Assembly (NCBI RefSeq): GCF_000009705.1
Contig: NC_003272.1
Span: forward strand, 3,960,001-3,992,000
Reading direction: 5' to 3'
DNA: 32,000 bases
Origin: Nostoc sp. PCC 7120 = FACHB-418
Lineage (GTDB): Bacteria; Cyanobacteriota; Cyanobacteriia; Cyanobacteriales; Nostocaceae
Below, piece by piece: positions 1-32,000 of this stretch. Position numbers and translations under genes: made by a program. How positions within the stretch are numbered: position 1 is the first letter of the stretch; each line of letters begins with the position of its first letter. Below the pieces are notes generated by a model that made no database searches, had not been told where the DNA came from, and saw nothing but the letters and a program-made list of their open reading frames with translations.

Positions 1-117
1 GTTATGTCCTCTGCCGAGAATTTTGCCATCTTTGACAAGCACGGAACCAATGGGAATACCTCCTTCTTGTCTACCTTGTTTTGCTTCTTGAATGGCGGCC
101 TGCATAAACTCATCCAT
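1..117 (-). CDS. CMP/dCMP-type zinc deaminase (cytosine/nucleoside deaminase, FCY1-like). Only the 5' end is present; the gene runs off the left edge.
   Basis: Not in the ORF track because the window edge truncates it. The reverse complement of 1-117 starts with ATG (117-115) and reads MDEFMQAAIQEAKQGRQEGGIPIGSVLVKDGKILGRGHN. The EA..G...GG.PIG......G.ILGRGHN pattern is the usual N-terminus of cytidine/deoxycytidylate-deaminase-fold enzymes. Confidence 0.6.
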   Translation of the reverse strand, partial: MDEFMQAAIQEAKQGRQEGGIPIGSVLVKDGKILGRGHN

Positions 118-133
118 TTTTTATCCTCCTTAT

Positions 134-1057
134 ATGACAAAACAACTAGTGTTAATGGATCATGATGGTGGTGTAGATGATTATCTAGCAACTATGCTGC
201 TGTTGACGATGGATAATGTGCAACTCATGGGTGTTGTTGTTACTCCTGCTGATTGTTATGTCCAGCCTGCGGTGAGTGCTACGCGTAAAATTATTGATTT
301 GATGGGATTTTCTCATATCCCAGTGGCAGAAAGTACTGTACGCGGGATTAATCCGTTTCCTCGGCTGTATCGGCGTGATTCGTTTATTGTTGACCATCTG
401 CCTATTCTCAATCAAACCGAATTGATTCATACACCTTTGGTTGAGGAAACTGGTCAAGATTTTATGGTCAGAGTATTGCAAGAAGCACTAGAACCCGTAA
501 CATTAATGGTTACAGGCCCACTCACAACGGTTGCAGTTGCTTTAGACCAAGCACCAGACATTGAAGCCAAGATTGACAAGATTGTCTGGATGGGTGGCGC
601 TTTGAATGTTCCTGGTAATGTGGAAAAAAGTTTAGAGGCTGGACAAGATGGGTCTGCCGAATGGAATGTCTATTGGGATGCAGTTTCAGCTGCACGAGTA
701 TGGCAAAGGGAAATTAAGATTATTATGTGTCCCTTAGATTTGACTAACGATGTACCAGTGACATCTGAGTTAGTATACAAAATGGGGCGACAAAGACATT
801 ATCCCGTATCTGATTTAGCTGGACAATGTTATGCCTTAGTTATCCCACAAGATTATTATTTCTGGGATGTGTTAGCAACGGCTTATTTAGGACACCCAGA
901 ATTTTATCAACTCCGCGAATGGGAGACAGAAATTATTACTAGTGGTTTGAGTCAGGGACGGACTAAAGTTGTCACTGGTGGGCGCAAGATTTTAGCTATG
1001 GATAAAGTGGATAAGGATGCTTTTTATGCTTACATTTTGCAACAGTGGGCAAGGTAA
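134..1057 (+). CDS. Nucleoside hydrolase (inosine-uridine-preferring, IUNH family)
   Basis: ORF 92-1057. I start it at the in-frame ATG 134 (MTKQLVLMDHDGGVDDYLA) because ATG 92 would overlap the divergent deaminase start. The aspartate cluster D-x-D-x-x-x-DD (DHDGGVDD) close to the N-terminus and the ~307-aa length are typical of the IUNH family. Confidence 0.8.
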   Translation: MTKQLVLMDHDGGVDDYLATMLLLTMDNVQLMGVVVTPADCYVQPAVSATRKIIDLMGFSHIPVAESTVRGINPFPRLYRRDSFIVDHLPILNQTELIHTPLVEETGQDFMVRVLQEALEPVTLMVTGPLTTVAVALDQAPDIEAKIDKIVWMGGALNVPGNVEKSLEAGQDGSAEWNVYWDAVSAARVWQREIKIIMCPLDLTNDVPVTSELVYKMGRQRHYPVSDLAGQCYALVIPQDYYFWDVLATAYLGHPEFYQLREWETEIITSGLSQGRTKVVTGGRKILAMDKVDKDAFYAYILQQWAR

Positions 1058-1058
1058 A

Positions 1059-1113
1059 CAATTCAAAATACCCTAAGGGAAGCTAAAGCTACAAAATTCA
1101 AAATTCAAAAAAA
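1059..1113. repeat. Heptamer-type AATTCAA(A) tract interrupted by a small GC-rich patch (ccctaagggaagctaaagctac)
   Basis: The sequence caattcaaaata ... caaaattcaaaattcaaaaaaa lies between convergent genes. The same AATTCAAAATTCAAAAT motif forms the arms of the element at 31737-31989. Confidence 0.4.
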
Positions 1114-1190
1114 TGGAAATTTGAGGACTTGACATCCTCCACAAAGTCCGATCAAGCGGATTTAAGGAATTGTAATTGAGTTGTTTGAAA

Positions 1191-2063
1191 CTATTTTTGC
1201 GCTCTATAAACTGGACTTATTTGACGATAAGTGTTGAGTAATTCTAAGAATTTATCAAAATCAAAACTTAAGGGGTCAACTCTCTGGCTGGAACGGTCTA
1301 CTGCTTTGTGTGTGGTGATGCGCTCTTCTGGTACTTGGCTTTGAGCAATTAACCAAGCTAAAGAGTTATACTGCTCTGGTGTATAACCACTATGAGATTT
1401 TAGAAAATTATTGCCACGTCCATCTGGTGGTGTTTCTAAGGAAACATGATAGGCAAAATTATTCACAGATGGTGGTAAGTTAGGATTAGTTTGCACAGTT
1501 TCAATACCGTCTGTGCCATCAAAAACTGAGTTAGCAGCGCCAAAGGCTCGCTTTTCTGGAGGGACTAAATATAAAACAGTTCCATCTAATTTAATTATGG
1601 CGTGGTAACTTGCCTGAACCGTTTCATCTGTATGGGGTGTTTGGAAAAAGTTAACTGCGCTGGAAGCAGAGTTACTAGTTTCATGCAGAACAATAATTGG
1701 TTGATTTTTTATCGGTAAGCCATTAATATCTTGGGTATAACGTTCACCATAATTACTTGGATGTACAGCCGCGATTTCTAATTTTGGCTTGTACTTAGCA
1801 AATGTTTGAGTAGTTATATATCTACCAGAAGACTGATTAGTTATAACTGGAAAATTGCCAATATCTTGGGCTTTGTTACCTTGGTTTATTTCGGACTGGA
1901 TTTGTATCTGAGGATATTGTCTCCAAGTTGCTATATCTGAGTTTGATGGTATTGCTGTATTTTGTTGTACTTGTGTAGATTTTCCTGCTAATAATGCCAA
2001 TATCAAAGCGGCTAACATCAGAAAAATTAGCGTAACCCTGGTAGCCCAGTCACGAAAATTCAT
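1191..2063 (-). CDS. N-acetylmuramoyl-L-alanine amidase-like protein (Amidase_2/PGRP fold) with an N-terminal membrane anchor
   Basis: 290-aa ORF with an ATG start. It has an N-terminal hydrophobic helix (RVTLIFLMLAALILALLAG). The C-terminal half carries IIVLHETSNS...ASYHAIIKLDGTVLYLVPPEKRAFGAANS, which resembles the AmpD/PGRP amidase core. Confidence 0.65.
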   Translation of the reverse strand: MNFRDWATRVTLIFLMLAALILALLAGKSTQVQQNTAIPSNSDIATWRQYPQIQIQSEINQGNKAQDIGNFPVITNQSSGRYITTQTFAKYKPKLEIAAVHPSNYGERYTQDINGLPIKNQPIIVLHETSNSASSAVNFFQTPHTDETVQASYHAIIKLDGTVLYLVPPEKRAFGAANSVFDGTDGIETVQTNPNLPPSVNNFAYHVSLETPPDGRGNNFLKSHSGYTPEQYNSLAWLIAQSQVPEERITTHKAVDRSSQRVDPLSFDFDKFLELLNTYRQISPVYRAQK

Positions 2064-2730
2064 TTTTTTATAATTAATAATGCTGCCTTAATTAATCTTA
2101 ATATACTTTTCTTGTTACAGAATAGGTTATGAGTAGATTTTTTTTGGCAATAAAAAGTATTTCTCCAGGGAGATAAATACGGATATTTAATATTGTTTAA
2201 TTGTAAGTTTTGTATTTTGAATTGCCGATTTATTTACATCCTACATCAAATCTCTTGACGATAGGCTCATTACTAATGAAAGAAAAATTACCAAATGAGA
2301 CGGTAAATAGCTATTTCAGCTTGCTCCAGTTTTGTTAGTTGTCGAAGGTATTGCTCACTCAACAGTAATTCAATGTATATCTTTCTCTATAACTTTTAGC
2401 ACATCTTCTCTTTGTGTCCTTGGCGACAAAAGCGAAAATTTTTTCAAAATGGCCCGAAGTGAATTTCCTATTTTGGATACAACCCTTAACTTACAGGAAA
2501 TAGAGTTTTGAAAAAGGCAAATTATTGTATGTTAGCTAACAAAAATTACAATCCTAAATATAATGTCTGCCCCGAAAAATAAATTCTTGAGATTTTATGT
2601 ATTTTTTGAAGCCTTCATTGAATTTACTGATATATTTGAATCAACACTTTAATTTATCTTGATTGTTCATCTGTTAGCCATTTTTTGCTTGCCGCAGTAT
2701 TTTTCAGACATTTCAAATAAGCACTGAGGC

Positions 2731-3303
2731 ATGGATCAAAGTATATTTTTAGATGTTTTAACTAGCTTGCAAAAATTATTTGTAGGTTACATTCCCGCAG
2801 CTATATTCGGCAGTTTCATTGGATATCTTATAGGTATAAATGTTGCTGTATATCAATTGATGCGGCGGATTTTTCAGATCCCTAATAGTATTCCGCCCAT
2901 TGCCATTCTCCCCTTGACACTGGTTATTTTCCAAGAGAGTGAATCAGCTGTAGCGGTGGTAATCTTTATGGCTAGCCTCTGGACGATTATTATTAATACT
3001 GCTGTGGGGATTCAACATTTCCGTAGACAAAATAATAACTTTCGCGCGGTTATCTTTCATACATCTCATGCACTGAAAGTGGGGATTTGGGTAGCATGGT
3101 TTACTGTTATCGCTGTAGAAATGTTACTCGCATCTAAAGGACTTGGTGCTTTGTTGTGGAATAGTTATAAATCAGGTAATAGCAACTACATAATTGAGGG
3201 CATACTCTACATTGGTATTATCGGGTTTTTACTAGATCAGTTTATAGATTACACAGGTTATCTTTTAGCCCAAATGGTAACAGATAGCAAGAAATCTTCC
3301 TGA
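2731..3303 (+). CDS. Short, possibly degenerate ABC-transporter permease-like membrane protein (nitrate/sulfonate/taurine-type)
   Basis: 190-aa ORF with multiple hydrophobic helices. IPPIAILPLTLVIF...NTAVG and ...EMLLASKGLGALLW resemble NitT/TauT-family permeases. It is ~70 aa shorter than usual, the EAA-loop region is not recognisable, and no ATPase or binding-protein gene is adjacent. Confidence 0.5.
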   Translation: MDQSIFLDVLTSLQKLFVGYIPAAIFGSFIGYLIGINVAVYQLMRRIFQIPNSIPPIAILPLTLVIFQESESAVAVVIFMASLWTIIINTAVGIQHFRRQNNNFRAVIFHTSHALKVGIWVAWFTVIAVEMLLASKGLGALLWNSYKSGNSNYIIEGILYIGIIGFLLDQFIDYTGYLLAQMVTDSKKSS

Positions 3304-3306
3304 TCC

Positions 3307-6300
3307 TTACTTTACTTTGCCTCGGAAGCGCACAAAGCCGTAAGACTCGGCTGGATTCCCACTACTAGTTGCAGGGGGTAGGTTGGGTAAGATAAGATTA
3401 CGTGTAATCTCCACTACTAAGGCTCCATTAGTATTGCTACCAGTGTTGTTGCAAACGCTTGGTGTATTAGGATCATTAGCTGGGTAAAAAGTGGCGCGAT
3501 CGCTATCTGCTACATTACTAAAATATACCGTAGGAATAGTAGAACCCACAGCCATAGCAATACCTTGATCTGAACCTGTTAAACCACCATCATTAGGACT
3601 CAAACCATTAAAAGCAGCAGCAAGAAAATCTACATTATTAGGCACTAAATCACACAATTGCACCTTAGTAGCATTATCTTGGCCATTGGAAAGGAAGTAA
3701 ATAGTGTACTCTAACTCATCTCCGAGTTTGACAGTCCCAGCATTAATTAATCCTCGTAAATACCCAACTGGCCATTTAGCATCATTATCATCCGTGTCTC
3801 TCGGTGCAGCTACATAATTAGTAGCTGTCGTAGCCACATTACTCATCCCATCTACAATATCAGTTAAATCTTGGTTATTAACACGAGTAATGCGTTTCAC
3901 CAAAATGAGATTCGGCGTATTGTTATTACCAGTAATATTTGTCTGGTCATCATCAGTATTATTTCCAGGAGTAATATCCCCACCACCATTAACAATAGCA
4001 ATGTTAATTAAAGTAGATGGTGCATTATTAGCCACATCCACTGTTAAGGTAATTGCCGGGTAACTCCCACCTGGATTGAGTACATCGCTGCGGCTACAAG
4101 TTACGGTTTGTCCGGAAATACTACAATTCCAACCCGTACCACTAACTGCCGTGGGAGTTAAACCTGTAGGTAAGTTATCCGTTACGGTAACAGTATTCCC
4201 ATCAGTTGCACCAGCCCCACTAGCATTACTAACAATAAGAGTATAAATTTGCCCTGTATCCCCCTGATTAAAATTACCTGTGTGGGTTTTATTCATACTC
4301 AAATCTGGAGGAGTAATAATATTTGCAATATCGGGGGGACTGGTATTATTTGTATTATCACCATCACCACCACCAGAGACAGTTGCTGTGTTAGTCACAC
4401 TAGTAGCAGTAATGCCAGAATCAATCGTTACATTAATGTTTATATTAGGATAATTCGCACCTGGATTAAGTACATCGCTGCGACTACAAGTTACCGTTTG
4501 TCCTGAAATTGTACAAGTCCAACCATTACCTGTTGCGGCTGTAGGAATAATTCCAGTTGGGAGAATATCTGTAACTGTAACTGGAGTACCATCAGTAACA
4601 TCACCACCAGAATTAGGTACATTAATCACATAAGTACCTGTACTACCTCTGACAAAATCAGTCGGCGTGTGAGTTTTACTAACTGTTAAATCAGGACTGA
4701 CAATATTTAAGAAATTATTAGCCGCATTACTAGGAAAGAATGTCCATTGGTCTAGACCTTTCGTATCGCCAAAAGAACCCGTACAGACTGTGTTAGTATT
4801 ACCTCCACTAGCTTGCCCAAAGGCGCGCTGATTTGTTCTAGTGTCAAAGCCTGTAATTTGATTACTGAACGCAGGTACAGTGGGGCCAACACCGCAAAGA
4901 GGCGCATTGTTATCAATATTAGCTTGTGTTGCTCCTACGTGAACTATTGTGCCATTTTTAGTTCGATACACCCGGTCATCATAAAAACCTGTTGTTGGGC
5001 CAAAACCTGGTAAGTCGGTAGGATATGAAGCTGGAGGGTTGAGTAAAGTGACTGTTGGGCCACCGGAGAAGTTATTTTCTGCATCTAATACCGGAAAATG
5101 ATACTCTCCGGCATTAATTCTAATATTGAACAGATAATTAGTACCAACAGGAAAGAAATTACCAGCATTATTTCTACCATCCCAACTGACATTTTGTGTT
5201 CCTGATGAGTTCATATAACCCCTTAAAACTCGGTTCTGCGGGTTTTTCGGGTCAAAATCCGTGCTACCATCACCTCTGATTACAATTTCATAAGTTCCAG
5301 TGACAGTGCTATTAAAGCTAAAAGTCCCTCCATTGCCAACTTTACTATTGTTGCCGGAAAGATTACCCGTAAAATTAGGATTAGTTACACTGGGAGGAAT
5401 TGGATTAGTGGTAATACCCACACCTTGGAAACTGCCAAAGCGGTCATAACGATTTATAAAAGCTAAAGCGTTAGGATCAAGCAGATTAAAAAATGTGGGA
5501 AACTGCGGACGTGCTAAGGATGCACCACCTTGGATATTAGATACGTTACCGTTAGTACCAACAACGTTACGGTATAGAGTTGAGACACCGTCACTATCAA
5601 AAAAACCGACTTCGTTACCATAAAGAACAAAACCGTTGGGATCTAAACCTCTAATCTCTGTTCTATATCTATAACCGTCTGTAGTGACAGGATAAACATT
5701 TGAATAGACTGGTCTGCCATTACCTCCTGTAAATAATGCTAAATAATAAGAAAATAAACGTCCGGTTGAGTCTGTAGTGGAACTGGTACTACTACGAACA
5801 GTTACATCCCAAGCTGCTACACTACTTCCTTGGCTAGAGTCAAAATTAGTACTACTAGTTAAATTTATCTCTGCTGTTATCCCACCATCACCACTAGCAT
5901 TAAATCCTGCGGGGCCAAAGATAACAACATCATAAATGCCAGTAGAGGGAGCTTGATAGTAACAAGGTGTATATCCGCTAGTATTCCCTGTACCATTAAT
6001 ACTTCTTGGCCCGGCTAATTCCTCGGTTCTACTATTAATTTTTCCTCCGGTTTGAGAAGTACATTGAAAACTTGGTGTACTAGGAAAAGTTTCACTACCT
6101 ACCTGACCTGTGACTAAATTAGGGTTATAAACATAGATATCACCAGTGGTTGTGACATTATTACTAGTGCGAGTGACACCCACAGCACTAGAACCTAGTA
6201 GGATGTATTCACCAGCCTGGGCATAAACTTTTAATAGTGTTCTTCTTGTAATTAAGTTACCTGTCTGTTCTGTCCGCCATTCTAAGTTAGCTCGATATGC

Positions 6301-6462
6301 AGTCCCAGGGGAAGAAGCAGGATATAAATTGCGGCTGCCTTCGGCTTGGACGGGTTGGATACCAATAGCTACAATACCTACACAAAGAGCTGCAATTCTA
6401 CTAAAAGATTTGATATTTTGGATGTTTTTGGATGTTTTCTGATTAGTTGGGCTGCGATTCAT
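3307..6462 (-). CDS. Secreted 1051-aa surface protein: Gly/Asn/Thr/Ser-rich beta-rich N-terminal region, two tandem DUF11 repeats and a C-terminal DUF11-like domain
   Basis: ATG start. Signal-peptide-like N-terminus (...IAALCVGIVAIGIQPVQA/EG). Two repeats of ~129 aa each carry the DUF11 signature (TVTDILPTGIIPT...WTCTISGQTVTCSRSDVLNPG and TVTDNLPTGLTPT...WNCSISGQTVTCSRSDVLNPG). The C-terminal module reads LGDELEYTIYF...DLVPNNVDF. It is last in a five-gene co-directional cluster. Confidence 0.85.
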   Translation of the reverse strand: MNRSPTNQKTSKNIQNIKSFSRIAALCVGIVAIGIQPVQAEGSRNLYPASSPGTAYRANLEWRTEQTGNLITRRTLLKVYAQAGEYILLGSSAVGVTRTSNNVTTTGDIYVYNPNLVTGQVGSETFPSTPSFQCTSQTGGKINSRTEELAGPRSINGTGNTSGYTPCYYQAPSTGIYDVVIFGPAGFNASGDGGITAEINLTSSTNFDSSQGSSVAAWDVTVRSSTSSTTDSTGRLFSYYLALFTGGNGRPVYSNVYPVTTDGYRYRTEIRGLDPNGFVLYGNEVGFFDSDGVSTLYRNVVGTNGNVSNIQGGASLARPQFPTFFNLLDPNALAFINRYDRFGSFQGVGITTNPIPPSVTNPNFTGNLSGNNSKVGNGGTFSFNSTVTGTYEIVIRGDGSTDFDPKNPQNRVLRGYMNSSGTQNVSWDGRNNAGNFFPVGTNYLFNIRINAGEYHFPVLDAENNFSGGPTVTLLNPPASYPTDLPGFGPTTGFYDDRVYRTKNGTIVHVGATQANIDNNAPLCGVGPTVPAFSNQITGFDTRTNQRAFGQASGGNTNTVCTGSFGDTKGLDQWTFFPSNAANNFLNIVSPDLTVSKTHTPTDFVRGSTGTYVINVPNSGGDVTDGTPVTVTDILPTGIIPTAATGNGWTCTISGQTVTCSRSDVLNPGANYPNININVTIDSGITATSVTNTATVSGGGDGDNTNNTSPPDIANIITPPDLSMNKTHTGNFNQGDTGQIYTLIVSNASGAGATDGNTVTVTDNLPTGLTPTAVSGTGWNCSISGQTVTCSRSDVLNPGGSYPAITLTVDVANNAPSTLINIAIVNGGGDITPGNNTDDDQTNITGNNNTPNLILVKRITRVNNQDLTDIVDGMSNVATTATNYVAAPRDTDDNDAKWPVGYLRGLINAGTVKLGDELEYTIYFLSNGQDNATKVQLCDLVPNNVDFLAAAFNGLSPNDGGLTGSDQGIAMAVGSTIPTVYFSNVADSDRATFYPANDPNTPSVCNNTGSNTNGALVVEITRNLILPNLPPATSSGNPAESYGFVRFRGKVK
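3925..4695 (-). repeat. Tandem duplication of a ~387-nt DUF11 repeat unit inside the 1051-aa gene
   Basis: The units begin at PDLTVSKTH (about 4695) and PDLSMNKTH (about 4308). The 17-aa core ISGQTVTCSRSDVLNPG is identical in both. It is encoded near 4082-4135 and 4463-4516 with only a few silent or near-silent differences. Confidence 0.8.
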
Positions 6463-6529
6463 AATTTGATAGCTTTTAATTGTTAATTGCTGTTTGTTAT
6501 AACCCAGATAAAGATATAATTTTGCTGTA

Positions 6530-9500
6530 TTATTTTTTGGCTGCTGTTACGGGTTTTTGTAAGCCAAAGCCATCAAATAATTCGTTAAGTTTTAGCGTCA
6601 AACCCAAATATAATCCCCCCGCAGAACGAGTACCGGAAAAATCTTGGTCATCGATCTTACCAAAGGCATAACCAGCCGAAAGCCGCAGATTAGGACTCAA
6701 ATAATACCCAGCCTCCACGACAAAACCCGTCTCAGTATAGTTGGCTTGACCAATCACCCGTGCCTCACCAACTAAATCCCAACTATATCCCAGGCGATAA
6801 GTAGCACGTAATTGTCCCAAGTTGACCGTACTAGTACCTACCAGGTCATTTGCTAAATAAGAAGTGCTATTACGCAGTGCATATTTACCATAAAATTCCC
6901 ATTGCCAATTGGGTGCATAAATGGCTTCCATTGCAAAGGTATGGTCTTGAGAACCTGTACCACTACCTAAGAGAATTGTGTCAGGAATAGTCGCCGGATT
7001 TTGGCGATACTCATAACGCAACAAGGCGTTAAATTTATCGTTGTTGGGGTCGCGGTAAGCTAAACCCAGCTTCAAATTGGCTGTATCTCCTAGTCCTGAG
7101 AGTTTTTGATTGGAAGAGTTGGCTTGTTGATATCTCACCAAAGCTGTGAGTGCAGGCGAAATTTTCCCTAAGGCGGCGGCTGTAATTACCGTATTAGAAC
7201 CACCGGAAGAAGTCCGATGTTCATAACGGGCGCTGGCTTGGAATTGAGGATTATCAGAGTATTCCAAACCTATGCTGTAACTATCTCCCCCATTAAACCC
7301 AATAGAAGAAGCACTTTGACCAACAGCAAAGGGTTGGGCAAATTGTTGACCTGCGGCGGTACGGTTGAAGAAGCTGCCAAAGACGTGTTCATAAGCCAAA
7401 TTCAACCGCAAACCAGGAGCAATCATCCAACGGTTATTTAACCCAATAGCACCTTGAGTAGTCAGTTCGTTAGCCCCACCGATAATTGAGTAACGACCAG
7501 AGAGGGTAGTATCAGAACCGAGTTTATGCTCACCGTTAACACTTAAGCTGGTGATAGAGTTACTGGAAGACTGACCGCTACTGTAAAACTGTTGAGCCAG
7601 ACTGATATTCACACCAGGAACAACGGCCCAATTGAGACCGAAGATAGTGCGGTCTGGGTAGACAGTATCTTTTTGGGAAGATAGGGTGAGTTCGTTTTGG
7701 GCTTGGAATGTCAGGTTGTTTGTCAGAGGATATGTTAAACGGGAACGCAATTGATCCGATGTACTTTCTAGACCATTTGTCGCTATCCTGTCTTCCCGAT
7801 TACGATGAATCCAATCCACATCTACAGTGGCTTTCCCAAAACGTTGTTGAATCCCCGCCGAGATGGTTGTTAGGGAATTATCGACTTGGCTACCTGGAAT
7901 TGCTTGTGAACGTGGAGAAAATAATTCTTCAAATGTATCTAGTGGTTGAGGTGCAATACCAAAGTTGTCTTCGTGGTCGTACTGCACACGAATATTTGTG
8001 GTTTGGGAAAGTTGCCCTGTTAACTGTCCGCCATAGCGAGTTTGACCAGGGACAAAACTAATGGTGGCGTTATTGGCAAAACCTGTATCAGCATAACGAT
8101 AATAAGCCCGACCTTGTAAACCTCGAAAAATCTCTCCTTGAGCTTCTAGACGGTAGGCTTCGCCACGTACCCGCCCCAGAATGTCAGAATCATTACGAGA
8201 ATGGGCATATTCGGCAATTAACTGGCTCTGAGAACCGAGAGAAATCTTGGCATCTGCACCATAGAGTTCAAAACCACGTAGTCCTTGATTCTCTCTGACA
8301 TAGGTTGCGGCTATCCAACTCTCTTGATTGAGAGTGCGGGAAAAGTTGTATTGCAAACGACCTGCATAGATATTGCTATCAGAGTTGTTGCTGTCATATT
8401 GATAGCTGACAACAATCCGCCGCACCAGAACCTGTCCTGTTGCATCAATATCAGTACGCAGAACTGGTTCACGGAAAATTACAGTACCGCGATCGTAGTC
8501 TATTTCGTAATCTGGGCCACGACTTAGTTGTTTACGTTCCAGTACTGTACCAGGACGATTGAGTTCTTCTAATTCAATAAAGACGTTTTCACTACCAGGA
8601 ATTACTAACCGCCGGGAAAGGAAGTAATAACCACTGGTTCCATCAGGTGCAACGGTGTCTCGTTGAAAGGCTTCTAAATTATTGCCATAGAAGCCTGTAA
8701 TTTGTAAATTCCCGAAGTTGTAGTTGGCTTTAAAGCCGTGGAGTTGGCGGGTAACGGCGGTGAATTGCTGAGAAGACCGAGCAAATTCTTCTGTGTTGTA
8801 GTCGCCCCACATAGCATAATCAGGTGCAGTACCCGGAATACCTGTAGAACGTTCAAAACGCAGATATACACTGTCAATGGAGGGTGTAACTACGTCTACT
8901 TTAGAGCTATCGCCATAAACAGGATAGTTTTGTTCGCTAGATTGGTATGACCTAAACAGACGATTGTCGCAGTTACAATCTTCATTGAGACTACGAGAAC
9001 TATTGTATGCACCAGTAAACAACCACTCACCGATCGCACCCGTGGCAAATATGGCTGAGTTAAACTCTAATTGGGTACCATTATCTCTATTAGGGGGCAG
9101 GAAATCACGAAAACTGCTGTAATAATTTGTCCCTCTTGCTCCCAACCGCACATCTATCACCCCAGTCACCAAACTAGGACGCAGTGCTGTCGCAAATTCG
9201 ATTTGGGTAAAAGCTTCTAAATCGTTAGCTACAGCTCGAATCCTGGCTGTTTGGGCTTGGAGAGGCGATCGCCACACCGCAGTAAATTCTCCCTTTTTCG
9301 CCTCTATCTGAAACCCTGGTTGTTCTGGTTTCAGGTCAGTTCCTACCAACTCTCCTACCGTGGGGATTAAGGTAATAACGGCATCTTGATTTGAACGATT
9401 GCCATTTTCATCAAGGAGTTGACCGCGAATTGTCGCTGTTGAACGTCCATCAGCCGGGACACGAGACTCAACGGTTTCTACAGTTAGTTTTTTGGCTGTT

Positions 9501-10399
9501 CCCCTCACCACTACCCGCAGGGTTACAGGTGCTTCTGTTCCTCCTACTATTTGTGCAGCTAGAGTATTTTCCCCTTCTTTGAGACCAACTCCATACCATG
9601 TCTGCGTTACTAAGTTAGTATCAGCATCAGTTTCGGTACGTCCCAACAAAGAAGAGTCTACCAATACCCCATTTACCCGCAACTCTACTTGACTACCAGA
9701 TGGGAATTGCACTGCTACGGTAGTTGCCGACACATCAATCACACCATCAGGCGTGGGAGTCAAGATTTTCAGTACTGTTGTAGTTGTTGGAGTATTTTCC
9801 CTCCGTCCATTACCCTCATCTGTTTCTGCAACTAATTTGCGTAAACTTCTAGGTATGGGTGTATCTGTTGCTGGTTGAAAAGTGGGAATTTCCTTTGGAG
9901 TGGTTGGCGCGGGTTCTGCAAGCCTACTTAGACCTTTGGGTAATGGGATATCATCTGCTGGTTGGAATGGTGAGATAGCATTTGCAGAAGGTTGTAAATC
10001 TGTTGGTGCGTTCGATGTAGGTGTTTCCTCTTGTACTTCGTTGGTTTGAGTTGTTTGATCTAATCCTCTAACCTCCTTCTTTAGTAGGGCAGGGGAAATA
10101 TTCCAAGCCTCTCTCCTTGTAGGGAAGAGGTCGGGAGAGGGGTTTTCTATTTCATCTTGGGTTAGCTGAGTGGTTAGTTCAGTTGTGCGACCTAATCCCC
10201 TCATACCTGCCAGAGAAGGGGGAATATTCAAAGCCTCTCTCCTCATAGGGGAGATGTCGGGAGAGGGGTTTTCTAAATCAGGGGAAAATCCAGGATTTTC
10301 CTGAGCTTCAGCGTGAACTATTGCTGGATACAAGACAAAGCTTAAAGCCCCAGCCATTGCTCCCATCAACCGCAAATTGAGAATACTTACAGGTTTCAT
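6530..10399 (-). CDS. 1289-aa outer-membrane protein: signal peptide, Pro-rich repeat linker, Ig-like (Big_1/invasin-type) domains and a very large C-terminal beta-barrel
   Basis: ATG start. The signal peptide is ...GALSFVLYPAIVHA/EA. Big_1-like segments include VELRVNGVLVD...GENTLAAQIVGG and VESRVPADGRSTATIRGQLLDENGNRSNQDAVITL...TARIRAV. The following ~850 aa show alternating hydrophobic/polar strands rich in Y, G, N, S and R, and end in GGLYLGLTLKLNELF close to the C-terminus. The start overlaps the stop of the upstream gene (ATGA). Confidence 0.85.
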   Translation of the reverse strand: MKPVSILNLRLMGAMAGALSFVLYPAIVHAEAQENPGFSPDLENPSPDISPMRREALNIPPSLAGMRGLGRTTELTTQLTQDEIENPSPDLFPTRREAWNISPALLKKEVRGLDQTTQTNEVQEETPTSNAPTDLQPSANAISPFQPADDIPLPKGLSRLAEPAPTTPKEIPTFQPATDTPIPRSLRKLVAETDEGNGRRENTPTTTTVLKILTPTPDGVIDVSATTVAVQFPSGSQVELRVNGVLVDSSLLGRTETDADTNLVTQTWYGVGLKEGENTLAAQIVGGTEAPVTLRVVVRGTAKKLTVETVESRVPADGRSTATIRGQLLDENGNRSNQDAVITLIPTVGELVGTDLKPEQPGFQIEAKKGEFTAVWRSPLQAQTARIRAVANDLEAFTQIEFATALRPSLVTGVIDVRLGARGTNYYSSFRDFLPPNRDNGTQLEFNSAIFATGAIGEWLFTGAYNSSRSLNEDCNCDNRLFRSYQSSEQNYPVYGDSSKVDVVTPSIDSVYLRFERSTGIPGTAPDYAMWGDYNTEEFARSSQQFTAVTRQLHGFKANYNFGNLQITGFYGNNLEAFQRDTVAPDGTSGYYFLSRRLVIPGSENVFIELEELNRPGTVLERKQLSRGPDYEIDYDRGTVIFREPVLRTDIDATGQVLVRRIVVSYQYDSNNSDSNIYAGRLQYNFSRTLNQESWIAATYVRENQGLRGFELYGADAKISLGSQSQLIAEYAHSRNDSDILGRVRGEAYRLEAQGEIFRGLQGRAYYRYADTGFANNATISFVPGQTRYGGQLTGQLSQTTNIRVQYDHEDNFGIAPQPLDTFEELFSPRSQAIPGSQVDNSLTTISAGIQQRFGKATVDVDWIHRNREDRIATNGLESTSDQLRSRLTYPLTNNLTFQAQNELTLSSQKDTVYPDRTIFGLNWAVVPGVNISLAQQFYSSGQSSSNSITSLSVNGEHKLGSDTTLSGRYSIIGGANELTTQGAIGLNNRWMIAPGLRLNLAYEHVFGSFFNRTAAGQQFAQPFAVGQSASSIGFNGGDSYSIGLEYSDNPQFQASARYEHRTSSGGSNTVITAAALGKISPALTALVRYQQANSSNQKLSGLGDTANLKLGLAYRDPNNDKFNALLRYEYRQNPATIPDTILLGSGTGSQDHTFAMEAIYAPNWQWEFYGKYALRNSTSYLANDLVGTSTVNLGQLRATYRLGYSWDLVGEARVIGQANYTETGFVVEAGYYLSPNLRLSAGYAFGKIDDQDFSGTRSAGGLYLGLTLKLNELFDGFGLQKPVTAAKK
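10022..10273 (-). repeat. In-frame tandem 126-nt (42-aa) repeat with a GC-rich hairpin-capable core
   Basis: Unit 1 is ENPSPDISPMRREALNIPPSLAGMRGLGRTTELTTQLTQDEI. Unit 2 is ENPSPDLFPTRREAWNISPALLKKEVRGLDQTTQTNEVQEET. The plus-strand cores at 10092-10148 and 10218-10274 are nearly identical (gcctctctcc..gg.ag..gtcgggagaggggttttct) and contain CCTCTC/GAGAGG inverted repeats. Confidence 0.85.
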
Positions 10400-11925
10400 G
10401 GCTTGACTACCTCCTCTGGGGTGGGAGTAACCGCAAAGTTCATCCTTACCAAACCACCAGGTTCGAGGCGTACTAGACGGGATTGGCTATTGCGTTCGCG
10501 GAATTTCTCGTTGGGAGCTAGTTTGTAACCAGGGACACTACTTAGGTCTAATACTCCCGTGTGACTTCCGGGTAAAACGTTGGCGAGGGAGAATAAACCG
10601 TTGGGATCTGTGGTGATGCGGTTACCGTCTTGGAGGAAAATTACAGCATTGGCAATTCCCGCTTCTCCCGGTTGTTGTTCACCGTCAAAGTTTTTGTCAT
10701 CAAAGACCCGACCAATAATAGTGCCGCAATCAGAAACTATACCTGGACGAATCTTCAGCTGGTGCGTTGCTGGGCCATCCTTAATCCTAAATCTGTTATC
10801 AGCCCGTTCAGCATTCACGATCGCACTATTACGACCACTACCACGCAAGGAATCAGTCGTGAGTTGAGCCGCATAAGCAATGTTAATGACTTTACCAACA
10901 GGAACATTGGCGTTAGGGCGAAATGTAATAGTATTACCATTACTAACGGGAGTGACAGTTACCGACTCCCCATCAATTTCACCCCGCACAGACTTAGGAA
11001 TAAAGTTAAAACCTAAAGGTAAAGTATCCGTAATTTCCACATTGCTTAAAGCCGCATCAGATAAATTTCGTACCGACAAACGATAGATCACAGTATCTCC
11101 AGGTTCAGCCGCAGCGCGATCGCCTGTTTTAATCAGCTGTGCTTGAGTTGCCTGACACATATTTGTGGTGAACTCAAAAGCCAATAAATCTAGTCCCACA
11201 ACTTCGGCATTAGGAACTAAAACTACGGTGCTTTCTACCCTAGATTCACCACTCAAACCGATTGGTTGACCATCTAAAGAAGTCGCAATATAGCGGACAA
11301 CACTGTTATTAATTGCGCCTGTACTATTGAGAATTTCAATTTTAATCCGCCGTTGCCGATAAACAGAATTAGCTGGAGGATTAACTACAAAAATATAGGT
11401 TCTACCCGGTTCGATTTGACCACGATTAGGGTCGAGAAGAAAATTATAGACACCAGCCGGATTATTAGTAATGAAATAAGGATTACTGTTCTCAGAATTT
11501 GGTCTTAACCCACCAGGAACATTGTTATTAGGAATATCAGGAACTTCTGTAGGGGTGAGAGAAACTAACTGCCCTAATTCTGTGCCAGTGGGGTCACTGG
11601 GATTAGGTTCATATACGCTAACAGAAAAACCAGTATAGTCTGGTAAGAGCGTTCCAGCACAACCTAAAATCCTGCCTAATGGATCAACCAAAGGACTAGG
11701 ATTGACATTAGTTTTAATAGTTAATCCTTGATATCGATTATTACTAGCTCTATCTTGATAAGTATATGTAGCTTGGTTTGTGATATTGACGACGGGAGTA
11801 TTTTGCGCGTTCACTGGTGTTGGTATGGTAGTATGCAATAAGCTGCCGAAAAGAAGAGTGGCAGTTAACCTTTGATGCCAGTTACTGCGGAAGTAAATCG
11901 ATGTTGGTTTACAAGGACGAATCAC
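10396..11925 (-). CDS. Secreted 509-aa protein with a DUF11 domain and an SdrD-B/Cna-B-like domain
   Basis: There is no in-frame ATG near the N-terminus. The GTG at 11925 is preceded by GAGAGG 9 nt upstream. Signal-like N-terminus ...TIPTPVNA/QN. The DUF11 motif is PGDTVIYRLSVRNLSDAALSNVEITDTLPLGFNFIP. The Cna-B/SdrD-like motif is GTIIGRVFDDKNFDGEQQPGEAGIANAVIFLQDGNRITTDPNGLFSL. Confidence 0.8.
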   Translation of the reverse strand: MIRPCKPTSIYFRSNWHQRLTATLLFGSLLHTTIPTPVNAQNTPVVNITNQATYTYQDRASNNRYQGLTIKTNVNPSPLVDPLGRILGCAGTLLPDYTGFSVSVYEPNPSDPTGTELGQLVSLTPTEVPDIPNNNVPGGLRPNSENSNPYFITNNPAGVYNFLLDPNRGQIEPGRTYIFVVNPPANSVYRQRRIKIEILNSTGAINNSVVRYIATSLDGQPIGLSGESRVESTVVLVPNAEVVGLDLLAFEFTTNMCQATQAQLIKTGDRAAAEPGDTVIYRLSVRNLSDAALSNVEITDTLPLGFNFIPKSVRGEIDGESVTVTPVSNGNTITFRPNANVPVGKVINIAYAAQLTTDSLRGSGRNSAIVNAERADNRFRIKDGPATHQLKIRPGIVSDCGTIIGRVFDDKNFDGEQQPGEAGIANAVIFLQDGNRITTDPNGLFSLANVLPGSHTGVLDLSSVPGYKLAPNEKFRERNSQSRLVRLEPGGLVRMNFAVTPTPEEVVKP

Positions 11926-12086
11926 TGAATTTTTCCTCTCAGAAGCGCCCTGTTATTTATGAATAAAGGCATTTGATTGATACAAATATGAGCCGTCGTT
12001 ATCGAAACTTGGAACAACGGCTAACTATTGATTAGATGTTTTCTAGTAGTGCTAATTCGTAATTCGCAGTTAAGAATTAGTATTAA

Positions 12087-12629
12087 TTAACGCACCTGGG
12101 TTAAATAGGTCGCTTTGACTGTAGTTTTAGCTGCTACTAATGGCAGTTGCAAACGAATATTGGTATAAGCTGTAGCTGGTGCTGGTTTAATTTCGACCTT
12201 ACCCCCAGGGAGGGTAACTTTAACTGTGGGATTCTCAACAAAACTGCGCCCGCCGTCAATGCTGTAAGTAATTTTGGCTGCTTTATTGGCAATATCAACT
12301 GATTTCAGCACATATACCATGCCTTTAGGGATTGGTTGATTGAGAGTCAAATTTTTGATTGAGCGATCGCTTTTATTTTCGCCATTTAAGGTATAACGCA
12401 ACACATCCCCAGGCTTGACCACAGCTTGACCTTGTAATGCTTGCCAAGCAACCTTCTGTTTCCCCTGCTGATCCTTGCTAATAACCTGTTTTTCCGCCCC
12501 TAAGCGCAATTGCAATTGTGGTTGATTTTGAATGCTTTGAGCAACTACACTTCCTGGGATGTGATTGATAAATGGTGCGGTAGCAATCAGCGCAAATGCA
12601 CCCACACCAGCGATAAGAACACCCTTCAT
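12087..12629 (-). CDS. Small secreted single-domain DUF11-like protein (180 aa from ATG 12629)
   Basis: The ORF track opens at TTG 12644, but I prefer ATG 12629 (MKGVLIAGVGAFALIATAPF...VVAQ/S signal peptide). The DUF11-like core is PGDVLRYTLNGENKSDRSIKNLTLNQPIPKGMVYV. Confidence 0.75.
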   Translation of the reverse strand: MKGVLIAGVGAFALIATAPFINHIPGSVVAQSIQNQPQLQLRLGAEKQVISKDQQGKQKVAWQALQGQAVVKPGDVLRYTLNGENKSDRSIKNLTLNQPIPKGMVYVLKSVDIANKAAKITYSIDGGRSFVENPTVKVTLPGGKVEIKPAPATAYTNIRLQLPLVAAKTTVKATYLTQVR

Positions 12630-12671
12630 GACAAATAACCCCAAAAAACTATTAGATATATGATTCCCATG

Positions 12672-12703
12672 TTTGCAGTCAGGACTTAAGTCCTGACTGC
12701 AAA
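12672..12703 (-). promoter_or_regulatory. Perfect 32-nt palindrome (14-16 bp stem-loop) between the 859-aa and 180-aa genes
   Basis: The sequence tttgcagtcaggactt|aagtcctgactgcaaa is its own reverse complement. It lies 13 nt after the stop of the 859-aa gene and ~43 nt before ATG 12629. No U-tract follows it immediately on the transcribed strand. Confidence 0.7.
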
Positions 12704-12715
12704 CTGTGCAGAACT

Positions 12716-15295
12716 TTAGTTAACCTTGCGTCGGAAAGTAAACGTTCTTTGTTGACCTGGTGCTACTTGACCAGTCACACTGTTGACATACCGAGTCACA
12801 TCAGTGTTGACGGTAGTTCCAGTCTGATCACTACCTGAGGTAGTAGCAGGATTACCATTGAAGAATTGGATAGTACCATTGGGGTCAGTAGCTGAACCAA
12901 TAATGTTGCTGGTATCAATCTGACCATTACTATCATTGTCTAACGCCCAGTTATTAGGCGCAGTTACCCCATTTTCATTGATGACAACATTGCTGGCGTT
13001 CAGGATGATGTTACCGTTACCAGATTGTGGCTCAGAGATGTTGCTGTATTGAATCTGGTACTCAATAATGTTACCAGGTACAGGACTCTTGTCAGTATCG
13101 CTAAGTATGCCATCAGCCCCGGCTACAGGTTGCCCATTTTGATCTAAGATTCTGGAAAGTTTCCGCAGTTTCAGGAAGCCAGTATATACACGGTTAATTG
13201 TAGTATTTTGTACAGCTTCTCCATTTAAGCCAGCAGTCCCATCATCCACAAAGGCTGTCACAGGAACGGGGAAACCTTTATCAATATCTGTAGATAATTG
13301 AGTACCATCAGGTAAGTCAATTTCCACACCGTAGTTGATGTTTGTACCTGGTGCTACACTAGGAATAGTGATGTATTCACTTGTGAGATTAATGGTGGAT
13401 TGATCACCTGTTGTAGCCGGATTGCGATCTAGATCAAAAAGGAACTCAGATCCAGTCCAGACATAGGATCTAGATTCAGAAGCATAAGTAATCGTTACTA
13501 AAGTACCTACAGGTAAATCAGCATTGTTTCCAGCAGGTGTATTACTTGCTGGTGGGATGGGTACTAAAGAGTAGTCACTAGCAGCGCTACCGCTATTTCT
13601 GATAGTGTTGGTAAAGGCTACTGGTTGTGGATTTAGTGTAGAGTTTGGTTGTGTGCCGAAAGGTACTAAAGAAGATTTGTTAGTGAAGTCATCGTTTGTA
13701 CCACCAGATGGGCCAATGGCATTAGGAGCATTGACTGGGCCATTGAGAATGGCTGAAGCTACAGGAACTTCTAGCGTGAAGATGTTGGCTTCACCACCGT
13801 CGCCTACACCAGTATTATCATTATTGCCGTCAACTCCTGTTTCTGGGGCAGCTGGATTATCAACGAAACCATCATCAACACTGGTATCAGGTAAACTATC
13901 AGGCACACCATCATTATTGAGATCTGTAAGAGCAGGTAGATTTGGTGTCATATTCCCAAATTGACCATTGAAGTTACTGGGGTTTTGGTCTCCAGACTCA
14001 TCATAGACAGGGAAGTTATTACCAGGGGTTTGACCAAACAACTGAGCAATGTTGGCAACATTTAAAGATGTGCCGGCAAAGCTGGATTCGACTCTTAAGT
14101 TAATAGTAAAACCATTAACTGTTTGGTTGGGTGCAACAGATGTAACTATAGCTGTGTTGTTGATAAAACCAACACGGGTGACTGTACTCAAGTCACCTGG
14201 TGGTGTTGTTGTCCACGCCGCAGCATTAGCATCTGTCCCAATTGGTGATATCGTATATACTGCTGTCCATCCGTTGGGAGCTGTTACTGATACTAAATCT
14301 GTGCCAGTGGGAATGGCATCGGAAACTAAGATGTGCGGGACATTAGATGTTCCATTAAGATTGATACCCCTACCTTCCAAGGCTGCTGGAGTGATACCCT
14401 GTCCTGTGGGGTCATTACCTTCAACTCGCAAACTCAGACCATAACTAAGTGTGTCATCTGTAATGGAATTAGTTGTTCCCGCATTGCTGTAAGCAGTACG
14501 TGTCTTGAGAACTGTGGCTAAAGAGTAGGTTTTAACGCCTCCACCTACTTGAACATCAATAGATGTATCACTAGCTTCTCTAGTGCCGTTAACAGGAGCG
14601 CCATCAACTTCATCCGTCACACTACCATTGAGGTTATCTACAGTATAAACGTCACCACCATCAGGACTACGCAAGACGTTTTGAGCATTGGCTGGGGTAT
14701 TACCTAACCTAACCGTAATGATGTCACCGCTTTGAGCGCCTGGCTGTACAGTAACAGGGACTCTAACTAATACCTGACCGCCGACAGCAATGTTGGGAAC
14801 AATGGCCTCAGAACCAGTGATGTTAACCCAAGTTACGCCGTTGTCAGTACTATATTGCAGATTATTGAGTGTACCGTTGTTTGGTAATGTCCCAGAAACT
14901 GTTGCAGGCCCTGTTGTTGTTGCCAAATTAGGTATACGGAACTGGGTGGGGTCGTTACCGACGTTGGTGATGGTGTAATTGAAGATTAAGAGATCATTTA
15001 TTTCAATCGTACCGCCGTCATCGTCCACTAAACCTGTGTAGTCTACTGTAATACCTGCAACTTCTGCCACTGTTACTGTGACAGTGTTGGAAGTTGTATT
15101 CAGGGGTACGTTGGGATTGTTGGGGTCTTCGTAAGTAGCAGTTGCTTCGTTGGTGATAGATTGACCCGCTTTAGTTCCTTCTGCTAGTGCAGGCGTAGTA
15201 AATGGGAAAATGCCGCTTGCTAAAAATGCTGTGGCGACTAAAGCACGGTAAATTCGAGACTTCCCAGTCTTGTGAGCTTTTTGGTGGAAATTCAT
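12716..15295 (-). CDS. Secreted 859-aa Thr/Asn/Gly-rich beta-rich surface protein with DUF11-like modules; first gene of the cluster
   Basis: ATG start. Signal peptide ...ASGIFPFTTPALA/EG. DUF11-like segments include LLIFNYTITNVGNDPTQFRIPNL and PGNIIEYQIQYSNISE...RTFTFRRKVN. The composition is low in Cys and charged residues and rich in T, N, G, S and V, as is typical for surface fibres or adhesins. Confidence 0.85.
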   Translation of the reverse strand: MNFHQKAHKTGKSRIYRALVATAFLASGIFPFTTPALAEGTKAGQSITNEATATYEDPNNPNVPLNTTSNTVTVTVAEVAGITVDYTGLVDDDGGTIEINDLLIFNYTITNVGNDPTQFRIPNLATTTGPATVSGTLPNNGTLNNLQYSTDNGVTWVNITGSEAIVPNIAVGGQVLVRVPVTVQPGAQSGDIITVRLGNTPANAQNVLRSPDGGDVYTVDNLNGSVTDEVDGAPVNGTREASDTSIDVQVGGGVKTYSLATVLKTRTAYSNAGTTNSITDDTLSYGLSLRVEGNDPTGQGITPAALEGRGINLNGTSNVPHILVSDAIPTGTDLVSVTAPNGWTAVYTISPIGTDANAAAWTTTPPGDLSTVTRVGFINNTAIVTSVAPNQTVNGFTINLRVESSFAGTSLNVANIAQLFGQTPGNNFPVYDESGDQNPSNFNGQFGNMTPNLPALTDLNNDGVPDSLPDTSVDDGFVDNPAAPETGVDGNNDNTGVGDGGEANIFTLEVPVASAILNGPVNAPNAIGPSGGTNDDFTNKSSLVPFGTQPNSTLNPQPVAFTNTIRNSGSAASDYSLVPIPPASNTPAGNNADLPVGTLVTITYASESRSYVWTGSEFLFDLDRNPATTGDQSTINLTSEYITIPSVAPGTNINYGVEIDLPDGTQLSTDIDKGFPVPVTAFVDDGTAGLNGEAVQNTTINRVYTGFLKLRKLSRILDQNGQPVAGADGILSDTDKSPVPGNIIEYQIQYSNISEPQSGNGNIILNASNVVINENGVTAPNNWALDNDSNGQIDTSNIIGSATDPNGTIQFFNGNPATTSGSDQTGTTVNTDVTRYVNSVTGQVAPGQQRTFTFRRKVN

Positions 15296-15828
15296 TTGGT
15301 GTAGTTACTTGGTTAGAGTGCTGCCTGGTAGATTTCGAGAAAAAGTGGTGTAAAGTATGCCTGAGATAGAGAACCTATTGGTGTAATTTGTGTCGCACGT
15401 TTCCCTGAAACATCGAACTAATCTCAAAGTAATAAAGATTACTAAAATCCTTCTAGTCTAGTTCCTATAAGAAAGTGTGTTTACAGATGTAAACGGAAGT
15501 CTTCTGTAGGGAGTTAACTGTAACTAGTTCTACTTAAATTTAGTTCTATTGACTGAATGAGAGTTGACTGAAAGGCACAGAGCGATCGCTCAATAGTAAA
15601 AACTTAAGACAATCACCTCAGGTTTTAAAACAGTTAAACTACTGGTATTAAATAATATAAATTTCTAAAAGCCAGTTTTTTTACTTAAGTAATTACGTAA
15701 GGATATTCGTGTATTTATAACCAATAAAGTGGTCTTATTTAGTAGCATTTTTGACTCAAAAAATATAGTAGCGGCTTTTTTGGGAACATAAGTCCAAGGA
15801 AATACCCGACAAAAATTATCGGGTATGT

Positions 15829-15857
15829 TTGACTAGTGTTTTTACCCGTGTTACTAT
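15829..15857 (+). promoter_or_regulatory. Sigma70-type promoter candidate for the thrC-like gene
   Basis: TTGACT (15829-15834), an exact 17-nt spacer, then TACTAT (15852-15857). The predicted start near 15864-15866 gives a ~30-nt leader to ATG 15897 and argues against the TTG 15867 start. Confidence 0.45.
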
Positions 15858-15896
15858 CAACGACAGTTGACGGACAAACAGGGAAAGCTAGTTATT

Positions 15897-17201
15897 ATGA
15901 CGCAGGCAACATCTACACCCACCCAAACGACCAATGCCACCCTTTCAGCGTTGAAGTGTAAGGAATGTGGCGCAGAATATGAACTGAAAGCTACTCATGT
16001 GTGTGAGTATTGTTTTGGCCCGTTGGAAGTGAAGTATGACTACAATGCCTTACGTCTCTCTGTTACCCGCGAAAAAATTCAAGCTGGGCCAAACTCAATT
16101 TGGCGTTATCGCCCTTTTCTGCCTGTCACAACTGACAATGTAATTGATGTGGGAACAGGTATGACTCCCCTGGTGCGTTCCCATCGTCTTGCCCGTCGCC
16201 TGGGTCTAAACAAGCTTTACATTAAAAATGATGCAGTGAATATGCCCACCCTCAGCTTTAAGGATCGGGTGGTATCCGTCGCCCTGTCTCGCGCTAGAGA
16301 GTTGGGATTCACCACAGTTTCTTGCGCTAGCACTGGTAACTTAGCAAATTCTACAGCAGCGATCGCCGCCCATGCCGGTTTAGATTGCTGTGTGTTCATC
16401 CCCGCAGATTTAGAAGCTGGCAAAATTCTGGGTAGCTTAATCTACAGTCCTACCCTCATGGCGGTGAAAGGCAACTATGATCAAGTCAATCGCCTTTGTT
16501 CGGAAGTAGCTAATACACACGGTTGGGGCTTTGTCAATATTAACTTACGCCCCTACTATTCCGAAGGTTCCAAGACTTTGGGCTTTGAAGTTGCCGAACA
16601 ACTAGGCTGGGAACTACCAGATCATATAGTTGCACCTTTGGCTTCTGGTTCACTGTTCACCAAAATCTATAAAGGCTTCCAGGAATTCGTGGAAGTTGGT
16701 TTGGTGGAAGGGAAGAAAGTCCGTTTCAGTGGCGCACAGGCGGAAGGTTGTTCACCCATCGCCCAAGCCTTTAAAGAAGACAGAGACTTTATTAAACCAG
16801 TGAAACCGAATACAATTGCCAAATCAATTGCGATCGGTAATCCAGCAGATGGTGTTTATGCTGTTGATATTGCCAAGAAAACTGGCGGTAATATTGAATC
16901 AGTGAATGATGCAGAAATTATCGAAGGTATCAAGCTACTGGCAGAAACCGAAGGCATCTTTACAGAAACAGCTGGTGGTACAACTGTTGCTGTGCTGAAA
17001 AAATTGGTAGAAGCTGGCAAAATTGATCCAGACGAAACCACCGTGGTTTACATCACTGGCAATGGTTTGAAAACCCAAGAAGCCGTACAAGGCTACGTTG
17101 GCGAACCTTTGACAATTGATGCCAAATTAGATAGTTTTGAGCGTGCTTTAGAGCGTTCACGTACCCTCGACCGCTTGGAATGGCAACAAGTCCTCGTTTA
17201 G
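15897..17201 (+). CDS. Threonine synthase family PLP enzyme with an N-terminal Zn-ribbon (ThrC or a MetM-like paralogue)
   Basis: The ORF track opens at TTG 15867; I use ATG 15897 (MTQATSTP...). It has a CxxC...CxxC ribbon (CKECGAEYELKATHVCEYC) and a PLP-lysine motif (PTLSFKDRVVS). STGNLANS and GNGLK motifs, typical of ThrC-fold enzymes, are also present. Confidence 0.85.
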   Translation: MTQATSTPTQTTNATLSALKCKECGAEYELKATHVCEYCFGPLEVKYDYNALRLSVTREKIQAGPNSIWRYRPFLPVTTDNVIDVGTGMTPLVRSHRLARRLGLNKLYIKNDAVNMPTLSFKDRVVSVALSRARELGFTTVSCASTGNLANSTAAIAAHAGLDCCVFIPADLEAGKILGSLIYSPTLMAVKGNYDQVNRLCSEVANTHGWGFVNINLRPYYSEGSKTLGFEVAEQLGWELPDHIVAPLASGSLFTKIYKGFQEFVEVGLVEGKKVRFSGAQAEGCSPIAQAFKEDRDFIKPVKPNTIAKSIAIGNPADGVYAVDIAKKTGGNIESVNDAEIIEGIKLLAETEGIFTETAGGTTVAVLKKLVEAGKIDPDETTVVYITGNGLKTQEAVQGYVGEPLTIDAKLDSFERALERSRTLDRLEWQQVLV

Positions 17202-17240
17202 TAATTAGTCAGTGGTCATTAGAAACTAACAACCGACCAC

Positions 17241-17261
17241 TGTCAACTGTCAACTGACCAA
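17241..17261. repeat. STRR-like heptamer tract (TGTCAAC TGTCAAC TGACCAA)
   Basis: Three consecutive heptamers lie in the 73-nt spacer between the thrC-like and moaD-like genes. Heptamer tandem repeats are characteristic of heterocystous cyanobacteria. Confidence 0.5.
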
Positions 17262-17274
17262 TAATTAATTAACT

Positions 17275-17550
17275 ATGGCTGTAAAAGTTTTAGTCCCTAC
17301 CGCTCTGCAAAATTTCACAAATAATCAAGCTGCTTTAGAATCTAGTGGTAGCAGTATTGCAGAACTCTTAGATTCTTTAGAAAAAAGCTTTCCCGGTATT
17401 AAAGCGCGGTTGTGCGATGATAATGGACAGCCACGGCGTTTTTTGAATTTATATGTAAACAGCGAAGACATCCGCTTTTTGGATGGGACGGCTACACCTT
17501 TGAAAGATGGTGATGAAGTCAGTATTGTCCCTGCTGTTGCAGGTGGTTGA
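17275..17550 (+). CDS. MoaD/ThiS-family ubiquitin-like sulfur-carrier protein (C-terminal Gly-Gly)
   Basis: 91 aa, ending ...[14 protein letters not shown]-stop. The beta-grasp length and the terminal GG are diagnostic of MoaD/ThiS/CysO-type carriers. Confidence 0.8.
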
Positions 17551-17626
17551 GACTGCAAAATTTAAGTTCATCCGGTTATTCATACTTTTTCCCCTAATTG
17601 TGGGGGAGAAAGTTATATATTATTAA

Positions 17627-17971
17627 TTAAACTTGAGTAAGTTTTTGTAGCCAGTAATTACTATTATCAATGGTGAGAATAATTCTTTCGTAAGATTCAT
17701 CCTGTAGCTCAATATTTAAATAGCTATTATCTCGATTTACGTACCAGAACTCTTTACCTCGCTCAGTATAATAAGTACCTGCTTTAATTATCCCAGGAAT
17801 AAAGCTACCTGGTGCGCGTAGTTCTTTCCAACTACTTTGAGGTTTGGTGATTGTCGTTTGTTTGATATGCGCTAACGGTATTAGCCAAAGTTTTTGGAAA
17901 CGAACAGCCAGCAATTGCTCTTGCCATGTAAATTCTAGTTGTAATTTGTCCTCAACTATATTCAACTGCAT
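17627..17971 (-). CDS. Hypothetical protein, possibly a bacterial PH-like domain
   Basis: The ORF track begins at TTG 18040; I prefer ATG 17971 (MQLNIVEDKLQLEF...). I recognise no family with confidence. The mixed beta/alpha pattern and ~114-aa size fit small bPH-type domains. Confidence 0.5.
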   Translation of the reverse strand: MQLNIVEDKLQLEFTWQEQLLAVRFQKLWLIPLAHIKQTTITKPQSSWKELRAPGSFIPGIIKAGTYYTERGKEFWYVNRDNSYLNIELQDESYERIILTIDNSNYWLQKLTQV

Positions 17972-18107
17972 TTCCAACCTCTTCCTCACTATTTTTACTT
18001 CTATTGTTATCCAAAGACCCTTGCTTGAGGATATATTCAATGAAATTATTCACGAAATTTGATTGAATATAATCTGATTGGCCAAAGTTGGTAGTCGTAG
18101 TAGATAA

Positions 18108-19160
18108 ATGAATTTAAAAATGATTAATAGCAACTTAGAACAGTTTGCCAGTGACAACTACGCTGGTATTTGTCCAGAAGCAATGAACTATATGATTCAA
18201 GCTAATCAAGGTAGTGCGCCAGCTTATGGAAATGATGAATGGACGCAAAAAGCAACAGACTATTTTCGAGAACTTTTTGAAATTGATTGCGAAGTATTTT
18301 TTACTTTTAACGGTACAGCAGCAAATTCATTATCTTTAGCTGCACTTTGTCAGTCATATCACAGCGTTATTTGTCATGAAACAGCACATATAGAAACAGA
18401 TGAATGTGGCGCACCAGAGTTTGCGTCTAATGGTTCTAAGTTGTTACTTGCTAAAGGAGAAAATGGTAAGTTAACACCACAAGAGATAGAGTCTGTAATC
18501 ACGAAGCGAGTTGATATTCATTATCCTAAACCAAAAGTAATTAGTATTACTCAAGCTACAGAATTAGGGACTTTATATTCTATAGAAGAACTTTTAGATA
18601 TTAAAAAAGTTGCCCAAAAGTATCAATTAAAAATTCACATGGACGGCGCACGCTTTGCCAATGCAGTTGCAGCCATGAATAAAAGTCCGGCAGAGATGAG
18701 TTGGAAAAGTGGCGTGGATGTATTGTGTTTTTGTGGGACAAAAAATGGTATGGCATTAGGGGAAGCCATTATATTTTTTAATCGAGCATTGGCAGAAGAT
18801 TTTGATTATCGTTGTAAACAAGCAGGACAATTAGCATCAAAAATGCGGTTTATTTCTGCGCCGTGGTTAGGTTTGTTAGAAACTGGTGCGTGGTTGAAAA
18901 ATGCTCAACACGCGAATCAATGTGCGGCTTATTTAGAGAATGAATTGTTAAAAATAGAAGGTGTGGAAATTATGTTTCCCCGTGAAGTAAATGCAGTTTT
19001 TGTCAAACTGCCAGAGCAAGTTATCAATGGCTTAAAAGCAAACAATTGGTTGTTTTATACTTTTATTGGGGTAGGTGGTGTACGCTTTATGTGTTCTTGG
19101 AATACCACCAAAAGCAGAATTGATGAATTAGTTGGAGATATTAAAACAGGATTGGGCTAA
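18108..19160 (+). CDS. ltaE: Low-specificity L-threonine aldolase (beta-eliminating lyase family, PLP-dependent)
   Basis: The 350-aa product carries FASDNYAGICPEAM, FNGTAANSLSL, HMDGARFANA and the PLP-lysine segment CFCGTKNG. These match the motif order of threonine aldolases. Confidence 0.75.
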   Translation: MNLKMINSNLEQFASDNYAGICPEAMNYMIQANQGSAPAYGNDEWTQKATDYFRELFEIDCEVFFTFNGTAANSLSLAALCQSYHSVICHETAHIETDECGAPEFASNGSKLLLAKGENGKLTPQEIESVITKRVDIHYPKPKVISITQATELGTLYSIEELLDIKKVAQKYQLKIHMDGARFANAVAAMNKSPAEMSWKSGVDVLCFCGTKNGMALGEAIIFFNRALAEDFDYRCKQAGQLASKMRFISAPWLGLLETGAWLKNAQHANQCAAYLENELLKIEGVEIMFPREVNAVFVKLPEQVINGLKANNWLFYTFIGVGGVRFMCSWNTTKSRIDELVGDIKTGLG

Positions 19161-19393
19161 ATTGTGGGTAAGAGTAGCAGTCAATTTATGAGAAGCTAAA
19201 CTAATTATATAAATCATACTAAGTAAGACAAATACATAAGATTTTTCGATTACTGTGTATTGATTATTATCTATTTATCTCATGATTAAATAACTAATAA
19301 CTATTGACTGGCTATCCTATGTCAAAATGAAGGTAATTTATTACCTAAAGGTAAGCGATCGCTCTACAAGCTAGACAAAGGATAACCTGAGCA

Positions 19394-20023
19394 ATGGCAG
19401 ATCCAACCAATCAAAATCAACCGGGAGACACAGTTCCCAGCACTGTTGACCAGAAAGCCCCCACTGTCGCTGAAGAAAACGCCCCCAGCACTAGCGAACC
19501 AGTAGCGACAAACCTTCCTACTGCCAACACGCCAGACCCCGAAGCAGCGAACCCGAAGACTAACCCCAATACTGCTAAACCAACTGCTGCTGCTCCTAAG
19601 GAAGAAAAACCAGCCGCAGCCGCTAAAGCCGCGAAAAAAGAGAAAGCCCCATCTGTGGAAGACAAGCCATTCGTAGAGTTCATGGAGCAAGACTACTTGC
19701 CGGCTTTGCAAAAGGCAATTACTGCGGAAGGAGTGAAAGATTTACAGCTTTCTTTCGCCAAGCAAAAGCTCCCCATTGCTGGTTTGTCATCGGCGGAAGA
19801 ATACTGGCAAGTAATTGGTAGTTGGCAAAACGGTCAGCGCCAGTTTAATGTGTATTTCCCCGATGAAGATATCCAGGGCAAAAAAGGTTTTTCTTGCAAT
19901 GAGGGCAGAAGACCTAGCACCCTGGAGTCATTTTTAATCGATGAACGCAAAATTACACTGGATATGTTGGTATCTCGTCTGGTGTATCGCTTAAACGGTC
20001 AGAAGTGGCTGGGTAGAAACTAG
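19394..20023 (+). CDS. Conserved cyanobacterial protein with a disordered Pro/Ala/Lys/Glu-rich N-terminal ~95 aa and a folded C-terminal ~110-aa domain
   Basis: 209-aa ORF with an ATG start. From memory only, the C-terminal domain (KPFVEFMEQDYLPALQKAI...WQVIGSW...FNVYFPDEDI...) resembles the DUF2996 family, which includes the NDH-1 subunit NdhV. This is unverified. Confidence 0.6.
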   Translation: MADPTNQNQPGDTVPSTVDQKAPTVAEENAPSTSEPVATNLPTANTPDPEAANPKTNPNTAKPTAAAPKEEKPAAAAKAAKKEKAPSVEDKPFVEFMEQDYLPALQKAITAEGVKDLQLSFAKQKLPIAGLSSAEEYWQVIGSWQNGQRQFNVYFPDEDIQGKKGFSCNEGRRPSTLESFLIDERKITLDMLVSRLVYRLNGQKWLGRN

Positions 20024-20031
20024 GTTTTGTT

Positions 20032-20064
20032 AGATTCCCGACTTCTTCCAGAAATCGAGAATCT
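20032..20064. terminator. Stem-loop between convergent genes (possible bidirectional terminator)
   Basis: agattcccga (20032-20041) pairs with tcgagaatct (20055-20064), 9 of 10 bp, around a 13-nt loop. It sits in the 45-nt gap between the stops at 20023 (+) and 20069 (-). There is no clear U-tract. Confidence 0.3.
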
Positions 20065-20068
20065 GACC

Positions 20069-20563
20069 CTAGTTAAGTTCATAAAAGTGATAGGTGACGG
20101 CTCCAGTAATGGGGTCGTTATCTATTTTGACGTAACCTGATTTCAGCATTTCCTTGAGTGTGGCTTCCACTTCTGTAAAGCTGGCTCCCGTGGCTTTGAC
20201 TCCTTGAGTCACAGTTAAACCACCGCCTTTGGTTTCTGCGGCTTCAATTAGTTTGACTATGAGTTGGTCTTTGGTTAAACCCTGGGTTTGGGATGTAGTG
20301 ATGGGCTGATTTAGGGGTACACCTAAGGGAGAAACACCAGCTTTCAGTCTCAGTTGCTGTTCATATTCGTCAACCATACCAGGCATGAGAAACAAATCCA
20401 CAAACTGCCCAATGCCAAATACTCCCCCTGTGCATAGCCACAACAAACCAGTACCAATTTTGCCGTTGTAGAGCCGATGTAGTCCTCCTAAACCAAGAAA
20501 CCAGGCCGCACTCAAAATGTAAGAGACAAGCACACGGTCTTTCTGCTGATGATTAACAGTCAT
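20069..20563 (-). CDS. TM2-domain membrane protein with a C-terminal soluble domain
   Basis: The N-terminal half has two helices carrying the TM2 pattern ([35 protein letters not shown]). The C-terminal ~70 aa are hydrophilic. Confidence 0.75.
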
Positions 20564-20767
20564 GTTGTGGTCAACCCCTTGGATTTACGCTTGTTTTCTG
20601 GGACAGTGTTTCGTTGCTGTTTTGCCCACTGTCGGTGATGACCGACCATCGGTCAGAAACCATCGCCAGATGCACAGAAATATTTGATAATTCTACTAAC
20701 TCCAAATTGAAAAAAGAATGCGACAGATATACAGACCCAAACGCTTGTCCTGTCTTGATTTTGTACT

Positions 20768-20905
20768 CCTTTGGAGAACCCGTACCCCTGCGGGGAAGCA
20801 AGCTACGCGTAGCGTCTCCAAAGGAAAAGGGTATTTTGTTGGCGCAAGCCTTCTCTACGAGACGCTACGCGTTGGCGTTAGCCTCTCGTAAGAGATGCCG
20901 AATTG
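20768..20905. repeat. Structured intergenic dispersed-repeat element with nested palindromes
   Basis: A 10-bp inverted repeat, cctttggaga (20768-20777) / tctccaaagg (20815-20824), encloses cccctgcgggg and the perfect palindrome gctacgcgtagc. A second inverted repeat pairs cgcgtagcgtctc (20806-20818) with gagacgctacgcg (20859-20871). The two ORFs predicted across it have no coding support. Confidence 0.6.
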
Positions 20906-21208
20906 GTATAACTCAATTGTAGTTAAGTACGCCAACTCGCGTTTGTTCCCTGCTCTGGTAAAGACGTAAAGCGAATGCTGAGAGTGAGGATTTGCCCGAT
21001 ACGTTAACCACTAATTTCCCAGAATCGATTCCGCAAATGTTGAACTATTGTTGCAACTCTTAACGTTTTGCCTACCAGTTTACCTCTGCACCTTGGTAGA
21101 CTGAATTTTATACAAACTAATTATTGTCGGCTGTTGCGCTTTGTGAGAGCCTAAACCTTGGTTCTTCGGGTGTACTCAAGATAATCAAGACAAAAGAGCA
21201 ATTAGGAC

Positions 21209-22285
21209 ATGGTAGATTCCCTAAAAAAACCAGGCTTTGAAGAAATCCGTCCGGGCGTTAAAGTCCCGGCAAAAGAAACTCTATTAACACCCCGGTTTTA
21301 TACCACTGATTTTGATGAGATGGCACGGATGGACATCTCCGTCAATGAAGACGAGTTACTAGCTATTCTGGAAGAATTCCGGACTGACTATAACCGCCAT
21401 CACTTTGTTCGGGATGCCGAGTTTGAAAAATCCTGGGATCACATTGACGGGGATACTCGCCGCTTGTTCGTAGAATTTCTCGAACGGTCTTGTACAGCAG
21501 AATTCTCCGGCTTTTTGCTTTACAAAGAACTTGGTCGCCGTTTGAAAGACAAAAGCCCAGTTTTGGCAGAGTGCTTTAACCTCATGTCACGGGATGAAGC
21601 GCGTCATGCAGGCTTTTTGAACAAAGCGATGTCAGACTTTAACCTGTCTCTCGACTTAGGGTTTTTAACTAAGAGCCGCAACTATACCTTCTTTAAGCCA
21701 AAATTCATTTTCTACGCTACCTACCTTTCGGAAAAGATTGGTTACTGGCGCTATATCACCATTTATCGTCACTTGGAAGCACATCCAGAAGACAGAATTT
21801 ATCCGATTTTCCGGTTCTTTGAGAACTGGTGTCAGGATGAAAACCGTCACGGAGATTTCTTTGATGCAATCATGAAATCTCAACCACAAATGTTGAACGA
21901 CTGGAAGGCGAAACTTTGGAGCCGTTTCTTCCTGTTGTCGGTGTTTGCGACGATGTATCTCAATGATATTCAACGTAAAGATTTCTATGCCACCATTGGT
22001 CTAGATGCACGAGATTACGACATCTACGTGATTAAGAAGACCAACGAAACCGCAGGTAGAGTATTTCCAATAATTCTGGATGTGGATAGCCCAGAATTTT
22101 ACGAACGCTTGGATATATGTGTTGAGAATAGCGAAAAATTGAGTGCGATCGCTAGCTCTAATACTCCCAAGTTCTTGCAATTCTTCCAGAAATTACCAGT
22201 ATTAGCCTCTACTGGCTGGCAATTATTACGCCTGTACTTGATGAAACCAATTGATGCTGTTTCCGCCCAAGGCGCAGCGCGTTAA
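21209..22285 (+). CDS. acsF: Mg-protoporphyrin IX monomethyl ester oxidative cyclase (aerobic cyclase, di-iron)
   Basis: The N-terminus is highly characteristic ([38 protein letters not shown]). Two di-iron ExxH motifs are present ([10 protein letters not shown] and [10 protein letters not shown]). The 358-aa length fits. Confidence 0.92.
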
Positions 22286-22308
22286 GTTGTAACATTTTTT
22301 CAATGCTC

Positions 22309-22341
22309 AGTGGTTCTGTTTTACACAGAGCCGCTTTTTTT
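22309..22341 (+). terminator. Rho-independent terminator of acsF
   Basis: AGUGGUUCUG (22309-22318) pairs with CAGAGCCGCU (22326-22335) over 10 bp, including G-U pairs, around a 7-nt loop. A run of 7 T follows directly (22335-22341), 24 nt after the stop codon. Confidence 0.7.
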
Positions 22342-22488
22342 ATGTAAAAAATCTACCACTTGTTTACCTTGAAGACTTACACCCCTACACCCCTATACCC
22401 TATCTCATCAATATCACCCTCAAGGGTACTGTCAGTATATGGGGATCAGCCGTTAGGTTAGTTATGTAGTTTCCCAGTAAACAAGTGT

Positions 22489-23322
22489 ATGACAGACCTA
22501 ATTGACCCATCTCAAATTATTGTTAGACCAAGACCAACTTTACTTTCAACTTTTGAACTGTTAGTTAAACCAATTGCTCCTGTGGGTTCTGGCCCTAATG
22601 TCGTAGCGCGTACAGTTATCCAAGGTTACTTTTTAACAATTGCCAACACCAGTAACTCAGATATCAAAGTACGGTTGCAATTTACTGCCACAACACCAGA
22701 ATTAGATTTAACTAATACTGTCACTATCACCGATGTTCAAGGTGTGAATGACTTTTCTGACCTCACCCCCATTGTTGGTGATCCTAAAAGATTTATCTTT
22801 AATTTAAGTATTGGTGCTAACGACACAGCTTTATTTACCCTATTGCCTGATGTCAGCAAGCCAGAGGTCATCAAAGCTAACTCTCTGGAAGTGCGGGGCT
22901 ATGTAGAAATCGCTTTAACATCTCCATCTAGTTCTGTGAGGTTGCTGCTGACACCAGAACATCGTGGTACATTTGTACCACAGAGCTTTGATACTGTTCG
23001 CGCTCCTGATTTTGACCAACTAGTGTATGCTTTGCCTACATCCACCGGACAAAGTGAGTTTACGCTGACAGGGCCAGCCAAACCCAACAAGGAACTCAAG
23101 TTAGAAATTAAAGAGATTGAGAAACTAGTTGAAAACAAACTGGCAGAAATATTACCACTAACACCCCAAACACAAATACCAAATGACCTACAGCGAGTTA
23201 TTGGTCTGATGGCTCAACGTTTGGATGAGTTAGAACAGCGCACTGTTAGTAACGGCAATGGACGCGCTTTCATCCAAGTAGAGGAACGCCCCAGCGTTGG
23301 TCACCACGTAGTTAATCAATAG
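22489..23322 (+). CDS. Hypothetical 277-aa protein: beta-rich N-terminal ~190 aa plus a Lys/Glu-rich helical tail; first gene of the ATP-grasp operon
   Basis: ATG start and no signal peptide. Beta-sandwich-like alternation is visible (VIQGYFLTIANTSNSDIKVRLQFTAT, EVRGYVEIALTS). The tail reads KELKLEIKEIEKLVENKLAEIL...LDELEQR. It ends 11 nt before the next gene. Confidence 0.7.
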   Translation: MTDLIDPSQIIVRPRPTLLSTFELLVKPIAPVGSGPNVVARTVIQGYFLTIANTSNSDIKVRLQFTATTPELDLTNTVTITDVQGVNDFSDLTPIVGDPKRFIFNLSIGANDTALFTLLPDVSKPEVIKANSLEVRGYVEIALTSPSSSVRLLLTPEHRGTFVPQSFDTVRAPDFDQLVYALPTSTGQSEFTLTGPAKPNKELKLEIKEIEKLVENKLAEILPLTPQTQIPNDLQRVIGLMAQRLDELEQRTVSNGNGRAFIQVEERPSVGHHVVNQ

Positions 23323-23333
23323 GGGCAGTATTC

Positions 23334-24041
23334 ATGATAGTAATTGTCGCCAGTCGCCACGATAAAGCCGCCGAGGCACTGGCTGCTCGTTGGATGGCTT
23401 ATGATGCCAAACTTTTAACAGTTGAAGATTTGTCGGTAGCGGGATGGCGACATTACTTAGATTCTCCCCTTGATTCTACTGCTGTAATTGGTGGGCAGGC
23501 GATCGCAGTTGCCAAAATTACTGGCGTTCTCACCCGCCTACCTTACCTTCCTGAACATGAATTGCTGCATATTGCCCCAGAAGACCGCACCTATGTGGCA
23601 GCAGAAATGAATGCTTTCCTCGTTTCCTGGTTATCCGGGTTACAATGTCCCGTTTTAAATCGACCAACACCAACAGATTTACTGGGGCCTAATTGGCGGC
23701 CACAGCAATGGGTTTATGCAGCCGCTCAAATTGGTATACCTGTGCGTCCGGTCAGACGACAAGTGGCATTATCTACACCTATCCAGGCTCAGGTTTTAGA
23801 AAAACCACCTGTAACTGTGACCGTTGTAGGTAATCGTTGTCTTGGTCAAGTAGATGATAACCTGGCGACTCATGCCAAACGCCTCGCTTGTGCGGCGAAT
23901 GTTGACCTGTTGACAGTGCAGTTTACCAGCAGTGACGCTAACGCAGAGTTTTTAAATGCTGAGTTGTGGGCTGATATTTCTCACCCAGAAATAGCTGATG
24001 CCATTTTAGAACATTTGAGTGGAGGGGATGGCAAATGTTGA
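23334..24041 (+). CDS. Truncated ATP-grasp paralogue (pre-ATP-grasp and central region only; probably non-catalytic)
   Basis: 235 aa. The N-terminus (MIVIVASRHDKAAEALAARW...) and middle (AEMNAFLVSWLSGLQCPVLNRPTP...WRPQQWVYAAAQIGIPVRPV) parallel the downstream ATP-grasp protein (MLILLWGLPEDSPLAAVY..., ...ALVINRPAAMAPNGSKPYQLEQIRQLGFRIPDT). The C-terminal nucleotide/Mg-binding half is missing. Its stop overlaps the next start by 7 nt (ATGTTGA). Confidence 0.65.
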   Translation: MIVIVASRHDKAAEALAARWMAYDAKLLTVEDLSVAGWRHYLDSPLDSTAVIGGQAIAVAKITGVLTRLPYLPEHELLHIAPEDRTYVAAEMNAFLVSWLSGLQCPVLNRPTPTDLLGPNWRPQQWVYAAAQIGIPVRPVRRQVALSTPIQAQVLEKPPVTVTVVGNRCLGQVDDNLATHAKRLACAANVDLLTVQFTSSDANAEFLNAELWADISHPEIADAILEHLSGGDGKC

Positions 24042-25021
24042 TTTTGTTGTGGGGACTTCCTGAGGATTCACCTTTAGCCGCCGTGTATTCAGAATTGATA
24101 AGTCTAGGCATTCCCACCATACTGCTGAACCAACGAGATATTTTAGCAACAGAAATTGAATTATTTGTGGGGGAATCAGTGCAAGGTGTCCTTCGGACTC
24201 CACAGCAAACAATTGACCTGAGTGCAGTCACGGCTGCTTACATTCGCCCCTACGACTCGCGTCGCCTACCCCAAATAGAACAAGCTGGTATAAATAGTTT
24301 AGCTTGGCAGCAGGCGATCGCGATCGATGATACTTTATTATGTTGGTCGGAAATTACCCCAGCCTTGGTAATTAACCGTCCCGCCGCGATGGCTCCTAAC
24401 GGTTCCAAACCCTACCAACTAGAGCAGATTCGTCAGTTAGGCTTTCGGATTCCGGACACTTTAGTGACTACAGACCCCAACGCTGTGCAAGCTTTTTGGC
24501 AACAACATGGCAATATTATTTACAAATCCATCAGTGGTATTCGCAGTAAAGTATCCCGCCTCAACCCAGAACATCTAGAACGGCTTGCCAATGTATCCTG
24601 GTGTCCGACTCAGTTCCAGCAGTATATCCCAGGTAAAGATTATCGAGTTCATGTAGTAGGTACAGAAGTTTTTGCTAGTGAAGTGATTTCCTCAGCCGAT
24701 GATTACCGTTATGTAGCCCAAGATGAAGAGTCTACAGCTATCCGCGCTTGTGAAATTCCCCAAGAGGTAGAAGCAAAATGTCAGATATTGGCTCAAGCCA
24801 TCAACTTACCCCTTTGCGGTATAGATTTACGCCAAACACCAGACGGTGCATGGTACTGCTTTGAAGTCAATCCTTCTCCTGGGTTTACCTACTATGAATA
24901 TGCTACCAGTCAACCGATTAGTAGAGCGATCGCTCATTTACTCGCAGCAGGTAAAATAGATACGGCAATTACTGAAACGCACGGGAGCAAATTACCAAAA
25001 ATTAGCGTCAGTAACACTTAA
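24035..25021 (+). CDS. ATP-grasp ligase of the microviridin-maturase type (MvdD/MdnC-like)
   Basis: 328 aa. The motif order is a pre-ATP-grasp N-domain, then KPYQLEQIRQLGFRIPDTLVTTDP, IIYKSISG (ATP-binding Lys region) and CPTQFQQYIPGKDYRVHVVGTEVFASEV. These are followed by DDYRY and CGIDLRQTPDGAWYCFEVNPSPGFTYYE (Mg/ATP E-x-N site). As I recall it, this matches MdnC/MvdD-family macrocyclases better than RimK. Confidence 0.75.
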   Translation: MLILLWGLPEDSPLAAVYSELISLGIPTILLNQRDILATEIELFVGESVQGVLRTPQQTIDLSAVTAAYIRPYDSRRLPQIEQAGINSLAWQQAIAIDDTLLCWSEITPALVINRPAAMAPNGSKPYQLEQIRQLGFRIPDTLVTTDPNAVQAFWQQHGNIIYKSISGIRSKVSRLNPEHLERLANVSWCPTQFQQYIPGKDYRVHVVGTEVFASEVISSADDYRYVAQDEESTAIRACEIPQEVEAKCQILAQAINLPLCGIDLRQTPDGAWYCFEVNPSPGFTYYEYATSQPISRAIAHLLAAGKIDTAITETHGSKLPKISVSNT

Positions 25022-25043
25022 AAACCATCCAGATGTAACCCCG

Positions 25044-26426
25044 ATGCTCAAAGGTTTGAGAAGCCAACTACCACTGCTGTTAACATTCTGCTTATTTACA
25101 AGTCTGCTACCTGCTTCTGGCTCAGTTTTATGTTCTGCTGTTGCCTATGAGAGATATGAAACAGCAGGTAGTAAAGGTACTGATGGGCGGAAGGGTAGAA
25201 ATGGCCGTGATGGTGACAATCAAACTATCTTTGTTGATGGTTCACCAGTAAATCTTGACCTATCTGGTGAAGATGGTGAAGACGGTGAAGATGGCGAACG
25301 AGGTGACAGACCTGATTGCAGGAAGCAACCCAACAACCCCAACCATGACCTTCATGCAGGTAATGGTGGTGCAGGTGGGAACGGCGGTAACGGTGGGAAT
25401 GGCGGTAACGGCGGTTTACTGACTGTTTACTACGCAAATTCGGCTGACTTGCGAAAAATTTTCGTGCGTGCAACTCCTGGAGACGGTGGGCGAGGCGGTC
25501 GGGGTGGTAATGGTACAGTCGGTTGTAATTGTCGGCGACGCTATTGGGAGATAGAAACCTGTAAAGGTACTCCGGGTACTGCTGATTATAAATGTACAAA
25601 AAAACGTTACAGGTGTTACGACGGCAAAGATGGGCGTGATGGTAGCGACGGACAGAATGGTGAAAGAGGGCGTTTAGGAATTCTCAGTATTGTTAATAGC
25701 AAAGAACCCTTAGTCGCTGACACTCCCACCTTGACAGTGAATTTGGCTGAAATTGCGGGGAAAAAGTTAAATCTATCGAAGAACAAATGGAATCTGCGAC
25801 CAGGGGCAACTTCTTTACTTTCGCCTGGTTCTGTGATTGGCGATGAGTACCGAGAATTTGCCCAGCGTTTAGAAGAATCTTTTCAAATAGTCTGGCAGGA
25901 GAAACAACCCATCAGTAGTTTTGCTAATCAAAGCCTGACTGTAAGTTTGAATGATGATAAGCAAGTAGAAGTCAATTTTCCTGAAGATTTATGGCTTGCT
26001 GGTAGCACCAGTAGCCAGGCTAACTTAACAACATTTACTGTCGACCATGCTATTCCCAAACAAGATGTAACGCGGTTAGCTGTGGCGGAATTTGCCGATG
26101 CGGGAGAAAAGCTGAACTTAAAAATAGTTGATTTAGCTGCGAAATCTGATGCGCTTCAGACTCAGTTTCGCGTCAAATTCCGGACAAAAGATAATTCCGG
26201 TGGCTTCTCTGACTACAAAACTGTATATGAAGGTGATATCCCCAAGGAACTTGTCAACCGTGACTATAACCGTTTTACTTTGGCTTTAGGTAAGTTAAAA
26301 ATTCCATCTGATGCCCTAAGTCCTGGCGTAAATGTTGACATTGAAATATTAGCTACCCGTTCTTTGGGAGGACGTTCTGCCAAGCAGACTATTAATTGGC
26401 AGGGGTCAATTCGTCGAGGAATATAA
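25044..26426 (+). CDS. Secreted 460-aa protein with interrupted collagen-like G-X-Y runs, a (GNG)n tract, a Cys-rich segment and a ~240-aa C-terminal domain
   Basis: Signal peptide MLKGLRSQLPLLLTFCLFTSLLPASG. The G-X-Y runs are GSKGTDGRKGRNGRDGDN, GEDGEDGEDGERGDR and GKDGRDGSDGQNGERGRLG. It also carries GNGGAGGNGGNGGNGGNGG and a CNC...C...C...C cluster. It starts 22 nt after the ATP-grasp gene. Confidence 0.8.
   Translation: MLKGLRSQLPLLLTFCLFTSLLPASGSVLCSAVAYERYETAGSKGTDGRKGRNGRDGDNQTIFVDGSPVNLDLSGEDGEDGEDGERGDRPDCRKQPNNPNHDLHAGNGGAGGNGGNGGNGGNGGLLTVYYANSADLRKIFVRATPGDGGRGGRGGNGTVGCNCRRRYWEIETCKGTPGTADYKCTKKRYRCYDGKDGRDGSDGQNGERGRLGILSIVNSKEPLVADTPTLTVNLAEIAGKKLNLSKNKWNLRPGATSLLSPGSVIGDEYREFAQRLEESFQIVWQEKQPISSFANQSLTVSLNDDKQVEVNFPEDLWLAGSTSSQANLTTFTVDHAIPKQDVTRLAVAEFADAGEKLNLKIVDLAAKSDALQTQFRVKFRTKDNSGGFSDYKTVYEGDIPKELVNRDYNRFTLALGKLKIPSDALSPGVNVDIEILATRSLGGRSAKQTINWQGSIRRGI
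25359..25415 (+). repeat. In-frame 9-nt tandem repeat (GGY AAY GGY) encoding (GNG)n
   Basis: The sequence ggtaatggtggtgcaggtgggaacggcggtaacggtgggaatggcggtaacggcggt runs from codon 106 of the 460-aa gene. Confidence 0.7.
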
Positions 26427-27091
26427 AGCGGAAAGGGATACTCCTGAAGAATAGGAAAAGGTGCAGGGGGCAGGGAGATGGGGAGAAGTTTCCCCCTGCC
26501 TCTTCCGGTCACAAGTAACAACGAAGAGGGAAAGAGGTTTTTTTCTCTCATTCGTGGTGTAAGCAAATCATATTAGATACTTGCTTCATTAAGTAATTTC
26601 CCTGAACTTTATGATTTCTTTACAGAAACAACCAAAAAAATGGCTATTCTTCACCTGAAAAACAAAGTAGCTGCTTATTAGAGGGATTACACTTAGTCTG
26701 GATAAAATTTAACCAAACCGCATTGATAAATTCTATGTACAGATAATATTACCTAACCTGTAAAATATTCATTCCTCTCCGTGTAACCTTCATTAGCTGA
26801 GGAGAAAAATCATAGATTTATCTGACCTATTTTTATGGGAAAGTCACTGGCTTTTGAAAAGAAGTCGGATAAGAATTTCGTAATCCATAAACAGGATACT
26901 ATGAAGAGTTTATATTTGTATACTGATTCTTATATTAAGGATGGTAGACTTACTGAGGTGCAACTCTTTTAGATAAATTGATTGTGGTGTTCCATTACAT
27001 AGGAAATAATTCTTATCACTACGTAAGTGTGAAGGATTGATCAGTACTGAAATTTCGTAATCTACTCATGCTCAAATACTGAGAAAATATT

Positions 27092-27355
27092 ATGAGAGAC
27101 CACTTGCATAATGAAAAAGGCAAGTTCTACTGGAAAATCCTCCTGAAATTAATGATATATGGTACCTGTTCAACAATACTATTCACGGCTAGTATCGTAA
27201 TTGTTAAATCCCTGTTTTTCTACTTTAGTTCTATCACCAAGTCTAGTTATCCTACTTCAGTTCCTTGGATAGATAGCCAGTATGAATGTGAATATACAGG
27301 TAGAACTTGGAATGAAAATCAGTGTTGGGATAAAGAACAAAGTCCTTGGTTTTAA
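27092..27355 (+). CDS. Hypothetical small membrane protein (87 aa) with a Trp/Cys/Glu-rich C-terminal tail
   Basis: ATG start and one hydrophobic helix (LMIYGTCSTILFTASIVIVKSLFFYF). The tail is SQYECEYTGRTWNENQCWDKEQSPWF. There is no clear Shine-Dalgarno sequence, the region is AT-rich, and it is convergent with the next gene. Confidence 0.35.
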   Translation: MRDHLHNEKGKFYWKILLKLMIYGTCSTILFTASIVIVKSLFFYFSSITKSSYPTSVPWIDSQYECEYTGRTWNENQCWDKEQSPWF

Positions 27356-27371
27356 ATACCTGGCTCTATAG

Positions 27372-28868
27372 TTAACTAGATTGTCGCCAATGTATTGGTA
27401 TTTCCACATTATCAGGTAAGCGAGTCGTGCGATCGCCTATGGCAATGCTAACTTGTTGAGGTTTTAAATTTTTGACTCCTGTGAGAATTGCTCCGGCTAA
27501 TTTAACATCACAAAAGTTAGTATCAGATAGGTTAGCCCCTACGAGATTGCACTGAAAAAGATTTGCTTGATAGAGGCTGGCTCTTTGTAAATTTGCTCCC
27601 ATCAAATTGGCTTTACACAAGTCTGCTTCCGTCAAACTGGCCTCCGTGAAGTCAACAAATAACATCTCCGCTTGTTGTAACTTGGCTGCATTTAAATTCG
27701 CTTCAGCAAGATTCGCCCCGTTGAGATTAGCACCTTGTAAATTTGCGCCAATGAGACCACAAAGAGATAGATTAGCTTTACCAAGTTTTGCTCCTTGTAG
27801 GTTAGCTAAGAACAGCTTTGCACCGCAAAGATTAGCCAATTTCAATATTGCGTGTTGCAAATTGACTTTATAAAGATTAGCACCAGGCAAATTCGCTGCA
27901 CGCAGACTTGCACCCATAAGATTAGCACTGCGTAAATTTGCACCACCAAGTTCTGCACGATTTAAATTTGCGCCTTGTATATTTGCTCCTTGCAAATTTG
28001 CTTTCAAGAAATTAGCCTCAAACAGAATAGAGCCAGCTAATTCTGCACCCTCAAGATTTGCTCCACTGAAATCACAACCCCGCAAATCTGCTCCGCGAAA
28101 ATCACAACCCCGCAAATCTGCTCGTTGTAAATTTGCTCCCAATAGTTCTACTCGCCTGAGATTAATATTACGCAAATCAAGTCGTTTATCTGCCTCCTCT
28201 TGTAAGTAGTTACGTCTACCAACAACCGTCAAAGCTACTTGAATATCCCTACGAATTTTTGGTGATTCCTCATGAACATTCAAGGGCAACTGTGGTGTTC
28301 GACGCTCACCTTGCTTATACCTACTCAGGGATGTTGGCTGTGATTCATCTTCCTTCTGCTCTTCTACTTCTCGAACAGCAGCATTCTCTCGAATAAAAGC
28401 TGTCAGGATTTCGATAACTGTCCAGTGTTCTTGGGGAAAATCTTGGGCAACTTTTTCTAACACATAAATTGCCCCTGTGCGGGTTTCAATTTTGTCATGT
28501 CCAAGTTGGGTAACCGCAGTCATCAGACGTTCCGAAATTAATCTATCTTCAGATAGTTTGGCATTTTGAATGCTAATTTCTAAGTTTTTTTCGGCAGCCA
28601 AAGCACTTTTACTAATGACATCTACGCGCTTGGCTGCGTAGTAAGCATTAATCATTACCCCCAATCCCAAAAAAATAATGGCAGTAATTGTTAGTGCTTG
28701 ATTTCTAGATTGTAATTTTTGTTGTATGGTCAACCCTTGAGGGTTGGAAGATGCAAATAAAATCACAGCTATAGTAACGGCAAATATCACGGTTATGCCA
28801 ATCAACCAACGCCATAATTTGTCTGTCTTATTAGCAGGCATAATCGTATAATTCCTTACCACACACAA
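27372..28868 (-). CDS. Membrane-anchored pentapeptide-repeat protein (2 TM helices, helical HEAT-like module, ~55 pentapeptide repeats)
   Basis: The A(N/D)LxG/A pentads are long and uninterrupted (ANLQRADLRGCDFRGADLRGCDFSGANLEGAELAG...). There are two N-terminal hydrophobic helices. The start may instead be ATG 28841 (MPANKTDK...). Confidence 0.85.
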   Translation of the reverse strand: MCVVRNYTIMPANKTDKLWRWLIGITVIFAVTIAVILFASSNPQGLTIQQKLQSRNQALTITAIIFLGLGVMINAYYAAKRVDVISKSALAAEKNLEISIQNAKLSEDRLISERLMTAVTQLGHDKIETRTGAIYVLEKVAQDFPQEHWTVIEILTAFIRENAAVREVEEQKEDESQPTSLSRYKQGERRTPQLPLNVHEESPKIRRDIQVALTVVGRRNYLQEEADKRLDLRNINLRRVELLGANLQRADLRGCDFRGADLRGCDFSGANLEGAELAGSILFEANFLKANLQGANIQGANLNRAELGGANLRSANLMGASLRAANLPGANLYKVNLQHAILKLANLCGAKLFLANLQGAKLGKANLSLCGLIGANLQGANLNGANLAEANLNAAKLQQAEMLFVDFTEASLTEADLCKANLMGANLQRASLYQANLFQCNLVGANLSDTNFCDVKLAGAILTGVKNLKPQQVSIAIGDRTTRLPDNVEIPIHWRQSS

Positions 28869-29087
28869 TTAATTCTCATGTGTTTTCCAGAAAATAATAC
28901 ACTATTTAAATCTAAATTTAAATATGGTACTGATTGCATTAATTGATGCGTTGATAACTAGAGGAATAGGCAATTTAAGAATTATTTAAGATTTTAGAAG
29001 TCAGAATCCCGTTGAGAATGAGAAAGTAAAAAATTTATGTCTGATTCATTCTGATATATAGATTTTAAATGGATAATTTTTACAGGA

Positions 29088-29846
29088 TTACTCTCTATTA
29101 GAAGTGTCAGCCGTAGTAAATTTTACTTCTCGTAGATTTGCCCCATCAAATATTGTCTCATTTAAAATTACTTCCTGCAAATTAGCTAAATATAAATTTG
29201 CTCCTGCCAAATTTGTCCCCGTGAGATTTGCCCCAACTAGGTTTGCAGCACTGAGGATGGAGCCAGATAAATTTGCCCCAGCTAGGTTAGCGCCAGAAAG
29301 GTTAGCGGCGGTCAAAATTGCCCCACAGAGATTGGCTTGTAATAAATTTGCCCCAGCGAGATTAACACGATAGAGATTGGCGTTTTCTAGATTGGCTTGG
29401 CTGAGATTCGCCCCCTGTATATCGATATGGCTCCAATCTAATTGTTGATTTTCTGGGTCTTGCTTTGTATCCCTTTGAACAATCACAGTTAAAGCAGCTT
29501 GAATTTCTGCACTAATTGATGATGTTAGCTGTGCGGACGAAATATTATTAACACAATTGCGGATAAAATCACTGAGAACTTCCATGATTAGCCAGTGATA
29601 TTTTGGATAATCATGGGCTATTTGCTTTAACTCATAAATGGCTTTGAGCCTGGTTTCTATTGTTTGATTGTGTTGCAGGTCTCCTATAGCTACTTGTAAG
29701 CGTTGGGTGATGCTATTTCGCCCACCGGGGGCAATCTTTTTTTGACTAGAGAAAACTATCTCATCAATGAGATTCTCTATTAAATTGTTGTGTTGTATCT
29801 TTCCTGCAACTGTACGATAAACATTAAAAATCATGGCTAACATCAT
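29088..29846 (-). CDS. Pentapeptide-repeat protein, a shorter paralogue of the preceding gene without the TM region
   Basis: The pentads include GANLSQANLENANLYRVNLAGANLLQANLCGAILTAANLSGANLAGANL... The pre-repeat module RLKAIYELKQIAHDYPKYHWLIMEVLSDFIRN...IQAALTVIVQR matches RTGAIYVLEKVAQDFPQEHWTVIEILTAFIREN...IQVALTVVGRR of the 498-aa protein. Confidence 0.85.
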   Translation of the reverse strand: MMLAMIFNVYRTVAGKIQHNNLIENLIDEIVFSSQKKIAPGGRNSITQRLQVAIGDLQHNQTIETRLKAIYELKQIAHDYPKYHWLIMEVLSDFIRNCVNNISSAQLTSSISAEIQAALTVIVQRDTKQDPENQQLDWSHIDIQGANLSQANLENANLYRVNLAGANLLQANLCGAILTAANLSGANLAGANLSGSILSAANLVGANLTGTNLAGANLYLANLQEVILNETIFDGANLREVKFTTADTSNRE

Positions 29847-30176
29847 TAAAGATAATATTTAATATCCATCATGAACGGCGGACACCAGGATAGATGAAAA
29901 AACCTGTAATTATTTCCCTAAGTTCCATGCGGGAAGATTACCCGTAGCTTGCTTCGCTAGCTGCAAAGCTTTACGGCTACTGCCACCTGCCTTTTTTAAG
30001 TTAGAAACTACCTGCTATTTTGCATATATTTTTTTTTATTTTTAATATTCGTAAATATAATTATAATTATCGAAAATACAGAACAAATGTTACTTATTCT
30101 GGCAGAAGAGATCAATTATAAAACCATCTGTTACTATAAATTAAATATGTACTAATATGTTTTTTTACTTTCATAA

Positions 30177-31358
30177 ATGCTGCAAAATTTACAGCCGCTT
30201 ACGCATAATTTAGTACTAGTTGGTGGAGGTCACACTCATGCTATTGTACTCAGAATGTTTGGCATGAAACCTCTATCTGGAGTACGTTTAACTTTAATCA
30301 CCCCAGATGTTGAAACACCATACTCTGGAATGTTACCAGGACATATTTCCGGTGTTTACAACCGTGATGAATGCCATATTAACTTGCAAAGATTAGCTAA
30401 CTTTGCTCAAGCGCAATTGTCTATTGATACAGTAGTTGACCTGGATGTGAAAAACCACAAAGTGATTTGTGCGAGCCATCAGGCGGTAGATTTCGACTTG
30501 CTGTCTATCGATATTGGCAGCACTCCAGCCACAATATCTGTATCCGGTGCAGCAGAATATGCAGTGCCGGCTAAACCAGTGTCGCAATTACTAGAACATT
30601 GGTATCAGATGCTAGATAGTGTAGTTCAAAAACCGCAAATCAAAAGGAGTATTGCGATCGCAGGCGGTGGTGCAGGTGGTGTAGAATTAGCCCTATCAAT
30701 GCAAGCGCATCTGCACCGCATCTTAAAACAAGCCCAACAACCCCTGAGTAATCTGGAAATTCATTTATTTCATCGCCAAGCCCAACTGATGTCCCATCAT
30801 CACCCATCAGTCCAACATCAAGTCAAACAAATTCTCACCAGACGCGGTGTCAAGCTTCACTTGAGGGAAACAGTTTCTCATATTGCACCATCTACCGACA
30901 ACCAAGACGAAGAACTATTAGAAATTCAATGTGAATCTGGCATCAAAGTAAACTGCCATCAAATTTTTTGGGTAACCCAAGCCTCAGCCCCCCAGTGGTT
31001 AAAAGCCACAGGGTTAGCCACTGATGAGCGAGGCTTTATTTTAGTTGAGGACACATTACAATCGCCAACACACCCAGAGGTATTTGCATCTGGTGACATC
31101 GCCACAATGATTAATCATCCCCGCCCAAAAGCAGGGGTATTTGCTGTCCGCCAAGGTAAACCCTTATTCGACAACCTCAGGCGGAAATTAACGGGACAAG
31201 CACTCAAACCTTACAAACCACAGCAACAATATTTAAGTTTAATTGGTACAGGTGACAAAAGAGCGATCGCTACCAAAGGTTGTATCACTTTACCACCCCA
31301 TCAATTATGCTGGCAATGGAAGGACTGGCTTGACCGTCGCTTTATGCAGCAATTTTGA
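30177..31358 (+). CDS. FAD-dependent pyridine-nucleotide-disulfide oxidoreductase of the type often fused or adjacent to SelD
   Basis: The dinucleotide motifs are LVLVGGGHTHA (FAD) and IAIAGGGAGGVELA (NAD(P)), and the C-terminal FAD motif is VFASGDIA. The N-terminal block PYSGMLPGHISGVY matches my recollection of the 'N-terminal-to-SelD' family. Confidence 0.7.
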   Translation: MLQNLQPLTHNLVLVGGGHTHAIVLRMFGMKPLSGVRLTLITPDVETPYSGMLPGHISGVYNRDECHINLQRLANFAQAQLSIDTVVDLDVKNHKVICASHQAVDFDLLSIDIGSTPATISVSGAAEYAVPAKPVSQLLEHWYQMLDSVVQKPQIKRSIAIAGGGAGGVELALSMQAHLHRILKQAQQPLSNLEIHLFHRQAQLMSHHHPSVQHQVKQILTRRGVKLHLRETVSHIAPSTDNQDEELLEIQCESGIKVNCHQIFWVTQASAPQWLKATGLATDERGFILVEDTLQSPTHPEVFASGDIATMINHPRPKAGVFAVRQGKPLFDNLRRKLTGQALKPYKPQQQYLSLIGTGDKRAIATKGCITLPPHQLCWQWKDWLDRRFMQQF

Positions 31359-31412
31359 TGAGAAAATTCCACAACTGACGCACCAAAGTTATCTATTAAG
31401 ACAGGGTTTAAA

Positions 31413-31718
31413 ATGGCTGATATGAGAGCCAAAATTGAAAATCAAGTTTTATTTCTGCATCATGAAGACTTACCAGAGTTTAAAAAAGGTGGTTCTGTAG
31501 TCAGAAATTCTTATTTTTGGGCGCTACGTTCAATTGCTGGTAGAGCCTCCCGTTATCGGGACTGGGAATATGAGCCAGAAGTGTGGCTAGCACTGGCGCG
31601 AATGCTGTTGTCTTTCTCCGAGTCGGGATATTTGGGTTATCGAGAAACGATATTAGAGTTTCCTTTATCCCAAGGGGAAATTCCTGATTTATTACGAGAT
31701 GTCGCTACCTGGGAATAA
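31413..31718 (+). CDS. Hypothetical protein (101 aa)
   Basis: ATG start, ordinary composition, 54 nt downstream of the oxidoreductase on the same strand. I recognise no family. Confidence 0.45.
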   Translation: MADMRAKIENQVLFLHHEDLPEFKKGGSVVRNSYFWALRSIAGRASRYRDWEYEPEVWLALARMLLSFSESGYLGYRETILEFPLSQGEIPDLLRDVATWE

Positions 31719-31736
31719 GTCAAGTCGCTTCGCTCC

Positions 31737-31989
31737 AATTCAAAATTAAAAATTCAAAATTCAAAATTAAAGACAATTAGTGGGAGCTTGTTGGCGTAGC
31801 CTTCCCGTAGGGTACTCACCACTAATTAAAGACCGCCCTTACGGATTCGCCAGTCACCTACAGAAGGAAACCTTCTTGCAGTGCTGGCTCACCAAATCAA
31901 AGATTATGGCGGGGGCTTGTACCCAGAATGAATTAATTCAAAATTATTTCCATTCTTCATTTTGAATTTTGAATTTTGCATTTTGAATT
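31737..31989. mobile_element. MITE-like element: ~31-bp terminal inverted repeats built of AATTCAA heptamers around a structured 191-bp GC-richer core
   Basis: The left arm is aattcaaaattaaaaattcaaaattcaaaat (31737-31767). The reverse complement of the right arm (31959-31989) is aattcaaaatgcaaaattcaaaattcaaaat, identical at 29 of 31 positions. The core contains further hairpins (ttagtgg..ccactaa; cagaagg aaa ccttct). ORF 31780-31965 lies entirely inside it. Confidence 0.55.
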
Positions 31990-32000
31990 CAAAAAAGGTT

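Follow-up and report, generated by a model that had tools for sequence, protein, structure and literature searches.

A conserved gene cluster in Nostoc sp. PCC 7120 encodes a predicted giant outer-membrane barrel and CLIPPER-domain partners and is a candidate platform for adhesin export or anchoring

We report that in Nostoc sp. PCC 7120 five minus-strand genes, all3292 to all3288, code for four signal-peptide-bearing partners and a protein predicted to form an outer-membrane barrel of about 38-40 strands. Judging from domain content, gene linkage and a structural model, we lean towards the view that they form a dedicated outer-membrane platform which exports or anchors CLIPPER-type adhesin or fibre subunits, with an usher-like layout and no usher homologue. 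The pairing of barrel and partner recurs in many phyla, often as a fusion, and hence looks like a widespread, uncharacterised way to export or anchor surface adhesins. To our knowledge, the manner in which Sec-dependent CLIPPER/DUF11 adhesins cross, or are attached to, the outer membrane of diderms is unexplained by the described secretion systems, and the cluster provides a specific candidate for this step. DUF11 has been renamed CLIPPER and its structure has been solved (PDB 9IFR; PMC12617251); in characterised contexts these domains are extracellular stalk domains (PMC12617251).

The gene cluster and its surroundings

The window analysed here is a stretch of 32,000 nucleotides of the Nostoc sp. 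PCC 7120 chromosome (contig NC_003272.1, positions 3,960,001 to 3,992,000). The five products are exact matches of BAB74991-BAB74987; the 1289-aa protein is All3289 and the other four genes are named by consecutive numbering. The initial annotation, made from the sequence, had described five large same-strand reading frames (859, 180, 509, 1289 and 1051 aa) with junctions of 86, 161, -4 and 67 nt, and these sizes and junctions were reproduced on the minus strand, while the upstream non-coding stretch, given as 570 bp, measured 571 nt. Signal-peptide-like N-termini were likewise recognised on all five products (a charged-hydrophobic-AxA pattern, judged by eye). The features are as follows.

12716..15295, minus strand: all3292, 859 aa, signal-peptide-like N-terminus and DUF7925 (BAB74991)
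12087..12629, minus strand: all3291, 180 aa from ATG (185 aa from an upstream TTG at 12644), small single-domain CLIPPER-like protein with signal peptide
10396..11925, minus strand: all3290, 509 aa, GTG start, signal peptide, CLIPPER/DUF11 and SdrD_B/CnaB-like domains
6530..10399, minus strand: all3289, 1289 aa, signal peptide, Pro-rich repeat linker, two Ig-like domains and predicted barrel of about 38-40 strands
3307..6462, minus strand: all3288, 1051 aa, signal peptide, N-terminal part of about 550 aa, CLIPPER repeats and DUF11-like C-terminal domain
15296..15866, no strand: upstream non-coding region, 571 nt, between all3292 and a divergent threonine-synthase-like gene; presumed promoter region of the cluster

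A FurC site has been predicted with FIMO 129 nt upstream of all3292 (PMC10406281), and GGAGG precedes the ATG of all3289. Promoter and terminator scans of the window did not exceed the shuffled expectation, the Rfam and tRNA scans of the window were both empty, the DNA held no tandem repeats of note and the PHROGs search returned nothing relevant. No other secretion components are encoded within the window, nor could an energy source or a chaperone for export be recognised.

The barrel protein All3289

Following its signal peptide, All3289 can be divided into four parts.

9785..10309, minus strand: Pro-rich linker, residues 31-205, low-complexity, with two pairs of diverged peptide repeats
9191..9775, minus strand: two Ig-like beta-sandwich domains, residues ~209-403, Invasin_D3/Big_1-like, probably periplasmic
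6578..9172, minus strand: predicted outer-membrane beta-barrel, residues ~410-1274, about 38-40 antiparallel strands, ending ...YLGLTLKLNELF plus a 16-aa tail
8432..8671, minus strand: inserted small beta domain, residues ~577-656, in a periplasmic-side turn of the barrel

The linker repeats, read from the translation, are ENPSPD..RREA.NI.P.. and I.PFQPA.D.P.P..L..L, and the linker is weakly conserved, its consensus in the orthologue alignment being mostly 'x'. The Big_1-like Ig domains proposed previously match Invasin_D3 at 16.9 bits in All3289 itself, which is below the cut-off; they are supported by stronger matches in orthologues and by the AlphaFold2 model, where their pLDDT is about 75-93.

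The initial annotation had also suggested that the C-terminal ~850 aa form a barrel, and such a barrel is predicted by AlphaFold2 when a 97-sequence cross-phylum alignment is used (pLDDT 78.8, pTM 0.73), with about 38-40 strands counted from the DSSP list. A run with a Nostocales-only alignment (pLDDT 52.8, residues 402-680 unmodelled) was superseded by this model. The long loops all lie on one side of the barrel and the turns on the other side are of at most 5 residues. Since OmpA or SLH domains flank the barrel on either side in relatives, both barrel termini can be placed in the periplasm: an OmpA domain precedes the barrel in P0379 and follows it in P0404, P0382, P0156 and P0162, and the distant relative P0217 carries three SLH repeats between its CLIPPER region and the barrel. 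The loop parity of the model and these N-terminal OmpA (P0379) and SLH (P0217) fusions also make it more likely that the Ig-like domains reside in the periplasm rather than being surface-exposed.

The inserted domain of ~75-80 residues carries the motifs PDGTSGxY, SE.V.I... and DYEID..G.LLFR.P, has its short strands at model positions 278-352, flanked by strands of the barrel, and is among the best conserved stretches in the cross-phylum alignment; it is a candidate plug or gate.

All3289 matched none of the barrel families in Pfam and NCBIfam and had no sequence relatives in the PDB. The structure search proposed in the initial annotation was run with Foldseek and gave SprA, SlpA, MtrB, LptD, TonB-dependent receptors and ushers as best matches, with TM values of only 0.1-0.3, that is, a generic similarity to the largest known barrels.

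Domains and motifs of the partner proteins

With curated cut-offs of 24.6 bits for PF01345 and 24 bits for TIGR01451, DUF11 models were matched by All3288 (PF01345, 67.8 bits, three stretches; TIGR01451 at residues 909-948), All3290 (PF01345, 42 bits; TIGR01451, 54.2 bits; TIGR04226, 34 bits) and All3291 (TIGR01451, 27.1 bits). DUF11 signatures had been attributed to four partners; the assignment stands for these three and fails for All3292, and the four motif strings on which it was based all come from these three proteins.

DUF7925 is a CnaA-like isopeptide domain related to DUF11. All3292 contains a complete copy (PF25546, 232 bits, model positions 1-185 of 185, residues 259-442) with the triad K264/D326/N415, and as Q8YS00 it is the published DUF7925 type example, with identical triad residues. 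Its C-terminus is a terminal beta-strand motif, ...TFTFRRKVN.

All3290 combines a CLIPPER/DUF11 domain (residues about 264-360) with an SdrD_B/CnaB-like domain (about 406-476) and also matches the RrgB isopeptide fimbrial domain model. The Cna-B/SdrD-like domain noted before in this 509-aa protein scores below the cut-off (SdrD_B, 27.2 bits), with matches in orthologues and the AlphaFold2 prediction in its support. Patterns of the type K..TVTD..NTA were seen by eye in All3290 and in the All3288 repeats. The small protein All3291, which lacks an Asp at its equivalent position, LNQPIP, is a candidate repeating or adaptor subunit.

In All3288 the N-terminal ~550 aa match no family and may represent a variable head, and two Cys-containing CLIPPER repeats follow (about 591-840). 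The remainder is a candidate docking module.

3310..3915, minus strand: All3288 C-terminal module, residues 850-1051, the sole part conserved across Nostocales, ending ...YGFVRFRGKVK

Most tblastn matches of All3288 span only residues ~830-1051, and a Chlorogloeopsis protein of 2090 aa has the same C-terminal motif. Such variability of the downstream partner outside its C-terminal module would be expected if a conserved dock carried an exposed head.

Pairwise BLASTP among the partners gave no significant similarity, and a PDB sequence search with All3288, All3289, All3290, All3292 and the All3288 CLIPPER repeats returned nothing usable, 9IFR not being matched. A motif after the signal peptide, ..I.N.A.A.Y.D....SN.V...V, is common to All3292, All3290 and partners in other phyla. 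A role of this motif as an N-terminal donor strand in the manner of ushers, or as a strand like SpyTag, was rejected as unsupported because the motif opens a domain type that is found again inside All3292 (residues 31-97 versus 535-697).

Synteny in cyanobacteria

The initial annotation had called for a test of neighbourhood conservation, and the cluster is indeed syntenic: the order All3292-All3291-All3290-barrel is kept in all 72 informative cyanobacterial species loci, each of which also has an All3292 orthologue (72/72). The CLIPPER/SdrD_B gene of the all3290 type overlaps the barrel gene by 4 nt in 67 of 76 cyanobacterial loci. A downstream All3288 homologue is present in 64 of 73 loci, with a median coverage of only 0.24. 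A genome scan with a narrower alignment, using PDGTSG[YAF]Y as search pattern, returned Nostocales and Chroococcidiopsidales only.

Relatives in other phyla and fusions

At 50% identity the protein library contains 1910 clusters of the barrel family, and GTDB species genomes yield at least 577 stretches with relatives. A CLIPPER/SdrD_B gene lies immediately upstream of the barrel gene in all six unfused non-cyanobacterial relatives looked up (Eremiobacterota, Marinimicrobia, Alpha- and Betaproteobacteria and other metagenome-derived contigs); it overlaps the barrel gene in L004, L087, L088 and L089 and ends 4 nt before its start in L003 and 29 nt before it in L005. About 76 of 120 distant barrel relatives are fused to CLIPPER, SdrD_B, CarboxypepD_reg or DUF7925 domains, the last in P0361, P0363 and P0416. 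All3290 corresponds to the module that is fused to the barrel in other phyla; in L003-L006, the gene or domain that directly precedes the barrel aligns with residues 261-499 of All3290.

Moreover, a profile of cyanobacterial All3291 orthologues matched small proteins over their full length in the clusters of Marinimicrobia (E 1e-38) and Thalassovita (E 1e-31), and the small subunit is orthologous in three phyla. An All3292-like protein and the small subunit co-occur with the barrel in Marinimicrobia, Thalassovita and L089, and the multi-subunit layout is seen again in L005, L006 and L089, while betaproteobacterial versions have a single partner. Some partners, whether fused or adjacent, are 2600 to over 4100 aa long; cadherin/Big_9 arrays occur in some of them, and GEVED modules are also present. 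Such lengths are too great for the periplasm and are typical of fibrillar adhesins. OmpA domains are found between the CLIPPER region and the barrel in the upstream proteins of L005 and L089, and separate OmpA genes lie directly downstream in L004, L087 and L088.

A model for the cluster and alternative explanations

That the barrel is the dedicated exporter or anchor of its DUF11 partners had been put forward in the initial annotation; the dedication, whether as exporter or as anchor, is supported by the synteny, the gene overlap, the upstream genes and the fusions. In the model that we favour, Sec would carry all five products over the inner membrane, and All3289 would form its barrel of ~38-40 strands in the outer membrane; the two Ig-like domains and both barrel termini would face the periplasm, and the conserved small beta domain would plug or gate the barrel from the periplasmic turn. 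All3290, with its CLIPPER and SdrD_B domains, would be translationally coupled with the barrel and would dock to it or thread it as a base or stalk; in many other bacteria the equivalent is the N-terminal part of the same polypeptide. We infer that the lumen, which would be about as wide as that of the type 9 translocon SprA, could pass folded beta-sandwich domains to the surface, where the small conserved All3291, All3292 and the strain-variable All3288 would be exposed and would assemble on the base as a fibre or adhesin.

A broader proposal is that the cluster exemplifies a new pathway of secretion and assembly at the outer membrane, phylogenetically widespread and amounting to a secretion-system type that has no number yet, in which a barrel of about 38-40 strands with periplasmic Ig domains and an inner gate like that of ushers exports folded, isopeptide-locked CLIPPER subunits and retains them as a covalently toughened fibre or adhesin without chaperone, sortase, T1SS, T5SS or T9SS parts. 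This we put forward tentatively, as a real possibility to which we do not yet incline. If it is true, the single-polypeptide fusions of Proteobacteria would be 'giant-barrel autotransporters'.

Rather unlikely, in our judgement, is a periplasmic scaffold or tether between outer membrane and cell wall, in which the barrel is the anchor, a rigid, isopeptide-stabilised CLIPPER/SdrD_B/Ig strut reaches the peptidoglycan and the partners stay periplasmic, as in SlpA/OmpM or OmpA. The peptidoglycan-binding OmpA and SLH modules of relatives, the downstream OmpA genes of L004, L087 and L088, the rank of SlpA among the top Foldseek matches and the periplasmic placement of the Ig domains by loop parity and fusions all agree with such a tether, and where peptidoglycan-binding domains sit between the CLIPPER region and the barrel, the chain would have to re-enter via the lumen or stay in the periplasm. 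The five proteins All3288-All3292 are missing from the supplementary tables of an Anabaena exoproteome study, which also suits a tether; as evidence against the export model this absence is weak, because a cell-bound fibre would not be shed. However, partners of 2600 to over 4100 aa with cadherin, Big_9 or GEVED modules cannot fit the periplasm, All3289 and the Nostoc partners have no SLH or OmpA domain, tethering needs neither a barrel of 38-40 strands nor a strain-variable partner, and cyanobacteria already possess SLH-porin tethers (PMC9388160).

We consider it improbable that All3290 (or the fused domain that corresponds to it) is a permanent occupant of the barrel and displays a single fixed module at the surface, with the three remaining products as independent envelope proteins of one regulon. 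The coupling of the All3290-type module and the barrel, by overlap or fusion, is the tightest and the only universal one, and a permanent complex would resemble MtrA in MtrB or LptE in LptD, both barrels being among the Foldseek matches; the single partner of the betaproteobacterial versions points the same way. Independence of the other proteins is contradicted by the invariant order of All3292, All3291, All3290 and barrel in cyanobacteria (72/72), by the small subunit and All3292-like protein that accompany the barrel also in Marinimicrobia, Thalassovita and L089, and by the DUF7925-barrel fusions P0361, P0363 and P0416.

Finally, a role of All3289 in nutrient uptake, as TonB-dependent receptor or porin, or its classification as an OmpA-like protein, in either case with unrelated neighbours, can hardly be right: many database records give it the name 'TonB-dependent receptor', Porin_4 matches weakly (32.6 bits, residues 765-970), such receptors are among the Foldseek matches and an earlier review had assigned the protein as OmpA-like (PMC9705863), but the Plug, TonB_dep_Rec and NCBIfam models are all unmatched, the barrel has ~38-40 strands against 22, the TM values to TonB-dependent receptors are 0.14-0.29, All3289 has no OmpA domain, the OmpA-like label was rejected by PMC9705863 itself, and the conserved synteny and fusions speak against unrelated neighbours.

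Implications

Neither Pfam nor NCBIfam has a model for the barrel family, whose members commonly bear the wrong label 'TonB-dependent receptor'. If the count of ~38-40 strands is true, the All3289 barrel would be larger than that of SprA (36 strands); the 30-strand SlpA is counted among the largest single-chain barrels observed (PMC9388160). Anabaena PCC 7120 is a genetically tractable model, so that deletion, localisation and cryo-EM are directly feasible. In filamentous cyanobacteria the cluster may be relevant to adhesion, to the formation of biofilms or mats and to symbiosis, and its isopeptide domains are of interest for protein engineering.

Comparison with known systems

The earlier statement that the cluster fits no described system was borne out, as no usher, chaperone, ABC/MFP, TpsB, plug/TonB-receptor, autotransporter or intimin model matches. 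That it is undescribed is correct for the system as a functional unit, no functional study of a described system of this kind having been found in the literature, but not for its parts, since CLIPPER has been solved and Ig domains with 38-strand barrels have been tabulated for Deinococcus.

In chaperone-usher systems (FimD/PapC) an outer-membrane barrel is likewise encoded alongside Sec-exported beta-sandwich subunits, periplasmic beta-sandwich domains flank the barrel, a small beta domain in a periplasmic turn is the usher plug, folded subunits traverse the pore, as proposed here, and the operon follows the same logic of variable adhesin, small repeating subunit and adaptor. Ushers, however, have 24 strands compared with ~38-40 in All3289 (TM 0.19-0.29 only), and their incomplete Ig folds differ from the complete CnaA/CnaB-type domains with predicted isopeptide bonds here; neither the usher family (PF00577, PapC_N/C) nor a PapD-like chaperone was matched in the five proteins and their neighbours.

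SprA of the type 9 system is the top Foldseek match (E 7.7e-10), has 36 strands and a lumen wide enough for folded proteins, and its cargo are Sec-dependent adhesins with beta-sandwich domains. The differences are a TM of 0.10-0.17, no sequence relation (the SprA model is unmatched), a barrel family whose range includes phyla that lack T9SS, and the absence of PorV, PorU and GldKLMN genes from the window.

Among type V systems, type Va is arranged like the fused relatives, which have an adhesin-like region at the N-terminus and the barrel at the C-terminus; in the unfused relatives the substrate gene adjoins the transporter gene, as for TpsA/TpsB, and Big_1/Invasin_D3 domains are found in intimin/invasin as well. 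Type V barrels have 12-16 strands (12 in classical autotransporters, 16 in the Omp85 barrel of TpsB with its POTRA domains), while the All3289 barrel is about three times larger with its ~38-40, peptidoglycan-binding domains can sit here between 'passenger' and barrel, and autotransporter, IAT_beta, POTRA and ShlB models are unmatched by the five proteins. Inverse autotransporters place a 12-strand IAT_beta barrel before Big_1, in contrast to the Ig-then-barrel order of All3289.

In SlpA/OmpM proteins, as in All3289, periplasmic domains at the N-terminus are followed by a large barrel, of 30 strands in SlpA; SlpA is high in the Foldseek list, and SLH occurs in one distant All3289 relative and OmpA domains in others. 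All3289 lacks SLH, coiled coil and OmpA, the TM is about 0.2, and no CLIPPER partners accompany SlpA. CnaA-like (CLIPPER, DUF7925) and CnaB-like (SdrD_B) domains are shared with sortase-assembled Gram-positive pili and CLIPPER fibrillar adhesins, the Lys-Asp/Glu-Asn triads being putative here and that of All3292 a published prediction; the host here is a diderm, there is no sortase or LPXTG motif, and the anchor would be an outer-membrane barrel rather than peptidoglycan. For Deinococcus radiodurans, predicted 38-stranded barrels with N-terminal invasin-D3 Ig domains are tabulated, with no function or partners described (PMC9388160, SI Table S3); compared by description, their stated architecture and strand count agree with those predicted for All3289.

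Gene cluster and its conservation in cyanobacteria

The five ORFs of the initial annotation were borne out by an ORF and coordinate check: they lie on the minus strand and encode 859, 180 (185 if begun at an upstream TTG), 509, 1289 and 1051 aa, with gaps of 86, 161, -4 and 67 nt between them and 571 nt of non-coding DNA 5' of the cluster. By exact-sequence look-up the proteins are BAB74991-BAB74987 of Nostoc/Anabaena sp. PCC 7120, and since the 1289-aa protein is named All3289 in PMC9705863 the cluster is all3292-all3288. The signal-peptide-like N-termini proposed for all five show, as judged by eye, a basic-hydrophobic-AxA layout. A GGAGG is present immediately 5' of the all3289 ATG, within the 3' end of all3290, and from the sequence this arrangement fits translational coupling. 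A FurC site upstream of all3292 is a computational prediction only (PMC10406281), and the supplementary tables of an exoproteome study of Anabaena list none of All3288-All3292. Features noted in the window are:

3307-15295, minus strand: all3292-all3288, including all3292 (12716-15295) and the barrel gene all3289 (6530-10399)
2731-3303, plus strand: 190-aa ORF, partial BPD_transp_1 match (profile 1-80 of 184; family search)
15867-17201, plus strand: threonine-synthase-like PALP ORF, 444 aa from TTG (family search)
22489-26426, plus strand: four tightly packed ORFs, 277, 235, 328 and 460 aa (ORF and Pfam search)
27372-28868 and 29088-29846, both minus strand: neighbouring pair of pentapeptide-repeat proteins, 498 and 252 aa (family search)

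The 190-aa ORF and all3288 are convergent, with 4 nt between the end of the ORF and the all3288 stop. By sequence the ORF resembles a piece of an ABC permease, truncated or orphaned, and no partner ABC genes lie nearby. Residues 30-54 of the PALP ORF match the 25-residue model for phage NinF (E 1.8e-7), and this stretch may be a small Cys-rich/zinc-ribbon-like extension or an over-extended start. Of the four packed ORFs the third matches RimK/D-Ala-D-Ala-ligase-type ATP-grasp proteins, no Pfam match being found for the remaining three; the set may be a small, uncharacterised operon for peptide ligation or modification.

With clustering at 50% identity, searches with the barrel region of All3289 recovered 1910 clusters (E <= 0.001), among which 309 reached E <= 1e-30, and a scan of GTDB species genomes gave at least 577 stretches encoding barrel relatives. 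For cyanobacteria 80 loci were retrieved (Nostocales plus Aliterella), and the gene neighbourhood was found to be conserved: All3292-, All3291- and All3290-like genes are present in the same order and strand in 72/72 loci having enough upstream DNA, and the 4-nt overlap with the barrel gene is kept in 67/76. An All3288-like gene is located downstream in 64/73 loci with a median coverage of 0.24, conservation usually being limited to the C-terminal ~200 residues. Median identities are 73% for the barrel protein, 74% for All3290, 68% for All3291, 53% for All3292 and, for its short conserved part only, 55% for All3288. The gene cluster is real, far beyond chance. In Trichormus variabilis ATCC 29413 the All3288 orthologue is represented by fragmentary entries of 230, 832 and 845 aa, where other T. 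variabilis strains have a full-length protein of 1053 aa, which suggests that this variable partner gene is disrupted or rearranged in ATCC 29413.

The barrel protein All3289

The C-terminal ~880 residues of All3289 are covered by no Pfam or NCBIfam family; we detected a weak Porin_4 match only, no match to the plug, TonB receptor, usher, autotransporter, intimin, LptD or SprA models, and no PDB chain related by sequence. AlphaFold2 was run with a shallow Nostocales alignment, which modelled two Ig domains and left residues 402-680 unmodelled, and with a 97-sequence alignment across several phyla (residues 300-1289; mean pLDDT 78.8, pTM 0.73). In the model an Ig domain precedes a long run of antiparallel strands of 7-20 residues each, six to eight of them before a small beta domain inserted at residues ~577-656 and thirty-two after it, and about 38-40 strands are hence predicted, in keeping with the Ig domains and giant beta-barrel first proposed. 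Long loops on one face and short turns on the other is the usual outer-membrane pattern. Counting back from the C-terminus, all the long loops (7-30 residues) fall on one face and all turns on the other have <=5 residues, which would place the C-terminus and the insert, and in a 40-strand parse also the N-terminus, in the periplasm. Foldseek against the PDB returned generic matches to the largest known barrels only, i.e. SprA (36 strands), SlpA (30), MtrB and LptD (26), TonB-dependent receptors and ushers (TM-scores 0.1-0.3), and the expectation that All3289 belongs to no characterised family held. In the literature this architecture was traced only to a supplementary table (PMC9388160), where three Deinococcus radiodurans proteins are listed as predicted 38-stranded barrels with N-terminal invasin-D3 Ig domains and no function is assigned.

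All3289 has just two cysteines, and they lie in a CNC motif (residues 475-477) of which both Cys and the middle Asn are invariant in the Nostocales alignment (C276, N277, C278). The motif sits in a conserved, low-confidence 44-residue loop also holding YPVYGDSS, predicted by loop parity to be on the extracellular or lumen side.

Partner proteins

All four partners had been described as DUF11 proteins, which model matches confirmed for All3288 (three stretches, 67.8 bits), All3290 (DUF11 42 bits; TIGR01451 54 bits) and All3291 (a single TIGR01451 repeat, 27.1 bits vs a cut-off of 24). All3292 has no DUF11 match in the Pfam/NCBIfam model search and instead matches the full DUF7925 model (232 bits). 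DUF11 has been renamed CLIPPER, and its crystal structure (9IFR) revealed a CnaA-like fold that contains an intramolecular Lys-Asn isopeptide. That survey also introduced DUF7925 among its new families, and the example published for it, Q8YS00 (K264/D326/N415; PMC12617251), is All3292 itself. The partners are therefore better described as three CLIPPER proteins and one with a related CnaA-like isopeptide domain. In All3290 the Cna-B/SdrD-like domain was seen at sub-threshold level, together with a match to the RrgB-type isopeptide fimbrial domain (34 bits).

The N-terminal domain type of All3292 (residues 31-97) is repeated internally (535-697). A motif following the signal peptide, ITNEATATYED...SNTVTVTV, is common to All3292, All3290 and partners in the Marinimicrobia and Thalassovita clusters; a donor-strand role was considered and dropped because the motif opens this internally recurring domain. 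Moreover, a similar beta-strand motif at the very C-terminus, G....x-F-x-[FV]-x-V-[KNR] (e.g. TFTFRRKVN, KATYLTQVR, GFVRFRGKVK, LEFDVKVK, VSFQVVIN), is found in All3292, All3291, All3288 and partners in the loci L001, L005 and L006, i.e. on all partners except the All3290 type, and could be a mere domain end or a common recognition element.

Relatives outside cyanobacteria

Barrel relatives with 21-40% identity occur in many other groups, in source records Eremiobacterota, Ignavibacteriae, Marinimicrobia, Oligosphaeraceae, Polarisedimenticolaceae and many Alpha-, Beta- and Gammaproteobacteria. Among the 120 best relatives of one non-cyanobacterial barrel protein, ~76 have CLIPPER, CLIPPER_2, SdrD_B, CarboxypepD_reg or DUF7925 fused N-terminal to the barrel. 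In all six unfused relatives looked up, a CLIPPER/SdrD_B gene (1211 to >4111 aa) is directly upstream, overlapping the barrel start in four and stopping 4 nt (L003) or 29 nt (L005) before it in the others, and it is exactly to this neighbouring gene, or to the corresponding fused segment, that residues 261-499 of All3290 align. Across phyla, synteny is conserved and gene fusions recur, in support of the suggestion that the barrel is dedicated to its co-encoded partners.

The minimal layout, in Betaproteobacteria and related contigs, consists of a giant adhesin-like CLIPPER protein, the barrel and an OmpA-domain protein. The multi-subunit layout (Nostocales, Marinimicrobia, Thalassovita and locus L089) also includes a small subunit (160-190 aa) together with an All3292-like protein, and the cyanobacterial All3291 profile matches the small proteins of Marinimicrobia (E 1e-38) and Thalassovita (E 1e-31) over their full length. 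The OmpA-domain gene (359-377 aa) lies directly 3' of the barrel gene in all three betaproteobacterial-type loci L004, L087 and L088 (with a 4-nt overlap in L088), is fused to the barrel C-terminus in other relatives, and is missing from the Nostoc cluster.

Topology and proposed function

An OmpA domain is positioned ahead of the Ig domains in the barrel relative P0379 and past the last strand in P0404, P0382, P0156 and P0162 (the latter two close relatives, probably of cyanobacterial origin), and P0217 has three SLH repeats ahead of the Ig domains. Because peptidoglycan-binding domains thus flank the barrel, and given the loop parity, both barrel termini and the Ig domains are predicted to be periplasmic.

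We lean, by a little, towards the locus being an outer-membrane platform dedicated to export and anchoring. The partners would cross via Sec, and the periplasmic Ig domains and the conserved insert would provide the docking site and the gate. The base would be the All3290 module, covalently joined to the barrel protein in many bacteria; the wide lumen would let folded beta-sandwich domains through, and All3291, All3292 and the variable-headed All3288 would assemble on the outside. The OmpA and SLH fusions also speak for a periplasmic strut from the outer membrane to the cell wall, which we consider unlikely; partners, whether fused or encoded next to the barrel, can be longer than 2600-4100 residues and contain cadherin, Big_9 and GEVED modules, which is incompatible with their lying wholly in the periplasm. 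Somewhat less probable again is a fixed barrel-and-plug complex with the All3290 module only. The database label "TonB-dependent receptor/porin" for All3289 is contradicted by the data and hardly credible.

Comparison with known systems

Novelty at the family level is solid, there being no curated model, no solved relative and a passing supplementary-table mention only; novelty of the mechanism we infer. Every test for membership in a known family was negative, in support of the view that the barrel-partner system is outside described secretion and pilus pathways. Its likenesses are to ushers, in the periplasmic beta-sandwich domains, the putative plug inserted at a periplasmic turn and an operon that combines adhesin, small subunit and adaptor genes, and to SprA, in the size of the barrel.

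Follow-up and report, generated by a model that had tools for sequence, protein, structure and literature searches.

Graspetide (omega-ester/amide RiPP) synthetases combine an ATP-grasp fold with an N-terminal pre-ATP-grasp domain and are encoded beside a ribosomally made partner; conserved ATP/Mg-binding residues and a D-F-R motif have been described as critical in these enzymes (PMC13097080). Several described systems of this kind have large precursors, repeated Lys-Asp/Glu links or a synthetase that depends on a partner. Corallotide has a 22-kDa precursor, CorA, with five KxxxD isopeptides that join residues i and i+4 (CorA/CorB; Carter et al. 2026, PMC13097080), the rosaritide synthetase relies on a non-catalytic partner (MirB/MirC; Carter et al. 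2026, PMC13097080), and for MyxF, (KxxE)n lactams are described, together with an ATP-grasp enzyme that shows no activity by itself and needs paralogues (PMC12848669). Similar in gene content is the ATP-grasp "branch 8" of Makarova et al. (2022, Biol Direct 17:7, PMC8939145), in whose loci a truncated inactive ATP-grasp occurs and no precursor could be predicted. Branches 7 and 8 were found to be strongly linked to peptidases; an uncharacterised cyanobacterial protein of the branch 8 loci (cluster 948) was thought to be perhaps a peptidase, and peptidases were proposed to supply branch 8 with substrates encoded elsewhere (PMC8939145). A further ATP-grasp enzyme to be considered is RimK, the poly-glutamate ligase of ribosomal protein S6, an enzyme that modifies a full-size protein at its C-terminal tail.

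The locus analysed here lies in a 32,000-nucleotide stretch of the genome of Nostoc/Anabaena sp. PCC 7120 (the window), in which four plus-strand ORFs correspond to alr3301-alr3304, called A to D below. Its features are as follows.

22309..22345, plus strand: intrinsic-terminator-like hairpin and T-run at the end of acsF (alr3300), setting the module apart from acsF
22465..22472, plus strand: candidate TrcR box/-10 region TGTAGTTT, 17 nt 5' of the alr3301 ATG
22489-23322, plus strand: gene A (alr3301, BAB75000), 277 aa, carrier protein with a candidate C-terminal target tail
22537..23067, plus strand: A residues 17-193, cyanobacteria-specific beta-sandwich carrier domain (AF2 pLDDT >90)
23080..23139, plus strand: A residues 198-217, KPNKELKLEIKEIEKLVENK, K-[D/E]-x repeat block, candidate cross-link (core) region
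23182..23241, plus strand: A residues 232-251, NDLQRVIGLMAQRLDELEQR, amphipathic helix common to most tails
23260..23301, plus strand: A residues 258-271, GRAFIQVEERPSVG, C-terminal signature motif, candidate recognition ("follower") element
23334-24041, plus strand: gene B (alr3302, BAB75001), 235 aa, ATP-grasp paralogue, catalytically dead as judged from its sequence, obligate partner of C
24035-25021, plus strand: gene C (alr3303, BAB75002), 328 aa, graspetide-synthetase-like ATP-grasp ligase
25044-26426, plus strand: gene D (alr3304), 460 aa, Gly-rich "collagen-like protein" with a signal peptide, a neighbour outside the conserved module

An earlier note on this DNA had described the four ORFs as one operon. 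The ORFs and their tight packing (an 11-nt gap, a 7-nt overlap and a 22-nt gap) are real, and the terminator that it placed after acsF is likewise borne out as a strong terminator-like hairpin (22309-22335, an 11-bp stem with 5 G-C pairs followed by TTTTTTT), the first ATG lying about 150 nt downstream of the hairpin. The four-gene unit, on the other hand, did not hold: D is unlinked from the other genes elsewhere, and the operon described from RT-PCR comprises alr3301-alr3303, which are co-transcribed from a promoter repressed by TrcR (PMC10272220). EMSA and footprinting have demonstrated that TrcR binds the alr3301 promoter, rtcB and rsgA are fellow members of the translation-stress regulon that includes the operon, and deletion of alr3301-03 in a trcR mutant produced no phenotype in the reported assays (PMC10272220). 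The 8-mer that we mark as a TrcR box agrees at 7 of 8 positions with the published TrcR site of the trn operon, TGTAGTAT (PMC10272220); since similar 8-mers are no rarer than chance in the window, it is to be taken as a candidate only. The earlier observation that no conserved short precursor lies beside the operon stands as well. Our search of the window for small conserved ORFs found none, there were no matches to curated precursor families, and two ORFs of 33 and 45 aa were matched only at the near-identical N. parmelioides locus.

C most resembles the graspetide synthetases, both by its sequence and by its predicted fold, with RimK well behind, in agreement with the affinity that had been proposed for it. 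All of the ATP-grasp motifs quoted in support of that proposal are present in the 328-aa protein, and SKPYQ, YKS.SG.RS, WCPTQFQQY, DYRVHVVG, ADDYRY and CFEVNPSP are invariant motifs of its family. ADDYRY aligns with the D-F-R motif of PsnB, and the corresponding residues D223-Y224-R225, like K125, K164, E277 and N279, are invariant throughout the family. Compared with NCBIfam models, C scores 146.9 bits with TIGR04187, 100.7 with MvdD, 95.1 with MvdC and 54.6 with rimK_fam; the phmmer matches in the PDB are PsnB (7.8e-24), PruB (1e-17), CdnC (7e-17), MdnC (6.5e-16) and MdnB (7e-14). The AF2 model of C (pLDDT 86.6) shows the ATP-grasp fold with a pre-ATP-grasp N-domain, and graspetide synthetases take all of the top 32 places when this model is searched with Foldseek, RimK first appearing at rank 33 and RimK/LysX-type ligases being the next structural neighbours. 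The best matches, namely MdnB/MdnC (microviridin), PsnB (plesiocin), CdnC (chryseoviridin) and PruB, share 21-28% identity with C at TM 0.68-0.78, whereas RimK is more distant (17-18% identity; Foldseek E 2e-15 versus 5e-25) and has neither a dead paralogue nor a tail-motif partner. However, C falls under each curated maturase cut-off (146.9 against 350 for TIGR04187, 100.7 against 475 for TIGR04184 and 95.1 against 425 for TIGR04185), far enough that its chemistry could differ. Unlike the graspetide synthetases, C is also unusually conserved (45-60% identity across phyla), is always paired with a dead paralogue and has mostly full-size proteins as partners; its presumed recognition element is C-terminal, and the candidate core contains Lys and Asp/Glu with no conserved Thr or Ser.

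B was correctly recognized as a truncated ATP-grasp paralogue (hhalign against C: probability 97.3%, E 2.5e-11). The alignment with C reveals that B is without the central ATP-binding segment and the EVNPSP (Mg/ATP) motif, and by its sequence B is catalytically dead. Our comparison set consisted of 78 loci from more than 10 phyla; B adjoins C in about 76 of them, and its family amounts to 1,784 clusters at 50% identity. Neither B nor C carries a signal peptide.

The third partner of this pair is not the beta-sandwich domain of A but its C-terminal tail of about 90 aa (residues ~195-277). As anticipated, A is composed of a beta-sandwich and a helical/disordered K/E tail, and it had no family match in Pfam, NCBIfam, PADLOC or PHROG. 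The beta-sandwich, with its invariant motifs TPEHRGTF and QGYFL, retrieved only generic beta-sandwich matches in Foldseek (TM <=0.28), is not homologous to what lies at the C-terminal end of tail fibres of extracellular contractile injection systems (eCIS; hhalign probability 0.4%) and can also be found where tail and B-C are both absent. The K/DE block of the tail is a period-3 repeat across loci, in which the spacing from K to D/E is enriched at +1 (z 25.6), +4 (z 10.2) and +7 (z 7.6) and that from D/E to K at +2 (z 9.1) and +5 (z 7.7); the enriched K-xxx-D/E spacing is the same as that cross-linked in corallotide. The helix (residues 233-254 in the AF2 model) has an L-x-Q-R-L-D/E-x-L-E-x-R pattern kept from cyanobacteria to ~100-aa peptides of Acidobacteriota, and the signature motif, with the consensus G-x-[A/S/P]-F-I-x3-[E/D]-R-P-x-V-G, falls in a segment of A that is disordered in the model (pLDDT <50). 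With its low-confidence helices and disordered motif, the tail is predicted to be exposed. In A homologues without B-C, the K/DE block and the C-terminal motif are lost together. It is conceivable that the charged period-3 block could be a mere spacer.

The regular expression F[IVL]xxx[ED]RP matches near the C-terminus of an ORF beside B-C in 58 of the 78 loci, with about nine stray matches elsewhere in the loci, and since most of the remaining loci have variant forms of the motif, a tail stands beside B-C in almost all of them. The carriers, ranging from 41 aa to ~1,300 aa, have only the tail in common; they include peptides of 41-111 aa, the cyanobacterial beta-sandwich proteins, eBAP5/DUF6519 eCIS fibres and proteins adjacent to TcA-like toxins. 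Within the cyanobacterial A family, B-C accompanies 25/25 motif-bearing and 0/5 motif-less members (p = 7e-6). The same holds for DUF6519 eCIS fibres that were retrieved from metagenomes by means of their N-domain, where B-C is found with all six tail-bearing fibres and with none of the 30 tail-less ones (p = 5e-7). Tail and enzyme also co-vary, in that the HFIxxxLRPDLSxGALKQE variant is restricted to one C clade; one clade has Leu or Asn where an acidic residue otherwise precedes R-P. It is the K/E tail of A, which the earlier note had offered as its first substrate candidate, that genome comparison connects with the enzyme pair, and of the proposed four-gene neighbourhood the A tail, B and C proved to be co-conserved and D did not. 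The K/DE block is not universal, so that the modified residues are uncertain: the ~100-aa peptides of HopA1/APH loci are without it and have the motif ahead of the helix, and the 41-42-aa peptides of two loci (L045 and L050) are Lys/Arg-rich with acids inside the motif only. C is fused to DUF1350, which we take to belong to the alpha/beta-hydrolase clan, in Leptolyngbya ohadii (L087), and an alpha/beta-hydrolase gene follows C in Microcoleus (L086); the window contains no hydrolase, and none is conserved over the 78 loci.

Of the 78 genome loci, at least 15 have a DUF6519 fibre as their tail-bearing protein, as do 7 loci from metagenomes, and the genes of these fibres follow those for Baseplate_J and Tail_P2_I, near eCIS_core toxins; the majority of DUF6519 fibres have neither tail nor B-C. 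Many related B-C loci sit inside eCIS clusters, whereas the locus in the window does not, and no baseplate, tail fibre or eCIS_core toxin genes were found in these 32 kb. The published catalogue of eBAP5/DUF6519-anchored eCIS tail fibres (Nat Commun 2026, PMC12923769) makes no mention of ATP-grasp genes, and the tail and its eCIS link appear to be new. The same cannot be said of the gene set as a whole, and the claim that it differs from described graspetide clusters was too strong. Branch 8 loci (PMC8939145) match the window locus in having a truncated inactive ATP-grasp, as in B, and in missing a short precursor, and cluster 948 probably corresponds to A; precursors of large size, synthetases that depend on a partner and repeated Lys-Asp/Glu lactams are likewise known (PMC13097080, PMC12848669). 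What sets our locus apart from the branch 8 account is that the C-terminal tail of the adjoining protein is the conserved partner, and that eCIS fibre, TcA and HopA1 contexts are found. Unlike in corallotide and rosaritide, the partner is a degenerate ATP-grasp and not a SurA-like protein; and unlike in these two and MyxF, the repeats are K-[D/E]-x triplets and the candidate substrates, some of them structural components of injection machines, are up to 1,300 aa long.

We propose that alr3301-alr3302-alr3303 constitute a three-part graspetide-like system that modifies protein tails, a reading to which we give slightly more credence than doubt. This overall degree of belief is a compromise between its two parts, because it is quite probable that B-C has the tail as its cognate target or recognition element, while Lys-Asp/Glu isopeptide formation is put forward as the chemistry only tentatively, at somewhat short of an even chance. 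In the proposed mechanism, C would be an active ATP-grasp ligase of the graspetide-synthetase type, most likely in complex with the non-catalytic B, whose role may be substrate binding or stabilisation. The target would be the exposed C-terminal tail (~90 aa) of the adjacent protein, which in the window is that of A, and the signature motif, with or without the helix, would dock the tail on B-C as a C-terminal "follower" replacing the N-terminal leader. C could then use ATP to phosphorylate Asp/Glu side-chain carboxylates, and attack by nearby Lys amines would cross-link the side chains through isopeptide (omega-amide) bonds, either inside one tail or from tail to tail in an oligomer. The tail would in this way serve as a portable tag on diverse carriers; given that the same tail is found on small peptides, a cyanobacterial protein and eCIS fibres, the enzyme probably modifies whole proteins.

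Perceivably, B-C could recognise the tail and yet carry out a different reaction, such as RimK/TTLL-like polyglutamylation of Glu side chains, attachment to the amine of another molecule (for example, a cell-envelope component) or joining of subunits via the E/D beside R-P. This would be consistent with the low scores of C against graspetide models, with RimK/LysX-type ligases as its next structural neighbours, with the acid beside R-P, which is conserved more strongly than any other carboxylate ([E/D]RP; RPD in the variant clade), with the minimal peptides that have acids only inside the motif, and with carriers that are oligomeric extracellular machines, where covalent joining makes sense. 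We nonetheless regard it as unlikely, since every one of the 32 best structural matches, like each match by sequence in the PDB, cyclises side chains within a single molecule, C retains the graspetide-synthetase motif D-[F/Y]-R, and no amino-acid-supplying or carrier genes are co-conserved. A little less probable again is that the carriers are oversized precursors from which a peptidase frees the modified tail as a graspetide-like product, which comes near the idea of Makarova et al.; the peptidase links of branches 7 and 8, the hydrolases fused to or following C and the existence of free tail versions all point in that direction. Across the 78 loci, however, no peptidase or exporter is conserved, and the window has neither; there is no conserved site for cleavage (such as GG) ahead of the tail, and where the tail sits distally on an eCIS fibre, a structural role is the easier reading. 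We place still less weight on the tail being a docking or regulatory element of a B-C pair that modifies a substrate encoded elsewhere. The motif and helix do resemble a binding element, some loci do without the K/DE block and Makarova et al. found no precursor (PMC8939145), but carriers of such different lengths with nothing else in common fit a substrate tag and not a regulator, and no further gene is co-conserved across the 78 loci.

Genome records, the database name and the TrcR study all designate alr3303 as RimK, the ribosomal protein S6 glutamate ligase, an identity that we consider very improbable. The Pfam RimK domain, a generic ATP-grasp domain and the only RimK model passed, does match C (27.9 bits against a cut-off of 21), and membership of a translation-stress regulon (PMC10272220) would suit that name. 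Both curated RimK models, however, leave C under their cut-offs (54.6 against 143.4 for rimK_fam TIGR00768 and 19.7 against 331 for PRK10446), graspetide models and structures score far better, and C goes strictly together with B and with tail-bearing proteins, among them eCIS fibres and those of Tc-toxin loci, none of which has a connection with ribosomes. The reading that we credit least of all is the one in which the secreted collagen-like D, also advanced as a candidate, is the substrate of the enzyme. D begins only 22 nt after C with no terminator between them and has charged G-X-Y runs, but the tail motif was not found in D, D bears a signal peptide where B and C bear none, and it is listed neither in the published operon nor among the de-repressed neighbours (PMC10272220). 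Because D is not co-conserved and is without the tail motif, it is neither a member of the module nor a likely substrate. It adjoins A-B-C only in the window, L002 and L003, and it is missing from the closest relative (L001), whose locus is 94-97% identical. In most Nostocales, the order to which nearly all of the 385 matches to the D family belong, D is unlinked from A-B-C, lying ~48 kb from the module in Nostoc sp. S4 and ~580 locus tags from it in Calothrix NIES-2100.

Among the genes alr3301-alr3304, which we call A (277 aa), B (235 aa), C (328 aa) and D (460 aa), the third partner of the ATP-grasp pair encoded by B and C is, as judged from sequence, a tail and not a protein family. The four plus-strand ORFs follow the cyclase gene alr3300 and are spaced in turn by an 11-nt gap, a 7-nt overlap and a 22-nt gap, exactly as the earlier note had placed them in the window; the products of A-C are BAB75000-BAB75002.

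22309-22345, plus strand: terminator-like hairpin (11-bp stem and T-run) that closes acsF
23334-24041, plus strand: B, truncated ATP-grasp paralogue, 235 aa
24035-25021, plus strand: C, ATP-grasp enzyme, 328 aa

Scanning one genome per species yielded 78 loci from Cyanobacteria, Myxococcota, Actinomycetota, Acidobacteriota, Nitrospirota, Proteobacteria, Verrucomicrobiota, Chloroflexota and candidate phyla, over which C is 40-94% identical and B adjoins C in all but a few cases (~76/78). D, in contrast, stands next to the module outside the window in just two close Nostocales. The closest relative, N. parmelioides (L001, 94-97% identical), lacks it at this locus; in Nostoc sp. S4 it lies ~48 kb from A-B-C, and in Calothrix NIES-2100 it has a distant locus tag. 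Homologues of D, a "collagen-like protein" of Nostocales, number 385. When positions 8987-9461 of L001 are set against 25021-26835 of the window, A, B, C and the small ORFs that follow them are kept and the whole 460-aa collagen-like gene is gone, the result of a recent insertion or deletion. Because D is unlinked in most other genomes and missing from L001, we reject it as a member of the module. Thus, of the four-gene unit proposed in the earlier note, A-B-C stands and D does not, and the suggestion that D is a substrate was mistaken. The other candidate named there, the Lys/Glu-rich tail of A, was the right choice, since it is this element that is tied to B-C across loci. Its failure to find a short precursor was likewise borne out: neither a 33-aa ORF (22360-22461) nor a 45-aa ORF (26835-26972) near the operon is conserved, and both were rejected as classical precursors. 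A, B, D and the tails gave zero matches in Pfam, NCBIfam, PADLOC and PHROGs.

In most loci an iterated profile of A matches an ORF by B-C, and it does so only through A's last ~90 residues. Aligned tails begin with a Lys-Asp/Glu-rich block, continue with a variable linker that often contains an amphipathic helix (LMAQRLDELEQR in the window), and end, a few residues short of the C-terminus, with the motif G-x-[A/S/P]-F-I-x3-[E/D]-R-P-x-V-G, represented in A by the 14-mer GRAFIQVEERPSVG. The regular expression F[IVL]xxx[ED]RP occurs next to B-C in 58/78 loci, as against ~9 stray matches elsewhere in a background of 1.2 Mb of six-frame translation; nine loci of one clade carry the variant HFIxxxLRPDLSxGALKQE, and motif variants track the phylogeny of C. 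The charged block repeats every three residues, as (K-[D/E]-x)n, with over-represented spacings of +1, +4 and +7 from K to D/E and of +2 and +5 from D/E to K, and it precedes the motif by 20-64 residues; neither the smallest (41-42-aa) peptides nor the HopA1-type peptides described below contain it. Corallotide cross-links use a K-xxx-D spacing (PMC13097080). AF2 models residues 17-193 of A as a confident beta-sandwich, and the tail as two low-confidence helices (201-221 and 233-254) and a disordered motif, which fits a predicted exposed, enzyme-accessible segment. Foldseek searches of the PDB and BFVD for a fold family of the A domain returned only generic beta-sandwiches (TM <= 0.28). In some of the numbered homologous loci (L049, L054, L041, L053 and L027), the third position of K-[D/E]-x is mostly Gly, e.g. 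GKDGKDGKDGKE, and such tails read like charged collagen-type G-X-Y repeats that would end trimeric fibres.

The association of tail and enzyme holds within two separate sets of proteins. Some A homologues have neither the K/E block nor the motif while retaining the helix, and none of the five motif-less homologues looked up (0/5) has B-C next to it; two additional motif-bearing homologues are followed immediately by B-C, as in 23/23 cyanobacterial genome loci (Fisher p = 7e-6 for motif versus B-C in the cyanobacterial A family). The other set comprised 80 metagenomic loci of extracellular contractile injection systems (eCIS), fetched via the DUF6519 N-terminal anchor of their fibres and hence independently of both tail and B-C. 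When the count was limited to complete fibres followed by no less than 2.5 kb of sequence, motif-bearing fibres had both B and C in 6/6 cases, whereas motif-less fibres had either in 0/30 (Fisher p = 5e-7).

The proteins that carry the tail are diverse. They include the cyanobacterial beta-sandwich protein (23 loci); ~900-1,300-aa fibres with a DUF6519/eBAP5 anchor, encoded 3' of Baseplate_J and Tail_P2_I and near eCIS_core toxins, this anchor defining a class of eCIS tail fibres (PMC12923769), with Methylocapsa polymorpha RX1 (L051) as one source of a tail-bearing example; in Streptomyces and Amycolatopsis, 510-760-aa proteins encoded 5' of the gene for a TcA-like ABC toxin; K/E-rich proteins of 150-630 aa; and 41-42-aa peptides in two Acidobacteriota, e.g. 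MTGKRKKSQGSKKKGLASGRSFIRPEERPDADRSVLKKRGK. An apparent resemblance of the N-domain of A to the C-terminal regions of the fibres, suggested by the iterated A-HMM, was rejected, a clean profile-profile comparison giving a probability of 0.4%. The carriers have only the tail in common, the beta-sandwich of A being unrelated to the others on this comparison. A search of viral_contigs for DUF6519 fibres gave no matches. In four actinomycete loci (L032, L034, L053 and L058, from Amycolatopsis and Streptomyces; ~8.2-16.9 kb), B-C is followed by the tail-bearing 510-760-aa protein and then by the toxin gene, whose TcA-like product of 2,000-2,170 aa has VRP1, ABC_toxin_N and Neuraminidase-like domains. 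In six others (L029, L037, L052, L055, L061 and L075, from Acidobacteriota, Bryobacterales and a betaproteobacterial MAG), B-C is flanked by convergent genes of the HopA1-effector family and for an APH phosphotransferase; here a ~100-aa ORF lies directly upstream of B, and in it a G-x-A-F-[I/T] motif precedes the same helix. A conserved TPV[E/K]T[K/E]P[D/E] segment in this ORF looks like a possible Thr/Lys/acid graspetide core.

The enzyme class assigned to C in the earlier note is upheld. C has every ATP-grasp motif quoted there. Pfam finds only a generic RimK-type ATP-grasp domain, and NCBIfam ranks TIGR04187 (146.9 bits) ahead of MvdD (100.7), MvdC (95.1) and the RimK family (54.6), with every score under its curated cut-off, such that C fails formal membership of a curated maturase family. 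Sequence matches in the PDB are to graspetide synthetases only (PsnB, PruB, CdnC, MdnC, MdnB and AMdnB), and the same synthetases make up the best 32 Foldseek matches of the AF2 model of C (mean pLDDT 86.6; E 5e-25 to 7e-17, TM 0.59-0.78), RimK following at E 2e-15. On these rankings C does not cluster with RimK, the outcome that the earlier note had named as refuting its reading. D223-Y224-R225 of C aligns with the D-F-R motif of PsnB, and the D-Y-R, nucleotide-binding and metal-binding motifs are invariant across the C family. B aligns with C end to end (profile-profile probability 97.3%, E 2.5e-11); it is predicted to be catalytically dead because ~60-80 residues are missing from its central ATP-binding part and FEVNPSP is replaced by NAELWAD. 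The B family comprises 1,784 clusters at 50% identity, nearly all of 225-255 aa.

It is conceivable, although we hold this only tentatively, that the ATP-grasp pair is dedicated to covalent modification: its targets would be the distal C-terminal tails of receptor-binding or accessory components of toxin-delivery nanomachines, such as eCIS tail fibres and Tc-toxin partners, as well as a stress-induced cyanobacterial protein, and the reaction would be Lys-Asp/Glu isopeptide stapling within or between chains. RiPP-type chemistry would then serve as a general, portable tail-tag modification of folded proteins and not for small-peptide production. In the mechanism that we favour, B and C would form a heteromeric graspetide-type ligase, for which the motif, with or without the helix, would be the C-terminal recognition element. 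C would activate Asp/Glu side chains at the expense of ATP, and Lys amines would attack to give isopeptide links in one tail or between tails, the tail being a substrate and not a docking site. By analogy, precedents exist for every unusual element of this scheme: a precursor of 22 kDa in which Lys-Asp isopeptides recur, and a synthetase that requires a partner protein (both PMC13097080); (KxxE)n lactams, and an ATP-grasp enzyme that depends on paralogues and has no activity by itself (both PMC12848669).

The enzyme branch itself is already known, as an orphan. Very probably it is the ATP-grasp "branch 8" described by Makarova et al. 2022, for which no precursors could be predicted and a cyanobacterial protein of these loci, cluster 948, was guessed to be a possible peptidase (PMC8939145). 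What appears to be new is that there is a conserved tail tag, that it is portable and that it is linked to toxin-delivery machines; we found no paper connecting ATP-grasp or RimK with eCIS, contractile injection, baseplates or tail fibres. Should the tail prove to be the substrate, this very widespread orphan branch of ATP-grasp enzymes would have the "precursor" it has lacked, and graspetide-type enzymes would be seen to work on C-terminal tags carried by full-size proteins. The targeting of eCIS is set by tail fibres, which are an object of engineering; if the fibre tip undergoes an enzymatic modification so far unrecognised, stability or binding could be affected.

A published study of Anabaena showed that alr3301-3303 are transcribed together and that the repressor TrcR binds their promoter; deletion of trcR de-represses the operon, and chloramphenicol, spectinomycin and streptomycin induce it. 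That study took alr3303 for RimK (PMC10272220), and the label "RimK / ribosome modification" within this translation-stress regulon would be corrected if our reading is true. A candidate TrcR site, TGTAGTTT (22465-22472), matches the published site at 7/8 positions, which is statistically not distinctive. As it lies just 17 nt 5' of the alr3301 start codon, the transcript would have at most a very short leader if the site overlaps the -10 box as in the TrcR study.

Several features of the surroundings deserve mention. The gene order PALP enzyme, DUF2996, AcsF, A family (window 15867-23322; L082, L084 and L086) recurs from Nostocales through to Microcoleus and Coleofasciculaceae, and persists even where the A homologue is tail-less and has no B-C downstream. 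Further tail-less A homologues have hemC (porphobilinogen deaminase) as a divergent neighbour, so that by gene position the A beta-sandwich has two independent tetrapyrrole-pathway neighbours, acsF and hemC. Near hemC, a free-standing DUF1350 gene lies directly 3' of tail-less A homologues (L080, L081 and L085, ~4900-6800), and in Leptolyngbya ohadii (L087, 5560-7677) C carries DUF1350 as a C-terminal fusion in a 705-aa product; together these tie DUF1350 to the A family whether or not the ATP-grasp enzyme is present. A scan of the window with Rfam and for tRNAs gave nothing. Very large minus-strand genes form a run at 3307-15295, which looks like a possible cell-surface adhesin or fibre assembly cluster, and two pentapeptide-repeat genes lie downstream of the module.

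within 3307-15295, minus strand: 1,051-aa protein with DUF11 repeats
within 3307-15295, minus strand: 1,289-aa protein, weak Porin_4 match
within 3307-15295, minus strand: 509-aa protein with DUF11 and SdrD-B-like domains
within 3307-15295, minus strand: 185-aa protein
within 3307-15295, minus strand: 859-aa protein with DUF7925
27372-28868, minus strand: pentapeptide-repeat protein, 498 aa
29088-29846, minus strand: pentapeptide-repeat protein, 252 aa

The PALP-family pyridoxal-phosphate enzyme (15867-17201) has a short N-terminal match, at residues 30-54, to a phage NinF motif.
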